Made by a program: the position numbers and the translations under genes | Shown here: piece after piece, positions 1 to 36,273 of the stretch | How the letters are laid out: each line of letters starts with the position of its first letter | Position numbering within the stretch: the first letter of the stretch is position 1 | IMG/VR virus record: IMGVR_UViG_3300042898_000958 | Length of the DNA: 36,273 nucleotides | Strand: one strand, 5' to 3' | Source: a virus | Notes under the pieces: generated by a model | Database searches by the model: none | Seen by the model: the letters and a program-made list of their open reading frames with translations, nothing else | Told to the model about the DNA's origin: nothing

Positions 1-127
1 GTAGAAATTACATCAAAATTGTTACACCAAACATCATCAAGTTTAGTACATTTTTCAATATGAAACCCATCAGATTCTCCTGTGATTTTGAATAATTCAA
101 CCAAATACCAATCTCCTTCTTTAATTT
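1..127. repeat. Direct terminal repeat, copy 1 (identical to 36147-36273)
   Basis: gtagaaattacatc...ccttctttaattt occurs base-for-base at both window ends. The unit length is 36146 bp. This is the usual signature of a circular or terminally redundant phage assembly. Confidence 0.9.
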
Positions 128-281
128 TTTCATCAGAAGTGATGTACATGTTAAACTTTTTTCTATGCATCCATTTTCTATCATTTTTATATGACTTATT
201 AGACTGGTAACATAATTGATTTGCATCATTATAAATTAACCTACTTGGTTTATCTGTTGGTAATACGTGTATGTTTTTCAT
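1..281 (-). CDS. Junction-spanning gene, N-terminal part. The full gene is 281->1 joined to 36146->35804 (207 aa); conserved phage protein of unknown function.
   Basis: The ATG at 281-279 overlaps the TGA of ninG (ATGA). The frame stays open to base 1 and is the same frame as ORF 35804..36250, whose TTG start (=104) is internal Leu60. N-terminus: MKNIHVLPTDKPSRLIYND...YITSDEKIKEGDWYL. Confidence 0.7.
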   Translation of the reverse strand, partial: MKNIHVLPTDKPSRLIYNDANQLCYQSNKSYKNDRKWMHRKKFNMYITSDEKIKEGDWYLVELFKITGESDGFHIEKCTKLDDVWCNNFDVIS

Positions 282-814
282 TTTGTTAGTTGTTTAATTT
301 TTGTTTGGTATGTTTTTTTTATTTCGATTAGTTCGTTTTTGGAGTACTTATATTTGCGTGTTTCATTTGCCAATTGTTCAAGTTGCTCAACAGCTTCAAG
401 TCCTATTTTAGCAATCAATCCTAAACGGTAGTTCAGTTCGTTACCACCTAAATAGCGGTTGCATTTTCCACATTGAATATTGGTGTTAAGTTCGTTAAAG
501 ATTACACCGCTATAAATTTCAGCTTTCTTAAAATGCCCACCATCCCACACGCTCGATGCTGTTACACCACAACTGATACACGGTTGGTTTTTATCTCGCA
601 TCCTTACCCACTTTTGAAACACATGCTTCGCTTCCGCTTCGTACTGACTTAAAGTCTTTACCTTTTCTTTCAACTCCTTAAAACCATCATCAATTACTTT
701 TTTACGTGCTAAATTTAACGCACAAGTATATGAACAAGCAACGGTAGTACTTTTGTTAGGTGAAAACTTTTCGCCACAATTACGGCACTTCTTAGGCTTT
801 ATCTTGCGTTCCAA
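278..814 (-). CDS. ninG: NinG/Rap-family recombination endonuclease
   Basis: CRNCGEKF...PCISCG...WDGGHF...FNELNTNIQCGKCNRYLGGN..YR..LIAKIG.EAV matches lambda NinG motifs (PCISCG, WDAGHY, RFNE.NIH.QC..CN, YR..LI.RIG). The only available start is TTG, with a 23-nt overlap on the upstream gene. Confidence 0.85.
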   Translation of the reverse strand: MERKIKPKKCRNCGEKFSPNKSTTVACSYTCALNLARKKVIDDGFKELKEKVKTLSQYEAEAKHVFQKWVRMRDKNQPCISCGVTASSVWDGGHFKKAEIYSGVIFNELNTNIQCGKCNRYLGGNELNYRLGLIAKIGLEAVEQLEQLANETRKYKYSKNELIEIKKTYQTKIKQLTK

Positions 815-1427
815 ATTGTGACACTAATTTTGAATAGTAAAAGTCACGTGCATCAATTACAAACTCTCCATTTTGGTAAGTCTTTTCAACCCACCCATCT
901 TCACGTTTTACGTTTACACTAATCATGCGTTTGTCTTTTGGAACTGGATAGGTTAAACCATTCTCATTCATTTTTTGCGTTTCGGTTAAATACGCTACTA
1001 TATTCCATGCATCCTTATTATAAAGAAACATATACATTTGAGCTTGGTGGTATTGGTCATTGTCAATACCTACATGAAGATAGTCTAACCACTTTTCAAG
1101 CGTTGTAGGGCATTTAAAATCAACCCCGTAATCTTCACACAAACAATCCGCACTACCTCCGAAATTATCTATACATTTAAACTCAGGCTTATGTATTGCT
1201 GAATTATCAATATTTTCGTGATAATACACATACGCTTCGGCTTCAAAATCTTTTCCGTGTTCTGTTTGCCAGCTACCTTGTTCATCGTAAAAACGAAAGT
1301 ACATTTGATTAGCCAGTTGTTTAGCGTAAGTTCTTTGCCCTACTTCGGCTGACTTTTTCGGATGTAAAACGGCACACTTTGAGCCTGTTATTAATCCATA
1401 TCTTTTGGGTGAAAATTCGGTAATCAT
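792..1427 (-). CDS. YqaJ-like PD-(D/E)XK recombination exonuclease
   Basis: ITGSK near the N-terminus, TEHGKDFEAEA, and GGSADCL..D.GVDFKCP (D...E.K core), as in YqaJ/lambda-exo family viral recombinases. Confidence 0.7.
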   Translation of the reverse strand: MITEFSPKRYGLITGSKCAVLHPKKSAEVGQRTYAKQLANQMYFRFYDEQGSWQTEHGKDFEAEAYVYYHENIDNSAIHKPEFKCIDNFGGSADCLCEDYGVDFKCPTTLEKWLDYLHVGIDNDQYHQAQMYMFLYNKDAWNIVAYLTETQKMNENGLTYPVPKDKRMISVNVKREDGWVEKTYQNGEFVIDARDFYYSKLVSQFGTQDKA

Positions 1428-1771
1428 TGTGCTTTTACTCTTAATGCATCGACAATATCACCTGCAACTTTTACTTTAGCTGAATAGATAATAAACTGTT
1501 TTCCTATCCATTCCTCTATGTAAGGAGTGTTAAAGTTCCTACTAAGTATTTTGCAGTTGGTTTTGTTTAGTATCATTGGCTTAGTTCCTTTGATTTTAGC
1601 TACTATACATTCACCATCTTTTCCATGTTGATCCTTTACTAACTCTTTACCAATAGCCTCAATAGTTAGTTTTACTTCTTGCCCAGGCTGCAAATCATGT
1701 GAGCCTAAGTAAAGCGGATTTGTAAGTTTTTTCCAGTGAGTAACTGGTTGCGTTGTTTGTTTGTTTTCCAT
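1424..1771 (-). CDS. Conserved phage protein of unknown function
   Basis: Open frame coupled (ATGA) to the exonuclease gene. The first ATG is at 1771 (MENKQTT...); the track start at 1795 is TTG. Confidence 0.6.
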   Translation of the reverse strand: MENKQTTQPVTHWKKLTNPLYLGSHDLQPGQEVKLTIEAIGKELVKDQHGKDGECIVAKIKGTKPMILNKTNCKILSRNFNTPYIEEWIGKQFIIYSAKVKVAGDIVDALRVKAQ

Positions 1772-1797
1772 ATTATTGTGTAATTGTGTTTTCAATA

Positions 1798-2184
1798 TTA
1801 AAATGAATTACGAGGCTTAAACTCTAGTTTAACCACTTTTTCATTCGATAGTTTTACAACACTTTCAATTTGGTTAAATACATTTCTAAATGACTTATTT
1901 GTTTTCCTCATGTCTTCACATGCATTTAACGAATTGATTGTTGTTGCGTGGTTAGTCCCTCCTGTTAGCTGAACAACCTTTAACATGCTATTGTGAGTAT
2001 AGTGGTATAGCATATAACGTGCAATGTGTTTTGCATCTGCAACATCTCGCTGTCTTCCGGGTGTCGTAATTGATTCTAAAGGAATATTTGTGTACAATGC
2101 TACGTTTGTCAAAATCGAAAATACTTCGTCTCTGTAAATGTTAGCATAACTTTTTGCTCTGTATACGTCAAATGTTGCTTTCAT
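1798..2184 (-). CDS. Standalone DnaA domain-IV-like DNA-binding protein
   Basis: GRQRDVADAKHIARYMLYHYTHNSMLKVVQLTGGTNHATTINSLNACEDM parallels the DnaA C-terminal R.R.VA.PRQ.AM.L...T..S...IG..FGGRDHTTV.HA..KI. There is no AAA+ part. Confidence 0.6.
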   Translation of the reverse strand: MKATFDVYRAKSYANIYRDEVFSILTNVALYTNIPLESITTPGRQRDVADAKHIARYMLYHYTHNSMLKVVQLTGGTNHATTINSLNACEDMRKTNKSFRNVFNQIESVVKLSNEKVVKLEFKPRNSF

Positions 2185-2500
2185 AAATGTACAAATTAAT
2201 TGGGTTAGAATTGTTTAAGTATTTGGTTATTATTGAACGAGTGATGGCTACTGAACATCGTGATTTATTTGATATGTTTAGTATGCTGTTATCTTTTAAA
2301 GTCATATAAAGATATAACACTTTAGCGATTGTTTTTAGCTCTTGGTAGCTTGGTTTTCTTTTGCAATCGTTACAAGTGCGGCTGTATTTTATCGGTGCGC
2401 CTTTAACGGGTATTAACCTCTTTACTTTGTCAAAGTGTATAACCGCAGATAGCTTAAGTCCGCAAACATTGCAATGTATGTATCTATCTAGCTTGCTCAT
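2168..2500 (-). CDS. Four-Cys zinc-ribbon protein
   Basis: CNVC...CNDC. The ATG at 2500 overlaps the TGA of the upstream 55-aa ORF (ATGA). The track start at 2518 is 6 codons further upstream. Confidence 0.55.
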   Translation of the reverse strand: MSKLDRYIHCNVCGLKLSAVIHFDKVKRLIPVKGAPIKYSRTCNDCKRKPSYQELKTIAKVLYLYMTLKDNSILNISNKSRCSVAITRSIITKYLNNSNPINLYIYESNI

Positions 2501-2664
2501 TGTGAATGATTGTAGCACTTGGCTGAATGTGTGAGGAGTTGTTTTTCTCTAACTTGTCTTTCGTGCTTAGGCTCTAAAAACTGTTTCGCTTGCCTTACTT
2601 TCATTAATAAATGTTCATTAAGGTGAAATGACCGACCTTGAATTTCTGTGATGTGTTGGTTCAT
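2497..2664 (-). CDS. Small ORF, 55 aa (below track cutoff)
   Basis: MNQHITEIQGRSFHLNEHLLMKVRQAKQFLEPKHERQVREKQLLTHSAKCYNHSQ. It fills the 2519-2684 gap, and its stop overlaps the next ATG (ATGA). Confidence 0.45.
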   Translation of the reverse strand: MNQHITEIQGRSFHLNEHLLMKVRQAKQFLEPKHERQVREKQLLTHSAKCYNHSQ

Positions 2665-2684
2665 AATGTGTTTAGTTTATTTGT

Positions 2685-2966
2685 TTATTTTGCTAATGCT
2701 TTGGCGCATTTTCTTAACCTCATAATGCGTTTAGCGTGAATGGTTTTTTGCTTAACAAAAGACTGTTCTGTATCAATCATATGTTGTTGTATCACTTCAT
2801 TTGTTGCATCTAATATCCTACGTTTCGTTTCGCTCTGATTACCTAATTCTTTAGCATCTTCCAAATCTTCAATACTGTTTAGTACTTGGTTCACATACGC
2901 CCGTGATACGCTGGCTATTGTAGCTATCTTACCTATGTCTTTGTGTTTTAAATAGTCCTTTATCAT
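2685..2966 (-). CDS. Helix-turn-helix DNA-binding protein
   Basis: IGKIATIASVSRAYVNQVL is a typical HTH near the N-terminus. Confidence 0.5.
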   Translation of the reverse strand: MIKDYLKHKDIGKIATIASVSRAYVNQVLNSIEDLEDAKELGNQSETKRRILDATNEVIQQHMIDTEQSFVKQKTIHAKRIMRLRKCAKALAK

Positions 2967-3184
2967 TGTATGTCCTTCTTTAGCTGATCAATAAATTCTT
3001 GTGGCAATCCTCGTAGTATTGCCTCGCTTATCAAACTTTCTTTTAACAAAAAACATGGCTCATCGTCAAACATCTTGCGAATGTAGTTCATGCTGTCTGA
3101 TTGAACTAGATTGTATTCTGATTGTGGTATGGCTATTAGTTCTGTCATGTTATCTTTTTTAAAACTGTTTTTTAAAATAAGCAT
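2963..3184 (-). CDS. Hypothetical protein
   Basis: Open frame, ATGA-coupled downstream. An alternative ATG at 3148 (MTELIAIPQ...) would remove the 26-nt overlap with the upstream gene. Confidence 0.5.
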   Translation of the reverse strand: MLILKNSFKKDNMTELIAIPQSEYNLVQSDSMNYIRKMFDDEPCFLLKESLISEAILRGLPQEFIDQLKKDIQ

Positions 3185-3404
3185 CTATTATTTCGGTTAT
3201 GTTTTCCTCTGTATACTCATAAGCATCTATTCGCCTTGTTGCTCCTGTTAATACGTCCGATATGTATTCGTTCATATCTTCATCTGCGCAAAACTTTACT
3301 AACTCATCAAATGATACAGATACTGTCTTTAATTCAGAACCTACATAACCTTCTATCTCAATCCATCCATCTGTGTGGCGTGTGTAATTTATGTCTTCTA
3401 TCAT
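3159..3404 (-). CDS. Hypothetical acidic protein
   Basis: 81-aa open frame with an ATG start, in the co-directional gene string. Confidence 0.5.
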   Translation of the reverse strand: MIEDINYTRHTDGWIEIEGYVGSELKTVSVSFDELVKFCADEDMNEYISDVLTGATRRIDAYEYTEENITEIIDAYFKKQF

Positions 3405-3439
3405 ATTTTAAATCTGTGTTTTGTTGTTAGTGGTAAGTG

Positions 3440-3565
3440 CTACTTCTTCTTTTTAAATTTTTTCATTAATTTCTTTATATCCCCTTTATTAAAGCCAATT
3501 ATCCAATTACCATTCTCATCCATAAAATGACTTACTGGAGTTATGTATTCTTTTTTCTTTTTCAT
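3440..3565 (-). CDS. Possible small basic ORF, 41 aa
   Basis: MKKKKEYITPVSHFMDENGNWIIGFNKGDIKKLMKKFKKKK fills the 3405-3584 gap. There is no other support. Confidence 0.25.
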   Translation of the reverse strand: MKKKKEYITPVSHFMDENGNWIIGFNKGDIKKLMKKFKKKK

Positions 3566-3584
3566 TTTCGTGTAATTTAAAGTT

Positions 3585-3809
3585 TTAGTTTTCAAAATAG
3601 CCTCCTGGAATTAAAGACACAAATCTGCTCATTGGTCTTGTTGTTCCTTCTTGTTCTTTCCCGTAAGCGTATTGGAATGCTCGTACACTACTAAACACTT
3701 GTTCTCCTTGTTCTCCGAATGAGCAAATAGTATTGCTTATTGTATCAAAAAAAGCAAAGTCGTTTTGTCCTTTGCAGATTTGGTTTTTTAAATTTAAGAA
3801 TATAATCAT
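3585..3809 (-). CDS. Hypothetical protein
   Basis: 74-aa ORF starting 20 nt downstream of tRNA-like gene 1. Confidence 0.45.
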   Translation of the reverse strand: MIIFLNLKNQICKGQNDFAFFDTISNTICSFGEQGEQVFSSVRAFQYAYGKEQEGTTRPMSRFVSLIPGGYFEN

Positions 3810-3829
3810 AATTTAGTTTTTTAATTTTG

Positions 3830-3941
3830 TAGTCAGGACAGGACTCGAACCTGTATGATGTAAACTTTGCAGGAAACCTAACATTTATGTTCAAGGCATT
3901 ACATCTTACCACATTAGCGTATACCATTCCGCCACCTGACT
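3830..3941 (-). tRNA. tRNA-like gene 1 (112 nt): acceptor, D and T arms canonical, anticodon domain non-canonical, anticodon not assignable
   Basis: AGTCAGG-TG-GCG-GAATGGTATA-CGC...62 nt...ACAGG-TTCGAGT-CCTGT-CCTGACT-A. It has a 7-bp acceptor stem, a GG D-loop, a TTCGA T-loop, discriminator A and no encoded CCA. Confidence 0.6.
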
Positions 3942-4041
3942 ATGTTGCTTGTCTTTCCAAGCTGTCAGATACTTCTATATCAATGAGGTAGATTGTTTTT
4001 AGTTCTGTCTGTGCTTTCTGGAACTCTACCAAAACCAAGTG

Positions 4042-4171
4042 TAGTCAGGACAGGATTCGAACCTGTACCGCTTTTATATCGGCTTCTTTTCGTGTGCGCA
4101 TTATAGTAAGTTTAATTTTAACCCTATTTTTTGCTATCCAATATACGTCTATCCATTTCCGCCACCTGACC
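4042..4171 (-). tRNA. tRNA-like gene 2 (130 nt): same acceptor/D/T parts as gene 1, different 78-nt central insert
   Basis: GGTCAGG-TG-GCG-GAAATGGATAGA-CGT...78 nt...ACAGG-TTCGAAT-CCTGT-CCTGACT-A. Pair 1:72 is G:U. Confidence 0.6.
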
Positions 4172-4230
4172 ATTTGAGAGCTCTATGTTTTTAATTTGAA
4201 TTTACTTGTGAATAAACCGCACTACTGCAA

Positions 4231-4249
4231 AACGTTATGTGCAAGGCTA
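4231..4249 (-). repeat. Post-stop element part A (19-mer identical to 30145-30163)
   Basis: The plus strand reads aacgttatgtgcaaggcta. In sense orientation this is TAG-CCTTGCACATAACGTT, directly after the stop codon of the 54-aa ORF. Confidence 0.85.
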
Positions 4250-4411
4250 CGATTTGAACTCCTCATAAACATCTCTCGCAGTGTAATATCCCATACAACA
4301 TAACCATCCCGTCATAAATTCACTCATTGTAAACTTGAACACATAACCAACCAATAGTTTTAATACTACCATTGTTATTATTGCTCCTACTGATCCCATT
4401 AAATATTTCAT
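4247..4411 (-). CDS. Small membrane protein, 54 aa (below track cutoff)
   Basis: MKYLMGSVGAIITMVVLKLLVGYVFKFTMSEFMTGWLCCMGYYTARDVYEEFKS has hydrophobic segments. It is preceded by the conserved start module AATTTAATTTGAAACGAAATG. Confidence 0.55.
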   Translation of the reverse strand: MKYLMGSVGAIITMVVLKLLVGYVFKFTMSEFMTGWLCCMGYYTARDVYEEFKS

Positions 4412-4417
4412 TTCGTT

Positions 4418-4429
4418 TCAAATTAAATT
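4418..4429 (-). promoter_or_regulatory. Early start-module 12-mer (sense AATTTAATTTGA)
   Basis: tcaaattaaatt is also present at 30366-30377 and 31212-31223, each time 7-10 nt upstream of an ATG. Confidence 0.4.
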
Positions 4430-4653
4430 TATAACATTCTAATATATGCCTCTTCAAGTTTCCATTCACAATGAGCAATAGCTTCTGCCTGCTTTTCTTC
4501 ATTACTATTATCATTGTACCAGTCGTATGCTTCGGAATCGTTTGTGGTTGTTTCAACTTCTACCCCATTTACAGTTCCACTAATGATGTATCTTCCATAA
4601 GATGATGTGTGAGATACTTTGATGTTTCCGATTGTGTTTGATGATGCTTTCAT
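4429..4653 (-). CDS. Hypothetical protein
   Basis: 74-aa ORF with a promoter-like TTG-N19-TACATTTG about 50 nt upstream. Confidence 0.55.
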   Translation of the reverse strand: MKASSNTIGNIKVSHTSSYGRYIISGTVNGVEVETTTNDSEAYDWYNDNSNEEKQAEAIAHCEWKLEEAYIRML

Positions 4654-4690
4654 TTTGCGTTTGTTTTAATTTGCTAGTGTTATTTTTAGT

Positions 4691-4700
4691 GTCATTTGAC
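4691..4700 (-). promoter_or_regulatory. Palindromic 10-mer GTCAAATGAC (operator-like)
   Basis: It lies just downstream of the predicted -7 box. The same 10-mer sits inside a 20-bp near-palindrome at 5360-5379. Confidence 0.3.
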
Positions 4701-4704
4701 AGTA

Positions 4705-4734
4705 CAAATGTAAACACATTATTGACAATAGCAA
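4705..4734 (-). promoter_or_regulatory. Candidate Bacteroidota-type promoter (TTG-N19-TACATTTG)
   Basis: In sense orientation: TTG at 4734-4732, a 19-nt spacer, and TACATTTG (=TAnnTTTG) at 4712-4705. Confidence 0.35.
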
Positions 4735-4794
4735 TACACCACCGAAAAAAAAGTTAAAATAATTTGTAACTACTTGATAATGAAAGGGAAAAAT

Positions 4795-5220
4795 TTACCT
4801 GAGTTTCATATACACAACCAGTAAACCACCTAAAACGAAGGCAAGAAAGATAAAATTACGAGCATCACGTATGCGCTCTATTGTGGTTTTATTGCAGGTA
4901 GGAATAAATATAGGAATCGAAACTTTTATTGTATCAATTCTAACAATAGTGTCGGAATCGTATTTGCCGCTTAAATAGATGCTATCATGCATTTTAATAT
5001 ACTTAATGGACAGCTTGCCTTGCTGAATAAATACGCTGTCTATAATCGTACTAAACACGCTATCTATTCGTGTGCTATCAATTACTATTGTATCATGTAT
5101 TACAATAGTTGTATCTGCTTTATCTTGTTTGCAAAACTTTTCTATTGCTTTGTTTTTTGTGTAGCAACCGCTTACTATTGATATAAGTAAGGCTATTGCC
5201 AGTGCGCTTTTTATTTGCAT
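4795..5220 (-). CDS. Candidate unimolecular spanin (N-terminal lipoprotein signal plus C-terminal TMD)
   Basis: Lipobox IVSGC at residues 15-19, a beta-rich middle, and a C-terminal FIFLAFVLGGLLVVYM followed by KLR. This is the same architecture as T1 gp11-type u-spanins. Confidence 0.5.
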   Translation of the reverse strand: MQIKSALAIALLISIVSGCYTKNKAIEKFCKQDKADTTIVIHDTIVIDSTRIDSVFSTIIDSVFIQQGKLSIKYIKMHDSIYLSGKYDSDTIVRIDTIKVSIPIFIPTCNKTTIERIRDARNFIFLAFVLGGLLVVYMKLR

Positions 5221-5359
5221 TTCTACTTTCTATTAATGTTCTTACAAGCCATAATAAGGCGTAGTGTTTGGTAAATTTAAGCGTATCTTTTCTGTTTAAT
5301 ACTATCATACTTTTTTTACAACTATTCCATTAATTGTTTTGCCTGTTTTTAGCGATTGA

Positions 5360-5379
5360 TGCAAGTCATTTGACCTGCA
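5360..5379. promoter_or_regulatory. 20-bp near-perfect palindrome TGCAGGTCAAATGACTTGCA
   Basis: 9-bp arms with one G:T position, in the non-coding region upstream of the spanin candidate. It shares GTCAAATGAC with 4691-4700. Confidence 0.3.
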
Positions 5380-5426
5380 TAATTTTATCAACTTTGCAAC
5401 GATAATACTATACATCATATAAATAA

Positions 5427-5465
5427 ACAAAAAAAAATAGTCCGAAAAAATTAATTATCGGACTA
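5427..5465 (-). terminator. Rho-independent terminator
   Basis: In sense orientation: TAGTCCGA-(12 nt)-TCGGACTA followed by TTTTTTTTTGTTT, about 50 nt after the last gene of the endolysin operon. Confidence 0.7.
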
Positions 5466-5516
5466 CCTAAACTACACAAATATGAAAAGGTGGCATCAAG
5501 TTTACCACACCACAAA

Positions 5517-5663
5517 TTAACGCCTTTTCTTTTTCCCTCGCAAGCCTTTTTTACAATCGTCTAAAATCTTTGCACATAACAGCCGTCTATCATGCTCCGC
5601 TTGTGCTACTGCTTGGTTGCGTTTAATTAGTTCTTCTTCGCTCTTTTCGTGAAAGTAGTTCAT
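5517..5663 (-). CDS. Small basic ORF, 48 aa (below track cutoff)
   Basis: MNYFHEKSEEELIKRNQAVAQAEHDRRLLCAKILDDCKKGLRGKKKRR. Its ATG overlaps the endolysin TGA (ATGA), and the terminator follows. Confidence 0.45.
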   Translation of the reverse strand: MNYFHEKSEEELIKRNQAVAQAEHDRRLLCAKILDDCKKGLRGKKKRR

Positions 5664-6067
5664 TTTACTACAAGTATTTGTTTGCGGTTTGAACCTAATT
5701 TAAAAGAAACGTGAACCCAAGTATAGTCATATTCATTTATTATTTGGTCAAATACCACATTATCTTTTAGCCAATCAAATAACTTTTTGTTTTCTGCTTT
5801 ACTCCCTGCACTAATATCAATAGCCTCACCCGTTACATGCTGACTCGTTCTACTGCCTTTTACAGCCTTGTTTAAAGCATGGCTACGATAGAATGAGTTA
5901 ACTCGAATAGGTTTGCCATACCATTTGCGCAACGGTTCAAAACATGCATTTGCAACAGCTTTCATTCGCTCAAATGTTTCAGCATCGGGAGTGTTGTTTA
6001 TTTTCATACGAATAGCAGTAGGGCTTACCGTTGCTTCCTCATAGCTTATGTGTTCGCTTATTTTCAT
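5660..6067 (-). CDS. Endolysin, peptidase M15 (VanY/L-Ala-D-Glu peptidase-like)
   Basis: VNSFYRSHALNKAVKGSRTSQHVTGEAIDI plus WVHVS matches the Zn-binding H..D...H pattern of M15 cell-wall peptidases. Confidence 0.85.
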   Translation of the reverse strand: MKISEHISYEEATVSPTAIRMKINNTPDAETFERMKAVANACFEPLRKWYGKPIRVNSFYRSHALNKAVKGSRTSQHVTGEAIDISAGSKAENKKLFDWLKDNVVFDQIINEYDYTWVHVSFKLGSNRKQILVVK

Positions 6068-6285
6068 ATTTGCCCTTCATAATGATTAGCCTCAACTTTA
6101 GTGTTCGTATAGGCTTTAAACAAAATTAAAAACGTAGTTATCCCCCACTTTAAAGTCGGGTCAATTTCAATTGGTAATGTTTGAAACTGCAACTCGATTA
6201 TCGGTATTGCAAACATGGCTATGTCTCCAATCTTACGCCACTTTGAAGGCGTTGGTTTTTTGTAGTTTTCTATTAATTTTTTCAT
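6064..6285 (-). CDS. Candidate holin (two hydrophobic segments)
   Basis: IGDIAMFAIPIIELQF and WGITTFLILFKAY. It is ATGA-coupled between a membrane protein gene and the endolysin gene. Confidence 0.4.
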   Translation of the reverse strand: MKKLIENYKKPTPSKWRKIGDIAMFAIPIIELQFQTLPIEIDPTLKWGITTFLILFKAYTNTKVEANHYEGQI

Positions 6286-6686
6286 TGTTTTTTGTCTATT
6301 AAAACGTCTTGTATGATAGCTTTTAAATCTTGTGAAGCCATGTTATTTACTCTGTGAAGTATTTGCTTATTAAAGTCATTAGCGTGCTTCATTTGCTCTT
6401 TTATTAGTGCCGTATCTCCCATGTATGTTGCTTTAAATATTGCAAAATCTTTTTCTAAAGAGGTCGTTTTTTCAATCTGTTTCACTAATGGTTCAAAGCC
6501 TTTCTCTATCTTTTTTTCTATTCTGTTTTCGAGTTCAAGTTGAGCATGCCTAAACTCTTTCTTTGTTAGAAAAGTATTGATTAAATAAAACTTGTGCAAT
6601 GCCCAAATGATAGCAATCATTGAAGCTAATGCTCCAATTATTTTCCAAATTAAATCAAAAAGATTTGAGTATTCAGCGATTGTCAT
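6282..6686 (-). CDS. Type-II membrane protein with coiled coil (holin/antiholin or i-spanin-like)
   Basis: N-terminal TMD LIWKIIGALASMIAIIWAL, then a charged helical region. It is the first gene of the lysis cluster. Confidence 0.4.
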   Translation of the reverse strand: MTIAEYSNLFDLIWKIIGALASMIAIIWALHKFYLINTFLTKKEFRHAQLELENRIEKKIEKGFEPLVKQIEKTTSLEKDFAIFKATYMGDTALIKEQMKHANDFNKQILHRVNNMASQDLKAIIQDVLIDKKQ

Positions 6687-6696
6687 TAACAGAAAA

Positions 6697-6849
6697 TTAT
6701 TCTTTTACATCTTTGTTTTTGTGTGCTTCTATTCTTTTTTGCAATTCCGCATTAATAACCTTTAGGTTGTGTTCAGCTTGTTGCATTATTTGCGATTGCT
6801 CCGATTGTATAGATAAGATTTCGATTGTTGAAAGTTGTGTTAAGTCCAT
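6697..6849 (-). CDS. Small coiled-coil ORF, 50 aa (below track cutoff)
   Basis: MDLTQLSTIEILSIQSEQSQIMQQAEHNLKVINAELQKRIEAHKNKDVKE. Its ATG shares one base with the upstream TAA (TAATG), and it ends 10 nt before the next ATG. Confidence 0.45.
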   Translation of the reverse strand: MDLTQLSTIEILSIQSEQSQIMQQAEHNLKVINAELQKRIEAHKNKDVKE

Positions 6850-7094
6850 TATGCTTTTTCTAAATTTAAGTGTGATAAAATAATTGCTTCAATTATACGG
6901 TTGTCCGCTCCCCATGCTTCAAATTCTTCTTCTGTTAGGTTATAATTACCTTCTGCTATTTTGTTACCTTCGGCTGTATTTAATGTCCAATAAGTACCAG
7001 TAGTTTTTGCATCTGTTGTAAATCCATGGACTGTTACTTGTAACTGTTCGGCTGTACCTAGTACACCTAAACTTGTTGGTTTGATTGTTATCAT
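6849..7094 (-). CDS. Hypothetical protein downstream of the fibre genes
   Basis: 81-aa ORF with an ATG start. Confidence 0.5.
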   Translation of the reverse strand: MITIKPTSLGVLGTAEQLQVTVHGFTTDAKTTGTYWTLNTAEGNKIAEGNYNLTEEEFEAWGADNRIIEAIILSHLNLEKA

Positions 7095-7106
7095 GTGTTA
7101 TTTTTT

Positions 7107-7955
7107 TTAAATTATTGTGATACCATAAAATTGTCCTTGGTTACGCTCAAGTGTTTGGCGGTTAATAGTGGAGATAACAGAGGGCAAAGCTATGATTTCT
7201 GCAATATATCCATGATGGTTATTTCCTCCCCAAGAATGTTCTGCGCCAATGCTTTGTCTGGTTTGAAAGTCGCCTGCATACCTTCCTGCTAGTGCAGCAG
7301 AAAAGACCCCGTTGGTATACAGTTGCACTAGCCCAGTTGGCGGATTGTTGCTAATCACTTCAAGAAGGCTGTAATCATTACCTATAGTAATGCCAGAATT
7401 TAGCTGCCCACTGGCATAACTTCCCCATTGTGTATTGAAGGCTCCTATTGAATACATAATGTTGTCTACCCGTGTATTAGATGGTGTTGCAGTAAACACA
7501 GTTGCCGCAACTCTGCTAGGGAGAAGCCCAAGGCTGTTAACTACTGCAGTAACAATGCTTTCACCAGCAAGATTTAATGTATGCGTAAAGTAATCATCAT
7601 CACCATCAAAATACAGTGTTGGCTTGCCTTGATGTGTCTCTATCGCACCATTGTTAACAATTTGCGGCTGCAAGCTTGCCGTTGTCTGTGTGGCATTTCT
7701 TCCATTACCACTTTGGTCATACCAAGTGGTGACAAAGCCGTTACCAGTTCCTACAAATGCTAGCAATGCAGCCGTGTTAAGTTCACCACTTGCTGTAAAG
7801 CCAATATCCTGAGTAGCACCGTCACTACTTCTTCTTACATTAATAGCTGCCCCTGAGTAAGCATTACGAAGTTTTCGTAAGCTATACGCAGCAGCACTAT
7901 TTAATCCGTCAAGTATTAATCCCGATGATGAAAAAAAGAAAGCGTTACCGAACAT
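7107..7955 (-). CDS. Receptor-binding/tail-fibre protein (AbfB-like sugar-binding N-domain plus LamG-like domain)
   Basis: AYSLRKLRNAYSGAAINVRRSSDGATQDIGF...WYDQSGNGRNATQ is a motif I recognise from carbohydrate-binding fibre proteins. It is followed by YFDGDDDYF, a jelly-roll-type segment. Confidence 0.55.
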   Translation of the reverse strand: MFGNAFFFSSSGLILDGLNSAAAYSLRKLRNAYSGAAINVRRSSDGATQDIGFTASGELNTAALLAFVGTGNGFVTTWYDQSGNGRNATQTTASLQPQIVNNGAIETHQGKPTLYFDGDDDYFTHTLNLAGESIVTAVVNSLGLLPSRVAATVFTATPSNTRVDNIMYSIGAFNTQWGSYASGQLNSGITIGNDYSLLEVISNNPPTGLVQLYTNGVFSAALAGRYAGDFQTRQSIGAEHSWGGNNHHGYIAEIIALPSVISTINRQTLERNQGQFYGITII

Positions 7956-7958
7956 ATT

Positions 7959-9278
7959 TTATGCATAATTTCGTGACACAGATATTAAAAATTGACTCCC
8001 ATCCCATAATACCGCAATAAGGTCTTTTTGATTTGCAGTTCCAACGTAAACATTTCCACCTCCATTAGCTTGAATTGTTCCTGTTGGAAAAATTAAATTT
8101 CTAGGAGTTGCACCATTAGTTACTTCTATTAATGGTACACTTGCGTTTTGAGCATTCAATAATGTAAGAGTTACGTTGCCAGTTGCCGAACTTAATACAA
8201 GGTCAACTATACTTCCGTTATTCCAATCAATTGTTTGCGTTGTTCCAGTAGGTGTTAGTGTTTGTTTTGTTGTGCTTATTTGTGAAGCTGTAACAACTCC
8301 AGTAATTCTTGCACTACCATTTACCTGTAATCTATCTACTCCGTTATTGGTTGTTGTGTTAATTAAAATAAACCCATCTGCGGTTATTCTAATTCTTTCA
8401 GATGAATTAGTTTCAAATCTTAAAGGTGTACTTCCTAAAGTTGCTATTGTTGATTCTATAGAATTTGAAGATATATTAAACCGTCTTTCAAAGCCAGTTC
8501 CTAAATCAATTTGCGCTCCACGTCCTGCTGCTCCGCCTGCGTTTATTGCAAAAGCAGCGTTGCCTGATGCGCTGCTCATTCCCATAGTTAAATCGTTTGC
8601 ACGACTAAATACATCTGGGGTTGTGCTTATGCCTATATTTCCATTTTCTGTGACTAAAAAACGGTCAATATTATTTGTAATGATTCTATAACTGTGATTG
8701 CTTAATGTTCCACAAAACATACCTATATTAGGAACATTTGATACACGTAAAATAGCATCTACGCCAATTTGGGTTTTAATTCTTAAATTAGTAAAAGCGT
8801 TTGAATCGTTATTAGTATTTTCAAGTAAAAACGATAATCCTGCTGATTGGCTTTCAACAACAGTTTTACTAATAAACCCGCTTGGGTTGCTGTTAGGGTA
8901 GTAAACTGTTGAATCAATACTTCCATCTGCTTTTAAAAACTGACTTGCAGTGCCGCCTGATTTTATTAGTTGGTTTGCTGTTATTGTGTTTGTTCCTAAA
9001 TTTACATTTGCAGTTGCACCTGTATATGGTACTAAACCTGCTATACTTGGAATACTTGGGAATGTTGCTAAGCTACCATCACCACGTACAAATTGACTTG
9101 ATGTTCCACTAAACAATAAATAAGGCAACGAATTAAAAGCCGTAGTCCCATTGCCTAATTTCATCTTTCCTGTATCTCGCTCAATCACTAACTGTTTATC
9201 CAATAATATTGGATTTTCAGTAGCTAACTGCGCAGCAGTACGTGCAAATTGCCTTAGAGGTATATTTAATTCGCTCAT
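7959..9278 (-). CDS. Tail fibre protein
   Basis: The N-terminal ERDTGKMKLGNGTTAFNSLPYL is the common tail-fibre N-terminal motif (DTGK.K.GDG...LPY). The body is Gly/Ser/Thr/Asn-rich and repetitive. Confidence 0.65.
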   Translation of the reverse strand: MSELNIPLRQFARTAAQLATENPILLDKQLVIERDTGKMKLGNGTTAFNSLPYLLFSGTSSQFVRGDGSLATFPSIPSIAGLVPYTGATANVNLGTNTITANQLIKSGGTASQFLKADGSIDSTVYYPNSNPSGFISKTVVESQSAGLSFLLENTNNDSNAFTNLRIKTQIGVDAILRVSNVPNIGMFCGTLSNHSYRIITNNIDRFLVTENGNIGISTTPDVFSRANDLTMGMSSASGNAAFAINAGGAAGRGAQIDLGTGFERRFNISSNSIESTIATLGSTPLRFETNSSERIRITADGFILINTTTNNGVDRLQVNGSARITGVVTASQISTTKQTLTPTGTTQTIDWNNGSIVDLVLSSATGNVTLTLLNAQNASVPLIEVTNGATPRNLIFPTGTIQANGGGNVYVGTANQKDLIAVLWDGSQFLISVSRNYA

Positions 9279-9964
9279 GTTGTCTCTCCGTTTAAAATTC
9301 CGTAAATACTGTTTGGTGTTATCGTTCCTGTATCTATTGATGTGAATAGATAACGCTCTACTTTTATTGTGTTACCTACAACACTTGTAGGCTGTATTCT
9401 TACATTATCTTGGTTTACTAACTCAATGTTTTCAGTTATCCCACTTGCAACCGAAATAAATGTTAAACCGTTTAAAGTTATGTTAGCTTTAGGACAAGTT
9501 GCAACAGGTGGGAATGGAATATCATTTGTAGGTATTTGGCATCTGTTACGGTCTTGCATGAAGCTAAAATCTAGCCTCATCTCCCATCCATTTACTAAGT
9601 CTGTATACGCCTCTCTTATTGGTGTTAAACTTGATGCATATTGAATGATAAAAAAATCTTGATATGCAGGGTCGCTCATTGCAGCGTATACGTCTTGCCC
9701 TATGCTTAACATATCGCTAAGGTTTTCTATTTCATTTTCTCTATCGGGTTGCTGTATATCAACAACCTTCATTAAGATAGAAACAGTCATCACCGTTCCT
9801 TCGATATTACTATCAGTAACGTCTATCCATAACAACGGATAGTTTTCTTGCTCGCTTGCTGCAATCTCAGCATCACGTCCAAAATTAAACCCTTTTATCT
9901 GAGCGTGGTTTTGGCTTACGTACCTGAACTGGTTTATTAAACTGTTGAGAGTGTAAAATTGCAT
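9275..9964 (-). CDS. Virion-module protein (neck/tail-proximal?)
   Basis: 229-aa ORF between the adaptor-like gene and the fibre gene. The function is not recognised. Confidence 0.5.
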   Translation of the reverse strand: MQFYTLNSLINQFRYVSQNHAQIKGFNFGRDAEIAASEQENYPLLWIDVTDSNIEGTVMTVSILMKVVDIQQPDRENEIENLSDMLSIGQDVYAAMSDPAYQDFFIIQYASSLTPIREAYTDLVNGWEMRLDFSFMQDRNRCQIPTNDIPFPPVATCPKANITLNGLTFISVASGITENIELVNQDNVRIQPTSVVGNTIKVERYLFTSIDTGTITPNSIYGILNGETT

Positions 9965-10019
9965 TATCTTTTTTTAGATAGTTTTGTAATTTTTCTATAT
10001 TTTTTTTCGATACATTCAT

Positions 10020-10613
10020 TTAGCACCATTTGCAACTTTGAAACTTACCTCTGTCTATTCTTAGACCTTTAAAGTTATGTTCACCCATACAACAATCATC
10101 ATCTCCTAAACTTAAACCACTTGTGTAGTTTGTACGCTTAGCAAAAATAGTGTCTATTTGAGCATTAGGTTGGTTGAGATACAACGGATATTTATTTGGA
10201 TTTGATAGTAAAAATTTTGTCAATCTCTCAGCATACCATTCCGCTTTATTCTTTGCTCTATTTAACACGTATTGCAACTCGTCCATGCTAACAGGGTTCA
10301 TGTTTTCAGCAGTCATTACCCCTACTGACTTATTAAAATACTTGTAAGTTAAGTCCATTGGCAATTCAAATTTGCAATACCAAATCATGCACCGAGTAAT
10401 GTAATCGTCTAACAATGTACGATAGTCATTCGTGAGTGAATTTGTCCTTACTTGCTTTAATAACTCGTTGTATAAAGACGTACCTAAAATGGGTAATATA
10501 TACTCTTCCTGCACGTCTAATATTGCAGGAGAGACAACCTTCATGTCTACATTTTCTTGTAGTATGCTGCGTTGCTTTAATGTTGCTTCGCTTAGTAATA
10601 TTACTTGTGCCAT
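10020..10613 (-). CDS. Possible head-tail adaptor
   Basis: It lies directly after the portal gene. The N-terminal I...I..VQEEYILPILGTSLY resembles gp6-type connector proteins. Assignment is weak. Confidence 0.4.
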   Translation of the reverse strand: MAQVILLSEATLKQRSILQENVDMKVVSPAILDVQEEYILPILGTSLYNELLKQVRTNSLTNDYRTLLDDYITRCMIWYCKFELPMDLTYKYFNKSVGVMTAENMNPVSMDELQYVLNRAKNKAEWYAERLTKFLLSNPNKYPLYLNQPNAQIDTIFAKRTNYTSGLSLGDDDCCMGEHNFKGLRIDRGKFQSCKWC

Positions 10614-10614
10614 G

Positions 10615-12579
10615 TTATTTACGTTTAACTAATTCCGCGTTCCAAATATGCCTACAATAAGGCACGTTTACATTCATGTTAGGGTCGTGATACCATCCAC
10701 CTCTACGACTAAATGCATCATAATTTGGGATACCATACACCTGCCCTAGCTCGTCACCTATTTTGTCAATCTCTTCACGTGTAAAGTAACGTTGGTTATC
10801 CATCATAGCTTGACAAAAATCTCTACTCTCACCAATTAAAGCAGGTGCATCTGGTCGCAATCCATAGCGGTAACGAATAAACAAATCTTTAAACGTTGGA
10901 ACTTTTGCATCCTCACCTTTTGCCGTTGCAATCTGTCCGCCTTTCCCTACTTCTACTAATCCATCGGCTGCTAATGTTTCTAATGCATTACTTACAGCCG
11001 TTTTATCTATCTTTAAAACTTTGCCTATTGATTCAACTGTTATGTTAGGTGTCTTTTTAATCAAATCTAAAACGCCCTGCTCTACTTTATCAAGTGCAAA
11101 ATCTTGTTTGCCAAACACAAATTTTTTATGTTTAACCAACTCAAACTTTTCAACTGGCTCACCATACTTTAAAAACACTTCAATGTCTAGGCTGTCATCT
11201 GATTGGCTGTTAAAGTGCGAACACTTGCTAAATGCTGCTCCCGTTGCGGAATCTGTTGCTACTATATCACCGCCCTCAACAGGTGGTCTATTAATTATTG
11301 CACGAACTTCATTTTTCGTCAAGTTATTTAACACCTTAGTAGCAACCAATGGGCTTAATGCGTTTAAGTCATCTACTACGCTTGAAATTTGCGCCTTAGT
11401 ATCTAATGGCTCACGTCCTACTATCTCCCTCATCTCATCTTTAGTTAAGATACTCATTAAAGTAGCTTCACCAAATGAAGGCATGATAGGCTCAACAGGT
11501 ATAATACTTAATCTACCTTTAACTGGTGCGAATAAGTTGTATATCTTTTCTTGTACTTTTTGACGTGGTGTAACGTATGTATTTTGAAACAAATTAAACG
11601 CATCAACCATTTCGTTTCTGCCACCTAATTGCCCCTCTACACGAACACCAAATAACATAGGTGAAGTTATTTTATGCCCTACAAATATCTCTTGCTGTAT
11701 CGTCTCATTTAATGCGTTGTATTTGTCCGCAAAATCTCCAGCCCCTAAATCTAAGATCTCTGGTACACGTGTAACATCATCCACAAAATCAATTAAGAAT
11801 ACACCAGCTTTATCTGTTGGTGCAAACTTAGCTTTCATTTTATTTTCTACACTCTTAATCTCGTCATCATTTGGAACTCCATTTTTGAAAACAATCATTT
11901 TAGATCCTTTAAATCCGTTTTGGATTTCGGCTCGGTGAAAGTTAGCTATTTCAGCATCTGTTATAATTGAAGGAACTGCCCCAATATAATCAGGTAAAGT
12001 GTATACGTCTAAATTCGGACGATATGTTTTGTAGTAAAATAGTGATTCTTTTGCTTTGGTTTCAGGTTCCCATGCTGGATAAGTGTAATCTATTTTAGGT
12101 CTTGAATTTTCGCTGCCATCCTCATTTATCCAATCATCACTAATATAAAAATTAGTATTATCTTCGTTTGAACGAACCTTGCAATAATCTATGTGGGATA
12201 TGTAATTCTTTTTCTTGTCCTTAGACTTTGTTACCTTTAAATAACAACCATTAAACAGCTCCACGTCTAATGTAGTCTTTGCCAATAAATCGTCAAGAGT
12301 TTCATATGGGTTAGGACTATCAACGTATGTTTTTAATAACGCTTGCTCTTCGCCTTCCATGCCGTTGGCGTTAAACGTAAAGCCTTGCCCTTTAATGTAC
12401 AACTGTTTATTGGTTATAATAGCGTTATGTTTTGCGCTTCGATTAAACAATAAAACGAGGTACTGGGGATAGTCATTTGTTTCACCGTACTTAACCCAAT
12501 CTTCACCTCTTACCTCGACAAATGTAGGTACTTTATCGTTTGAGAATTTTACGTTTATTAGCGTGTTATTGTAAGCCAT
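10615..12579 (-). CDS. Portal protein fused to a winged-helix segment and a MuF/SPP1-gp7-like C-terminal domain
   Basis: The N-terminal WVKYGETNDYPQYL...SAKHNAIITNKQLYIKGQG is portal-like. Residues ~503-544 (VLDLIKKTPNITVESIGKVLKIDKTAVSNALETLAADGLVEV) are MarR-type wHTH-like. The C-terminus (FCQAMM...YFTREEI...RRGGWYH...PYCRHIW) is MuF-like. Confidence 0.65.
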   Translation of the reverse strand: MAYNNTLINVKFSNDKVPTFVEVRGEDWVKYGETNDYPQYLVLLFNRSAKHNAIITNKQLYIKGQGFTFNANGMEGEEQALLKTYVDSPNPYETLDDLLAKTTLDVELFNGCYLKVTKSKDKKKNYISHIDYCKVRSNEDNTNFYISDDWINEDGSENSRPKIDYTYPAWEPETKAKESLFYYKTYRPNLDVYTLPDYIGAVPSIITDAEIANFHRAEIQNGFKGSKMIVFKNGVPNDDEIKSVENKMKAKFAPTDKAGVFLIDFVDDVTRVPEILDLGAGDFADKYNALNETIQQEIFVGHKITSPMLFGVRVEGQLGGRNEMVDAFNLFQNTYVTPRQKVQEKIYNLFAPVKGRLSIIPVEPIMPSFGEATLMSILTKDEMREIVGREPLDTKAQISSVVDDLNALSPLVATKVLNNLTKNEVRAIINRPPVEGGDIVATDSATGAAFSKCSHFNSQSDDSLDIEVFLKYGEPVEKFELVKHKKFVFGKQDFALDKVEQGVLDLIKKTPNITVESIGKVLKIDKTAVSNALETLAADGLVEVGKGGQIATAKGEDAKVPTFKDLFIRYRYGLRPDAPALIGESRDFCQAMMDNQRYFTREEIDKIGDELGQVYGIPNYDAFSRRGGWYHDPNMNVNVPYCRHIWNAELVKRK

Positions 12580-12994
12580 CGTATTGGTAAACTATGTTTG
12601 TATTTGATTCAGGTGAATAAGTGATATTCGCTATTGGGTTAAACTCAACAAAACACAATCCAACTTCAACTGTTTTAACTATGTTTGGTACTGCTTCGCT
12701 TGCCTCTGTTAATCCATCTAAGTTAAGTAAGTCAGTTTGGTATACTGTGTAGTTATAATAACCTGCAGCCTCTAAATCCAACTCACCGTTTAATGTATCG
12801 GGTTCAGGTTTTTCTATTAACTTAAACCTGTTGTAACGTGTTACATTTGTCGATGTATCTGTTGATATAAAATAGTACTTAATATTACTCTGTTGGTTAA
12901 CTAATTCAAATAAATAAATAGGATTTGTAACTGTGCTGTTCTCATAAAGAGTAACTACAATCATATTTTCACTATCCTTTACTATGCGAATCAT
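12566..12994 (-). CDS. Virion-module protein, unknown
   Basis: 142-aa ORF preceded by the late motif TTATATTATAAGATATG. Confidence 0.5.
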   Translation of the reverse strand: MIRIVKDSENMIVVTLYENSTVTNPIYLFELVNQQSNIKYYFISTDTSTNVTRYNRFKLIEKPEPDTLNGELDLEAAGYYNYTVYQTDLLNLDGLTEASEAVPNIVKTVEVGLCFVEFNPIANITYSPESNTNIVYQYDGLQ

Positions 12995-12997
12995 ATC

Positions 12998-13007
12998 TTA
13001 TAATATA
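12998..13007 (-). promoter_or_regulatory. Late start-proximal motif (sense TATATTATAA)
   Basis: ttataatata lies 3 nt upstream of the ATG at 12994. Identical 10-mers are at 15142-15151 and 22734-22743. Confidence 0.35.
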
Positions 13008-13024
13008 AAAAATTACAAATATTG

Positions 13025-13062
13025 CTAAACAAAAATAGCCCCCCATTACTGAGAGGCTATTT
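13025..13062 (-). terminator. Rho-independent terminator
   Basis: In sense orientation: AAATAGCCTCTC-AGTAAT-GGGGGGCTATTT, a 12-bp stem with two G:U pairs that form only on the sense strand, followed by TTGTTT. Confidence 0.75.
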
Positions 13063-13081
13063 AACTAATTTTAAAAACTTA

Positions 13082-13603
13082 TTATGAAGCTGTAATTGCT
13101 GCTATAAGTGTAGGATTAACCTCTTGTGGCAATGTTTTTTCCATACCACTAAATGTTAAGTTGTAACCGTTAAACTCATTCATTGCTGCACCTGTTGCAG
13201 CCGTTCCACCATTAACTTCCATTCCGTTTTCTTTTCCGTAGTAGAAAAACTGACCTGTTTTCATCTCAACTAAAATGTCCGTTCTATTGGCTATGATAGT
13301 TTGAAGTTTATTCGAGGTTTCGTATTTCATTTTTAAGAACGATACTGATAATGTTTGCTCGTATGCTACTGTTCCAACTGCTGGATCTGAATTGATATTC
13401 GATGTTGCGCTATTAGCACCTCTTGGTTCTAATTCGTATTTAAAGAATTTATTAGTACCCACCATTGTAATACCAGTAACATATCCGCTTGCATTTTCAG
13501 CAACCGATGAAACAGAACTTGATGGTGCGATGTAAATGTTTTTTATTCCACCTACTGCATCTTTGCAGTCAAGTGCGTAACCTGCTAATATTGCACACGG
13601 CAT
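13082..13603 (-). CDS. Abundant virion protein, probably the major tail (tube) protein
   Basis: N-terminal LDCKDAVGGIKNIYIA and C-terminal NGGTAATGAAMNEFNGYNLTF resemble tail-tube proteins of Bacteroidota siphophages as I recall them. A strong terminator lies directly downstream. Confidence 0.4.
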   Translation of the reverse strand: MPCAILAGYALDCKDAVGGIKNIYIAPSSSVSSVAENASGYVTGITMVGTNKFFKYELEPRGANSATSNINSDPAVGTVAYEQTLSVSFLKMKYETSNKLQTIIANRTDILVEMKTGQFFYYGKENGMEVNGGTAATGAAMNEFNGYNLTFSGMEKTLPQEVNPTLIAAITAS

Positions 13604-13615
13604 AGTCTTTATTTA

Positions 13616-14560
13616 TTAGATTGTGAACTTAACGATCTCAGTAAGTTGTGAAACTTGAACACCGTATTTAAACTCAGACTTGAAACGTACAACATCATTG
13701 TCTTGAGAATACCAGAAGGTAAATGACTCTTCTTCATTTTCCAAGTCAACACCTAAATACAAGTTGCTGTCTCTTGATGCGTATATAGCGTTTGATCCAA
13801 TTAAACCTGGCGTTGAGATTACAGTAACATTTGTTCCGTGTATTTTCATCTCTCCTAAACCGTTTTCGGTTGGAATGAAGTGAAACAAGTTAGCGTTAAT
13901 CAAAGCCATTTGATACAACCTAAACAAGTCAGTACCGATTGAAACTTTAAGGTCTGGCTTGTCTAAAATTTGCACAGGTATAGCGTTGTAAACACCTTGC
14001 ATAACAGCTATAATGTTTGCTGCTGTAAATGCTGTTACTGTTGCAATACCTGTAAATGCAGATGCATTCGCCTGTATTGTTCCAGATGCTGCGTTGATTA
14101 TCTTTACCAATCCATCATATTTGTTCAAGTTAGGGTCGCCAGAAGCAGTATCGCCTTGCCAAATACCTTTTTCGTTAGCTTCACCCATTGTTCCAATAAT
14201 GGTCTCAACAAACGCTTGGTCTATCTTACCGGGAAGAGCTTGATAGTTAGAACCCGGTGAAAGCAACAGTTGCGTGTACTTAGTTTCAAGTGCTTTCACG
14301 CACCACTCTTTGTTTACTTTGATACGTCCTACTGTCAATACACGTGCTGAAATTGTAGTGTCACCACTTGCAGAAAAACCACAAGTAGAACCATCTTGGT
14401 AAAATAACGTGTCGCTTAATGTTGGTACTTGAATGGAAGATTTAACTCCCGTTAAAATTTGCATTCTTGAAGCTGTTTTGGACTCAAAGAATGATCGTGT
14501 GCTGAGCTGCTGCTCATTTGACTTAGTGTAGTTAATTAAACCTGTTAAATTAAATGCCAT
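13616..14560 (-). CDS. Major capsid protein (HK97 fold family)
   Basis: 314 aa, after the protease and scaffold genes. GVKSSIQVPTL...CGFSASG...IKVNKEWC...IWQGDT is a pattern typical of Bacteroidota-phage MCPs. Confidence 0.75.
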   Translation of the reverse strand: MAFNLTGLINYTKSNEQQLSTRSFFESKTASRMQILTGVKSSIQVPTLSDTLFYQDGSTCGFSASGDTTISARVLTVGRIKVNKEWCVKALETKYTQLLLSPGSNYQALPGKIDQAFVETIIGTMGEANEKGIWQGDTASGDPNLNKYDGLVKIINAASGTIQANASAFTGIATVTAFTAANIIAVMQGVYNAIPVQILDKPDLKVSIGTDLFRLYQMALINANLFHFIPTENGLGEMKIHGTNVTVISTPGLIGSNAIYASRDSNLYLGVDLENEEESFTFWYSQDNDVVRFKSEFKYGVQVSQLTEIVKFTI

Positions 14561-14574
14561 ATTTTTTTTATTTA

Positions 14575-15138
14575 TTAATTGTTAGATTTTCTCCATGCTT
14601 CTATTCGTTCAGTAGCACTTAGTTGTTTTGCTGATTTTTTGAAAGAGTCTTTTGCAGGCTCTATTGGTGTTGCTGGCTCACTTGCTATTTGCTCAACTAC
14701 TGATTTGATTTCACTAAAATAGCTTTCAGTTTCTTTTGACTTAGTTTCCAATGCTGCAAACTTTTCATCGTAGCTTGTTACTTTGTCTTTGATTGCACTG
14801 AACTCAGATTGGAACGCTTTAAACTGCTCAACAAATTCGGCAAACATTTTTTGCATCTCTGTCTCCACTTCTTCTGTTTCTAATTCGGTTTCTTTTTGTT
14901 CGATTTTAGTAACTAAACCTCCAACAGTAGTAACAATAGCCCCGTTGTCAACTTCATGCGTTCCATCTGGTGCAGGTAACATGTTACCATCTGCATCAAC
15001 TACGTTTAACGCAACACCTTCCGTTAACTCTCCGTCCCATTGAACAATAGTTCCGTCAACGAGTTTAGCGTTCTCGAACTTTTTTTCTTCGGAAAATAAA
15101 AGACTTTTAATCTTTTCAAATGCTTCTTTCTTTGTCAT
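14575..15138 (-). CDS. Scaffolding protein
   Basis: Acidic and coiled-coil-rich (ETELETEEVETEMQKMFAEFVEQFKAFQ), located between the protease and MCP genes. Confidence 0.6.
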   Translation of the reverse strand: MTKKEAFEKIKSLLFSEEKKFENAKLVDGTIVQWDGELTEGVALNVVDADGNMLPAPDGTHEVDNGAIVTTVGGLVTKIEQKETELETEEVETEMQKMFAEFVEQFKAFQSEFSAIKDKVTSYDEKFAALETKSKETESYFSEIKSVVEQIASEPATPIEPAKDSFKKSAKQLSATERIEAWRKSNN

Positions 15139-15141
15139 ATG

Positions 15142-15151
15142 TTATAATATA
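15142..15151 (-). promoter_or_regulatory. Late start-proximal motif (sense TATATTATAA)
   Basis: 3 nt upstream of the scaffold ATG. Confidence 0.35.
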
Positions 15152-15171
15152 ATTGTTTGTTTTTTTTGCTT

Positions 15172-15753
15172 TTAGTTATCAATATTTTTTACGATTGATA
15201 TAATCTGCTCAATCAAATCAAGTGGCTTGTCTTCTATTTTTACCGTGTTAAATAGCCCCTCGACACTGAACCCCTTAAACTCTCCTGTTTTTATAAAATC
15301 ATTCCAAATGTCATCATTGTCGACCTTGTATGAACCAAACCAACTGCCATCTGTAAGGTTATATCCTTTAGGTGAAAATATGCCACGTGTTGAATCAATT
15401 AAAAACGACTCAATCATGTAAACACCATCTACCATTTGAGCTGAGTCATGCATAATGTTTACGCTCTTATCCAATGACTGTTTGAAGAACTTATTTCGTA
15501 AGTTGTATATGTCTTCTTTTTGGAATACACCGTAATACTCCCCACTTGAATCACGTCTATAAATAGGCAAATCAGCAACCATTAAAGGACCGCTAATAAT
15601 TCGCTTCTCTTCAATAGCTGAAAACTTATAGTTGTTATTACTGAACGCTTGCCAGTTCATCTCAATAGCTGGCGTATCAACTAAAGCCACTGCTTCAAGT
15701 TTGCTTTCATCATCTGGCAAACACTTAAATCGGTATACAGGAATTTTATCCAT
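15172..15753 (-). CDS. Prohead protease, XkdF-like
   Basis: EAVALVDTPAIE, NIMHDS and IKTGEFKGFSVEG match the XkdF-type phage serine protease pattern. Confidence 0.7.
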   Translation of the reverse strand: MDKIPVYRFKCLPDDESKLEAVALVDTPAIEMNWQAFSNNNYKFSAIEEKRIISGPLMVADLPIYRRDSSGEYYGVFQKEDIYNLRNKFFKQSLDKSVNIMHDSAQMVDGVYMIESFLIDSTRGIFSPKGYNLTDGSWFGSYKVDNDDIWNDFIKTGEFKGFSVEGLFNTVKIEDKPLDLIEQIISIVKNIDN

Positions 15754-15769
15754 AACTTAAAATATAATT

Positions 15770-17446
15770 TTATCGAATAGTTGCTTTTCTGACTATCCCC
15801 TTAACTTTATTTTGGCTATCGGTTATGTCCGTTTCAACTACGTATACTCTTGAATCTGTCACGTTCAATTGAGTGGTTGGTATTGGGTTGTTTTGGTTGA
15901 TGGAAGTGCTACTTGATATTTGTGGAATACGTGGTGCGCTTGGCATTGATGGTGTTGGTCCTCCCGCTCCCGCTCCTGGAACTTGAACGGCAAGTATATT
16001 TTTAACCGCTGCTAAACCTGATAGCCCTGTTGCTATTGATTGTACAATTGCATAACCTGGAATCGGAACACCTGAAAACGCTGCTAATGTTTTAGCTATT
16101 GCTGTATATGTCGAAATAGTAGCAGATGCAACTGCTAATGTTTTTCCTGCAGCTGTATCTCTCCCTGCTAATTCGGAAGCCGAACTAAGTATTGATGAAT
16201 ACGAATCTAACAGTGCAATCTTTTGATTAGTCTTTTCTTTTTCTAAAGCTATTTCAGCATTTGCATATTCTTGTTGCGTTATATAACCAGCCTTTAAATA
16301 TTCATCTAAAATTTGCTGGCGTGTTTCAAGTGAAAGTGATGTATCTTCTACTGATTTTAATGCATTGGTTTTTAACTCTTCTATTTCTTTTACTGATGCA
16401 TCTGTACTTGTTACTATGTCTTCAATTTCTTTTTTTAAAGTATCTAACCTTGTTTTAACTAATTCCTGCTCTACATCTAAATTTTCTTGTAATAAACTTA
16501 ATCTTTTAGCAAATATTTCCTGTTCATCTTTTAACCTTTTTTCGGCTTCTTGTTTTGCTTTGTCGTGCTTTTCTTTTTTTAATTTATCATCTTCATCACT
16601 AAACTTTTTTGATAATTCGTTTTGCTCTGTTAAATGCTGTTGTTCTAATGCCAACATTAATGTATTAAAGTCCGCCCTGCTCGAATATTCACGTTGAGCT
16701 TCTTGCTTTTCACGCCTTTGCTTTTCTTTTAGTTCTGCTGTTTCTCTATCTCTTAAATCTTTTATTCCTGCTATACGTGAATCAATAATCTTTTTGAAAA
16801 ACCCTTGCGCCTCTTTGCTCGCTTCTATATTCTTTTCTAAAGCCTCAGTATTTGTGGATAGTGAATCGGTAAACTTTTTAAAGCCTGGAATTACTTTGTC
16901 AATCACTTGTACAACTTTTTCCCAGTTAGCTATTAACAAACCTATCCCAACAACTAATGCACCTATTCCCGTTGCTATTATTGCGCCTCTTAACGTAGAA
17001 AACGCTTTGACTACTTGCCCTACTATTAGTTTGCCTAAGTCTTTAAAATCGTTCTTAAATTCTAACAATGAATTAAGCCCCTGACTTAATGCCATTGCGC
17101 CTTGTACTTTTACTAATGTTTTTTGCAAGTCTGCACTCTCGCTCCCAAATAAAGCCATAGCACCCTGAGCAGCCGAAAAACCACCTGCTAAACCTGCAAC
17201 TGTTCTACTAAATGGCGCAAACTTCTTTTCAGGGTCTGCATTTTCAATAGCATCATTAACCCCTCTTATTTGTTCTTGTAGTTGTCCTGCTCTTTTTGCT
17301 GCTTCACTAAAGGCTTTACTCGCAGGGTCGAGTTGTCCTAATTCGTTTTTGAGTGAACGCAATTCTCCTTTAAGACTTTTTACGCTTGCCTCGCCTTTGC
17401 CCGTCCCTTTTACCTCTACGTCTAATATTACTTTTTCTTCTGCCAT
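15770..17446 (-). CDS. Tape measure protein
   Basis: N-terminal coiled coil, GGFSAAQGAMALFGSESADLQKTLVKVQGAMALSQGL, and the hydrophobic GAIIATGIGALVVGIGLLIANW are classic TMP features. Confidence 0.7.
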   Translation of the reverse strand: MAEEKVILDVEVKGTGKGEASVKSLKGELRSLKNELGQLDPASKAFSEAAKRAGQLQEQIRGVNDAIENADPEKKFAPFSRTVAGLAGGFSAAQGAMALFGSESADLQKTLVKVQGAMALSQGLNSLLEFKNDFKDLGKLIVGQVVKAFSTLRGAIIATGIGALVVGIGLLIANWEKVVQVIDKVIPGFKKFTDSLSTNTEALEKNIEASKEAQGFFKKIIDSRIAGIKDLRDRETAELKEKQRREKQEAQREYSSRADFNTLMLALEQQHLTEQNELSKKFSDEDDKLKKEKHDKAKQEAEKRLKDEQEIFAKRLSLLQENLDVEQELVKTRLDTLKKEIEDIVTSTDASVKEIEELKTNALKSVEDTSLSLETRQQILDEYLKAGYITQQEYANAEIALEKEKTNQKIALLDSYSSILSSASELAGRDTAAGKTLAVASATISTYTAIAKTLAAFSGVPIPGYAIVQSIATGLSGLAAVKNILAVQVPGAGAGGPTPSMPSAPRIPQISSSTSINQNNPIPTTQLNVTDSRVYVVETDITDSQNKVKGIVRKATIR

Positions 17447-20223
17447 TATCTTCGTATTTGATGTAACCTGTATTGTATCTGTATTTGTAAATAACCATTA
17501 CCCGATGTCCCTAAATTTCCAGCTGAAAACAATACAAGTTTTGTTTGTTGCAATTCTTTATCATGTGTAATAGTTCCCCTTACTGTAAGAGCTACATTTC
17601 TTGCAATAAAACCACTCCCGCAAGTTCCTAAGTAGTTACTATTTGAATCACCGTGATATTTTATCCTTACTGGGTGGCTATTATAGCCTACTGGTGTTAA
17701 ATCTTTAAACAATAATGTTGCATACATATCAAACAACTCTATCCAATAACCTTGTGGAGGTGTGATTATATCATAGTTTGATTCGTGTAAAGCCTGTACA
17801 ATAGTTGAATCAATCTCGAACGTATAAGTCAACGGCATATCAAAACCACCAATAACCGTTTGCCCATCCCTCAATGATGTATAATTGTTTGTTCCGATTA
17901 GTGTTACATCGTTGTTTGAGACTATATTATCATTCCCTGAAAAAACGTTAATCTTTTCACCGTTGATAATGTTCCTGTCTGAGTTGACTATTATCTTGTC
18001 ACCTTGGATATTGTTGTTGTTACCCTGAATAGTTTGGTCTGCATAAAACTGATTTACGTTTCCGTTTCTTTGAAAATCACGGTCACGGATAGGGTCTTCA
18101 CCATTTGCCCCACCGTTTATTATCTGTTGACTCCCTATAAATTTAGGTGCTAACTTTAGCTTTAAGAATTTAACTTTAGCTGGCTCTTCGCTGTTTAAGT
18201 CTGAGTCCAATTCATACAGTCTGTAATATTGTTTGTCGATTATGTATGTATCACGAAATGAAAGTTTATTTAATCCTATAGCACTAATTTTTATATAGTA
18301 CTCTACTATCTTACTATTCGGGTCTGTAATCTCTTCTAAATACTTTTTATGGAACACATTAAAAAGCGAACTATTTGTGTACTTGGTGGCATCATAATAA
18401 ACCTGTTTTGGCATACCAAAATTAAGATCATATGACGGGTTCAATGGATTATCCAAATGCCCAACGTACGGGTATAATTGGAATGAACTAGAAGGACCAT
18501 TATCTGATAAAATAGTAAATTCAGAAGTTTGAAAAGCAACATCAGGATTGATAGTCAATAGGCTAATCTTTGAAGGACTGGCTGTTCGATTACCGTTGCT
18601 GTCTTTAAATACTATTTGAGTTATTATTTTATCCCCAACCTGTGTAAGCGGTCGTGGTGCAAATATTACTTCTTGAACAAATTCATCCTTAACAAAATCG
18701 TTTTCTATTTTTTGCCCATAAAAACCATAAGTATCTGTAAAAACACTTTGATGCCTTTTGTTCAAATAATCTTCATCCTTTGTGAACGTGTATTTGTAAG
18801 ACTTGTAATCCAATGCACCTAATGGGCTTATGTTAACGCCCCTGCTCACATCTACTTGCTCTGTTAAGTCTACTAAGTTATTGGTATAAAAAGTATCGTA
18901 AGGCTCTATTATTAGTTTTTTATCGTCCAATCTATCTATGTCTACATATAGATTAAACATCTTAATAATCGAAGATAGAAAATCTGTTTGGTTTATATCG
19001 TTCGGTAGCAATGCACTTATAGGTAATGTGCCACCTTCTGTTATTTCACCACTATGAACATTAAAGAAATTAGAACCACCTAATACTGTTACATAGTTAG
19101 TGCTTAATGTGTAAAAGAAATTAAACAACTCAACTCGAAGTATATCACCTGCAACTACATTTATTGGTCCTGTTTGGACAGATATATTTACGTTTACGCT
19201 ACCAAATGCAGGAATAGAAAGTGGCAACGGTACGGTCTGAACTGTAACGGGTGCGCCATTCTTTGTTATGCCTACACGAACCTCATACCCTTTTGAAAGC
19301 GACAAAGGATTTGCTACGTTTAGTTTTAAATTGGTTACAAAGTTTTGTTTCCCTGCATCTTGAACAATAAAACCATCTGTGAACACATCCCATCCTGAAG
19401 GGGCTGAATCTTTTTGTACGTTGTTAAATGGAACTACATATCTAAATGTAGTAATTGTCAACATCCCTGTATCAATATTTCTCTCAACAGAAAACAATCT
19501 ATTTTCAACATCACCTGCTGATAGCCTTAACGCCTTACCACCATATGGAACAACTAACTTTTTGAAAAAGTTACTATTAAAAAATGCGCTACTATACCTA
19601 TAACCCGCTTCGCTAAATATTTTATCAATAATAGTCTTTGCGTATATCTGAGGTAGCAATTGGTTTACGGAATACCTGTTAGGATTAGAAGTATAACCGT
19701 AATCAATCAATCCATAATAGTAACCTTGACCTATTGGTGCGCTCCAACTTCCTTGTATACTATTCATGGTATATGGGTGATTGTATTCGCTTAAATCTAA
19801 GTCCGCTAGTTTTCTATCTGCAATGTCTGTAAACAAGTTAGCAAACCTGCCTATGATAATAATCTCGTATTCGATTTGGTAATCGTCAACAATTTCGATG
19901 TTCGTTAATTGTATATAGCCTTTAATCTGTGCAATGCCATTCTTATACAGCGTGCAATTAGCTTTTAACGATGGGTTAAAGTCAGGATTAAAGTTCGTGC
20001 TACTTGTGTTCATAATACTCCTAGCAATGTTAAAGATATTGCTAAAAATATCGTTGTTGTTATTAGTACCCGGTAGCTTAATCGTTTTAGTAAAATCTGT
20101 TTTTCGATTAGCAATGTTTGATACATCACTAATAGACTTGTTTAATGGCAACGGTACATTATCGAATAAGTCCAACTCATAACTTATTCCTGTTTGCTCT
20201 ATAATTATTTGGTTGCGTATCAT
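17446..20223 (-). CDS. Large tail/baseplate protein (925 aa)
   Basis: Largest ORF, inside the tail block. No enzymatic motif recognised. Confidence 0.55.
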   Translation of the reverse strand: MIRNQIIIEQTGISYELDLFDNVPLPLNKSISDVSNIANRKTDFTKTIKLPGTNNNNDIFSNIFNIARSIMNTSSTNFNPDFNPSLKANCTLYKNGIAQIKGYIQLTNIEIVDDYQIEYEIIIIGRFANLFTDIADRKLADLDLSEYNHPYTMNSIQGSWSAPIGQGYYYGLIDYGYTSNPNRYSVNQLLPQIYAKTIIDKIFSEAGYRYSSAFFNSNFFKKLVVPYGGKALRLSAGDVENRLFSVERNIDTGMLTITTFRYVVPFNNVQKDSAPSGWDVFTDGFIVQDAGKQNFVTNLKLNVANPLSLSKGYEVRVGITKNGAPVTVQTVPLPLSIPAFGSVNVNISVQTGPINVVAGDILRVELFNFFYTLSTNYVTVLGGSNFFNVHSGEITEGGTLPISALLPNDINQTDFLSSIIKMFNLYVDIDRLDDKKLIIEPYDTFYTNNLVDLTEQVDVSRGVNISPLGALDYKSYKYTFTKDEDYLNKRHQSVFTDTYGFYGQKIENDFVKDEFVQEVIFAPRPLTQVGDKIITQIVFKDSNGNRTASPSKISLLTINPDVAFQTSEFTILSDNGPSSSFQLYPYVGHLDNPLNPSYDLNFGMPKQVYYDATKYTNSSLFNVFHKKYLEEITDPNSKIVEYYIKISAIGLNKLSFRDTYIIDKQYYRLYELDSDLNSEEPAKVKFLKLKLAPKFIGSQQIINGGANGEDPIRDRDFQRNGNVNQFYADQTIQGNNNNIQGDKIIVNSDRNIINGEKINVFSGNDNIVSNNDVTLIGTNNYTSLRDGQTVIGGFDMPLTYTFEIDSTIVQALHESNYDIITPPQGYWIELFDMYATLLFKDLTPVGYNSHPVRIKYHGDSNSNYLGTCGSGFIARNVALTVRGTITHDKELQQTKLVLFSAGNLGTSGNGYLQIQIQYRLHQIRR

Positions 20224-21392
20224 AGTGTTTGGCGATATCTGTTATAAGTGAACTCGATATCAAATGATATGTTAAACATTGTCCTATCGTCCATAAACTT
20301 CTTAGTCTGATAACTTGTGTTAGTTATGTTTACTGCTACTAAATCCGTTGGTGAACGTTCTAAATAAATTACAGGCGAAGTTATAAGTTGCTCAAAGTAT
20401 TCCGATAATTCATCGCTTATCCAATCGGAGTTTACTTGTATCGAATCTTCAATAGTTGTGTTGTAGTTCGTCTTTAGCCTTTCACTCTTACTATAACCTA
20501 TTTGTAAAGGTGCTTTAAACTGTTTTCGGTTTATGTTTTCGCTTTTCTTTGATGACTTATTAAAGTTGTATGCCTCTATTCCGCCAAGCTTGTTTAACCA
20601 ATGCAACCTCACATTTTCGTATTGGCTGCAATTATCACCTAATTTAAACCTTTTGGTTGCTAGAGTAGTGCTTCCTGAAAGCAATCGTATTACAAAATTT
20701 TTAGGTATTGGTATTCCGTCCGTATAATCAAACAAATATGCAACTGCATTTATGTTAAACACGTATTCGTTCGCTGTTAAACTTACTGGAATCGTTTGAG
20801 GTGCGATACCATCAGCCGAAAGAGCAACATGAGTTACAACTCGATTAGGATCGAAAAAAGTAAGCACCCGATATTGACTTAAATATAACTCTTCATCATC
20901 TGTAAGTGATTGATTTAAGAACCCAAAACCGCTTACGTTGCAATTTGCATAAGCAAGTGGTGTATAATCCTCAAAATCAAATATAGCGTTGGTAGCAACT
21001 TTGTAATTAGTACTACTTGGTGTTGTTGGGTCTTTAGCCAATACGGTCGACAGTGTTGGTATACCGCTTACATTATCGTACAGCTCTCTGAACTCACAAT
21101 AATAGTTTACTCTACTATTTATGTTTGCTGCTGTATAAGTTCCAATCACATTTAATGCATCGTGACTTACATAATTCTTAAGCACACTACCAACGTCAAA
21201 CGTTAATGTGTTAACGTTTGGTTGCGTTGGATAGACTAAACGTGCAATCGGATTAGCTACTGTTCCAACTGTCTCGATAACGTCAATCACAAAATTAAAA
21301 TTAGGCTGTGAAGTATTATCACTGCTTATCGTGTATGGTATAAAATTATGCGCTGCCATAAACTTGTTTGGTGCGCTTAGTATTGTTATCAT
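20220..21392 (-). CDS. Tail-module protein (390 aa)
   Basis: ATGA-coupled on both sides within the tail block. Confidence 0.5.
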   Translation of the reverse strand: MITILSAPNKFMAAHNFIPYTISSDNTSQPNFNFVIDVIETVGTVANPIARLVYPTQPNVNTLTFDVGSVLKNYVSHDALNVIGTYTAANINSRVNYYCEFRELYDNVSGIPTLSTVLAKDPTTPSSTNYKVATNAIFDFEDYTPLAYANCNVSGFGFLNQSLTDDEELYLSQYRVLTFFDPNRVVTHVALSADGIAPQTIPVSLTANEYVFNINAVAYLFDYTDGIPIPKNFVIRLLSGSTTLATKRFKLGDNCSQYENVRLHWLNKLGGIEAYNFNKSSKKSENINRKQFKAPLQIGYSKSERLKTNYNTTIEDSIQVNSDWISDELSEYFEQLITSPVIYLERSPTDLVAVNITNTSYQTKKFMDDRTMFNISFDIEFTYNRYRQTL

Positions 21393-22018
21393 TTTAATAT
21401 TTTACCTATTAATACTTGCCCTAATGCAACCGATAAATTTTCGGCTAACTGTTTTACTCTTTTATCGTCAACTGCTGCTTTTTTATAGTTAATTGGTTTT
21501 ATACCACCTATCTTAGTTGCAACTGCTAATTGTTGCGCTGCTTGGTCAATACTATCCATACGAGCAGTTTTTGTGCCTTCCTTTTTGTTTGTTTTATATA
21601 ATGATTTACGTTTCCCATTAATCTTTGCACTTTTCATTCCAGTACGTGCTATGTATTGCTTAAAAGACTTTATCATTTTAGGTGGTGTTCCTAAATTCTT
21701 AAACTTGTATGGGCTGTTAGGTGCTTTATTGTTCTTAACACCTCTTACCCCTTTATCTACATAGTCTGCATAGTCTTGTTTAGTTATAACCTTAACAGAT
21801 ACCCCTGCACTAATTAGCTCGACTTTGGGTATCATGTCTTGAGCAAGTGTAGAAGCTGAACCAGTCCTTGCCTTACTTCTAATCTTTGCACTCATTAACG
21901 CTATACCTTCATTAGTCCAATCTAAGGCTATTTGTTCTGCGGCATCGTTGCTACTTGTTGTAAAGTCAGCTGTTGACTGTCCGTATTTTTTACCTATTTC
22001 CTTTGCGCTGCTTGCCAT
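21389..22018 (-). CDS. Tail-module protein, possibly HK97 gp10-like
   Basis: DYADYVDKGVRG resembles the yA.yvE.G motif of gp10-family head-tail joining proteins. Assignment is weak. Confidence 0.35.
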   Translation of the reverse strand: MASSAKEIGKKYGQSTADFTTSSNDAAEQIALDWTNEGIALMSAKIRSKARTGSASTLAQDMIPKVELISAGVSVKVITKQDYADYVDKGVRGVKNNKAPNSPYKFKNLGTPPKMIKSFKQYIARTGMKSAKINGKRKSLYKTNKKEGTKTARMDSIDQAAQQLAVATKIGGIKPINYKKAAVDDKRVKQLAENLSVALGQVLIGKILK

Positions 22019-22260
22019 TGTGCTAATTCGTATTCAGATTTTTCTTTATAAAATACAACAGTGTTTAAGAACTCAATCACATTCATTTCACCATAATAAT
22101 CCCACTTTGAACGGTCATTATTTGATAGGTTGTTAAGTGTTACAATCCATCCCCAGCGTTGTGAAAATGTTTCTCCACCATCTGCTTCACTCTCTCCGAT
22201 TCCGCTATTAAATAGTCCTGCGTACTGCCCACTAATTCCTTTAAGTAATTGCAAAAAAAA
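21994..22260 (-). CDS. -1 frame extension of the tail assembly chaperone (GT-like product, ~245 aa in total)
   Basis: This ORF has no ATG of its own (the track start is TTG inside the T9 run). It is open in the -1 frame from the slippery site to 21994. Confidence 0.5.
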   Translation of the reverse strand, partial: FFLQLLKGISGQYAGLFNSGIGESEADGGETFSQRWGWIVTLNNLSNNDRSKWDYYGEMNVIEFLNTVVFYKEKSEYELAQWQAAQRK

Positions 22261-22730
22261 ACCATTATTGGGTACGCCTGTTTGATTTTCATTTCATTGT
22301 AAAACAAATCTGCACGCTCTTTATGGGTTGCACCGTTATACTTTAAACGCTTACCGTACCATGTTACCTCACACGCTAAGGAGGCTAAGATGTTATGAAT
22401 GTTATTTACTGGGTCTTTGCAAAAGTTAGCAGTATCAATGTATTGATAAGCTGTCATCTCTTGACTTTTCCAAATCAAATCAAAAGTTTTTCTACCTACT
22501 TTGATGCGCATTTTAACCCTACTATTAGGCTCTAATGTATCAATCGAACTAAACTTAGCTAAATGCTTTTGCAAGTCCGTTATAGGCATTGATTCAATCT
22601 CGTCAACAGTCTTGCCGCTCAACTCAGCAAGCATAGATATTTTCCGCTGCAAAGGGTCGGTTTCAAGTTCTGAAATCGTTTTGCACTTTAAAAATTGTTT
22701 TATTGTTAATTCGTAATAGTTACCTACCAT
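22140..22730 (-). CDS. Tail assembly chaperone (G-like, 0-frame product)
   Basis: 196 aa. It contains a U UUU UUU slippery run about 80% along, followed by an overlapping -1 ORF. Confidence 0.55.
   Translation of the reverse strand: MVGNYYELTIKQFLKCKTISELETDPLQRKISMLAELSGKTVDEIESMPITDLQKHLAKFSSIDTLEPNSRVKMRIKVGRKTFDLIWKSQEMTAYQYIDTANFCKDPVNNIHNILASLACEVTWYGKRLKYNGATHKERADLFYNEMKIKQAYPIMVFFCNYLKELVGSTQDYLIAESERVKQMVEKHFHNAGDGL
22254..22260 (-). other. Slippery heptamer U UUU UUU within a T9 run (22253-22261)
   Basis: The sense strand reads ATG GTT TTT TTT TGC. X XXY YYZ is in the 0 frame, and the -1 frame continues TTG CAA TTA... Confidence 0.55.
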
Positions 22731-22733
22731 GTC

Positions 22734-22743
22734 TTATAATATA
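22734..22743 (-). promoter_or_regulatory. Late start-proximal motif (sense TATATTATAA)
   Basis: 3 nt upstream of the chaperone ATG at 22730. Confidence 0.35.
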
Positions 22744-22760
22744 AAACCATGGCTAAATTG

Positions 22761-23942
22761 CTATACGTTAAGTAAGGCGTATTTGCCCCGTGGACGGTTG
22801 TTAAGTTTGTTTAGCGCAAAGTATCGCATACTGTCAATTGCGTGATTAGAATGGTCAACAGGCTTGCCCGTCAACTTACCGTCTTTATCGGTTTCCCATT
22901 GGTAGGCTCGCAGTTCTTTAATTAAATTTGTAGAGTTTTTTGTTACGTTTAATTGGTAACGCTTTAAGATGTCTATCCCCATCTTAATACTGTCATGTCC
23001 TTTCTGTGCTGGGTGAGTGTTAAAACCTTGTAGCCTTAATTCGTTGATTGACTTAGGCTCTGCACTATCACATATAATCTCATAAGGTCTTTGAATGTTA
23101 AACGCCTTTAACCTATTGCCTATCTCGTTATTGTTGAGATTTGTTTGGTAGAGTAGTTCGTCAATGTACAGCTCATTATCCATCATGTAAATAGCTACTA
23201 ATGTGGTAGGGTCATTTGTATATCCAAAATCCATCCCGTACCCTAATAACTTTGCATCACTTGGTATTGTGTCTATCTGTCTCCATTCGTCAAACACTAC
23301 ACCTTGTAAGCTACCTACCTCACCTAAGCCGTAAACACGCCACCAATTACTCCAATAACTTGATGTGGTTGCTTTTGTTTGTGCGCTCTCTATCTCCTTT
23401 ATAATGCTCTCAGATAGTGCCTCATTGTCTTTATACGTCAATACTATGTACTCGCTATCCTCATCTCGCATTAATTCGGTATGCGCCCAAAATTCAGATG
23501 TTGGGTTATAGTCTATCCAAATCTCATCGCTTGTCCGTATTGCTAATTGGTGATAGCTTTCAAAACTAATATTGTTCGCCTCGTTTATGTAAAGAATGTT
23601 ACGCCTTGCACCTCTTAACTTGCTTTCTTGTTCTGCACTAAAGAACTCAATGTATGATCCGTTTGTGAACTTATAGGTTAATAAAGTCCTATTCCAATTT
23701 GAATCAATGAACCTACCAGTCCAATCCATTATTTTTAGAAAGTCCTTTATTGCACCCCTGCGAAGATGGGGGATAGTTTCACTCACTACGCTTATTTCGA
23801 GGCGTGGTGTCTTCGCTGCTTTGTCAATAAGTATAGGTATGATGCCAAATGTTTTACCCGCACTTGTTCCGCCCTGCACTATCCTTTTTCGTTTAGATAA
23901 TGCCCTTAGTTTTTTAATTGCTGTTGTGTACCTAAATGCCAT
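22761..23942 (-). CDS. terL: Terminase large subunit (PBSX/XtmB-like)
   Basis: Walker A GGTSAGKT, Walker B-like ILYINE, and nuclease-half motifs (GMDFGY, ICDSAEP, HAIDSMRY). Confidence 0.9.
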   Translation of the reverse strand: MAFRYTTAIKKLRALSKRKRIVQGGTSAGKTFGIIPILIDKAAKTPRLEISVVSETIPHLRRGAIKDFLKIMDWTGRFIDSNWNRTLLTYKFTNGSYIEFFSAEQESKLRGARRNILYINEANNISFESYHQLAIRTSDEIWIDYNPTSEFWAHTELMRDEDSEYIVLTYKDNEALSESIIKEIESAQTKATTSSYWSNWWRVYGLGEVGSLQGVVFDEWRQIDTIPSDAKLLGYGMDFGYTNDPTTLVAIYMMDNELYIDELLYQTNLNNNEIGNRLKAFNIQRPYEIICDSAEPKSINELRLQGFNTHPAQKGHDSIKMGIDILKRYQLNVTKNSTNLIKELRAYQWETDKDGKLTGKPVDHSNHAIDSMRYFALNKLNNRPRGKYALLNV

Positions 23943-23980
23943 TTGCTCACCGCATAGAGAAGCGGTTTTATTGGTTTTGT

Positions 23981-24334
23981 TTATTTTTCATCTCCAAATA
24001 ATGGCTGCTCGATGTTGATGTTCTTATTCTCGGTCTTGGTTGATGCTATTCGGTGGTATTCTTCCTCCGTTCCTATCAGCTTATACAGTGCCATTTGAGT
24101 CAATGGGTTGTTACCGTTGTACCACTTGTTACGCAGTCCGTTCTTAATATCAATCTTGTTTTTATCAAGTGCCTCTTTTATAGTGTTGTATTCGTTGCTT
24201 TCGACTTCAAAGAATCTATAAAAAGTTGTCTTATCACAAGGCAATAAAGTCACCACATCCTCAATAAAGAATAGTTTTTTCTTTTCTATTAACTCAAGTG
24301 CTTGTTGGTATATTTTAGTTCTGTCGTATGCCAT
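23981..24334 (-). CDS. terS: Terminase small subunit (HTH type)
   Basis: It lies directly upstream of terL. DVVTLLPCDKTTFYRFF is an HTH, and ...LTQMALYKLIGTEEEY is TerS-like. The ATG at 24334 is 5 nt after the upstream stop; the track start at 24352 is TTG. Confidence 0.55.
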   Translation of the reverse strand: MAYDRTKIYQQALELIEKKKLFFIEDVVTLLPCDKTTFYRFFEVESNEYNTIKEALDKNKIDIKNGLRNKWYNGNNPLTQMALYKLIGTEEEYHRIASTKTENKNINIEQPLFGDEK

Positions 24335-24338
24335 AATG

Positions 24339-25460
24339 CTAATGATATTCAAAATTAAAAGTTTTTACTCCATTTTCTCTAAATCCTCCACGTCTTGTCA
24401 TAGAACCGCCTGTTTTCATTTTGCCCATTAATCTTGTTTGTCCTAAAAATATCCATTCTTTTTGTTTTTTCATTGCTTTAAATACTGGAATTGATGAAAA
24501 TTTTGCCATTATTCTGCAATCAATTTTTTTGTTTAATAAATTTGATGTTTCATTTATTAATTTAATTCCTAATCCTAATCCATTATAATCAGGATGAACA
24601 ACTGTTCTATTTGAATGAAATATTATTTTTGTTCCTTTTTTGTGTGGTGTATAATTAGCAAAACATTGAAAACCTATTTGATTATCACCATGAAATAAAC
24701 CATACATATATATTTTACCTCCGGGCAATAATTCACTTAAATAATGATATTTGCTAAAATATTTCCATGTTTCTCTTCCAACTTCTTTAATTGTAAATTC
24801 GAGTTGTTCTCGTTTATTAAAAAAAAAATCCTCCGATTTTGGAAGTTCAAATATTTGTTTATTACAATCAATCATCCAATCTGGTTTAACCCATTCTAAT
24901 ATATCATAATGACAACTTAATAAAATAATTTTTTTGTTGTGTTTTTTAGCAAATTTATATAAACATAAACTCATTGCTTTTGCAACTGTTCTATCTACTA
25001 CACTTGTCCATTCATCAATGCAAACAAAATCATTTTTACACATTAAATAGGCTGCTTCTGCTCTTGCTTTTTGTCCATTGCTTAATGTTTTTATTGGTCT
25101 TAACCAACATGTTACAGAATTTAAACCAATTCCATTTAAAATATTTGCACAATCTTCATATGAATATTCATTTGGTAATTGTTCTATAATTGGTAAATTT
25201 TCATTTAAGGACAAATCAAATATATTTTCGCCAAATAAATGTTTTATTAAAGTTGTTTTACCGCTTCCAGATGCGCCATAAATCAATCCAATATTCCAAT
25301 TTAATGGTAAATTTATATTATCAATTTTTAAATGATGTATTGATTTTTTATTTACATCAATATCTAAACTATTAGCTGCTGCTTGACATCTAAAAGAATT
25401 AAATACATCACTTTTTAATGTAAAATTTATTTGTTTAGGTATTATTGAACTATTTTGCAT
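24339..25460 (-). CDS. ABC-type ATPase fused to a GNAT-like acetyltransferase domain
   Basis: Walker A GASGSGKTT, signature LSNGQKARAEAA, Walker B FVCIDEWTSVVD and H-loop LLSCHYD. The C-terminal ~170 aa carries IGFQCF...VVHPDYNGLGLGIKLINE (GNAT motif A-like). Sampled G+C is about 24%. Confidence 0.7.
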   Translation of the reverse strand: MQNSSIIPKQINFTLKSDVFNSFRCQAAANSLDIDVNKKSIHHLKIDNINLPLNWNIGLIYGASGSGKTTLIKHLFGENIFDLSLNENLPIIEQLPNEYSYEDCANILNGIGLNSVTCWLRPIKTLSNGQKARAEAAYLMCKNDFVCIDEWTSVVDRTVAKAMSLCLYKFAKKHNKKIILLSCHYDILEWVKPDWMIDCNKQIFELPKSEDFFFNKREQLEFTIKEVGRETWKYFSKYHYLSELLPGGKIYMYGLFHGDNQIGFQCFANYTPHKKGTKIIFHSNRTVVHPDYNGLGLGIKLINETSNLLNKKIDCRIMAKFSSIPVFKAMKKQKEWIFLGQTRLMGKMKTGGSMTRRGGFRENGVKTFNFEYH

Positions 25461-25969
25461 ATTAATCCTTCGTTTGTTAATTTTTCATACCATTCTTGGC
25501 AATGTTTTTCATTTTCAAATTCTATATTTAAAAACCATTTTTCATTATTTTCATATCCGCTTGGTATTATTTCTTCATATTCTGGTATAACTGGCAAATC
25601 CAAACCCCATTCAACTAATAACTCTTCATCCCAATCATTCGCTAAGTCATCCCAATTCCACTCTCCAAAACCTACGTTGTCCTTGATTATAAATTCTTTC
25701 TTTTGGTCTTCGGTTAAGTCTTTTGCAAAAATAGTTGGCACATCTTTTAATCCTAATTCTTGGCAGGCTTTCAATCTCATGTTGCCACCTAATACGATAT
25801 TGTTTTCATCTATAACAATAGGTCGCAGTTCTAACATTTGCGGAAAGTCTTTTATTGATTGTACTAACTTTTTAAACTTGTCATCCTTAATCAAACGTGG
25901 ATTGTTTGGATTAACTTTTACTTCGTTTATTGCTACCTTTGTTATTTTCATATCTTCGTTATTTAACAT
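25442..25969 (-). CDS. ParB/Srx N-terminal-domain protein
   Basis: VKVNPNNPRLI...LVQSIKDFPQMLELRPIVID..NIVLGGNMRLKACQELGL is ParB box I/II-like (G..R..A). The first ATG is at 25969; an alternative ATG is at 25951 and a TTG at 26008. The 3' end overlaps the ATPase gene by 19 nt. Confidence 0.7.
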   Translation of the reverse strand: MLNNEDMKITKVAINEVKVNPNNPRLIKDDKFKKLVQSIKDFPQMLELRPIVIDENNIVLGGNMRLKACQELGLKDVPTIFAKDLTEDQKKEFIIKDNVGFGEWNWDDLANDWDEELLVEWGLDLPVIPEYEEIIPSGYENNEKWFLNIEFENEKHCQEWYEKLTNEGLICKIVQ

Positions 25970-26036
25970 ACGCCTCGAATAGTTCCCACATCTTTTCGGG
26001 CGTTTCAATGTTCTTTGTTCCGTGTGGTCTTGCCAT
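25959..26036 (-). pseudogene. 25-codon ORF resembling the N-terminus of a gp3/TerS-type packaging protein (possible remnant)
   Basis: MARPHGTKNIETPEKMWELFEAYVK then TAA. It starts 1 nt after the stop of the upstream gene. The motif RP....tPE.mw.lF..Y is typical of small-terminase N-termini as I recall them. Confidence 0.3.
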
Positions 26037-26037
26037 G

Positions 26038-26379
26038 TTAATTTCTTATTGTGTATGTAAATTGTTCGCTATCTGATCCTGCAAAGACAAAGCTATCTTT
26101 TATCGTTACCATTATTTGAGCATGTTCCCAATTATCATAAGACATAACAGTTATAACTGCGCTATCGTTAACCGTAAACGTTGTATCAAACGTTGTATGA
26201 AAGTTTTTAAAAACCATTACGCCATTTATAAACGTTCGGTTATAACCTCCAGTTGTGTATGTGCTTACTGTATATTCAACACCTTTTTTAACTATTGGTA
26301 GTTGTGGTGTTGCCTGTAAAATAGCCTCTTCTTTTTTGCATGAGCAAAACAAAAGTAAAATTATTATTATGGTCCTCAT
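26038..26379 (-). CDS. Lipoprotein, possibly surface-exposed (superinfection-exclusion candidate)
   Basis: Signal MRTIIIILLLFCS-C, then KKEE directly after the Cys, which is a K-(D/E)2 lipoprotein export signal-like motif of Bacteroidota. Confidence 0.6.
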   Translation of the reverse strand: MRTIIIILLLFCSCKKEEAILQATPQLPIVKKGVEYTVSTYTTGGYNRTFINGVMVFKNFHTTFDTTFTVNDSAVITVMSYDNWEHAQIMVTIKDSFVFAGSDSEQFTYTIRN

Positions 26380-26678
26380 TATTGTTTTGGTCTCCTTCTT
26401 TGTTTTACAATAGGTTCATCTTTCTGTTTCACTATGTTCGCCTCGTGATTATCTAACCACCGATTCAAATTGTTTATAGCAGATATTTTACAGCCCGAAC
26501 ATTCACCCACTCGCACTCCTGTAATCTCATGGCTTAGGCTTGCTATTTGCATAAGTTGCTCAGGTGTTCCAACCCAGTTACCACACTCGTTTTTAAAAAT
26601 ACGGATAACTTCCAGTGTAGTAAACGGAGCGTTTGTCTTTGATTTAAGACTATCATATATTTCTTCGTATGTCATCAT
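26379..26678 (-). CDS. Cys-containing small protein, unknown
   Basis: The start MMTYEE at 26678 overlaps the upstream TGA (ATGA). It contains GECSGC. The track start at 26726 would overlap the upstream gene by 52 nt. Confidence 0.5.
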   Translation of the reverse strand: MMTYEEIYDSLKSKTNAPFTTLEVIRIFKNECGNWVGTPEQLMQIASLSHEITGVRVGECSGCKISAINNLNRWLDNHEANIVKQKDEPIVKQRRRPKQ

Positions 26679-26923
26679 AAAATAGTTAGTATTCGTTTGG
26701 TTATTATTGCAAAGTAAGCAGCCCATCCACCGTATGCAAATGGCTCTAATATCTTTAAATCGTTAACAAATATACTTAAAATAAAATAAAGCGTTACAAC
26801 CCAAAATGATAAACAAACATTGCAATTAAACGGTTTAAAGTTTATCCATTTTGGTAGTTGAGTAAGTGAAAAAAAAGAGGTGAACACCATTGATACACCT
26901 ATTGATGTTATTATTTCTGTCAT
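26675..26923 (-). CDS. Small integral membrane protein (~3 TMD)
   Basis: Hydrophobic throughout (IGVSMVFTSFFSL, LSFWVVTLYFILSIF, GGWAAYFAII). It is ATGA-coupled on both sides. Confidence 0.6.
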   Translation of the reverse strand: MTEIITSIGVSMVFTSFFSLTQLPKWINFKPFNCNVCLSFWVVTLYFILSIFVNDLKILEPFAYGGWAAYFAIITKRILTIL

Positions 26924-27990
26924 TTTAATATGTCGTTATATGCTTCTAATCGTTTATTTGCTACTATTTTAATATGATACTGCTGGACGTCTTCGTGCAA
27001 CTGATTTGCTAAGTCTTCAACCATCGAACGGTTTTTAATTAGTTTAGTCATTTGAGTATACCAACCTTTTTTATTTTGAACCTTTAAACAGTTAGCATTG
27101 GTTAACATATCTGAATAAGGTTCAACGTCTGATACTATTGCTGCTTTCTTTTTAAAGCCTGATTCTAATAACTTTAGATTTGACTTTAGATTGTTAAACC
27201 TGTTATCCCTTAAAGGTATTAATGATACATCTATAAGATCGTAAAAGTTAGCATAATTAAACACATCTGTTGCTGCGAATGTGGCAAATATACTTTCATT
27301 TGCTATTCCTTTACAGCTTAATGCTCCTAATATTTGATTTGAGTAAGTATCTTTTTTTTCATGCCCACCATAAACGAAATTAAACCTTGTGTTAAATTCG
27401 GATTTATAAAGACTGTAAAGGCTATCATGCATCAACATAACGTCCTCAAAGTGAGTGATACTTCCACTCCAGCCAAATGTAACATGTTTATTTTGCGTTG
27501 GTTTGTTTGCAAATTGATCATGTGCAGGATTTATCCCATTGGGTACTACATATATATTTCTATTCCCCGTTTCTGAACGTATCACATCGGCTATCTTATC
27601 GTGAGTAGTTGTTATAGCATCAGCGTGCATTAAGCCAAAGAATATACGCTCTGCATGCTTTTCTTTAGTGTACTTTTGGTATAGTATATGCCATTGAGGG
27701 ATCCTGTAATCATCATCTATATCAATAACTAATTTTGCACCGCTTTGTTTGATTCTAGTCATTATAGCCTGCGAATCACCAACCCTACTAATGTAACGAT
27801 TAACAACTACTAAATCAAATTGGCTAAAAAACTCAACGGTCACATCTTCGATTGAATTGATTTGTGAAATTTCAATATCATTGGCTAAATAGTTATGAGG
27901 TGTAAGTAGCCTATGATAGTCTACACCTGAGTAATTTGCTTTTTCAAAGTTATTCTTTGGACCTGATGGAATTACTACTAATACTTTCAT
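26920..27990 (-). CDS. Glycosyltransferase (GT-B fold, GT1/GT4-like)
   Basis: 356 aa. VLVVIPSG..., IDIDDDY, VVPNGINP, and the C-terminal SNLKLLESGFKKKAAIVSD resemble the EX7E region of retaining GT-B enzymes. Confidence 0.5.
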   Translation of the reverse strand: MKVLVVIPSGPKNNFEKANYSGVDYHRLLTPHNYLANDIEISQINSIEDVTVEFFSQFDLVVVNRYISRVGDSQAIMTRIKQSGAKLVIDIDDDYRIPQWHILYQKYTKEKHAERIFFGLMHADAITTTHDKIADVIRSETGNRNIYVVPNGINPAHDQFANKPTQNKHVTFGWSGSITHFEDVMLMHDSLYSLYKSEFNTRFNFVYGGHEKKDTYSNQILGALSCKGIANESIFATFAATDVFNYANFYDLIDVSLIPLRDNRFNNLKSNLKLLESGFKKKAAIVSDVEPYSDMLTNANCLKVQNKKGWYTQMTKLIKNRSMVEDLANQLHEDVQQYHIKIVANKRLEAYNDILK

Positions 27991-28442
27991 CTTATGTTTT
28001 TTAGTTTTTCTTTTACTGAGCGTAATGCCGAATAACTTATGCCAGTTTCTTTTTGAACCTTTTTCATGTTTCCAAGTTTCGTATAGAGTATTGTTATTCT
28101 GTTTTCAAACTCGCTCATGCTTAGCATAATGTCTTCAACCGTATTTAGGCTGTCTGTTTCAGTTGTTTCAATTTCTATCAAGTGAAGTTTCTCAATCGGT
28201 ATATCATATTCTTTACTGAAAAGTTTACCTATCTTTCCATTTTTACTTATTGTATTCTTTGCCACACAATAAAACCATATAGGCAAATGTTGTTCACTTG
28301 GTAGCCTTTCTTCTTTAATAGTTAAAATTTGTTCGCACACTTCTTGAAACAAATCGTCCGCAAAGTCACGTGATATAGATACACATATACGCTTATAATT
28401 GCTATTGCTAATAATCTTTTCTATGAGTTGATGCCTATACAC
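27987..28442 (-). CDS. ECF-type sigma-70 family sigma factor
   Basis: Region 2-like DFADDLFQEVCEQIL...WFYCVAKNTI, and region 4 HTH LGNMKKVQKETGISYSALRSVKEKL. GTG start. Confidence 0.6.
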   Translation of the reverse strand: MYRHQLIEKIISNSNYKRICVSISRDFADDLFQEVCEQILTIKEERLPSEQHLPIWFYCVAKNTISKNGKIGKLFSKEYDIPIEKLHLIEIETTETDSLNTVEDIMLSMSEFENRITILYTKLGNMKKVQKETGISYSALRSVKEKLKNIR

Positions 28443-28494
28443 ATGACAAATATAAACAAAAGCTAATGAAATAAAACGGTTACAAATTTACCCA

Positions 28495-28519
28495 AGTTCG
28501 GAGTGCCGAACTATCGGCA
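28495..28519 (-). promoter_or_regulatory. Two mutually exclusive hairpins upstream of the sigma gene
   Basis: In sense orientation, TGCCGA-TAGT-TCGGCA (28519-28504) and AGTTCGG-CACT-CCGAACT (28512-28495) share 9 nt. Confidence 0.3.
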
Positions 28520-28542
28520 GTTTTTGCGTTAGCAGCAAGTTT

Positions 28543-28812
28543 TTAAACTTTTTCTGCCATCGCACGTTGTTTCGCTTCAAACTTTTCAAGTTCTTCTTTG
28601 AAATTGTGCATTGCTGAAATCATACAGGTCAATCCGCCTTCATAATTTGCAATCCATTCATCCCAACCATACGAGCATTTAATATCGTGCAGTTTTCCTC
28701 TTGTTTTATTAATTTCGCAACGGAGTTCTTCAATTAATTCACTCATTGGCTTATCCATTTCTTCTGCACTTTTGTAGTAGATTGGATTTCTGTCTTTGTT
28801 TATTCGTTCCAT
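28543..28812 (-). CDS. Hypothetical early protein
   Basis: 89-aa ORF flanked by intergenic elements. Confidence 0.55.
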   Translation of the reverse strand: MERINKDRNPIYYKSAEEMDKPMSELIEELRCEINKTRGKLHDIKCSYGWDEWIANYEGGLTCMISAMHNFKEELEKFEAKQRAMAEKV

Positions 28813-28991
28813 TATTATATTTTTTAGTTGTTAATTCCTACGCTCAAAAAGTTTAAAAACCAGACTGCTAACAGCACCTTTACGCAATGGGTGGTTCTGT
28901 GCATTTTTTGAAGTTTTTTCTTTAGACATAATTTTGTGCTTTTAATTTAGTGCAGTGGTTAAAAGCCCCCACTGCGTAAGGCTGCAAACCG

Positions 28992-29303
28992 TTAGCAGAT
29001 ATGTTTGCCAACAATCCACTTACCGACAATCCAGTCGTGACTATTTCGATTTCCTACATTGAACATTCTGTGACAAGTATGATTGTGTATGCAATGCTCA
29101 AAGACAACCGATTTGCCTTCATTGTGCTTAACAATATAATCAGCATCATAAAACTCAGACCATCCCGTTTTGCGGTCATATCTTTGAGCAAATCTAATAG
29201 TCACTTTATCCCCGATTTTAAGTTCATCCAACGAAAACACATCTGCTAACAAGCGGTTAGCGTCATTGCCGTTTTCGTGGTTAATTGAAGTTTTGTTTTC
29301 CAT
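28992..29303 (-). CDS. Hypothetical early protein
   Basis: ATG at 29303 (MENKTSINHE...). The track extension to 29381 starts at TTG and reads through the intergenic repeat. Confidence 0.55.
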   Translation of the reverse strand: MENKTSINHENGNDANRLLADVFSLDELKIGDKVTIRFAQRYDRKTGWSEFYDADYIVKHNEGKSVVFEHCIHNHTCHRMFNVGNRNSHDWIVGKWIVGKHIC

Positions 29304-29383
29304 ATCAAATTTTGTTTTTAAGTTTAAATTTTGTGTTCCAAAGTCGGCAACGAACGCCAACCGCCAAACCGTTAGTGGCAACC

Positions 29384-29707
29384 CTAAGAAACCACGTAGA
29401 TAGCCGTTGGACGTTCATATTCTTTTATTCCCTTTTCGCCTTGACCTTCAGTAGTCCAATCTGGAACGCTACCTGTGTTTATCGTATCACATTCCACAAT
29501 GTACATCACTTGACATCCCATAATTATCATTTCCCCAATTTCTATGAACCAATTTGCGTGTGAACGATTAGGAATAAATCCAAGCGTTTTTCCAGCTTCG
29601 TGTACTGCTTTTAGCGTCCCGTGAACAGCTTTGTATTGTTTGCCATCTTTTCCATAAAACCAACCTTGTGTGGTTACTAATACCTTTTTGTTTATGAAAT
29701 TTTGCAT
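29384..29707 (-). CDS. Hypothetical early protein
   Basis: 107-aa ORF. Its stop TAG is followed by GGTTGCCACTAACGGTT. Confidence 0.55.
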   Translation of the reverse strand: MQNFINKKVLVTTQGWFYGKDGKQYKAVHGTLKAVHEAGKTLGFIPNRSHANWFIEIGEMIIMGCQVMYIVECDTINTGSVPDWTTEGQGEKGIKEYERPTAIYVVS

Positions 29708-29749
29708 ATTTTTAAGTTTTGTATTTCAATTAAAGTTTGGTTAGGGCTT

Positions 29750-29761
29750 CTTCGCCAAGCC
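29750..29761 (-). repeat. Post-stop element part B 12-mer (sense GGCTTGGCGAAG)
   Basis: cttcgccaagcc is also at 30467-30478 and 32508-32519. Confidence 0.85.
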
Positions 29762-29770
29762 AGATACCAA

Positions 29771-30004
29771 TTAAACAGACGGTATTAAATCACCTGTATA
29801 AAATGCGTCCAAATCACTTTTAAACCATTCAGGATGTTCATCAACCCAAACATCTAAAGCTTGATGCTTGTAATTGTTTGGATTTTTCCATTTATCCATC
29901 TCCGTTTCTTTGTGAATAATTATCTGGACTTCTCCAATTTTTGTATGTGTATGACGGTTTTGAATATCATACATTAAAGAAATGTGTTGCTTTGCTAAAC
30001 TCAT
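29771..30004 (-). CDS. Hypothetical early protein
   Basis: 77-aa ORF. TAATTTTG (TAnnTTTG) lies 4 nt upstream of the ATG. Confidence 0.55.
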   Translation of the reverse strand: MSLAKQHISLMYDIQNRHTHTKIGEVQIIIHKETEMDKWKNPNNYKHQALDVWVDEHPEWFKSDLDAFYTGDLIPSV

Positions 30005-30144
30005 TTTACAAAATTAACTTCTGCCAACAATATATTGCCAATAGTGGGGCAGACGTGCCACTATTGAGCATTGGTACTACTATTAAACTTTGTGTTGTGG
30101 CGGTTTAGTAGTGCCTTGAAATCCCCGCCATCGGCAATATTTGG

Positions 30145-30163
30145 AACGTTATGTGCAAGGCTA
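30145..30163 (-). repeat. Post-stop element part A (19-mer identical to 4231-4249)
   Basis: aacgttatgtgcaaggcta, including the TAG stop of ORF 30161..30358. Confidence 0.85.
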
Positions 30164-30358
30164 AGATTCAATCTCCGTAATGACTAACCCTCGTAAATCA
30201 AGTTTATAGTCCTTAACTTTATCTTTGTTTTGAATATTTTTAGCCCATTCAATAATTTCGTTCAATGTTGTAAATTCATTAAACACTCTTTCTTGCCATA
30301 CATTTCTCCATTCATCCTCGTTTACTCGAATAGTTCTTTCAAATTTTACTAATATCAT
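30161..30358 (-). CDS. Hypothetical early protein (65 aa)
   Basis: ORF bracketed by inverted GTTATGTGC 9-mers (30148-30156 and 30398-30406). Confidence 0.55.
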   Translation of the reverse strand: MILVKFERTIRVNEDEWRNVWQERVFNEFTTLNEIIEWAKNIQNKDKVKDYKLDLRGLVITEIES

Positions 30359-30882
30359 TTCGTTTTCAAATTAAATTCAGTGCTGATAAACCGCCCAGCA
30401 CATAACAGCGGTTTGGCAAAAGCTGCCATAAACATTGTGCGAACTTTGAACTTTCCTTTAGGCAGCCTTCGCCAAGCCGCAAAACGGTGGCAACCGTTAA
30501 GATTACCACGTTCCACAATTTCACCAGCATATATTTTGACTGTTCCCTTTTTAGTTGTGACTTTTAAGCCGTTTGAAAAATCAACTGAATAAGGATTTGT
30601 TTCAATTTCCCACCCCCTAAACTTTGCTATGAAATATGGTTTATCACTTCCATATCCATTTACAAACTTTATCAGATCATACTTTTTCCCTTGCAACCTT
30701 GACAAAATCCATTTTGACGGCTCTCGATATTCAGTTGATTTTTCACCAGTCACCATAACTTCAAATGGCATCTTTGAAAGCGTTAAGTGAAGAATACGGC
30801 AGCCACCAACAGCACTCTTGCTCATCACGGGTTTCATGCTTTCAAAGGGTGTTCCTTCGTTAAAATAATCTTCTGTTTTCAT
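30355..30882 (-). CDS. ASCH-domain-like protein with a C-terminal extension translated from the intergenic repeat
   Basis: ATG at 30882 (MKTEDYF). LHLTLSKMPFEVMVTGEKSTEYRE...IKFVNGYG is ASCH-like. The last ~45 codons (from ~30497) read through parts A and B of the repeat to a TGA that overlaps the next ATG. Confidence 0.55.
   Translation of the reverse strand: MKTEDYFNEGTPFESMKPVMSKSAVGGCRILHLTLSKMPFEVMVTGEKSTEYREPSKWILSRLQGKKYDLIKFVNGYGSDKPYFIAKFRGWEIETNPYSVDFSNGLKVTTKKGTVKIYAGEIVERGNLNGCHRFAAWRRLPKGKFKVRTMFMAAFAKPLLCAGRFISTEFNLKTK
30366..30377 (-). promoter_or_regulatory. Early start-module 12-mer (sense AATTTAATTTGA)
   Basis: 8 nt upstream of the ATG at 30358. Confidence 0.4.
30408..30480 (-). 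repeat. 73-nt inverted repeat/long hairpin (20-bp arms, 33-nt loop)
   Basis: In sense orientation, GCGGCTTGGCGAAGGCTGCC pairs with GGCAGCTTTTGCCAAACCGC: 17 Watson-Crick pairs, 2 G:U and 1 mismatch. The antisense strand pairs worse (1 wobble, 2 mismatches). Confidence 0.7.
30467..30478 (-). repeat. Post-stop element part B 12-mer
   Basis: cttcgccaagcc. Confidence 0.85.
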
Positions 30883-30929
30883 ACTATAAATTTTACTTGT
30901 TAAGCCCGCACTTCGCAAGGCTGCAGGCG

Positions 30930-31205
30930 TTATAAGCCATTTAGGACAGCCCGTAATTCAGAAACTTCAATCTGTAATTTGCTTATAAAATCTGTAACCC
31001 ATTTCTGTTGTTTATAATCATTACACACCGGCATTCCATTGCTTACCTTTCTCGTTTTTTCTCTTTGACATTGGTTAGTCATCCACAAATCACAACTGCC
31101 ACAAACTTTAGGTAGTTCATTTATCTTTTGTTCCTTAGCCCTAATATTGTCTATAATTTGACGCCTATTATCTGCCTTTGCAATAAAGTCCCATATATCA
31201 TTCAT
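30930..31205 (-). CDS. Cys-rich small protein (possible Zn finger)
   Basis: CGSCDLWMTNQC...PVCNDY. 91 aa. Confidence 0.55.
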   Translation of the reverse strand: MNDIWDFIAKADNRRQIIDNIRAKEQKINELPKVCGSCDLWMTNQCQREKTRKVSNGMPVCNDYKQQKWVTDFISKLQIEVSELRAVLNGL

Positions 31206-31211
31206 TGTTTT

Positions 31212-31223
31212 TCAAATTAAATT
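31212..31223 (-). promoter_or_regulatory. Early start-module 12-mer (sense AATTTAATTTGA), overlapping the XRE gene's stop
   Basis: 7 nt upstream of the ATG at 31205. Confidence 0.35.
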
Positions 31224-31415
31224 TATCGTAAGTTGACAATTTAAAGCTTCTGCAATTGCGCTTAAATTGTTAATTGACACATTAGCACTACCACGCTCTA
31301 TTGAACCGATTGTTACCACGCTTAAATTAGCTTTAGCAGCTAATTCTTTTTGGCTAAGTTTTGCAGTTAGGCGAACGATTCGTATTCGTTCGCCTAGTAT
31401 TTTTAAGTTAGTCAT
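31212..31415 (-). CDS. XRE/Cro-type HTH transcriptional regulator
   Basis: LGERIRIVRLTAKLSQKELAAKANLSVVTIGSIERGSANVSINNLSAIAEAL is a canonical HTH_3 pattern. Confidence 0.85.
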   Translation of the reverse strand: MTNLKILGERIRIVRLTAKLSQKELAAKANLSVVTIGSIERGSANVSINNLSAIAEALNCQLTINLI

Positions 31416-31642
31416 TAGTATAAAAAGCCTTTTTCGTGAATGTCAATAAACTCATAATGGAACTTTTGTTCAGTTTCTGAAAGTTCAGATTTTAAAGCAA
31501 TCTCATTTTCGGTAAAAGGTTCTATTCCTAATCCAAATTGAGTTTCAGACAAATCAATAATTTCTTGTTTACTTGAAGCTAAAACTTCAATTTTTGATTG
31601 CTTATTTAAAGCCTTTGTAATTGTTACGATGTAATTGTTCAT
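31415..31642 (-). CDS. Small acidic protein (75 aa)
   Basis: 13 D/E versus 7 K/R. Its stop shares one base with the XRE ATG. Confidence 0.55.
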   Translation of the reverse strand: MNNYIVTITKALNKQSKIEVLASSKQEIIDLSETQFGLGIEPFTENEIALKSELSETEQKFHYEFIDIHEKGFLY

Positions 31643-31644
31643 AT

Positions 31645-31917
31645 TTAGTTATATTGGTATTCTTTAGTTAATTGGTTGAAAGTTCTGTTTTCATTGTTAC
31701 CTGCAAATTCAGCTAATTTATGACCGCTTCTTTTTGCTCTTGCTCTTAATTGATTATGAACGTCATTGAACAAATCAAAAGCATTACCGTTAAAATTTTC
31801 ATTCTCTACAATCCAAAGCATCAAATTCATGTAGCTTTTTAAATTGTCTTCGCCAGCTACTTTAGTTATTTTTGCGATGATGTAAGATTTTCTGTTTTTT
31901 AAGTCTTGAATAGTCAT
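31645..31917 (-). CDS. Hypothetical protein (90 aa), first gene of the XRE operon
   Basis: ORF downstream of the candidate promoter at 31941-31970. Confidence 0.55.
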   Translation of the reverse strand: MTIQDLKNRKSYIIAKITKVAGEDNLKSYMNLMLWIVENENFNGNAFDLFNDVHNQLRARAKRSGHKLAEFAGNNENRTFNQLTKEYQYN

Positions 31918-31940
31918 TTTGTTATTGCTTTATTGCTCAA

Positions 31941-31970
31941 CAAAGATAAATATAGTTATCATAATAACAA
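31941..31970 (-). promoter_or_regulatory. Candidate promoter TTG-N19-TATCTTTG with palindrome GTTATTATGATAAC in the spacer
   Basis: In sense orientation: TTG at 31970-31968, TATCTTTG at 31948-31941, the palindrome at 31968-31955, and the tandem AGCAATAA x2 at 31937-31922 in the leader. Confidence 0.35.
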
Positions 31971-32005
31971 ATATAATTTAATTTTATTTTCTAAAGTACT
32001 GATAA

Positions 32006-32456
32006 TCAAAGAGAAAAAAAACAACACAAGTTTAAGAAAACAGCGACCGTGCTAAAATCTAAACTTAGCTGTGATTTAAAGTCATTAAAACGTTTTTCTT
32101 GTTTCTCATAATATTCTTGGTCTATTTCAAAACCTACAAAGTTGAACCCGCCTTTATACGCTGCAATCCTACTGCTTCCACTTCCTAAATGGGTATCTAA
32201 AAAGTTCCGTAAAATATTTCTCCGTTGGCACTTCCATATCCCAATTACCATTTTTGTTATGGTATCTTTTAAACCTTCCACCGCTATTTACTACACTTTC
32301 CCCCAATCCATAAGGCGGGTCAACTATTGCTAAATCAAAATGGTTATCGTTAAAGCGTTTTAATGCTGTTACACAATCTTCCAAATACACCTCCGACAAA
32401 GGCACTGCTGGTAACACGGGTTTGGCAAAATTGCCGTTCGTTTCTTCTATCAACAT
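32006..32456 (-). pseudogene. DNA N6A/N4C methyltransferase remnant (internal deletion plus frameshift)
   Basis: ORF 32169..32456 carries FDLAIVDPPYG...WDMEVPTEKYFTELFR (motif IV side). ORF 32006..32281, in another frame, carries LDTHLGSGSSRIAAYKGGFNFVGFEID (motif I). The two motifs abut, so about 100 aa of the normal core are missing. Confidence 0.65.
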
Positions 32457-32507
32457 TCGTTTTTAATTTTTAAGTTTAGTAATTCTATTGAGCTTCGGGT
32501 TCAGCCA

Positions 32508-32519
32508 CTTCGCCAAGCC
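32508..32519 (-). repeat. Post-stop element part B 12-mer
   Basis: cttcgccaagcc. Confidence 0.85.
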
Positions 32520-32527
32520 CTTCTACG

Positions 32528-32806
32528 TTATAAGACATTTTCAAGGACGTCCTCAATCCTATCTAAAATATTGTTACTATCTTTTTCTATTAAAGAAATT
32601 CCATCTCGCCCAAAACACTCGTACAAACATATTAAATATCCTTTTTCTGCGTTTGAACTTTCAATACTAATTACAAAACCACCTGCTATAAACTTTATCC
32701 TATCACCGCTTTCTACATCAGTAACTGAATACTCACAAGCATTATAGTTAGAAAAACGGCTTATAATATCGGCTTTGTGCAAGTGGGGGTTATCTGCTAA
32801 ATTCAT
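32528..32806 (-). CDS. Hypothetical early protein
   Basis: 92-aa ORF. Its stop TAA runs into CGTAGAAGGGCTTGGCGAAG. Confidence 0.55.
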   Translation of the reverse strand: MNLADNPHLHKADIISRFSNYNACEYSVTDVESGDRIKFIAGGFVISIESSNAEKGYLICLYECFGRDGISLIEKDSNNILDRIEDVLENVL

Positions 32807-32884
32807 ACTTTCGTTTTTAAATTAAGTTTTGTGGTGGGTTGAAACTTTCGTGCTTTAATGCCCCACCTGCACAAAGCCGAGAAC

Positions 32885-32896
32885 CGTTATGTGCAA
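32885..32896 (-). repeat. Post-stop element part A core (sense TTGCACATAACG)
   Basis: cgttatgtgcaa lies directly after the TAG of the 49-aa ORF. Confidence 0.8.
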
Positions 32897-32898
32897 CC

Positions 32899-33048
32899 CT
32901 AAAACGGCCACAAACACCATTTGCAGTTGCTATAATCAGCATCTTTATCAAACTCAAAGTAAGTATCAAAAGCACCATAGCCGTTTTCTGCTATAATCAC
33001 TCTTTGACCTTCTTTTGGCACTCCTGTTTTAAAATCAATCCAATTCAT
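32899..33048 (-). CDS. Small ORF, 49 aa, DUF551-like (below track cutoff)
   Basis: MNWIDFKTGVPKEGQRVIIAENGYGAFDTYFEFDKDADYSNCKWCLWPF. The W-I-x-x-K/P...V-I/L pattern is that of DUF551 phage proteins. The post-stop element follows. Confidence 0.5.
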   Translation of the reverse strand: MNWIDFKTGVPKEGQRVIIAENGYGAFDTYFEFDKDADYSNCKWCLWPF

Positions 33049-33088
33049 GTTTATTTGTGTTCTAAATTTCGTTGTTTCATTTTCGTTA

Positions 33089-33412
33089 CTAATTAAATTT
33101 CAAAGTCTGCTCTAGGACTTCAACTTGTCTTTTCAATTCTTTTATATGTTTTTGCTGCTTCGCTATTACTTGCTCATATTCGCTTATTTTAACTTCGTGT
33201 ATGAAGTTTTGCGCTACTGTTTGCCGAATAGTATCATAATCGGTTGAAAGTTGCTTAAAACGCATTATTTGGCTTTCTGTTGCTTTTACTCTTAACTTCA
33301 TCCCCATATCGAAAAAAAAAGAACTAAAGTTAATGAGCGCCTTAGCTACTGAATGCTGGTGATCGTAGTAAGGTGTTACTGATTTGCTCGTTTTTAATAT
33401 TTCGGTTATCAT
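33089..33412 (-). CDS. Hypothetical coiled-coil protein
   Basis: 107-aa ORF whose ATG shares one base with the helicase stop (TAATG). Confidence 0.55.
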   Translation of the reverse strand: MITEILKTSKSVTPYYDHQHSVAKALINFSSFFFDMGMKLRVKATESQIMRFKQLSTDYDTIRQTVAQNFIHEVKISEYEQVIAKQQKHIKELKRQVEVLEQTLKFN

Positions 33413-34299
33413 TAGAATGGTGCTGGTGTGAACGTGAATGTTCTTGTTTCCTGTGTACTGTCGCTTCTATGTAAATACCGTTGCTGGTAAATGTTATAGT
33501 CTAATTTAATTTCACCCTTCCTACCTATCCCCCTCTTTGCTTTCTGTATTAAAATATCTACGTGAGTCCTTTCGCTTTCTATTTCGCTAAACTCTTTTGG
33601 ACGGTAAACGCAAATAATACCATCGGCTTTAGCGTACCATGTAGCACCACCACTAAACTCAAATGCAGTAGGTGGGCTGTAGGTGTCTGAATCTTTTGGC
33701 TTTTGCAAAGTACGAGGGTGTGCAACTATAAACGTGTGAATGTTTAGGCTTCGAGAGAATAAACGAATATCACCCAATACACGTTCCAGATAAATGTCTT
33801 GACGTTCTGAATAAACGTGTTTTAATTCATTCCACGGGTCTAACATTACCGTCTTTATTTCGTTTTCCAGTATGTAAGGCTTAATGTATTGCATTATTTC
33901 GTACGGTGTTTTGGCTTCTTCTTTGGTATCGTAAACATGGAAATGGTCAGAAATAAAAGCAGCGTGCTTATACAAATCTAATTCAGATAATTTATCAAAC
34001 GCCCCTAATCGGTTTCTTTTACGTGATACCATGCTTAGGATAGTTGTGTATACATCTGCTACACCTCCTTCCTCAGGTGCGAAAATAACGTGCTTTAAGC
34101 CGTGTATTTCGGATAGCTGTATTAACACCTCAAACAAAAATGTACTTTTCCCATGACTTGGTATTCCTGCAAAGTAAGTTGTACGTCCTAGCTGAAACGA
34201 ATAGTAATCTTTGAGCATGTCTATTTTATAGGAAAACTTTTCAGGGTTCTTTATAACCGCCTCAACTTGATTAATTATTGTGTTTAAATTTACTATCAT
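33412..34299 (-). CDS. DnaB-family replicative helicase (RecA-like C-terminal domain only)
   Basis: Walker A GIPSHGKSTF, Walker B VMLDPWNE, then FIVAHPR and SGGATWYAKADGI, as in the DnaB/T7 gp4 helicase core. Confidence 0.65.
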   Translation of the reverse strand: MIVNLNTIINQVEAVIKNPEKFSYKIDMLKDYYSFQLGRTTYFAGIPSHGKSTFLFEVLIQLSEIHGLKHVIFAPEEGGVADVYTTILSMVSRKRNRLGAFDKLSELDLYKHAAFISDHFHVYDTKEEAKTPYEIMQYIKPYILENEIKTVMLDPWNELKHVYSERQDIYLERVLGDIRLFSRSLNIHTFIVAHPRTLQKPKDSDTYSPPTAFEFSGGATWYAKADGIICVYRPKEFSEIESERTHVDILIQKAKRGIGRKGEIKLDYNIYQQRYLHRSDSTQETRTFTFTPAPF

Positions 34300-34952
34300 A
34301 TCAATCCTGCGTGTTTAGTTGGTTTCGCCTGTGAATATTTTACATCACCTTTTATTTGGTCCTTACGTTCCCATGACCTTATTGCAGCTATCCAGTCTTT
34401 ATACATTTTACCTTTGCTTTCTGAATAGTCATTTGCAGTTTCGTAATAGTATCTTAATTTTTCAATACTCCATTCTGAAAATGTTTGTTTAAAAATTGTT
34501 TTATCAAAGATTACTGAATTTTTAAAAAGGTGTAATCCTTTTATAATATTTTCTTTTCCTTTCCTTTCTTTTGCATTAGGGGGGTTATTAGCCCCCTCAA
34601 TAGCCCCCCTAATTTTCCAACGTGTTAAAGCCCCTTTTTTCCCAAATTCAGAAAATGAATTGCGTTCAGTTAAATGCCTGTTTAGCCTATTGCTTTCAAA
34701 ATTTGTATCACATATTAAAAATAACTCGAAGCTATTTATAACGGCTGCAACTTTTGGTTCTGTTACTTGCATTTGCATAGCTAAAACGGGTATGATTTTT
34801 ATAGGTAGCTTGCCCCCTGATTGTGCTAATTGTTCAATTAAGTACCAATAAATACCGTAACCTTCCATTCCTAACTGCTGCCGTAAGTAAAGTATTTTAT
34901 GATCAGATGCAGCGTTATAATCGTGCGAAAAATAGTAAGTGTCTTTTTTCAT
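34296..34952 (-). CDS. DUF4373 (Lin1244-like) replisome organiser/DnaD-like protein
   Basis: MKKDTYYFSHDYNAASDHKILYLRQQLGMEGYGIYWYLIEQL is the DUF4373 signature. The ATG at 34952 follows a terminator; the track start at 35042 is GTG, upstream of that terminator. Confidence 0.7.
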   Translation of the reverse strand: MKKDTYYFSHDYNAASDHKILYLRQQLGMEGYGIYWYLIEQLAQSGGKLPIKIIPVLAMQMQVTEPKVAAVINSFELFLICDTNFESNRLNRHLTERNSFSEFGKKGALTRWKIRGAIEGANNPPNAKERKGKENIIKGLHLFKNSVIFDKTIFKQTFSEWSIEKLRYYYETANDYSESKGKMYKDWIAAIRSWERKDQIKGDVKYSQAKPTKHAGLI

Positions 34953-34994
34953 TAAAATAAAAAAGCCCCAGCGGTGATGAGTTTCGCTGAGGCT
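34953..34994 (-). terminator. Rho-independent terminator/attenuator
   Basis: In sense orientation: AGCCTCAGCG-(11 nt)-CGCTGGGGCT, a 10-bp stem with one G:U, followed by TTTTTTATTTTA and then immediately the ATG. Confidence 0.65.
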
Positions 34995-35083
34995 CTTGAA
35001 AGTGCTTAAACTTCCGAGTTTACCGGTATCATTGCTCATCACTTCAACAATACCGATTAATATGATGCAAATATTAGTTTTTT

Positions 35084-35350
35084 TTACCTAATCTGCAACA
35101 AATTTTTTGGTGTTTTTTTTCTGTCCAAAACGTGAGTACGATACCGCCCTGTACAAACATCATTTGAGCTGTCAATAGGTTGTTTGAAAACATACCCCAT
35201 ATCTCGCATTTTAGCAATAATTTTATGCAGGTTAGTGCAAGTGTTCCAGCAACGTGCTTTTGTTGTTTTCAAACAATCGCTATTGGTTATTGTACCGTTT
35301 GCGATTAAATAATCAATTACTGCTTTTAGTTGTGTTGTCTTTTTTTTCAT
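35084..35350 (-). CDS. Winged-helix/HTH protein (HTH_39-like)
   Basis: LKAVIDYLIANGTITNSDCLK...NLHKIIAKMRDMGYVF resembles the l..L..g.iT...a....rL...I..LR..Gy.I pattern. Confidence 0.4.
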   Translation of the reverse strand: MKKKTTQLKAVIDYLIANGTITNSDCLKTTKARCWNTCTNLHKIIAKMRDMGYVFKQPIDSSNDVCTGRYRTHVLDRKKTPKNLLQIR

Positions 35351-35351
35351 T

Positions 35352-35567
35352 TTATTTTGATTTAAAGGTTTCGTTGTAATATTGTTCTGCTATTTGTTGA
35401 TTGTCTAATACATGTTCAGATGGGTATGTATTTTGCCCTTTTATAAAAAAATCAACTATCTGTTGCTTTTCCATTTCTTTGGCTTGGTCACGTATCTTAA
35501 TAGCATTTTCATATCCTTGTACAATATCTAATTGCTCAAATAACCATTCTACTGCTGTTTGTTTCAT
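35352..35567 (-). CDS. Small protein, paralogue of 35569..35799
   Basis: MKQTAVEWL...QAKEMEKQ...TFKSK. Confidence 0.6.
   Translation of the reverse strand: MKQTAVEWLFEQLDIVQGYENAIKIRDQAKEMEKQQIVDFFIKGQNTYPSEHVLDNQQIAEQYYNETFKSK
35540..35567 (-). repeat. 28-nt direct repeat (gene duplication), copy 1
   Basis: ataaccattctactgctgtttgtttcat is identical to 35772-35799. Confidence 0.85.
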
Positions 35568-35568
35568 T

Positions 35569-35799
35569 TTATTCTGACTTAAAGGTTTGGTTGGTAAATA
35601 TTTCTACAAATTCACACGCTTCTCTTTCATCAAATCCAAGCACATTACGGGATTCTTTTGTATAATCTTTTAATTGTTGAACTAAATCAATCATTCTTTG
35701 CTTTTCCATTTCCTTGGCTTGTTCTAAAAAATGTTCCCAATCTCCTAATGGATATTCTATTTGTTGGTTATATAACCATTCTACTGCTGTTTGTTTCAT
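35569..35799 (-). CDS. Small protein, paralogue of 35352..35567
   Basis: ATG at 35799 (MKQTAVEWLY...QAKEMEKQ...TFKSE). The track start at 35853 overlaps the upstream gene. Confidence 0.6.
   Translation of the reverse strand: MKQTAVEWLYNQQIEYPLGDWEHFLEQAKEMEKQRMIDLVQQLKDYTKESRNVLGFDEREACEFVEIFTNQTFKSE
35772..35799 (-). repeat. 28-nt direct repeat, copy 2
   Basis: Identical to 35540-35567. Confidence 0.85.
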
Positions 35800-35803
35800 A
35801 ATG

Positions 35804-36273
35804 TTAGTTTTTTTTAAATTGGTTAAACCATTCCTCAGTGGTTCTATCGTCATTGGTAGTTAAATAGTGCATAAAACTAATTAAAATCTGAATCACTTCT
35901 CCCTCACTATACTTATTCTTGTCTTGTTCTTGTTTAGGTTCTTCTTTTGGAATGATGATTTTCCAACCATATTTAGTTTGGAATTTTCCATTATGTTTTG
36001 ACAAATCAACTTCAACCTCAACATACTCACAAGTAGGATTCTTTACAAACCATTCTAAGAACTCATCATCAATAGCTTGTACGCCATCTTTGATTAAGTC
36101 TTGGTCTGTTGTTAGGATGATTTTTTTGCAATTATCTTTATGTCTTGTAGAAATTACATCAAAATTGTTACACCAAACATCATCAAGTTTAGTACATTTT
36201 TCAATATGAAACCCATCAGATTCTCCTGTGATTTTGAATAATTCAACCAAATACCAATCTCCTTCTTTAATTT
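35804..36273 (-). CDS. Junction-spanning gene, C-terminal part (continues from 281->1)
   Basis: The frame is open to the window end, and 36147-36273 duplicates 1-127. See feature 1-281. Confidence 0.7.
   Translation of the reverse strand, partial: IKEGDWYLVELFKITGESDGFHIEKCTKLDDVWCNNFDVISTRHKDNCKKIILTTDQDLIKDGVQAIDDEFLEWFVKNPTCEYVEVEVDLSKHNGKFQTKYGWKIIIPKEEPKQEQDKNKYSEGEVIQILISFMHYLTTNDDRTTEEWFNQFKKN
36147..36273. repeat. Direct terminal repeat, copy 2 (identical to 1-127)
   Basis: Same 127 nt as the window start. Confidence 0.9.

Follow-up and report, generated by a model that had tools for sequence, protein, structure and literature searches.

Two tandem tRNA-Leu-like genes of a virus are members of a large phage RNA family that couples a constant chassis to a hypervariable cargo

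Introduction

What kind of RNA is encoded by a phage gene that has the acceptor, D and T arms of a tRNA but carries a long sequence of its own in place of the anticodon arm? Two such genes lie in tandem on the minus strand of a 36,273-nt stretch of viral DNA (IMG/VR record IMGVR_UViG_3300042898_000958), which was analysed as a whole and is termed here the window. A sequence-only reading of the locus had left two options, either tRNAs interrupted by inserts or introns of 40-48 nt or Leu-type tRNA mimics whose anticodon domain is expanded, and had considered that such RNAs might be charged or serve as decoys for anticodon nucleases. Beyond that reading, we find that both genes are members of a large phage RNA family in which a constant chassis carries a hypervariable cargo. 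Full-text literature searches, which included the literal sequence, returned no published description of this family, and a phage RNA family that combines one tRNA chassis with many cargos is apparently undescribed.

Results

Two genes with a tRNA top half

Flanking the two genes are the lysis genes (M15 peptidase, 5660-6067) on one side and a run of small genes on the other; the neighbouring ORFs are an M15 endolysin gene and small ones that lack annotation. They consist of the following parts:

4042..4171 (4171->4042), minus strand: gene A, a 130-nt tRNA-Leu-like chassis RNA with a 78-nt cargo (Rfam tRNA, 30.9 bits; constrained fold)
4165..4171, minus strand: gene A acceptor 5' strand GGUCAGG, pairing with CCUGACU at 4043-4049
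4145..4162, minus strand: gene A D arm of the tRNA-Leu type, GCG / GAAAUGGAUAGA / CGU (sequence and fold)
4067..4144, minus strand: gene A cargo domain, 78 nt, position 26 and U48 included (fold)
4050..4066, minus strand: gene A T arm ACAGG-UUCGAAU-CCUGU (sequence, Rfam alignment, fold)
4042..4049, minus strand: gene A acceptor 3' strand CCUGACU (4043-4049) and discriminator A73 (4042)
3830..3941 (3941->3830), minus strand: gene B, a 112-nt tRNA-Leu-like chassis RNA with a 62-nt cargo (Rfam tRNA, 37.1 bits)
3935..3941, minus strand: gene B acceptor 5' strand AGUCAGG, pairing with 3831-3837; U8 present
3917..3932, minus strand: gene B D arm, GCG / GAAUGGUAUA / CGC, with a 10-nt loop (sequence and fold)
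3855..3916, minus strand: gene B cargo domain, 62 nt (fold)
3838..3854, minus strand: gene B T arm ACAGG-UUCGAGU-CCUGU (sequence, Rfam alignment, fold)
3830..3837, minus strand: gene B acceptor 3' strand CCUGACU (3831-3837) and discriminator A73 (3830)

The acceptor, D and T arms, U8 and A73 that had been claimed for these genes are thus all present in the sequence. Gene A begins with a G1-U72 wobble pair, likewise has U8, and its D loop of 12 nt is closed by GCG/CGU. As claimed, CCA is not encoded: A73 is followed by CAC in gene A, where base 4041 is the family-typical C, and by CAA in gene B, beyond which an A-rich 20-nt leader runs up to the ATG of the next ORF (3809..3585). The 3' 23-mer common to both genes occurs twice in the window, against an expectation of 0.00.

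The lengths given earlier for the inserts between the D and T arms (78 and 62 nt) are correct, and the two cargos share no relationship with each other. Long-range pairings within them exist as proposed, with the gene labels swapped relative to the listing order: ATATTGG/CCGATAT belongs to the 130-nt gene A, in whose constrained fold this helix encloses an A/U-rich interior, and GATGTAA/TTACATC belongs to the 112-nt gene B, in which it forms a basal helix followed by UGC/GCA and an apical hairpin. The post-stop repeat reported to precede the second gene proved weak (27 nt, A/T-rich, 74% identity) and is positioned after gene B, because it overlaps the 3' end of that gene and the leader of the next ORF.

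Neither an anticodon arm nor an intron

When 600 nt were searched with the Rfam tRNA model (RF00005), gene B scored 37.1 bits (E=3e-6) and gene A 30.9 bits (E=2e-4), both above the gathering score of 29. These matches rest on the acceptor, D and T arms and skip the anticodon arm as a local gap of 41-65 nt (in gene A, model positions 1-71 with a 65-nt gap), so the covariance model did not recover an ordinary cloverleaf that inspection might have missed. Other family members score 30-45 bits, and because such scores exceed the gathering threshold, annotation pipelines will label these genes as tRNAs. ARAGORN with default settings found neither a tRNA nor a tmRNA over the whole window, and a 5-bp anticodon stem with a 7-nt loop (U33, purine 37) after position 26 is absent from genes A and B, as had been noted of the canonical anticodon arm. 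Across the family, one of 146 members, a genuine tRNA-Asn, has a canonical anticodon stem-loop where it should be (0.64 expected by chance), and default ARAGORN calls a tRNA in 33 of 164, with random and unnatural anticodons.

Could these nevertheless be genuine tRNAs with short removable introns or insertions, or else decaying tRNA pseudogenes? Their Rfam tRNA scores lie above threshold, ARAGORN -i reports introns, and a real 68-nt insertion is known in a tRNA-Leu(UAA), L245, though this gene is unrelated. However, with introns allowed, ARAGORN made calls in 82 of 109 real members and in 80-81 of 109 when the cargo had been shuffled, and since the calls (random in isotype and in intron position) are equally frequent after shuffling, the introns are an artefact. 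No conserved sequence that could represent exon halves of an anticodon arm was found beside the D arm or ahead of the T arm in the family; the inserts fall far below the size of a group I intron; and Rfam intron and ribozyme families had no match in the window region, in 19 family loci or in 3 loci of cargo family 1. Nor would covarying stems and conserved cargos (below) be expected of pseudogenes. Default ARAGORN, the shuffled-cargo control and the positional stem-loop search lead us to reject a hidden anticodon arm or intron, and we give this explanation, including the insert or intron option of the sequence-only reading, hardly any credence.

The insertion in L245, from a jumbo phage, is a clean one between U34 and A35.

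One chassis in many viral genomes

An exact scan with the window 3' 23-mer matched at least 120 viral contigs, and among the matches listed a single locus contained as many as 7 copies; these prevalence figures are biased because most loci were collected with family-derived patterns. Lake time series are the dominant source of the hits. Constant ends are present in 155 copies of 70-191 nt: A constant 5' part (AGTCAGG and a tRNA-Leu-type D arm) and a constant 3' part (U48, T arm, acceptor and A73) enclose a variable middle of 16-146 nt, and several copies with different cargos occur within one genome. Both window genes carry this consensus chassis, and it was their 3' 23-mer that served as the family probe. 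The 202 distinct members collected yield only 20 cargo clusters, all small (the largest has 4), and about 170 cargo types are therefore unrelated. That one exact chassis sequence (AGTCAGG/ACAGG) should be so abundant is insufficiently explained by structure alone.

Among 32 million genome contigs, 21 contained the 23-mer; each of these was a MAG contig, and in none was the match a host tRNA. On this ground we reject a host tRNA or an attachment-site remnant. GenBank phages contained no match to the region or to 25 kb of the window, and a short-query search returned ordinary T arms only and no cultured relatives. About 80 loci of related phages, recognised by a shared tail protein, lack the elements, whose occurrence is sporadic and resembles that of accessory genes.

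Compensated stems and tRNA-type flanks

We assembled a covariation sample anchored on the D arm alone, leaving the acceptor and T stems free to vary. Its cargo-bearing RNAs have many different acceptor and T stems, in which 98.9% of cells are paired in the true register, as against 35-44% in slid controls; double changes occur in 11 of the 12 variable pairs, and 0 of 500 shuffles were as good. The stems first read from two genes thus covary across the family. The flanks are equally regular, with T at -1 in 81% of members and C at +1 in 97%, followed by A-rich sequence, and canonical tRNAs in the same phage loci bear identical flanks (U-1; C+1, then A-rich). In 37 of 145 members, a further tRNA or tRNA-like gene lies at most 300 nt away, and it is on the same strand in every case.

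Plant mitochondrial t-elements and the mitochondrial tRNA punctuation model show how tRNA-like signals can direct transcript cleavage. By analogy, the elements might act in cis as cleavage signals for RNase P and a 3' endonuclease in polycistronic phage transcripts, setting mRNA ends and stability, with the released RNA as a by-product. The tRNA-type flanks, the orientation shared with neighbouring genes and the location in the window between lysis genes and small genes, with gene B ending 20 nt before an ATG, are all compatible with such punctuation. For cleavage, however, acceptor and T arms would suffice, leaving the conserved Leu-type D arm, A73 and U48 unexplained, as well as the conservation of cargos across unrelated flanks and the tandem copies with different cargos. 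We regard punctuation as quite improbable.

Leucine identity without decoding

The family D arm is nearest to phage tRNA-Leu (score 8.3, versus 5.0 or less for other isotypes), in agreement with the Leu-type mimic proposed earlier. The resemblance to canonical class-II tRNA-Leu, the tRNA-Leu genes of the same phages included, extends to the 7-bp acceptor, U8, the 3-bp D stem, the loop GAAU(U)GGUAGA, A15-U48, the T arm GGUUCGAAUCC, A73, the lack of an encoded CCA and the gene flanks. In contrast to tRNA-Leu, the family has neither an anticodon stem-loop nor a recognisable variable arm, holding 16-146 nt of gene-specific sequence instead, and its total lengths reach 191 nt or more. In E. coli, leucine identity resides in A73, A15-U48, G18G19 and U8-A14, and does not depend on the anticodon or the variable arm (PMC9976931). 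By these E. coli rules, from which those of LeuRS in the probable host group, Bacteroidota, may differ, both window genes hold the full set (A73, U8-A14, A15-U48 and G18G19 in a class-II D loop), and the corresponding positions are widely kept in the family (T8 in 96%, A14 and A15 each in 89%, GG in 92%, A73 in 127 and U48 in 118 of 140). The idea that the window RNAs are chargeable, with leucine, is supported and strengthened by these positions, and charging is possible. Only Leu-type chassis were seen, whereas a role purely in stability or processing predicts other isotypes too; charging or a chassis-specific partner may therefore be the real point.

A charged tRNA top half whose anticodon arm has been replaced by a large functional domain has a precedent in tmRNA (SsrA), an RNase P-processed and aminoacylated RNA of 260-400 nt with G3-U70 alanine identity, no D stem, a tag ORF, pseudoknots and SmpB as its partner. 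The family might play a similar translation-linked role, its Leu-charged chassis entering the ribosome or feeding an aminoacyl-transferase and the cargo providing a short message or ribosome-binding module. Leucine identity is kept despite impossible decoding, and cargo family 1, whose cargo is compact and pseudoknotted, has a conserved 5' segment, AUG AAU AAA GGU UAA UAG UAA, in which both substitutions (AAU>AAC, AAA>AAG) are synonymous in frame, a weak piece of evidence. Yet the family departs from tmRNA in having U3-A70 in place of G3-U70, a true D stem within a Leu-type D arm, a length of 70-191 nt and hundreds of unrelated inserts, whereas tmRNA has one conserved function. Moreover, the cargos share no reading frame, resume-codon context or pseudoknot set, some measure only 16-30 nt, and the ARAGORN tmRNA search was negative. 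A tmRNA-like role thus appears very improbable.

Cargos are conserved independently of context and stems

Related cargos share 62-95% identity, while their flanks of +/-400 nt match no better than random sequence (0.55). A single cargo type recurs in 46 contigs of 4-271 kb, each time within a tRNA-like scaffold, and its core is nearly invariant while the scaffold stems differ in a compensated manner: Acceptors include AGTCAGG, AGTGAGG/CCTCACT, AGTAGAG/CTCTATT and TTTAGGG/CCCTGAA, T stems include ACAGG, ACAAG/CTTGT and GTAGG/CCTAC, and double changes affect 8 pairs (0 of 500 shuffles equal). Between the loci L012 and L047, a helix has been swapped with full compensation and its loop conserved. 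Gene B has a homologue (L372) with 88% identity over 127 nt in a metagenome contig that is otherwise unrelated to the window; in this single homologue the basal helices are identical, GATGTAA/TTACATC being invariant, and the apical hairpin is retained with a changed sequence (AACA-UAAA-UGUU in gene B, AAUC-AAA-GAUU in L372). For gene A, the homologues found were identical copies alone, in L223 and L225. Conserved across unrelated contexts and compensated stems, the cargo is under selection.

These findings bear on a further alternative, that the conserved chassis is the active part and titrates, as a decoy or sponge, a host factor that recognises the elbow, the acceptor stem or tRNA-Leu. Such a factor could be LeuRS, EF-Tu, a modification enzyme or a defence nuclease directed at tRNAs, and the cargo would have no task beyond abolishing decoding and staying folded. 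High chassis conservation, the retained leucine identity elements and the sporadic, accessory-like distribution, with some 80 related-phage loci free of the elements, would all fit a decoy, and phage tRNAs are known to counter tRNA-targeting defences (PMC10264068, PMC11464382). Within a cargo family, however, the stems vary more than the cargo, the same cargo is retained in unrelated contexts, and one kind of decoy would suffice where single genomes hold several copies with different cargos. The more specific proposal of a decoy for anticodon nucleases is unsupported because no anticodon loop is available for cutting. Overall, we consider a decoy unlikely.

No target was found. The window cargos are thermodynamically unexceptional, since the cargo alone has z = -0.04 in gene A (MFE -7.2 kcal/mol) and z = -0.41 in gene B, and the family mean is only -0.63. 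No convincing motif is common to the cargo types. The window cargos are antisense to the phage's own translation start regions at null level only, and complementarity of cargos to rRNA showed no excess and no antisense signal; in the sense direction, 11-13-mers shared with rRNA were in mild excess (18 vs 8 expected), which we attribute to generic structured-RNA composition. At permissive E-values, Rfam searches of the window region, 19 family loci and 3 loci of cargo family 1 matched the elements to tRNA only. Clustering of ORFs over 141 loci gave no recurrent partner protein near the elements, the best candidate being an 80-aa protein that is present in 30 of the 141 loci, where it lies a median 2 kb away.

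Discussion

On balance, and with moderate confidence, we favour the view that both loci encode non-decoding chassis RNAs derived from tRNA-Leu, which would be processed like tRNAs and whose cargo would be a trans-acting effector. The constant chassis, with its acceptor, Leu-type D arm, T arm, U8-A14, A15-U48 and A73, would originate from a class-II tRNA-Leu, and a gene-specific cargo domain would have taken the place of the anticodon and variable-arm region. The genes would be transcribed from the minus strand together with their neighbours; RNase P would generate the 5' end (with U at -1), the host pathway for tRNA 3' ends would remove the C/A-rich trailer, and CCA would be added, just as for the bona fide tRNAs of these phages. 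An L-shaped elbow would then make the RNA stable and abundant and could allow leucylation and EF-Tu binding: Since A73 and the elbow are all that LeuRS reads, the chassis may be leucylated. In trans, the cargo would act as the specific effector on a component of the host or of a rival phage, be it as a binding site, an aptamer, a mimic or an antisense element.

A wider reading, which we put forward tentatively as a possibility, is that phages, mainly of freshwater Bacteroidota, may run a natural RNA display in which a leucylatable, host-matured chassis presents exchanged hypervariable effector domains in phage-host or phage-phage conflict. These domains would be horizontally exchanged aptamers, protein decoys or mimics, and the arrangement would be an RNA counterpart of a constant/variable-domain architecture.

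The closest functional analogy to such cargo in place of an anticodon arm is an engineered one. Ponchon and Dardel reportedly devised a 'tRNA scaffold', in which arbitrary RNA replaces the anticodon arm for recombinant RNA expression. In that system, the body (of tRNA-Lys or tRNA-Met) brings in RNase P, 3' processing and CCA addition, and it shields the insert. The phage design differs in being natural, in its Leu-type body and in its spread over many phage genomes.

Natural RNAs offer partial likenesses. Phage T4 has small stable RNAs, species 1 and species 2 (rnaC, rnaD), within its tRNA gene cluster, and the 3' end of rnaC consists of a T arm (CCGGGUUCGAAUCCCGG) and an acceptor-like 3' strand. 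However, rnaC (17.5 bits against tRNA-Sec, no score against tRNA) has no sequence relationship to the family, has a long 5' extension and no Leu-type D arm, and is a single-copy gene rather than a constant/variable family. The TMERs (tRNA-miRNA-encoded RNAs) of murid gammaherpesvirus 68 are transcribed by Pol III in a eukaryotic host and likewise combine a viral non-decoding tRNA-like handle for expression and processing with different small-RNA cargos in several copies per genome, but their pre-miRNA hairpins lie 3' of the tRNA-like unit and are released by RNase Z, whereas the phage cargo is embedded at the anticodon-arm site. Mimicry of the acceptor/T/D elbow for non-translational ends is also found in YrlA and other bacterial Y RNAs, which serve in Ro60 tethering, and in t-elements, which lack a D arm and act in cis in mRNA end formation. 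YrlA is circularly permuted, ends in a Ro-binding stem, has a loop-closed acceptor mimic and is linked to rsr; the family, in contrast, ends in an acceptor stem, with no recurrent neighbouring protein and no Rfam Y RNA match, and its hypervariable embedded cargo is absent from both YrlA and t-elements.

Because the Rfam scores exceed the tRNA threshold, automatic annotation and tRNA-based analyses of codon usage or host prediction will miscount the family as tRNAs, and if our reading is true, it would account for a share of the 'odd', 'pseudo' and 'undetermined' tRNA calls in viromes. It would also give a testable context to the 50-year-old puzzle of stable RNAs from tRNA clusters (T4 species 1 and 2), pose the question why anticodon-independent leucine identity alone serves, and supply natural chassis-cargo pairs ready for RNA engineering. 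If the RNAs are expressed and processed as proposed, phages would have reached the 'tRNA scaffold' trick independently of biotechnologists and would use it on a large scale, with hundreds of distinct conserved cargo domains. These would be a large class of non-coding phage RNAs that has so far gone untouched, with candidates for anti-defence and host-takeover factors, natural aptamers and RNA mimics.

Two tRNA-like genes without an anticodon arm

The window is a tailed-phage genome in which every gene, including those for the portal, terminase, tape measure and tail fibres, lies on the minus strand, and downstream of an M15 endolysin (5660-6067) and a few small ORFs it carries two tRNA-like genes:

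tRNA-like genes of the window
Gene A: 4171->4042, minus strand, 130 nt; 12-nt D loop; 78 nt between D and T stems
Gene B: 3941->3830, minus strand, 112 nt; 10-nt D loop; 62 nt between D and T stems

Both have a fully paired 7-bp acceptor stem ((G/A)GUCAGG / CCUGACU), U8, a 3-bp D stem with a GG-containing loop, the T arm ACAGG-UUCGA(A/G)U-CCUGU, and discriminator A with no encoded CCA. They have a 3' 23-mer in common (expected by chance: zero), and the inserts ("cargo") held between the D and T stems of this "chassis" are unrelated to each other and thermodynamically unexceptional. The sequence-only reading had described this structure accurately; its long-range pairings were assigned with the gene labels swapped, and the "post-stop repeat" that it reported is a weak A/T-rich similarity located after gene B. 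The ATG of the next ORF starts 20 nt past the end of gene B. The small-gene block holding both genes is flanked by the endolysin ORF (M15 peptidase, 5660-6067, minus) and by an ORF (1798-2184, minus) encoding a DnaA C-terminal helix-turn-helix domain (PF08299, E = 3e-11).

The Rfam tRNA model scores gene A at 30.9 bits and gene B at 37.1 bits, both above the gathering threshold, but only by passing over the anticodon region, which it treats as a local gap; the genes thus pass the Rfam threshold for tRNAs and fail the defining anticodon-arm test. ARAGORN, run over the whole window, called neither a tRNA nor a tmRNA. The claim that an anticodon arm is missing also holds among relatives: 1 of 146 members has a canonical anticodon stem-loop in its proper place, against 0.64 expected, and this single case is a real tRNA-Asn with the same T arm. 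With default settings, ARAGORN reported a tRNA for 33 of 164 members, the anticodons being scattered and often unnatural, some of 2 or 4 bases. With introns allowed, it called 82 of 109 long members, and 80-81 of 109 when the cargo was shuffled, so that its intron calls are uninformative and the earlier option of tRNAs carrying 40-48-nt inserts or introns loses its footing. Rfam searches of the cargos matched no intron, ribozyme or riboswitch family; introns or pseudogenes, as an explanation of these genes, are contradicted directly. A tmRNA-like role was a further rival; as identities, tmRNA and YrlA both fell on their own criteria.

An interrupted tRNA gene occurs elsewhere: in a 455-kb contig (IMGVR_UViG_3300015214_000024, 7827-7979), ~68 nt break up a tRNA-Leu(UAA) at the precise junction of U34 and A35, the rest of its anticodon arm (CAGGGACUU ... 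AAAAUCCCUUG) being perfect. The group I intron of cyanobacterial tRNA-Leu occupies this very position, but the insert is far below group I intron length.

A phage-borne family with constant ends

No GenBank phage resembles the gene A/B region, but an exact scan of IMG/VR with the 3' 23-mer (ACAGGTTCGARTCCTGTCCTGAC) matched at least 120 viral contigs. Among the matches listed, up to seven copies occur within a single 5-kb stretch, and 155 family copies of 70-191 nt were extracted, with constant 5' 25 nt (AGTCAGGTGGCGGAAT(T)GGTAGACGC), constant 3' 26 nt, and middles of about 16 to about 146 nt. All scans pooled, the middles of 202 distinct members form 20 small similarity clusters, the biggest of four, leaving ~170 unrelated cargo types. 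A search of 185,579 species genomes found 21 occurrences of the 23-mer, every one on a MAG contig (11 with Bacteroidota labels: Chitinophagales, Sediminibacterium, Flavobacterium and others) and none as a host tRNA, indicating that the element is phage-borne. Some 80 loci of phages with the window's tail protein are without it, and among such phages the pair occurs only in the near-identical genomes L223 and L225, a patchy occurrence of the kind usual for accessory genes.

Phages related to that of the window (L147 10883-10952, L154 12259-12328, L156 9893-9962) carry another tRNA-like gene of 70 nt (GACGGGG...GUAGGUUCGAAUCCUAC CUCCGUC C), without normal D or anticodon arms; 76 nt downstream of it comes an 84-nt class-II tRNA with GUA in its anticodon loop.

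Chassis stems covary and flanks are of tRNA type

Because the first sample had been selected on 3' stem sequences, a second was drawn on the D arm alone; it comprised ordinary tRNA-Leu genes and RNAs that bear cargo on a wide variety of acceptor and T stems. In an alignment of 31 of these cargo RNAs with the cargo cut out, 98.9% of cells are paired and 11 of 12 variable pairs show both-sided changes (80 cells); as a caveat, the 3' ends had been located by demanding at least 6 of 7 acceptor pairs and at least 4 of 5 T-stem pairs. None of 500 shuffles matched this covariation, and slid controls were paired at only 35-44%.

A T directly precedes the gene in 81% of members, and the discriminator is followed by C in 97% and then by an A-rich stretch, flanks that are the same in bona fide tRNAs of these phage loci. 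A quarter of members have a further tRNA or tRNA-like gene no more than 300 nt away, in every case on the same strand. From these flanks and neighbours we infer that the RNAs would be matured by RNase P and tRNA-type 3' processing. One phage tRNA array with three cargo-bearing tRNA-like genes also holds, between two tRNA genes, a match to the freshwater-1 RNA (L018 4124-4186, plus strand; RF02979, 70.1 bits, slightly below the gathering score of 72).

The cargo is under selection

Where two members have related cargo (62-95% identity), their flanks of 400 nt on either side align no better than random sequence (level 0.55): the cargo is under selection. One cargo type, cargo family 1, was followed across 46 viral contigs of 4 kb to 271 kb and lies inside the tRNA-like scaffold in every case, with a near-invariant core. 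The surrounding acceptor stems (AGTCAGG/CCTGACT, AGTGAGG/CCTCACT, AGTAGAG/CTCTATT, TTTAGGG/CCCTGAA) and T stems (ACAGG/CCTGT, ACAAG/CTTGT, GTAGG/CCTAC) differ with compensation, giving double changes in 8 pairs (0 of 500 shuffles). Cargo varies less than the stems do, which is the main argument against two rivals, a decoy acting through the chassis alone and RNA punctuation acting in cis. Two interleaved helices of this cargo, AGGUUA/UAACCU and GAUAAC/GUUAUC, show 100% pairing, which includes one compensatory change, and could form a pseudoknot.

In cargo family 1 (e.g. L324, L327; alignment A4, columns 29-50), the invariant 5' segment reads AUG AAU AAA GGU UAA UAG UAA, four codons followed by three successive stop codons. 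Its only two substitutions, AAU>AAC and AAA>AAG, are synonymous in the AUG frame; some members have AUA for AUG.

Elsewhere, a helix is swapped with full compensation around a conserved loop (L012 versus L047), and across cargos the folding energy gains only modestly over shuffles (mean z = -0.63). Gene A has identical copies as its only homologues; a homologue of gene B (88% over 127 nt) lies in metagenome contig L372, whose remaining 12 kb are unrelated to the window, and retains identical basal helices and an apical hairpin of altered sequence. A ~50-nt segment found twice near the window's high-coordinate end, at small-ORF starts (35529-35573 and 35764-35817), recurs at 85-89% identity in L372 (11802-11856), ~170 nt from that homologue.

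In several members (L332, L333, alignment A2 columns 16-46; L072, L109) an extra 23-60-nt hairpin sits in the D loop between A15 and G18G19; as independent insertions at one site, these indicate that a second position of the chassis can also accommodate cargo.

We found no motif common to the cargo types, no antisense signal to E. coli rRNA or to the phage's own start regions, and no partner protein near the elements. Exact 11-13-mers shared with E. coli rRNA number 18 in sense (~8 expected) and 0 in antisense (~6 expected); generic composition of structured RNA is the probable cause of this pattern, which supports the strand assigned. One cargo type (L003 787-892; L011, minus-strand coordinates 3530-3632; L042; L297) conserves CACCUCC(CC)AAGGUUGAG, in which CACCUCC is the anti-Shine-Dalgarno-like motif of the 16S rRNA 3' end.

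A leucine-type chassis for embedded domains

Measured against canonical tRNAs of every isotype in the loci, the D arm of the chassis comes closest to tRNA-Leu, from which the chassis appears to derive. Every cargo-bearing RNA seen has a Leu-type body, and leucine is among the few tRNA identities for which the anticodon does not count. The family keeps U8 (96%), A14 (89%), A15 (89%), G18G19 (92%), U48 (118 of 140) and A73 (127 of 140). E. coli LeuRS requires A73, the A15-U48 pair, G18G19 and D/T-loop interactions (identity review, PMC9976931), and the presence of these determinants makes leucine charging plausible. Canonical phage tRNA-Leu(UAA/UAG) genes in five loci (L025, L051, L052, L064, L065) are only 74-76 nt long and class-I-shaped, without a long variable arm, and keep the Leu-type D arm and A73.

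The family is a kind of tRNA-derived non-coding RNA, and the best-supported reading of genes A and B is that they are non-decoding chassis RNAs derived from tRNA-Leu with an embedded, gene-specific effector domain. The chassis would exploit host tRNA maturation, and possibly also LeuRS and EF-Tu, to yield stable small RNAs in which the cargo would be the effector, a natural analogue of the engineered tRNA scaffold. Its closest classical analogue is T4 species 1 RNA (rnaC), which lies in the T4 tRNA cluster, has no assigned function and ends 3' in a T arm and acceptor-like strand, but has neither homology to the family nor its constant/variable organisation. Full-text literature searches, the literal sequence included, returned no description of the family; one survey across viromes speaks of "tRNA-like" candidates without specifying them (PMC10690425). 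If true, the reading of these RNAs as a constant chassis that displays variable domains would be close to categorically new.

Follow-up and report, generated by a model that had tools for sequence, protein, structure and literature searches.

The window, a stretch of 36,273 nucleotides from a virus (IMG/VR record IMGVR_UViG_3300042898_000958), contains two overlapping genes on its minus strand. The first encodes a ParB/Srx-type protein, and the second a fusion of an ABC ATPase with a predicted GNAT acyltransferase domain (ABC::GNAT). The coordinates are given in Table 1. The first-pass annotation had described the two genes as a module next to the packaging genes, and this holds: a TerS-like gene, starting 4 nt after the ABC::GNAT stop, and then TerL follow directly downstream. 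The TerS-like protein has no family match in Pfam, PHROG and further profile searches. TerS-sized gene families (clusters 3 and 4) fill the same slot in 51 related loci, and from position and slot occupancy the gene probably encodes TerS. A 25-aa ORF upstream of the ParB gene was considered as a remnant of a split terS, for which we found no support.

Table 1. Features of the ParB/ABC::GNAT locus; positions refer to the window.
Feature	Position	Strand	Basis
Large terminase subunit TerL	22761..23942	-	Pfam Terminase_3C 2.3e-17, Terminase_3 3.9e-10; phrog_2 2e-37
Putative small terminase subunit, 117 aa from ATG at 24334	23981..24334	-	Position upstream of TerL
ABC::GNAT fusion protein, 373 aa	24339..25460	-	ORF, Pfam, AlphaFold2/Foldseek
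Predicted GNAT-fold acyltransferase domain, residues about 219-373, motif-A loop HPDYNGLGLG (N-x-x-G-x-G)	24342..24806	-	Foldseek, alignments
ABC ATPase nucleotide-binding domain, residues 1 to about 210	24831..25460	-	Pfam, alignments, AlphaFold2, Foldseek
Overlap of ParB stop and ABC::GNAT start, 19 nt	25442..25460	-	Sequence
ParB/Srx-type protein, 169 aa	25442..25951	-	Pfam ParB_N match; start set by homologue alignment
C-terminal mini-domain of ParB, about residues 136-169, ~35 aa, WFLNIEFENEKHCQEWYEKLTNEGLICKIVQ	25445..25546	-	Homologue alignment, HMM
Low-GC, low-GC3 block: ParB linker, mini-domain and entire ABC::GNAT gene	24339..25600	-	GC and GC3 profile

The ABC::GNAT gene is the lowest-GC stretch of the window, with 25.4% GC against a mean of 35.0% (z = -4.0). 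Among segments of the same size 0.4% have a lower GC, and each of these overlaps the gene. At third codon positions (GC3) the value is 10.7%, compared with 23-43% in the remaining genes. Within the block GC3 is 0.02-0.17, while the ParB N-domain has 0.30-0.43 and the TerS-like gene 0.33-0.57. The fall sets in near ParB codon 118, and the mini-domain has a low GC3, like the enzyme gene. Both the foreign composition and a start of the block inside the 3' end of the ParB gene had been proposed earlier, and the sliding-window GC and codon-position check agrees. A GC deficit of 3-9 points is found in most relatives, and the block is probably a horizontally exchanged cassette. There were no DNA-level relatives in the phage collection, and nothing in a promoter and terminator scan exceeded the shuffled expectation.

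Domains of the two proteins

The ParB gene had been read as 25442..25969. Its ParB/Srx N-terminal domain is real (Pfam ParB_N 33.7 bits, 3.7e-8, cut-off 26.3), but the start had to be moved: an alignment of at least 40 homologues places it at the ATG at 25951 (MKITKV...), not at 25969 or 26008. The protein consists of an N-terminal ParB nucleotide-binding-type domain, an acidic Trp-rich linker and the C-terminal mini-domain. The motifs NPR, GGNMR and KDN, kept across homologues, correspond to the box I Arg, the box II G-x-x-R and the box III Asn. Box II of the window protein has Asn in place of the Glu of GERR; the partners have N or H where chromosomal ParB has a catalytic Glu, which leaves their use of a nucleotide uncertain.

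ParB_N is the sole Pfam match over the 169 aa, with neither an HTH nor a canonical dimerisation domain, and the NCBIfam parB_part score is 27.5 against a cut-off of 58.45. The best PHROG match is the ParB region of ParB-DNA-methyltransferase fusions (phrog_498, 5e-30), and ParB-like partition proteins are matched as well. In PADLOC the protein matches the ParB portion of an MTase_II model.

The mini-domain is kept in all ParB partners, whichever subtype their N-domain belongs to. When 11,932 ORFs were searched with an HMM of the ParB C-termini alone, free-standing ORFs of 42-54 aa were found directly upstream of ABC::GNAT, in phiE255 (iE 3e-5), Komp_PAO1_1 (9e-9) and a Porphyromonas phage (2e-4). 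We propose that the mini-domain is a docking module for the ABC::GNAT enzyme. The Porphyromonas micro-ORF bears a putative "acr candidate" label in the database. A micro-ORF was also considered as Com, to which it has no similarity.

The 19-nt overlap of the two genes, noted before, was found again in the sequence, and a Shine-Dalgarno-like GAAGGA lies just upstream of the ABC::GNAT ATG at 25460. Related loci repeat the 19-nt overlap or show overlaps of 1, 4 or 22 nt. The overlap together with the ribosome-binding-like element suggests translational coupling.

The N-terminal domain of the fusion protein belongs to the ABC superfamily, and the claim of a complete nucleotide-binding domain is borne out by Pfam (ABC_tran 33.8 bits, 6e-8, cut-off 25), motifs and Foldseek. 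The motifs come in order: Walker A GASGSGKTT, Q94, LSNGQ, Walker B IDEW with E150, the D-loop TSVVDR and H184. In an alignment of 43 sequences G62-T70, Q94, LSNGQ (126-130), D149-E150, TSVVDR and H184 are invariant or nearly so. In 14 distant relatives (26-57% identity) most ABC motif residues are still invariant, while Q94, N128 and Q130 vary. By its motifs the ATPase is predicted to be catalytically complete. An AlphaFold2 model of the domain (pLDDT 80.7) returns ABC nucleotide-binding domains in Foldseek with probability 1.00. The nearest sequence matches are the translation factors ABC-F and RLI/ABCE1.

For the C-terminal domain a GNAT motif had been pointed out, and the structure model confirms a GNAT fold. 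The model of residues 216-373 (pLDDT 79.7, pTM 0.75) was compared with the PDB, and all matches listed by Foldseek are GNAT, with probability 1.00 and TM of about 0.5-0.64. The nearest structures are generic protein or small-molecule acetyltransferases, and the Mom structure 8bv8 is at rank 29. The window domain reaches Pfam GNAT families below the cut-off (Acetyltransf_10, 19.7 vs 23.6 bits), while two distant members, Jace gp86 and P12024S gp24, exceed the Acetyltransf_1 cut-off of 20.7 (35.9 and 37.4 bits).

For motif A we looked for the Q/R-x-x-G-x-G/A pyrophosphate-binding loop, and N293-G-L-G296-L-G298 of the window was counted as such a loop; relatives carry Q, V or N at the first position. 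In relatives with 26-57% identity G298 is at least 90% conserved, and R285, V287, P290, G294 and G296 are invariant. The loop suggests acyl-CoA as the donor.

Distribution and linkage of the family

The family contains 2103 clusters at 90% identity (E<=1e-5), of which the best 120 are 369-395 aa long, and 1455 representatives at 50% identity (E<=1e-10). At least 600 stretches in IMG/VR match it. The first-pass annotation did not recognise the fusion as part of any described system; this did not stand, given an end-to-end match to PHROG 11143, an existing JGI name and a published prediction. The PHROG match (2.2e-77) aligns residues 14-352 with profile positions 4-329 of 357. Close relatives are named "ABC-type ATPase with predicted acetyltransferase domain" by JGI, which we take to be the name of COG2401. 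Iyer et al. 2021 (PMC7824862) report a predicted and so far uncharacterised system for DNA-base acylation in which a GNAT and an ABC ATPase are coupled, and name Tenacibaculum phage pT24 as an example. The window fusion is 39% identical to the pT24 protein. An earlier description of an ABC ATPase-GNAT predicted DNA-modification system was reportedly given by Iyer, Zhang, Burroughs and Aravind in 2013. In the literature we found no experimental study of any family member, and no modified base reported in phages that carry the system.

The neighbourhood survey proposed earlier shows a strongly conserved linkage. An ORF for ParB or the mini-domain runs up to the start of the ABC::GNAT gene in about 89 of the 132 loci, and this is so in every locus that has upstream sequence and an enzyme at least 45% identical to that of the window. 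The linked loci belong to phages of Bacteroidota, Proteobacteria, Spirochaetes, Firmicutes and Actinobacteria, and the family as a whole is spread over phages of at least five bacterial phyla. Four of the best 150 representatives are single-chain ParB::mini-domain::ABC::GNAT fusions. The pair is co-inherited. Both ParB and mini-domain are missing in about a quarter of the family members, which indicates that the fold can work without this partner.

In at least 60 loci terS/terL, of differing terminase families, lie immediately downstream. Members without ParB sit amid genes for DnaB, exonuclease, FEN and dUTPase. In phiE255 and Komp_PAO1_1, which are Mu-like, the ABC::GNAT gene comes after the tail-fibre assembly gene; in Mu, gin and com-mom come after the tail-fibre genes. 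Gordonia phages have the pair as genes 1 and 2, at the end of the genome. The neighbours in Gordonia phage Jace include an aspartate decarboxylase (2e-33) and a CoA-transferase III (2e-8), and Formyl_trans_N proteins adjoin family members in Ligma, phiE255 and a Porphyromonas phage. These enzymes could supply or tailor an acyl group. Neighbourhood clustering of 129 loci gave no third universally conserved gene. The window represents a typical ParB-linked member rather than a system of a new kind, and offers a compact two-gene example without accessory enzymes.

Comparison with known systems

Compared with the predicted ABC ATPase-GNAT system, as summarised in PMC7824862, the window has an identical family and architecture, and there is no essential difference. 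The pair matches no experimentally characterised system, a point on which the earlier description could have failed.

Mom of phage Mu is a GNAT-fold enzyme that modifies adenine in dsDNA with Gly-tRNA (PMC13219725). Mom and the family share a GNAT fold that acts, in the family by prediction, on phage DNA after replication, and both are late-expressed accessory genes. The place of com-mom in Mu is comparable to that of ABC::GNAT at the end of the late operon in Mu-like phages. However, Mom lacks both an ATPase domain and a ParB partner, and motif A of the window suggests acyl-CoA rather than Gly-tRNA. Membership in the Mom family (PF25680) was rejected (Pfam Mom 13.7 vs 27.1 bits, hhalign probability 0.1, and the Foldseek rank given above).

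TmcA/NAT10 combines an ATPase with a GNAT and performs ATP-dependent N4-acetylation of cytidine in RNA, with acetyl-CoA as donor and hydrolysis used to reach the base. The logic predicted for the window enzyme is alike: an NTPase module is joined to a GNAT whose acceptor is the amine of a nucleobase. In contrast, the TmcA/NAT10 ATPase is RecD-like helicase and not ABC, the substrate is tRNA or rRNA, the role is cellular housekeeping and there is no ParB partner.

The 5mYOX thymine dioxygenases of phages have beside them, like the window enzyme, a short ParB-like protein without obvious DNA-binding domain, which is needed for activation of this post-replicative DNA-modifying enzyme (PMC13229309). 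Further ParB-dependent modifiers are the ParB-methyltransferase fusions and DpdB with DpdA. Here the catalytic partner is ABC::GNAT and not a dioxygenase, methyltransferase or transglycosylase, and the mini-domain is specific to the ParB-ABC::GNAT pairing.

With ParABS the window has the N-terminal nucleotide-binding fold of ParB in common, but its partner is, as noted before, an ABC ATPase instead of a ParA-type ATPase with a deviant Walker A, and it is found in a packaging and replication context in phage. A canonical ParABS was rejected: there is no ParA gene, no HTH, no dimerisation domain and no parS-like palindrome or repeat nearby. An ABC transporter was rejected too, as there is no permease gene and the neighbours are ParB, TerS and TerL. 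Further, the top neighbour clusters of the 129 loci include no recurring family of membrane proteins, which argues against transport; the database names "iron siderophore transporter" and "EcfA2" on relatives are name transfers. A known defence or anti-defence system was rejected as well: PADLOC-DB yields only short P-loop fragments for the enzyme (mad3 residues 46-75 and similar) and no full-length match of the pair to defence models.

The target of the enzyme

A host factor, a nucleic acid or a defence protein had been suggested as target, and the genomic context favours nucleic acid. Our main reading, to which we give a probability of about one half, is a nucleic-acid acylation system of the ABC-ATPase::GNAT family: an ATP-dependent enzyme that ParB directs to phage DNA and that modifies this DNA ahead of packaging. 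The linkage to ParB or the mini-domain, the single-chain fusions, the terminase, replication and tail-fibre contexts, the acyl-related neighbour genes and the PHROG match of ParB to methyltransferase fusions speak for it. The activity of phage thymine dioxygenases requires a ParB-like protein (PMC13229309), and dsDNA is an experimentally shown GNAT target in the case of Mom (PMC13219725).

In such a system the mini-domain would dock the ParB protein on the enzyme, and the ParB N-domain would carry the complex to DNA or activate it there, like the ParB-like partners of the thymine dioxygenases. On ATP binding two ABC domains would close up head-to-tail, the way they do in every ABC ATPase, and the dimer would clamp DNA and offer a base to the GNAT domains. 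With acyl-CoA as donor, these would place an acetyl or another acyl group on an exocyclic amine, and ATP hydrolysis would reset the enzyme. Replicated phage DNA would in this way be marked and shielded from host restriction, comparable to Mom in Mu. The location of the genes at the border between replication and packaging genes suggests that the marking would take place before packaging.

Against DNA as target speaks that the GNAT domain is nearest to generic protein or small-molecule acetyltransferases, with Mom far down the ranking. Against the main reading speak also the members without ParB and mini-domain and the altered box II. According to the work on Mom, donor and target of a GNAT are not readable from structure (PMC13219725). 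We consider it unlikely that the enzyme is a protein acetyltransferase whose substrate comes from host or phage, for example RNA polymerase, a defence protein, terminase or portal. The ABC domain would then gate the reaction with ATP, ParB would be a regulator or scaffold, and the role would be host takeover or anti-defence, not DNA marking. N-terminal and ribosomal-protein acetyltransferases (NatA/Naa50, RimI, HP0935) are among the top Foldseek neighbours, but at 9-17% identity this likeness is generic. Some phage GNATs do acetylate host proteins, Rac of phiKMV being an example (cited in PMC7824862), and the constant terS/terL adjacency would suit a packaging protein as substrate. However, the known roles of ParB-fold partners are centred on DNA, members without ParB are located in replication modules, and neighbouring acyl-donor and formyltransferase genes are typical of hypermodification pathways and not of lysine acetylation. 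The PADLOC matches, partial and at the P-loop level only, also argue against it.

The nearest ABC-domain sequences, ABC-F ribosomal-protection proteins and RLI/ABCE1, could point away from DNA to tRNA or the ribosome. The ABC domain would then engage these and the GNAT domain acetylate tRNA, aminoacyl-tRNA or rRNA, or use aminoacyl-tRNA as acyl donor, with a logic like that of TmcA/NAT10 or GNAT toxins. Formyltransferase-fold neighbours fit with this, as the fold recalls Met-tRNA formyltransferase, and Gly-tRNA is the donor used by Mom (PMC13219725). We find this quite improbable: the ABC-F matches are weak, remaining far under family cut-offs at E about 1e-7 to 1e-9, and cover the generic core only, and the protein has a single nucleotide-binding domain without ABC-F linker or RLI Fe-S domain. 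Further, the ParB partner and the genomic contexts indicate DNA, and the motif-A loop suits an acyl-CoA donor.

We hold it very improbable that the pair is an accessory of packaging or partition, in which ParB and the ATPase, ParAB-like but non-canonical, organise phage DNA or bring it to terminase and the GNAT domain is regulatory or vestigial. The pair does lie directly upstream of terS/terL of any terminase family in most loci, and at the genome end in Gordonia phages. However, the motif-A residues are invariant across the family, which indicates selection on the GNAT domain as an enzyme, the window ParB lacks an HTH and a parS-like repeat nearby, and separate TerS genes exist. Other members, moreover, are distant from terminase and follow tail-fibre genes or stand among replication genes.

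A more specific version of the DNA acylation reading can be proposed, which we hold tentatively and at somewhat less than even odds. The pair would be the second GNAT class after Mom on dsDNA. Its product would be an N-acyl base that has not been observed so far, with an acetyl group in simple cassettes such as that of the window and larger groups in cassettes accompanied by PanD/CoA-transferase or formyltransferase genes. The mini-domain would be an obligatory adaptor to interchangeable ParB targeting heads. The hypermodification of phage DNA would thereby gain a new chemistry, and ABC ATPases a new role. If DNA acylation is right, an undescribed acylated DNA base would be present in many phages, among them prophages of dairy Lactococcus and of Streptococcus pyogenes, and this base could influence restriction, sequencing and host range, and the enzyme would be a new DNA-labelling tool.

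Family membership and domain structure

The window pair, a ParB-like gene and the gene of an enzyme in which an ABC ATPase domain is fused to a GNAT-fold domain (ABC::GNAT, 373 aa), belongs, as a typical member, to a large family already described computationally. The first-pass annotation took the fusion to belong to no recognised system, which is wrong: the enzyme matches PHROG 11143 along its full length (2.2e-77), several of the 2103 clusters found by a protein search with it are annotated by JGI as 'ABC-type ATPase with predicted acetyltransferase domain', and Iyer et al. (PMC7824862), who predict that a GNAT coupled to an ABC ATPase acylates a DNA base, name Tenacibaculum phage pT24 as an example. 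The pT24 protein is 39% identical to the window enzyme. No experimental study of any member turned up in the literature searches.

The pair itself had been read correctly. The ParB-like ORF exceeds the Pfam ParB_N cut-off (33.7 bits), and the ABC nucleotide-binding domain is complete (ABC_tran, 33.8 bits). Walker A, Q94, LSNGQ, D149-E150, the TSVVDR D-loop and H184 are (nearly) invariant in 43 close relatives; among relatives at 26-57% identity most ABC motifs are still invariant, with Q94, N128 and Q130 variable. The AlphaFold2 model of the enzyme (pLDDT 80.7) has two domains and a low-confidence linker at residues 211-218, and as a whole it matches ABC nucleotide-binding domains in the PDB. 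When residues 216-373 are modelled separately (pLDDT 79.7, pTM 0.75), only GNAT structures appear among the matches listed (TM 0.5-0.64). The motif-A loop HPDYNGLGLG is kept across the family, and the Pfam GNAT cut-off is exceeded by distant members but not by the window protein. The PDB holds no solved structure of the family. One 715-aa member, P0259, carries a Hint + LAGLIDADG intein inside the ABC domain.

The family is widespread. By tblastn the enzyme is found in 79 phage records, with the highest identities in Pasteurella (55%) and Leptospira (52%) phages and lower ones in phages of Lactococcus, Streptococcus, Oenococcus, Gordonia, Arthrobacter, Porphyromonas, Pseudomonas and Burkholderia. 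An IMG/VR scan with a diverse alignment as query gave at least 600 rows. When 1.84 billion representatives were searched with a profile, 1455 proteins reached E<=1e-10.

The ParB partner, its C-terminal element and the cassette

The ParB start, set by aligning more than 40 homologues, is the ATG at 25951, for a protein of 169 aa. The last 19 nt of the gene, stop included, overlap the next gene from its ATG, ahead of which lies a GAAGGA element. Whether this linkage is conserved had been asked in the first-pass annotation. Of 132 loci, 89 have an ORF with the signature of ParB or of the mini-domain that ends where ABC::GNAT starts, among them every locus that has an enzyme at least 45% identical to that of the window and upstream sequence present. 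The ParB/ABC::GNAT junctions are overlaps of 19, 4, 22 or 1 nt, and in 4 of the best 150 representatives ParB, mini-domain, ABC and GNAT form a single chain. Apart from these partners, recurrence near the enzyme is limited to two TerS-sized families, directly downstream in 51 loci, and to TerL families, in 76 loci; clustering of neighbour genes in 129 loci gave no third universal component. In jumbo phage pT24 the ABC and GNAT genes are split, and the ORF BPT24_039, which has no Pfam match, ParB signature or mini-domain, may be a different partner.

The N-domains of the ParB partners are of at least two kinds in the alignment: 'NPRLIKDDKF...GGNMR', which includes the window, and 'NNSRTH...AGHGR', as in ParB-methyltransferase fusions. 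Common to all partners is the mini-domain, a C-terminal stretch of ~32-35 aa ending at the junction (WFLNIEFENEKHCQEWYEKLTNEGLICKIVQ in the window). An HMM made from ParB C-termini only, searched against 11,932 ORFs, found free-standing micro-ORFs of 42-54 aa immediately ahead of ABC::GNAT in Burkholderia phiE255 (iE 3e-5), Pseudomonas Komp_PAO1_1 (9e-9) and a Porphyromonas prophage (2e-4). This pattern agrees with the fusions into a single chain and with the GC3 that mini-domain and enzyme gene have in common in the window, and from all three we infer that the mini-domain is probably the enzyme-binding element and the N-domain an exchangeable head. In one Porphyromonas record the micro-ORF is labelled 'acr candidate'.

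At 25.4% vs 35.0% (z = -4.0), the enzyme gene is the 1.1-kb block with the least GC in the window, and its GC3 is 10.7% vs 23-43% elsewhere. In agreement with the earlier suspicion that the low-GC block starts within the ParB 3' end, the drop in GC3 comes at about ParB codon 118; values rise again at the TerS-like gene. The atypical block thus consists of ParB linker, mini-domain and ABC::GNAT (~24339..25600). In most related loci the ABC::GNAT gene lies 3-9 GC points under its flanks. The composition fits a cassette moving between phages.

Positions of the features discussed
Feature	Locus	Position	Strand	Remarks
ParB-like gene	window	25442..25951	-
ABC::GNAT gene	window	24339..25460	-
Mini-domain	window	25445-25546	-
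TerS-like gene	window	ATG at 24334	-	117 aa; 4 nt past ABC::GNAT stop
TerL	window	22761..23942	-	Terminase_3C 2.3e-17
Portal gene	window	10615-12579	-
25-codon ORF	window	25958-26035	-	MARPHGTKNIETPEKMWELFEAYVK
Glycosyltransferase	window	26920..27990	-	phrog_7162 2.5e-48; Pfam Glyco_transf_4 weak
151-aa ORF	window	27987-28442	-	weak sigma-70 region 2 and DUF2089-HTH matches
Micro-ORF	L130	3229-3393
Micro-ORF	L131	3352-3501
Micro-ORF	L051	3373-3501
Formyltransferase-fold protein, phiE255 gp30	L130	4508-5122		directly downstream of ABC::GNAT
Formyltransferase-fold protein, Porphyromonas	L051	4625-5098		directly downstream of ABC::GNAT
Formyltransferase-fold protein, Ligma gp3	L050	1805-2452		directly downstream of ABC::GNAT
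Aspartate decarboxylase (2e-33) and CoA-transferase III protein (2e-8), Jace gp87, gp88	L036	5101-6212		directly downstream
BPT24_039, pT24	L052	3271-3993		~240 aa; overlaps start of ABC/GNAT genes

Genomic contexts and the predicted reaction

Three contexts can be distinguished. In context I (the window and most loci) the enzyme is ParB-linked and directly upstream of terS/terL. Context II (L035, L081-L129, ~30 loci; for example Nonlabens phage P12024S) has enzymes 30-40% identical to that of the window, without ParB or mini-domain, among DnaB, YqaJ-type exonuclease, FEN, dUTPase and MazG(-like) genes. In context III (Mu-like phiE255 and Komp_PAO1_1, Porphyromonas prophages) tail genes are followed by micro-ORF, ABC::GNAT and a Formyl_trans_N protein; in the Mu-like phages these tail genes are tail fibre and tail-fibre assembly. 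In Mu, gin and after it com-mom come behind the tail-fibre genes, and the context III enzyme resembles com-mom by position only: Mom and Com show no sequence similarity to the enzyme and micro-ORF. Accessory enzymes also lie downstream of ABC::GNAT in Gordonia phages. Their presence in some lineages hints that some family members transfer acyl groups other than acetyl, or tailor the acyl group; the window has no such acyl-supply or formyltransferase-fold gene.

The ParB fold, the replication and packaging neighbours, the post-tail-fibre position and the acyl-supply genes all speak for DNA as the target. There are also two experimental precedents: phage thymine dioxygenases need a short ParB-like protein without DNA-binding domain (PMC13229309), and Mom is a GNAT able to modify dsDNA (PMC13219725). 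We therefore favour, at even odds (probability about 0.5), an ATP-dependent enzyme that, assisted by ParB, acylates a base of the phage DNA between its replication and its packaging. ParB would dock on the enzyme via the mini-domain, ATP would drive clamping of the ABC dimer, and an acyl group would pass from a putative donor to a candidate acceptor on the base.

The Mom study also warns that structure does not reveal GNAT substrates (PMC13219725). The earlier guess, an ATP-gated acetyltransferase acting on a host factor, a nucleic acid or a defence protein, was reasonable; a protein acetyltransferase appears unlikely. The nearest PDB sequences to the enzyme are ABC-F and RLI proteins, with weak E-values, and we regard an enzyme directed at RNA or translation as improbable. 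A packaging accessory is the least credible of these readings and very doubtful. The best leads for experiment are the mini-domain, the single-chain fusions, the context classes and the GC3 cassette boundary.

Other genes of the window

Every gene of the window is on the minus strand, and the order of transcription is glycosyltransferase, several small ORFs, ParB-like, ABC::GNAT, TerS-like and TerL. The 25-codon ORF ends 6 nt ahead of the ParB start; it has no relatives among the collected related loci and may therefore be spurious. The 151-aa ORF, without homologue at E<=1e-4 among these loci, is a candidate phage transcription factor, placed upstream of the late genes. Between TerL and the portal gene, ~10 kb further downstream, lie tape-measure and other large structural genes, an arrangement that is unusual among tailed phages. 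The glycosyltransferase, whose substrate may be DNA or the cell surface, is ~1 kb upstream of the pair; two related contigs (L022, L023) have homologues of it upstream of their pairs.

Follow-up and report, generated by a model that had tools for sequence, protein, structure and literature searches.

Along the array of small early genes in the phage genome analysed here, related GC-rich elements lie directly on or after the stop codons, and the question is what these elements are. The window is the whole 36,273-nt stretch of IMGVR_UViG_3300042898_000958, a lytic-type Flavobacterium phage in which the minus strand is the sense strand for all genes. A preliminary description of the locus took the conserved sequence, rather than one fixed fold, to be what is kept, and listed a terminator, a processing site and a recombination boundary among the possible roles. 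The analysis establishes a common fold with covarying arms, complementary cassette ends, breakpoints at TAAC, homologous hairpins in bacteria and a cargo rich in methyltransferase matches. The elements are one half of long hairpin sites like those that bound integron cassettes in Bacteroidota. We put the probability that the junctions are attC-type recombination sites delimiting gene cassettes at about three in four; as integron-type cassette boundaries, they would mean that the small early genes are kept by the phage as exchangeable cassettes.

The stop-codon elements and their fold

Checked on the minus (sense) strand, the motif coordinates of the preliminary description are all correct. Part A follows TAG at 32901, 30163, 29386 and 4249, and its 15-mer is found 7 times at up to 3 mismatches, where 1.76 matches are expected (0/100 shuffles). 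Part B follows TAA-CG at 32530, 30932 and 28994, and TAA at 29773. The enrichment claimed for the 9-mer GCACATAAC/GTTATGTGC holds (5 copies versus 0.40 expected; 0/100 shuffles reach 5), and its reverse-orientation copies are matching boxes at the opposite ends of two cassettes (30398/30148 and 5572/4234). The 12-mer GGCTTGGCGAAG does occur exactly three times (29750, 30467 and 32508), but its enrichment alone is weak (3 versus 0.89 expected at up to 2 mismatches); 6/100 shuffles reach 3 matches, so that this test carries little weight by itself.

The motifs described at the junctions are thus present, but only half of each element had been seen and its distal partner was overlooked. Part A is the cassette-end box (..TTGC-NNN-TAAC), which often provides the stop codon, and Part B forms the 5' arm in a hairpin of about 20 bp. 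The 3' arm lies about 120 nt downstream, usually within the first codons of the next gene, with GTTA-NNN directly after it; past Part B, the complementary stretch comes some 60-70 nt later (34 nt in the compact J4). The loop contains the AT-rich start module and an ATG. On the sense strand, cassette n-1 ends with ..TTGC-N'N'N'-TAAC, followed by a 2-6-nt spacer, the 5' arm of about 20 nt and the loop; the 3' arm, a 1-2-nt spacer and GTTA-NNN-GC.., which opens the body of cassette n, come next. Seven complete hairpins and four remnants were found in the window.

A scan of the sense strand for TAAC...GTTA pairs with a duplex dG of -24 or lower gave 8 hairpins in the window, compared with 0-2 in each of 20 dinucleotide shuffles, both strands combined. 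Six of the seven junction hairpins of the array have a dG between -24.8 and -41.1 and the seventh, J3, has -22.1; two more matches at or below -24, namely 7779->7661 and, at 30151, an alternative pairing, were left out of the junctions. Folded as single-stranded DNA, 5 of 6 elements reach z scores of -2.2 to -4.5. Covariation was assessed in 338 elements from phage loci, which fall into 127 arm-sequence clusters. Compensatory changes occur at all 14 of the 14 stem pairs (371 cells versus 151 +/- 9 in shuffles, 0/500), and the arm covariation score is 0.632 against 0.13-0.32 in slid controls. The sense-strand duplex is the more stable one in 306 of the 338 elements, with 811 G-T pairs on the sense versus 344 on the antisense strand. 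The arms are imperfect, their G-T wobble pairs fit the sense strand only, and TAAC/GTTA closes the stem. The copy-specific local hairpins noted earlier do exist, but the idea of a conserved sequence in place of a fixed fold has to be reversed: there is one common fold, a long TAAC/GTTA-closed hairpin with strongly co-varying arms. The same 3' arm is moreover translated in two frames (MLIEEQNGNFAKPVL.. and MIDRITEQPFCQTRV..), and one or the other of them is the frame used in 57 of 60 long fused ORFs; this two-frame translation is a constraint at the level of the nucleic acid.

Junctions of the array

All features below lie on the minus strand. J1 (32755..32898, duplex dG -41.1) begins with the 5' box GGTTGCACATAAC (32886-32898) after the TAG at 32899-32901; its arms (5', 32860-32881; 3', 32768-32789) enclose a 70-nt loop with the start module and an ATG at 32804-32806, and the 3' box ATTATAAGCCGTT occupies 32755-32767. 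Its minimum-energy fold as single-stranded DNA is a 20-bp long-range stem (z -4.54), and its similarity to the Muminvirus junction that precedes a methyltransferase gene is 75-81%. In J2 (32403..32539, dG -24.8) the TAA of the 5' box AATGTCTTATAAC (32527-32539) is the stop codon itself, and 5/6 variable bases of this box complement those of the J1 3' box. The 5' arm (32501-32521) includes GGCTTGGCGAAG, the 3' arm is at 32417-32437, the loop carries the ATG (32454-32456) of a methyltransferase remnant, and the 3' box GTTACCAGCAGTG is at 32403-32415. The whole-element single-stranded DNA fold of J2 is weak (z +0.35); the hairpin also occurs in filifjonk/mumin phages, in at least 120 viral contigs and in at least 120 bacterial contigs. 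J3 (30798..30941) is degenerate, with a dG of only -22.1. Its 5' box AATGGCTTATAAC (30929-30941), 5' arm (30904-30925), ATG (30880-30882), decayed 3' arm (30811-30832) and 3' box GTTGGTGGCTGCC (30798-30810) keep the 122-nt spacing typical of the family, and homology to the close relative L128 stops just past ATGAAAACA in the loop.

J4 (30394..30508, dG -32.0) has a compact form: a 5' arm at 30462-30481, a 34-nt loop, a 3' arm at 30407-30427 and the 3' box GTTATGTGCTGGG at 30394-30406, beyond which lie a small hairpin and a start module, that of the gene 30161-30358. Its 5' box is a remnant, GGTTGCCAC^CG, from which the TAA appears to have been deleted, so that the ORF 30355-30882 reads through the element; this 175-aa ORF matches phrog_625 at residues 29-95 (profile 2-71/98). 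J4 folds as RNA (z -3.52) and as DNA (z -3.63) and is 87.6% identical across 136 nt to LR756502.1, a 642-kb uncultured phage. The 5' box of J5 (30016..30160, dG -28.1), CCTTGCACATAAC at 30148-30160, follows the TAG at 30161-30163 and is complementary to the J4 3' box (GTTATGTGC/GCACATAAC), which makes up two of the five 9-mer copies. The J5 arms (5', 30122-30141; 3', 30031-30050) enclose a loop with a 21-codon mini-ORF, and the 3' box GTTGGCAGAAGTT (30016-30028) precedes the ATG of the next gene at 30002-30004; L128 retains J5 only from the mini-ORF ATG onward. J6 (29735..29773) is a half element, in which the TAA stop at 29771-29773 is followed by TTGGTATCTGGCTTGGCGAAGAAGCCCTAACCAA, a 5' arm with GGCTTGGCGAAG that is folded as a local hairpin. 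No distal 3' arm was detected for J6, which is 76% identical to J2 across 54 nt, through the start module (family D4).

J7 (29238..29383) has a duplex dG of -38.0 and a single-stranded DNA fold of z -2.67. Its 5' box GGTTGCCACTAAC (29371-29383) follows the TAG at 29384-29386, the arms are at 29338-29366 (5') and 29251-29278 (3') with a loop ATG at 29301-29303, and the 3' box is GTTAGCAGATGTG (29238-29250). This box is matched at 6/6 variable bases by the 5' box of J8 (28860..29003; dG -30.1, single-stranded DNA fold z -3.07), CATATCTGCTAAC at 28991-29003, the TAA of which is the stop codon. The J8 arms are at 28960-28986 (5') and 28873-28899 (3'), the loop has the ATG (28927-28929) of a 32-codon ORF, and the 3' box is GTTAGCAGTCTGG (28860-28872). 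The last cassette of the array is closed by a terminal box, ACTTGCTGCTAAC (28528..28540), which is complementary to the J8 3' box GTTAGCAG.. at 4/6 variable bases plus GTTA and is followed by a small hairpin, not a long one.

Outside the array, an isolated remnant (4217..4249) consists of the TAG at 4247-4249, the box CCTTGCACATAAC at 4234-4246 and a 5'-arm-like GTTTTGCAGTAGTGCGG at 4217-4233 that has no 3' partner. Over 32 nt, which take in the final codons of the gene upstream, it shares 88% identity with the J5 box region (family D17). An isolated 3' box, GTTATGTGCAA (5570..5580), lies within the 5' end of the ORF 5517-5663 and reads as the reverse complement of a box that lies 1.3 kb further downstream in the sense direction, at 4234-4244; it has no hairpin before it and is therefore read as a fossil cassette start.

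Proposed cassette exchange and its alternatives

The variable bases past GTTA and those that precede the next TAAC are reverse complements of each other. In the window and Muminvirus, the 3' box of hairpin n, compared with the reverse-complemented 5' box of hairpin n+1, agrees at a mean of 5.4 of 6 bases versus 2.7/6 in random pairings (P < 5e-5), and in IMG/VR contigs 168 of 215 neighbouring box pairs match at 5/6 or better versus 4.3% of random pairs. Such reverse complementarity between the box after one hairpin and the box before the next is the hallmark of integron cassettes: a circularised cassette therefore rebuilds a perfectly paired site, as in integrons. The phage cassette cargo is rich in DNA methyltransferases; the methylase matches among 150 cassette ORFs comprise 29 to N6/N4, 8 to C5 and 4 to D12 families, with single matches to MT-A70, Dam and Mom.

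The comparison of relatives proposed in the preliminary description shows that the elements stay while gene content varies, and of the roles it listed the boundary for swapping small accessory genes is the one that the evidence backs. In Muminvirus, all the indels and replacements examined have their breaks at TAAC(GTT). In L131, a close relative of the window (95-99% identical), one cassette change breaks exactly at the TAAC of J7, and a different cassette-end box (AATGGCAGG) precedes the TAAC where homology begins. Between the window and its nearest relative, L128, several breakpoints fall outside TAAC; they lie at the start codon within hairpin loops, or at a direct repeat of 27 nt. Homologous or illegitimate recombination of the ordinary kind thus reshapes the array as well. 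The same hairpin module is paired with many different boxes on both sides, which requires crossovers on both sides, unlike the single point of canonical attC.

At least 120 genome contigs, almost all of them from Bacteroidota, contain an 18-mer of the J2/J4 3' arm. The loci L251 and L253 (Flavobacterium terrisoli) encode a tyrosine recombinase, named 'site-specific tyrosine recombinase/integron integrase' by NCBI, which scores 216-233 bits on NF040815. Downstream of it are 4 to 11 or more cassettes with 113-126-nt TAAC..GTTA hairpins between them. Against the integron-integrase profile TIGR02249 the bacterial recombinases score 194-206, under the cut-off of 265, and the middle of the profile, where one would expect the IntI-specific domain, is unmatched. 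ICE-like regions of Flavobacteriales (L254-L256) carry resistance-type cassettes with the same hairpins between them. In the bacterial arrays the hairpin folds on the strand opposite the genes (18 cassettes versus 3). The phage gene is on the folding strand, so the phage cassettes are inverted relative to the bacterial ones. This inversion, and the carriage of the translation start by the hairpin loop, are new.

During phage replication the sense strand would fold as single-stranded DNA, a tyrosine recombinase would cut near TAA|C, and cassettes could be swapped between co-infecting phages or with host arrays. No recombinase was found in the 40 window ORFs screened against Pfam, and the enzyme that would act on the phage sites is for this reason probably encoded by the host; for viral contigs, the 25 commonest Pfam families of 110 flank ORFs include none either. 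The A-rich start and ATG lie within the loop in many phage cassettes, so that the 3' arm and GTTA box become a translated N-terminal leader; in others a short leader ORF stops just ahead of the gene's own start.

It is unlikely that the elements are instead conserved linkers, in the sense of T4 PeSLs or lambdoid boundaries, at which co-infecting phages swap adjacent genes by homologous recombination without a site-specific recombinase. The L128 breakpoints in the loop at the common start module or codon, and the 27-nt direct repeat flanking one insertion, fit such linkers, as do the identical hairpin modules with many different flanks, the presence of NinG/Rap but no integrase in the window, and YqaJ-type exonuclease domains in 2 of the 110 flank ORFs of viral contigs. 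Homologous recombination, however, neither creates nor maintains a cassette-specific end complementarity of 6-14 nt; it leaves the covariation of the arms unexplained, the same sites adjoin a dedicated tyrosine recombinase in bacteria, and the promoter signal of PeSLs is absent.

The AT-rich module had been taken for a promoter/start module; it is a translation start within the hairpin loop, not a promoter. Sigma-70-like sites are not enriched (13 versus 16.2 expected), nor is the Bacteroidota -7 motif TAnnTTTG, which was seen by eye directly upstream of a single junction start codon (30009-30016). Alternatively, the hairpins may work mainly in mRNA, where a long stem would show the A-rich start in an unstructured loop and insulate initiation from adjoining sequence in a host without Shine-Dalgarno pairing, or would stabilise or couple translation of the polycistronic early transcript, with mobility as a by-product. 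In phages it is the mRNA strand that folds, RNA tolerates G-U pairs well, J4 has an RNA fold of z -3.5, and the start codon is within the loop in 64 of 192 phage cassettes. The 3' arms in the window start about 18-30 nt past the ATG, too distant to block initiation, and leader ORFs stop beside the real start in J4, J5, L005 and L006. As the main function this is quite improbable: the homologous bacterial hairpins fold opposite the gene strand, their stable fold is thus absent from the mRNA and the common constraint is at the DNA level, while cassette-specific end complementarity and TAAC breakpoints are left unexplained. An mRNA role is plausible as an addition in phages.

A role of the elements in transcription termination or RNase processing between the early genes is very improbable, although GC-rich hairpins directly past stop codons and a 20-bp stem that may be an RNase III substrate would suit it: the hairpins have no U-tract after them, there are 4 terminator-like sites versus 2.8 expected, the single sense-strand match (29261-29245) lies in the J7 3' arm and box with no stop codon before it, and cutting both stem arms would part the start codon from the gene body in fused cassettes.

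Relation to known systems

As attC-type sites, the phage elements share with those of integrons imperfect hairpins of about 45-135 nt with structure conserved more than sequence, terminal ..AAC / GTT.. boxes, first cassette bases complementary to the end box, and an AAC box that is the point of cassette gain and loss; their arms are homologous in nucleotides to the sites that part cassettes beside the integron-type tyrosine recombinase of Flavobacterium and other Bacteroidota chromosomes (GGGCTTGGCGAAGGTGGC...GCCACTTTTGCCAAACCCGT). They differ in that neither an integrase nor attI was found in the phage, its genes are on the folding strand and thus inverted with respect to those of bacterial cassettes, the translation start and ATG are in the loop and the 3' arm is coding, crossovers appear on both hairpin sides, and the unpaired spacer is asymmetric, in place of a canonical central spacer with extrahelical bases. 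The recombinase of the Bacteroidota arrays, too, falls below the curated cut-off for integron integrases.

The PeSLs of T4-type phages, consisting of an early promoter and a stem-loop, are repeated modules that bracket small variable early genes, mark mosaic boundaries and are thought to act via homologous recombination. The window elements are likewise repeated stem-loop modules around small variable early genes at mosaic boundaries, so the analogy drawn earlier is a loose resemblance, but they show no promoter signal, their stem encloses the translation start, and each cassette has its own complementary end-box pair, as in integron attC sites.

With no integrase found among the screened ORFs of the phage, the array is an integrase-less attC cluster like those (CALINs) reported in virulent phages by Qi et al. 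(2023, Front Microbiol, PMC9892861). In the part of that paper available, the examples include the Flavobacteriia phage P12002L with methyltransferase cassettes, in which two sites are predicted; our scan finds further hairpins there, and 7-12 per array here. P12002L_attC1, from this Polaribacter phage, belongs to the element family of the window, with the same boxes and arm type, and the strand listed by the authors as its bottom strand is the one on which the flanking methyltransferase genes read in sense. It is the one family member tested experimentally, with class 1 IntI1, and of six phage sites it alone was not recombined (PMC9892861). The same part of the paper mentions neither Flavobacterium nor Muminvirus, nor the inverted orientation, the loop start codon, two-frame leaders or a link to chromosomal arrays of Bacteroidota. 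Resistance genes of Riemerella anatipestifer with a 140-bp attC-like 3' stem-loop integrate without flanking homology (PMC13148043). By this description the likeness extends to Flavobacteriales hosts, a stem-loop of about 140 bp that travels with the gene and homology-independent integration; the Riemerella cassettes differ from those of the window in being bacterial, with the gene upstream of the hairpin.

Hairpins at the junctions of the early-gene array

The junctions between the small early genes of the window are attC-type cassette boundaries, that is, sites of the kind at which integron cassettes recombine, set in an array without an integrase. Seven of them are hairpins (J1-J5, J7 and J8) and one is a half element (J6). 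Each hairpin is laid out as a 5' box ending in TAAC, a 5' arm, a loop, a 3' arm and a 3' box beginning with GTTA, read on the minus strand, which carries the genes according to the ORF pattern. The preliminary description had placed two motifs, Part A and Part B, at the stop codons of the array, and its coordinates for them are all correct, on the minus strand. In J4, Part B (GCGGCTTGGCGAAGGCTGCC) pairs with the downstream GGCAGCTTTTGCCAAACCGC, and this distal pairing identifies Part B as the 5' arm and Part A as the box that immediately precedes the hairpin.

The recurrence described earlier largely withstands statistical testing. The 9-mer GCACATAAC occurs five times (0.40 expected; none of 100 shuffles reached five), and Part A, taken as a 15-mer with up to three mismatches, seven times (1.76 expected; none of 100 shuffles). 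The 12-mer GGCTTGGCGAAG does have its three exact copies, but is weak when two mismatches are allowed, since 6 of 100 shuffles reached three. The 9-mers found in reverse orientation are explained by the cassette end boxes being mutual reverse complements. The stop codon of the phage cassette ORFs is the TAA of TAAC in 68 and lies exactly 12 nt upstream in another 68, and these two placements account for the classes 'TAA-CG' and 'TAG followed by Part A' of the preliminary description.

When each TAAC was compared with each downstream GTTA-like site, scoring the duplex between the flanking 30-34 nt, six array junctions were among the strongest pairs genome-wide and the seventh was weaker. The TAAC-to-GTTA distances of the seven hairpins are 122, 115, 122, 93, 123, 124 and 122 nt. 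The real sense strand gave eight hits at a dG of -24 or below, against 0-2 on both strands of twenty dinucleotide shuffles. The minimum-energy fold of the single-stranded DNA is the long-range stem in J1 (z -4.5), J4 (-3.6), J8 (-3.1) and J7 (-2.7); local hairpins are preferred in J5 (z -2.2), and the fold of J2 is weak. A further pair, TAAC...ATTGTTAAC at 7661-7779 on the minus strand (duplex -26.7 kcal/mol, 118-nt span), lies within a 282-aa ORF (7107-7955), in the stretch of large ORFs that follows the terminase. Matching boxes were looked for at this pair and none were found; it may be a chance or unrelated structure.

Inside the hairpin loop lies an AT-rich start module, together with the ATG of the gene that follows. 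The first 15-25 codons of this gene take in the 3' arm and the GTTA box in J1, J2, J3, J7 and J8; in J4 and J5 both sit inside a short leader ORF ending at the start of the gene. The outer boxes are TAAC and GTTA in most elements, with ATTA in J1 and GTTG in J3 and J5.

Cassette ends, breakpoints and gene content

The bases that follow GTTA are the reverse complement of those preceding the next TAAC. The pairs in the window are GTTATGTGC (30406) with GCACATAAC (30151), GTTAGCAGAT (29250) with ATCTGCTAAC (28994), ATTATAAG (32767) with CTTATAAC (32530), and GTTATGTGCAA (5580) with TTGCACATAAC (4244). Fourteen neighbour pairs from the window and Muminvirus match on average at 5.4 of 6 bases, against 2.7 in random pairs (P < 5e-5), and the two boxes of one hairpin at 2.5 of 6. 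Among the matches listed for IMG/VR, 168 of 215 neighbour pairs agree at five or more of the six bases, compared with 4.3% of random pairs. In integrons such complementarity relates the core site at the start of a cassette to the inverse core site of the cassette's own attC.

An isolated cassette-end box lies at 4234-4246, and just downstream of it are two tRNA-like genes on the minus strand (3830-3941 and 4042-4171). Both match the Rfam tRNA model end to end (37.1 and 30.9 bits), and in each the D-arm is separated from the T-arm by an insertion of ~40-60 nt. ARAGORN called no tRNA in the window, these two stretches included. They could be intron-containing, permuted or decayed tRNAs. At the gathering threshold Rfam had no match in the array, and tRNA-like matches elsewhere only.

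Nucleotide searches with the window matched solely Flavobacterium siphophages of the genus Muminvirus, and solely around a methyltransferase gene. Filifjonk9-1 has three units more than mumin6-1, which in turn has one more than mumin6-3, and in mymlan6-1 one unit is replaced. All these breakpoints fall in TAAC(GTT), at a resolution of 4-7 nt; the hairpin is kept and the preceding box is changed. The Muminvirus array ends in the junction TAAC|TACAAT, which puts the crossover at the C or ahead of it. Since hairpin modules are also joined to different 3' boxes, a second crossover point exists.

Two near-identical relatives of the window, L128 and L131, are present in IMG/VR. Homology between the window and L131 at J7 starts exactly at TAAC; the preceding box differs, and in L131 it matches that locus's own preceding 3' box. 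The breakpoints against L128 lie in loops at the start codon (30874 and 30071), at a 27-nt direct repeat (33076-33114) and inside a decayed methyltransferase gene (32197). Their location outside TAAC indicates that ordinary recombination also acts on the array. In L128, the closest relative, a two-gene insertion (7808-8577, opposite 33076-33114 of the window) lies between the 27-nt direct repeats (CAGACTTTGAAATTTAATTAGTAA..), one end of it being a truncated 5' arm, and exemplifies non-site-specific rearrangement within the array.

The window begins and ends with an exact 127-nt direct repeat (1-127 and 36147-36273) and is thus a circularly closed, complete genome of ~36.1 kb. Pfam matches include a DnaB-like helicase, NinG/Rap, a DnaA-type HTH, ParB_N, a terminase and an M15 peptidase; the 40 ORFs screened had no Pfam match to an integrase, resolvase or tyrosine recombinase. 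The array carries a methyltransferase remnant, phrog_625, phrog_22562 and genes of unknown kind. The methyltransferase gene (32006-32456, minus strand) is split into two overlapping ORFs by an internal deletion, which fuses the N-terminus with its DPPY region to the C-terminal GSGSS motif. The same gene is truncated differently in L128 (9236-9604 of that locus), and the cassette has apparently decayed independently in the two sister genomes. ORF 30355-30882 (minus strand) reads through J4, the box of which is GGTTGCCAC-CG where J7 has GGTTGCCACTAACG; the stop appears to have been removed by in-frame loss of TAA from the box. The phrog_625 match of this ORF is limited to residues 29-95, so that its last ~50 residues are probably read-through.

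Selection on the fold and rejected readings

An 18-mer taken from the 3' arm of J2/J4 was found in at least 120 IMG/VR contigs. The window and the IMG/VR loci among the matches listed yielded 338 hairpins in 127 arm clusters, each self-complementary. All 14 stem positions show compensatory changes in 89 dereplicated arm pairs, and the 371 compensatory cells compare with 151 +/- 9 in shuffles, none of 500 of which reached the observed value. The covariation score is 0.632, against 0.13-0.32 with the partner slid, in a test somewhat favourable to structure because the anchor for the arms was the duplex of each sequence itself. G-T pairs number 811 on the sense strand and 344 on the antisense strand of the 338 elements, and the duplex is more stable on the sense strand in 306 of them.

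The 3' arm could be read as coding for a conserved N-terminal leader peptide (AKPVLPAV, NRLLADV, KGAVSSL). This reading was rejected because the frame is not constant: one and the same 3' arm is translated in two reading frames in different contigs, and 57 of 60 long fused ORFs use either of them. Translation in two frames means that the conservation of the arm is not explicable by peptide constraint. These comparisons place the selection on the fold, at the level of the nucleic acid.

The preliminary description had likened the junctions to the promoter-stem-loop cassettes (PeSLs) of T4-type phages, which combine an early sigma-70-type promoter with a stem-loop. A stem-loop is present, but the promoter half of the comparison did not hold: sigma-70-like sites number 13 in place of the 16.2 expected, and the Bacteroidota -7 motif TAnnTTTG 61 in place of 60.4, being directly upstream of only one junction start codon by eye. 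The sole TAnnTTTG clusters in or next to the array, at 31941-31975 and 28447-28490 on the minus strand, lie outside the hairpins in AT-rich gaps; the first is upstream of gene 31645-31917, the second downstream of the last cassette. They are likely to be genuine promoters and to divide the array into separate transcription units.

Another function suggested earlier, that of a terminator, was also abandoned; an intrinsic terminator consists of a GC-rich hairpin and a U-tract. Terminator-like sites (4 against 2.8 expected) are not enriched, and the single sense-strand match falls in the 3' arm and box of J7 and does not follow a stop codon. A Xer/dif-like site was considered for the resemblance of GCACATAA to a dif arm, and rejected since TAAC is preceded by three bases that differ from cassette to cassette and an 11-6-11 layout is absent. 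The end boxes of a MITE or TIR transposon do not fit either, as those found here vary between cassettes except for GTTA/TAAC and no direct duplication flanks the cassettes; nor do hairpin ends of the IS200/IS605 type or piggyBac-like TTAA insertion, with one hairpin per unit and, again, no duplication. Remnants of methyltransferase 3' ends are dismissed because the blast matches cover the junction hairpin and not coding sequence.

Bacterial and phage counterparts and comparison with integrons

In a species-representative genome collection at least 120 contigs contain this 18-mer as well, nearly all of Bacteroidota and some megabase-sized among the matches listed. The bacterial hairpins are ~122-126 nt long, with a conserved, non-coding loop and the genes on the other strand. 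Their cargo (GNAT acetyltransferases, TPR proteins, DUF4291, SRAP) looks like typical cassette cargo. In three bacterial loci a tyrosine recombinase stands at the end of the array. Its score on NF040815 ('site-specific tyrosine recombinase/integron integrase'; cut-off 220) is 216-233 bits. On TIGR02249 (cut-off 265) it reaches 194-206, in two stretches that leave the middle of the profile uncovered. In Bacteroidota the family numbers thousands. In the bacterial locus L251 an attI-like stretch comes after the recombinase, with the junction GAGTGCTAAC|TAGTTT, which matches the box of the first hairpin; the array there has four hairpins with matching boxes. Flavobacterium terrisoli has the recombinase and then at least 11 cassettes, with TAAC..GTTA hairpins of 113-125 nt on the strand opposite the ORFs. 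The elements of the window are homologous, at nucleotide level, to the sites of these integron-type arrays of Bacteroidota.

Three Flavobacteriales loci (L254-L256) carry the recombinase at 10001-11035 and cassettes separated by hairpins of the window's kind. The Pfam domains of these cassettes (RrnaAD, erm-like; FAD_binding_3, Transpeptidase, Pterin_bind, Adenyl_transf, Hexapep and Lactamase_B) suggest antibiotic-resistance genes, and with the adjoining relaxase/MobC genes each locus resembles a mobile array of cassettes carried by an integrative element. The loop is highly conserved across bacterial families (L170, L172, L136, L152, L160, L181 and L188) and has a direct repeat within it, CCACAAATGTTGATGCGGAG ... 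CCACAAATGTGTCTGCGGAG; such a loop might bind a protein or encode a small RNA. The phage elements examined, those of the window included, have the AT-rich start module in its place.

Among the matches listed, 150 dereplicated phage cassette ORFs include 29 matching N6/N4 methylases, 8 matching C5 methylases and 4 matching D12 methylases, with one match each to MT-A70, Dam and Mom and three to YopX; most have no match. No recurrent recombinase was found in the window ORFs screened and 110 flank ORFs of the viral contigs among the matches listed, the sole related domains being one TnpB and two YqaJ. The same junctions occur in huge uncultured phages, L005 (LR756502.1, 642 kb; 4578-5460) and L006 (LR745206.1, 635 kb; 4387-5056). 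One such junction is 87.6% identical to J4 over 136 nt, and no other similarity to that genome was found.

Integron cassettes are well known, and integrons are on record in Bacteroidota (PMC8618304). Clusters of attC sites without an integrase have been described in virulent phages by Qi et al. 2023 (PMC9892861), whose examples include Polaribacter phage P12002L with methyltransferase cassettes. In that study P12002L_attC1 (TGCTAACGG...TTGTTAGGC) was predicted by HattCI only and was the sole site of six that IntI1 did not recombine. This site lies between two methyltransferase genes and has the boxes and arms of the window's element family; its bottom strand, as listed there, is the sense strand of the flanking genes. 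In Riemerella, aph(3')-IVb integrated with a 140-bp attC-like 3' stem-loop and without flanking homology (PMC13148043). The Muminvirus description mentions variable methyltransferases, and not repeats or hairpins (PMC7077304). The literature found makes no mention of the inverted orientation, of the translation start in the loop with leaders in two frames, or of the breadth across Bacteroidota phages.

We tentatively propose, at a probability of roughly 0.4, that virulent Bacteroidota phages keep inverted integron-type cassettes of their own, the attC hairpins of which have been remodelled to carry a translation start and an N-terminal leader, and that, while infecting, they borrow a host integron-type tyrosine recombinase, by which anti-restriction methyltransferases and further early genes are exchanged between phages as well as with host arrays. 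Both the recombinase at work and the folding of the DNA are what we infer here. Boundaries of the attC type offer a concrete and testable mechanism by which lytic phages of a phylum important in the environment and the gut would exchange their small early genes so rapidly. DNA methyltransferases, which plausibly counter host restriction, are numerous among these genes. The accessory gene pool of the phages is thereby tied to integron arrays in Flavobacteriales hosts, and certain of these arrays seem, by their Pfam domains, to hold cassettes for antibiotic resistance on ICE-like elements. The exact cassette boundaries allow candidate anti-defence genes to be harvested from hundreds of phage contigs. 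A recombination hairpin with a translation start, read in two frames, is unusual for attC sites and could serve engineering.

Compared with attC sites, which measure ~57-141 bp, the TAAC-to-GTTA spans are 93-124 nt in the window and peak at 83-86, 115-116 and 121-124 nt in the viral contigs among the matches listed. The invariant AAC/GTT triplets are largely present (J1 has ATT), and the purine-pyrimidine pattern of R'' (RYYYAAC) and R' (GTTRRRY) is often broken, as in CACTAAC and GTTACCA. In attC sites an unpaired central spacer and extrahelical bases set the choice of strand. The spacer here, read from the sequences, is asymmetric, with ~2-6 nt 5' of the hairpin stem and 1-2 nt 3' of it, and stem position 14 is a conserved G-T pair; canonical extrahelical bases were not identified in the elements. 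In integrons the crossover lies at AA|C (G|TT) of one box, and the breakpoints in Muminvirus, like that between the window and L131 at J7, fall within TAAC(GTT), to within 4-7 nt. As in integrons, the box at the start of a cassette complements the one that begins its own attC, not its neighbour's. A CALIN is a cluster of at least two attC-type sites within a few kb without an integrase; the window, a closed genome of 36.1 kb, has seven hairpins plus four remnants, and no integrase was detected among the ORFs screened. The orientation departs from that of integrons, in which the gene precedes its attC and lies opposite the folding (bottom) strand: among the matches listed, phage cassettes with a clear ORF have it on the folding strand in 90 cases and opposite in 2, whereas bacterial ones have it on the opposite, canonical strand in 18 and on the folding strand in 3. 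A complete integron needs an adjacent integrase with the IntI-specific domain and an attI site, and the window has no integrase among the 40 ORFs screened; the homologous bacterial arrays possess a tyrosine recombinase and an attI-like junction.

What the first reader, a model, noticed from the sequence alone, without database searches (positions are those of the whole stretch)
31212..31975. Promoter with dyad, two small proteins, then an XRE HTH: an acr-aca-like anti-defence operon candidate
A good TTG-N19-TATCTTTG promoter match (31970-31941) has the palindrome GTTATTATGATAAC (31968-31955) in its spacer. A second TAnnTTTG box (TATATTTG, 31975-31968) lies just upstream, and a tandem AGCAATAA-AGCAATAA repeat (31937-31922) sits in the leader. 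Three tightly packed genes follow: a 90-aa protein, a 75-aa acidic protein (13 D/E versus 7 K/R) and a 67-aa canonical XRE HTH whose ATG shares a base with the preceding stop. Small unknown proteins followed by a short autoregulatory HTH (Aca) behind a dyad-containing promoter is the recurrent architecture of anti-CRISPR and other anti-defence loci. Acidic small proteins are often DNA mimics. The locus also sits right after the decayed methyltransferase, a region typical for anti-restriction functions. Alternatively this is simply a Cro-like early regulator operon.
Basis: inference. Interest (0 to 1): 0.6.

Follow-up and report, generated by a model that had tools for sequence, protein, structure and literature searches.

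The report
Optional early three-gene phage cassette
A freshwater Flavobacterium-type phage carries a self-contained unit (promoter, two tiny proteins of unknown function, small DNA-binding regulator) that some otherwise identical wild phages lack, so it is an optional add-on and a fair but unproven candidate for countering host defences or hijacking host transcription.

Summary
The promoter is real by comparison: it is conserved in position upstream of gpA homologues in four other phage loci. The 5-bp dyad is no better than chance.

The main new result is that the unit is a discrete presence/absence cassette. A related virus record is 99.7-100% identical on both flanks but lacks window 31224-32196. 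Contigs from four lake-water metagenome runs show both alleles, and a further branch point lies at 31984, just upstream of the promoter.

- gpA (90 aa, basic) is the conserved first gene of promoter-led operons whose downstream genes vary.
- gpB (75 aa, acidic) is a very narrow family. Its best fold matches, all weak, are RNA polymerase epsilon and T7 Gp2.
- The HTH is an intact XRE domain, closest to restriction-modification controller proteins.

Nothing matches a known anti-defence or defence family.

Verdict: this is an accessory, probably self-regulated early cassette. The acr-aca-like architecture is supported. Anti-defence function is not shown, and an RNA-polymerase-directed role is an equally live option. 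An essential Cro-type role is unlikely. Moderate interest.

The parts
31941..31970 (-). Bacteroidota-type promoter: -33 TTG, 19-nt spacer, -7 TATCTTTG. The -7 box ends 23 nt before the gpA ATG.
   Evidence: Sequence. Pattern scan: 4 observed against about 1.1 expected on this strand. Conserved in position upstream of gpA homologues in L006, L007 and L015.
31955..31968 (.). Dyad GTTAT-TATG-ATAAC inside the promoter spacer, the candidate operator. It interlocks with a second dyad, GATAA-N6-TTATC, that reaches the -7 box.
   Evidence: Unique in the window, but a dyad of this size arises by chance in 63% of shuffles. L006 and L007 have different and longer dyads at the same place; L015 has none.
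31968..31975 (-). Second TAnnTTTG-like box (TATATTTG), overlapping the -33 TTG.
   Evidence: Sequence. No TTG lies at the right distance upstream, so this is a weaker promoter candidate.
31918..31937 (-). Short A-rich leader with the tandem AGCAATAA-AGCAATAA. Its last 9 nt (AATAACAAA) are the inverted copy of TTTGTTATT at 31971-31963.
   Evidence: A CAATAAAC/G-like leader motif is shared by L006, L007 and L015.
31645..31917 (-). gpA: 90 aa, basic (pI 9.3), helical. It is the conserved first gene of the operon. The C-terminal 33 aa (RxRAKRSGHKLAE.AGNN...) are the conserved core.
   Evidence: 23 homologues, all from metagenomes or phages, none with a Pfam family. Alignment A1. AF2 mean pLDDT 80. 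Fold matches to sigma region 2 are at Z 6.2-6.7, which is within noise for helical proteins.
31415..31642 (-). gpB: 75 aa, acidic (pI 4.7), with a beta-beta-alpha-beta core.
   Evidence: Family of only about 4 clusters among 1.84 billion representatives. AF2 mean pLDDT 85. Top fold matches are RNAP epsilon (Z 4.9, 4.7, 4.3) and T7 Gp2 (Foldseek rank 1, VIA Z 3.2). 10 of 13 members give a sub-threshold PF14207 DpnD/PcfM hit.
31212..31415 (-). 67-aa XRE-family HTH, the candidate autoregulator. Its ATG overlaps the gpB stop by one base.
   Evidence: PF01381, E 1.5e-14. PADLOC Control_protein, E 1.1e-12. Best solved relatives are C.AhdI (7e-6) and C.Esp1396I, then P22 C2 and 434 Cro. Homologues at 73-95% identity carry varied C-terminal tails.
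31224..31984 (-). The mobile module proper: promoter plus three genes, bounded by natural breakpoints.
   Evidence: Breakpoint at 31223. Branch point at 31984 in runs X7 and X3. GC 29.4% against 34.8% for the window.
31224..32196 (.). The 973-nt stretch missing from the alternative allele. There it is replaced by 110 nt: 63 nt more of the methyltransferase, then a GC-rich junction element.
   Evidence: G001 is 99.7-100% identical on the flanks. A contig in run X14 joins 31223 to 32197 with 110 letters between. Loose ends of the same form occur in X2, X3 and X7.
31366..31398 (-). GC-rich hairpin with an 11-bp stem inside the 5' coding part of the HTH gene, 17 nt after its ATG. It may act at the mRNA level.
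   Evidence: RNA fold -18 kcal/mol, z = -4.9, 0 of 200 shuffles as stable.
32006..32456 (-). Decayed DNA methyltransferase (N-terminal DPPY part and C-terminal FxGxG part in different frames). This is context and carries the upstream breakpoint at 32197.
   Evidence: 90-94% DNA identity to intact methyltransferase genes of Flavobacterium phages hemulen, stinky and filifjonk, with about 280 nt missing internally.

Best explanation
This is an accessory, moron-like early cassette.

Proposed mechanism:
1. A host-type Bacteroidota promoter (-33 TTG / -7 TAnnTTTG) with a very short leader drives one tightly packed transcript.
2. That transcript encodes gpA (basic, helical), gpB (acidic, Gp2/epsilon-like fold) and a small XRE HTH.
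3. gpA and gpB are host-directed effectors made at the start of infection. They either neutralise a host defence or act on host RNA polymerase.
4. The HTH, made last from the same message, binds the dyad that overlaps the promoter spacer and shuts the operon down, as Aca proteins and R-M controller proteins do.

Shown: the anatomy; conservation of the promoter with gpA; the discreteness of the module; its presence/absence polymorphism in wild phage populations; the integrity of the HTH domain; and the restriction of gpA and gpB to a few phages.

Inferred: autoregulation by the HTH, early timing, and any target of gpA or gpB.
For: - Anatomy and one-base or two-base gene junctions.
- The promoter travels with gpA in four other loci.
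- In L015, gpA is the first gene after the lysis genes, that is, at the head of the early region.
- G001 is 99.7-100% identical on both flanks but lacks 31224-32196.
- Both alleles appear in contigs of four lake-water runs. One contig in X14 joins across the gap, and there is an extra branch point at 31984 just upstream of the -33 box.
- The cassette GC is 5 points below the window average.
- The HTH is a complete XRE domain, most like autoregulatory C proteins.
- The motif GTTAT-N4-ATAAC occurs only at this promoter in the window.
- gpB and HTH homologues have longest contigs of the same lengths (3075, 12497 and 854 nt), which suggests they stay linked in relatives.
- gpA and gpB are absent from 50,697 phage records, from 185,579 species genomes and from defence-protein libraries. 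This fits fast-evolving accessory effectors.
- The Aca paradigm of HTH autorepression at inverted repeats in acr promoters is described in PMC6765145, PMC9410906 and PMC13551039.
Against: - No similarity to any known anti-defence protein. No anti-CRISPR, Aca or dbAPIS library was available here.
- The window's dyad is not above chance.
- Dyads do not track the presence of an HTH across loci. L006 has the best palindrome and no HTH in the operon; L015 has no dyad.
- gpA, not the HTH, is the conserved element. So gpA may be a general early protein and only gpB plus the HTH the variable load.
- Fold matches for gpA and gpB are all below the level the tools call reliable.
- There is no expression data.
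- There is no terminator after the HTH, so the unit is not insulated from downstream genes.
Confidence: 0.5

Rival explanations
1. It is specifically a host-transcription takeover module. gpB binds host RNA polymerase as T7 Gp2 does (or occupies an epsilon-like site). gpA, with a sigma-region-2-like helical domain, competes for or decoys the sigma-binding surface. The HTH times their expression. This overlaps the best explanation and is one of its two branches.
For: - gpB's top-ranked solved structures in three searches are RNAP epsilon (6zca_E Z 4.9, rmsd 3.0, 61 aa; 6wvk_E Z 4.7; 8x6f_G Z 4.3; YkzG 4njc_C Z 3.7) and T7 Gp2 (Foldseek rank 1, prob 0.75, TM 0.62 by target; VIA Z 3.2).
- Epsilon is described as structurally related to Gp2 (PMC7722741).
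- BFVD hits include entries named RNA polymerase inhibitor.
- gpB is acidic, like Gp2.
- About 14 of gpA's top 50 VIA rows are ECF sigma region 2 or PhyR sigma-like domains (5uxx_C Z 6.6, rmsd 2.5, 71 aa; 2map Z 6.2).
Against: - All Z values lie below the tools' stated noise levels (under 8, or under 13 for helical proteins).
- hhalign of the gpB family against T7 Gp2 gives probability 4%.
- hhalign of gpA against the phage's own sigma-like ORF gives probability 0.1%.
- No Pfam sigma, Gp2 or RpoY family hit.
- A polymerase inhibitor that most of the population lacks would have to be non-essential.
- This phage most likely depends on host polymerase for the very promoter that drives the cassette.
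Confidence: 0.2
2. It is a phage gene-expression regulator operon. The HTH is a Cro- or C-protein-like temporal switch acting on phage promoters. gpA and gpB are co-regulators or fillers with no role against the host.
For: The HTH resembles P22 C2, 434 Cro and controller proteins. The unit sits in the early/replication region, between replication genes and a small-gene array. gpA leads early operons in related phages.
Against: - The whole unit is missing from flank-identical phages that dominate several natural samples, so it cannot be a core switch.
- The candidate operator occurs nowhere else in the window.
- No divergent repressor or lysogeny module was seen.
Confidence: 0.15
3. It is a selfish or exclusion module: a toxin-antitoxin-like or superinfection-exclusion set (basic gpA, acidic gpB as neutraliser, HTH as regulator) that persists by addiction or by blocking competing phages.
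For: A basic/acidic pair with near-coupled translation. The HTH hits HipB/Y4mF-type antitoxin models. The cassette behaves as a mobile unit.
Against: No toxin domain in gpA. gpA often occurs without gpB (L015, L016), which a toxin without its antitoxin should not do. The gene order is unlike known tripartite systems. The phage appears virulent.
Confidence: 0.07

Closest known systems
acr-aca operons (anti-CRISPR genes followed by an HTH autorepressor such as Aca1 or Aca2; PMC6765145, PMC9410906, PMC13551039)
   Same: A promoter, then one or two small orphan proteins, then a short HTH at the 3' end. A dyad overlaps the promoter. The unit is accessory and patchily distributed in phages, with tight gene packing.
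   Different: No sequence link to any Acr or Aca could be tested or found. The conserved anchor here is the first small gene and its promoter, not the HTH. The dyad is weak. The host phylum uses a different promoter type. No CRISPR or defence phenotype is known.
Restriction-modification controller (C) proteins (C.AhdI, C.Esp1396I, C.BclI)
   Same: They are the closest sequence relatives of the HTH among solved structures and in PADLOC. They are of similar size and are autoregulators at dyad operators in their own promoters. A methyltransferase remnant lies just upstream.
   Different: There is no restriction endonuclease gene. The HTH is the third gene, not the first. No C-box-like double palindrome is present. 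The methyltransferase is decayed and lies outside the mobile module.
T7 Gp2 and RNA polymerase epsilon (RpoY/YkzG) fold
   Same: gpB is small and acidic, has a beta-beta-alpha-beta core, and is an early phage gene. These are its top-ranked structural matches.
   Different: Z is only 3.2-4.9 and there is no sequence signal. gpB has an extra C-terminal 20 aa. The host is Bacteroidota, where no such factor is known. The cassette is dispensable, whereas Gp2 is needed by T7.
Phage morons (promoter-bearing accessory inserts between conserved genes)
   Same: It has its own promoter, lower GC than its surroundings, presence/absence between near-identical genomes, and insertion at a gene boundary.
   Different: There is no terminator at its end. 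It sits in the early region rather than the late region. It is probably expressed during lytic infection rather than from a prophage.

Membership tests
acr-aca type anti-defence operon | Small ORF(s) directly upstream of, and co-oriented with, a short HTH gene behind one promoter | tested here: met
   promoter at 31970-31941, then 90-aa, 75-aa and 67-aa HTH ORFs with gaps of 2 nt and -1 nt.
acr-aca type anti-defence operon | The HTH belongs to a described Aca family | not testable with these tools
   No Aca, Acr or dbAPIS library was available. A phmmer search of PDB sequences at E up to 1 listed controller, Cro/C2, HipB and SinR-type chains.
acr-aca type anti-defence operon | Inverted repeat in the promoter that the HTH binds | tested here: inconclusive
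   A dyad with 5-bp arms is present and unique in the window, but it is expected by chance in 63% of shuffles. Binding was not tested.
acr-aca type anti-defence operon | The same HTH recurs next to different small genes in other mobile elements | tested here: inconclusive
   HTH relatives at 73-95% identity appear linked to gpB relatives, judged by equal contig lengths. gpA homologues have other neighbours.
acr-aca type anti-defence operon | The upstream protein inhibits CRISPR-Cas or another defence | not testable with these tools
   This needs plaque or EOP assays.
R-M controller (C) protein | Short XRE HTH with sequence similarity to C proteins | tested here: met
   PADLOC Control_protein E 1.1e-12. 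C.AhdI E 7e-6, with C.Esp1396I and C.BclI also listed.
R-M controller (C) protein | Encoded with a restriction endonuclease and a methyltransferase that it controls | tested here: not met
   No endonuclease was found. gpA and gpB have no nuclease or R-M hits. Only a broken methyltransferase lies upstream.
T7 Gp2 / RNAP epsilon fold | Structural match of the whole domain | tested here: inconclusive
   6zca_E Z 4.9, rmsd 3.0, 61 aa. 6wvk_E Z 4.7, rmsd 2.9, 59 aa, standing 1.2 Z above the next row. 4lk0_M Z 3.2, rmsd 2.8, 50 aa. Foldseek E 0.24.
T7 Gp2 / RNAP epsilon fold | Sequence or profile similarity | tested here: inconclusive
   hhalign of alignment A2 against T7 Gp2: probability 4%, 20 columns, in the structurally equivalent strand-helix. 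No Pfam hit.
DpnD/PcfM-like (PF14207) | Score at or above Pfam's gathering cut-off (25 bits) | tested here: not met
   The window protein scores 12.6 bits (E 0.14). 10 of 13 family members match weakly, best E 0.0021. This is a possible distant relation only.
Sigma-70 family region 2 (gpA) | Fold and sequence match to sigma region 2 | tested here: inconclusive
   VIA: 5uxx_C Z 6.6, rmsd 2.5, 71 aa; 2map Z 6.2, rmsd 2.6, 66 aa. Both are below the noise level for helical proteins. No Pfam sigma hit.
Bacteroidota sigma-A promoter | -33 TTG and -7 TAnnTTTG about 19 nt apart, close upstream of a gene | tested here: met
   Conserved in position in L006, L007 and L015. The consensus itself comes from established knowledge of Bacteroidetes promoters. 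The transcription start was not mapped.
Lambdoid Cro/CI switch | Divergently transcribed repressor and a lysogeny module | tested here: not met
   The gene array lies on one strand. No integrase among the ten large ORFs scanned. The cassette is absent from flank-identical phages.

The most novel reading that the evidence does not exclude
gpA (sigma-region-2-like) and gpB (Gp2/epsilon-like) together form a two-protein module that redirects or disables Bacteroidota RNA polymerase. This would be the first phage-encoded polymerase-binding factors for a phylum with its own sigma-A and promoter type. The module would be carried as an optional, HTH-timed cassette that is polymorphic in wild lake phage populations.
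Probability: 0.15. Interest if true: 0.7.

Novelty: new member of a known kind. Interest (0 to 1): 0.42.

Why it matters
Anti-defence and host-takeover genes of Bacteroidota phages are almost unknown. Here nature supplies a near-isogenic pair: the same phage with and without a 0.76-kb promoter-led cassette, co-occurring in lakes. That makes a defence- or host-dependent phenotype directly testable. If gpA or gpB hit a defence system or the unusual Bacteroidota RNA polymerase, they would be new tools and new families. If they do not, the locus is still a clear example of how small early genes are shuffled at fixed junctions in these phages.

Tried and rejected
- tblastn of gpA and gpB against 50,697 phage records: no match, even at E = 1.
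- PADLOC and NCBIfam for gpA and gpB: nothing.
- Pfam and PHROGs: only sub-threshold hits.
- ESM Atlas: scores 0.82-0.83, in the range that shuffled proteins reach.
- Profile search of gpB against 1.84 billion representatives: four real clusters, plus three spurious hits in repetitive proteins.
- gpA profile in 185,579 species genomes: none. The HTH profile there found only generic XRE hits in unrelated phyla.
- PDB sequence search: for gpA only designed helical repeats, for gpB nothing.
- hhalign of gpA against the phage's sigma-like ORF: probability 0.1%.
- I looked for an RNA structure that could explain the high DNA conservation of the gpA 3' end. It gave 8 invariant pairs and no covariation, so this was rejected.
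- Small proteins downstream of gpA in L007, L015 and L016 look HTH- or RHH-like by eye but hit no Pfam or PHROG family. A recurrent downstream regulator is therefore not established.
- R-M remnant reading (C protein plus methyltransferase): rejected, because there is no endonuclease and the methyltransferase lies outside the module.
The contexts of the 45-kb, 28-kb and 12.5-kb contigs that carry homologues could not be read.
- Literature search for DpnD/PcfM gave nothing usable.
Full report
**What the window is.** Its only DNA matches in GenBank phages are methyltransferase genes of Baltic Flavobacterium siphoviruses (hemulen, stinky, filifjonk, mumin, tooticki; 87-94% identity). The ORFs I read as genes lie on the minus strand. 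The region holds replication genes at 33.4-35.0 kb, a terminase at 22.8-23.9 kb and an array of small early genes. Sequencing runs that hold this stretch are lake-water metagenomes. The window's own assembly is not held. The nearest virus record, G001, shares 23% of the sampled words.

**Observation check.**
- TTG-N19-TATCTTTG at 31970-31941;
- GTTATTATGATAAC at 31968-31955;
- TATATTTG at 31975-31968;
- AGCAATAA twice at 31937-31922;
- ORFs of 90, 75 and 67 aa.

The second stop and the third ATG share one base. The 75-aa protein has 13 D/E and 7 K/R. The 67-aa protein is an XRE HTH (PF01381, E 1.5e-14).

The full promoter pattern occurs four times on the gene strand, against about one expected. 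More tellingly, the promoter is conserved in position upstream of homologues of the first gene in L006, L007 and L015, with the -7 box 22-24 nt before the ATG. In L016 the -7 box is present but the -33 spacing is off.

The dyad is not statistically remarkable: 63% of shuffles of the same 40-nt zone contain an inverted repeat at least as good. The exact motif is, however, unique in the 36-kb window. L006 has an 8-bp-arm palindrome and L007 a 6-bp-arm dyad at the same place, each with a different sequence. L015 has none.

**The unit is a discrete, optional cassette.** G001 matches window 30874-31223 at 99.7% and 32197-33109 at 100%. The 973 nt in between are replaced by 110 nt: 63 nt more of the methyltransferase reading frame, then a GC-rich junction element of the kind seen at other gene ends in this array.

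Contigs of four lake-water runs from four studies (2020-2024) were laid on 30500-32900 and show both alleles:
- In X14 a 2,060-nt contig of depth 45 joins 31223 to 32197 with 110 letters between. Cassette pieces in that run have depth 3-5.
- In X3 and X7 the flank contigs (about 30 and 10-19) carry loose ends of the G001 form at both breakpoints. Cassette contigs have depth 3-10.
- In X2 a 2,255-nt contig carries the window form from 30500 to 32202.

Contig depth is a rough measure, and flank contigs may sum both alleles. The co-existence of both forms, and the bridging contig, are direct observations.

A further branch point lies at 31984, 14 nt upstream of the -33 TTG: a loose end in X7 and a contig start in X3. 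This bounds the module as promoter plus three genes, 31224-31984. Its GC content is 29.4% against 34.8% for the window.

The methyltransferase is broken differently in the two alleles. The window form has an internal deletion and a frame change. G001 is truncated after about 108 codons. So neither allele is simply the parent of the other.

**gpA (90 aa).** It has 23 homologues, all from metagenomes or uncultured phages, and none has a Pfam family. None was found in GenBank phages or in 185,579 species genomes.

In all five loci read, gpA is the first gene behind an intergenic gap of 90-180 nt, and what follows differs:
- gpB in the window, L006 and L007;
- unrelated small ORFs in L015 and L016;
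- an ERF recombinase after gpB in L006.

In L015, gpA directly follows the lysis genes, so it heads the early region.

The C-terminal 33 residues are nearly invariant, while the N-terminal half diverges. At DNA level the last 105 nt or so are 89-96% identical, against about 60% for the 5' half. No RNA structure explains this. Two short homologues have a different N-terminus on the same C-terminus.

The AF2 model is helical (pLDDT 80). Many of its best structural neighbours are ECF sigma region 2 or PhyR sigma-like domains (Z 5-6.7). These scores are within the noise the tool states for helical proteins.

**gpB (75 aa).** It has ten close homologues. Only four clusters appear among 1.84 billion representatives in a full profile search.

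The AF2 model (pLDDT 85) has a beta-beta-alpha-beta core. Three structure searches agree on the top matches:
- Foldseek ranks T7 Gp2 first (E 0.24, prob 0.75).
- An independent VIA scan of 48,161 chains ranks B. subtilis RNAP epsilon first (Z 4.7), 1.2 above the next row.
- The VIA second look gives epsilon chains at Z 4.9, 4.7, 4.3 and 3.7, and Gp2 at 3.2.

Epsilon is described as structurally related to Gp2 (PMC7722741). Sequence support is absent: hhalign gives probability 4%. Ten of 13 family members give sub-threshold hits to PF14207 DpnD/PcfM. I treat the Gp2/epsilon resemblance as a lead, not a finding.

**The HTH.** The domain is complete. The nearest solved relatives are R-M controller proteins (C.AhdI 7e-6, C.Esp1396I, C.BclI), then P22 C2 and 434 Cro. 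The best PADLOC model is Control_protein.

Relatives at 73-95% identity have different C-terminal tails of 9-30 aa. The window version ends exactly at the 31223 junction, so the breakpoint lies just past the domain. The longest contigs of gpB and HTH homologues share lengths (3075, 12497 and 854 nt), which suggests the two stay linked.

No endonuclease is present, so this is not an R-M controller in context.

A stable 11-bp GC-rich hairpin lies 17 nt inside the HTH coding sequence (z -4.9). Aca1 and Aca2 are reported to bind RNA stem-loops in the 5' UTRs of their operons (PMC13551039). This hairpin lies inside the coding sequence rather than in a 5' UTR, so the parallel is only a loose analogy. 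Whether the hairpin matters is unknown.

**Synthesis.** It behaves as a mobile accessory unit, which is what one expects of anti-defence or moron loci and not of an essential Cro-type switch.

What is not shown is any anti-defence activity. There is no match to known families, the operator is weak, and the conserved anchor is gpA with its promoter rather than the HTH. The only structural leads point to RNA polymerase partners.

I therefore file it as an accessory, probably self-regulated early cassette with two host-directed small proteins (confidence about 0.5). It has two branches of similar weight: counter-defence, and polymerase-directed takeover. A pure regulator operon (0.15) and a selfish or exclusion module (0.07) are the rivals.

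**Limits.** No Acr or Aca library, no multimer prediction and no usable RNA data were available.

Noticed in passing
window 31366-31398 (-): An 11-bp GC-rich hairpin lies inside the 5' coding region of the HTH gene and encodes LGERIRIVRL. RNA fold -18 kcal/mol, z -4.9. On the opposite strand it scans as terminator-like.
   Followed up: partly
window 31417-31446 (-): A near-consensus E. coli-type promoter, TTGACA-N18-TATACT (11 of 12), ends 2 nt before the HTH ATG, inside the gpB 3' end. It is probably irrelevant in Bacteroidota.
   Followed up: no
window 31984: A third allele exists. In run X7 a contig shares the methyltransferase 3' end up to 31984 and then continues with unrelated sequence in place of the promoter and gpA (table 7).
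   Followed up: no
window 29365-33962 vs L010 (G001): The small-gene array is strongly mosaic between the two phages. Window 29375-30873 is replaced in G001. A block matching window 29365-29731 sits elsewhere in G001. Flanking blocks range from 81% to 100% identity.
   Followed up: partly
window 31645-31750 (-); L006, L007, L015: The last 105 nt or so of gpA are 89-96% identical at DNA level across loci whose 5' halves are about 60% identical. Two 64-68-aa proteins (P0019, P0023) carry the same C-terminus on a different N-terminus. This could be a recombination linker or a very constrained peptide.
   Followed up: partly
L007 4718-4945 and L015 3739-3960: A 73-75-aa protein (…RLRxIA…YQAxRLL…) is shared downstream of gpA in two loci that otherwise differ. 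It hits no family.
   Followed up: no
window 32431-32503: In runs X3 and X7, contigs (depth up to 178) replace this stretch, at the methyltransferase start and its upstream junction, with 30 other letters. This is another variable junction (table 5c).
   Followed up: no
   Followed up: partly
window 10615-12579 (-): A 654-aa ORF among the structural genes carries a MarR-type winged-helix stretch at residues 496-544 (E 6e-6, just under the Pfam cut-off).
   Followed up: no
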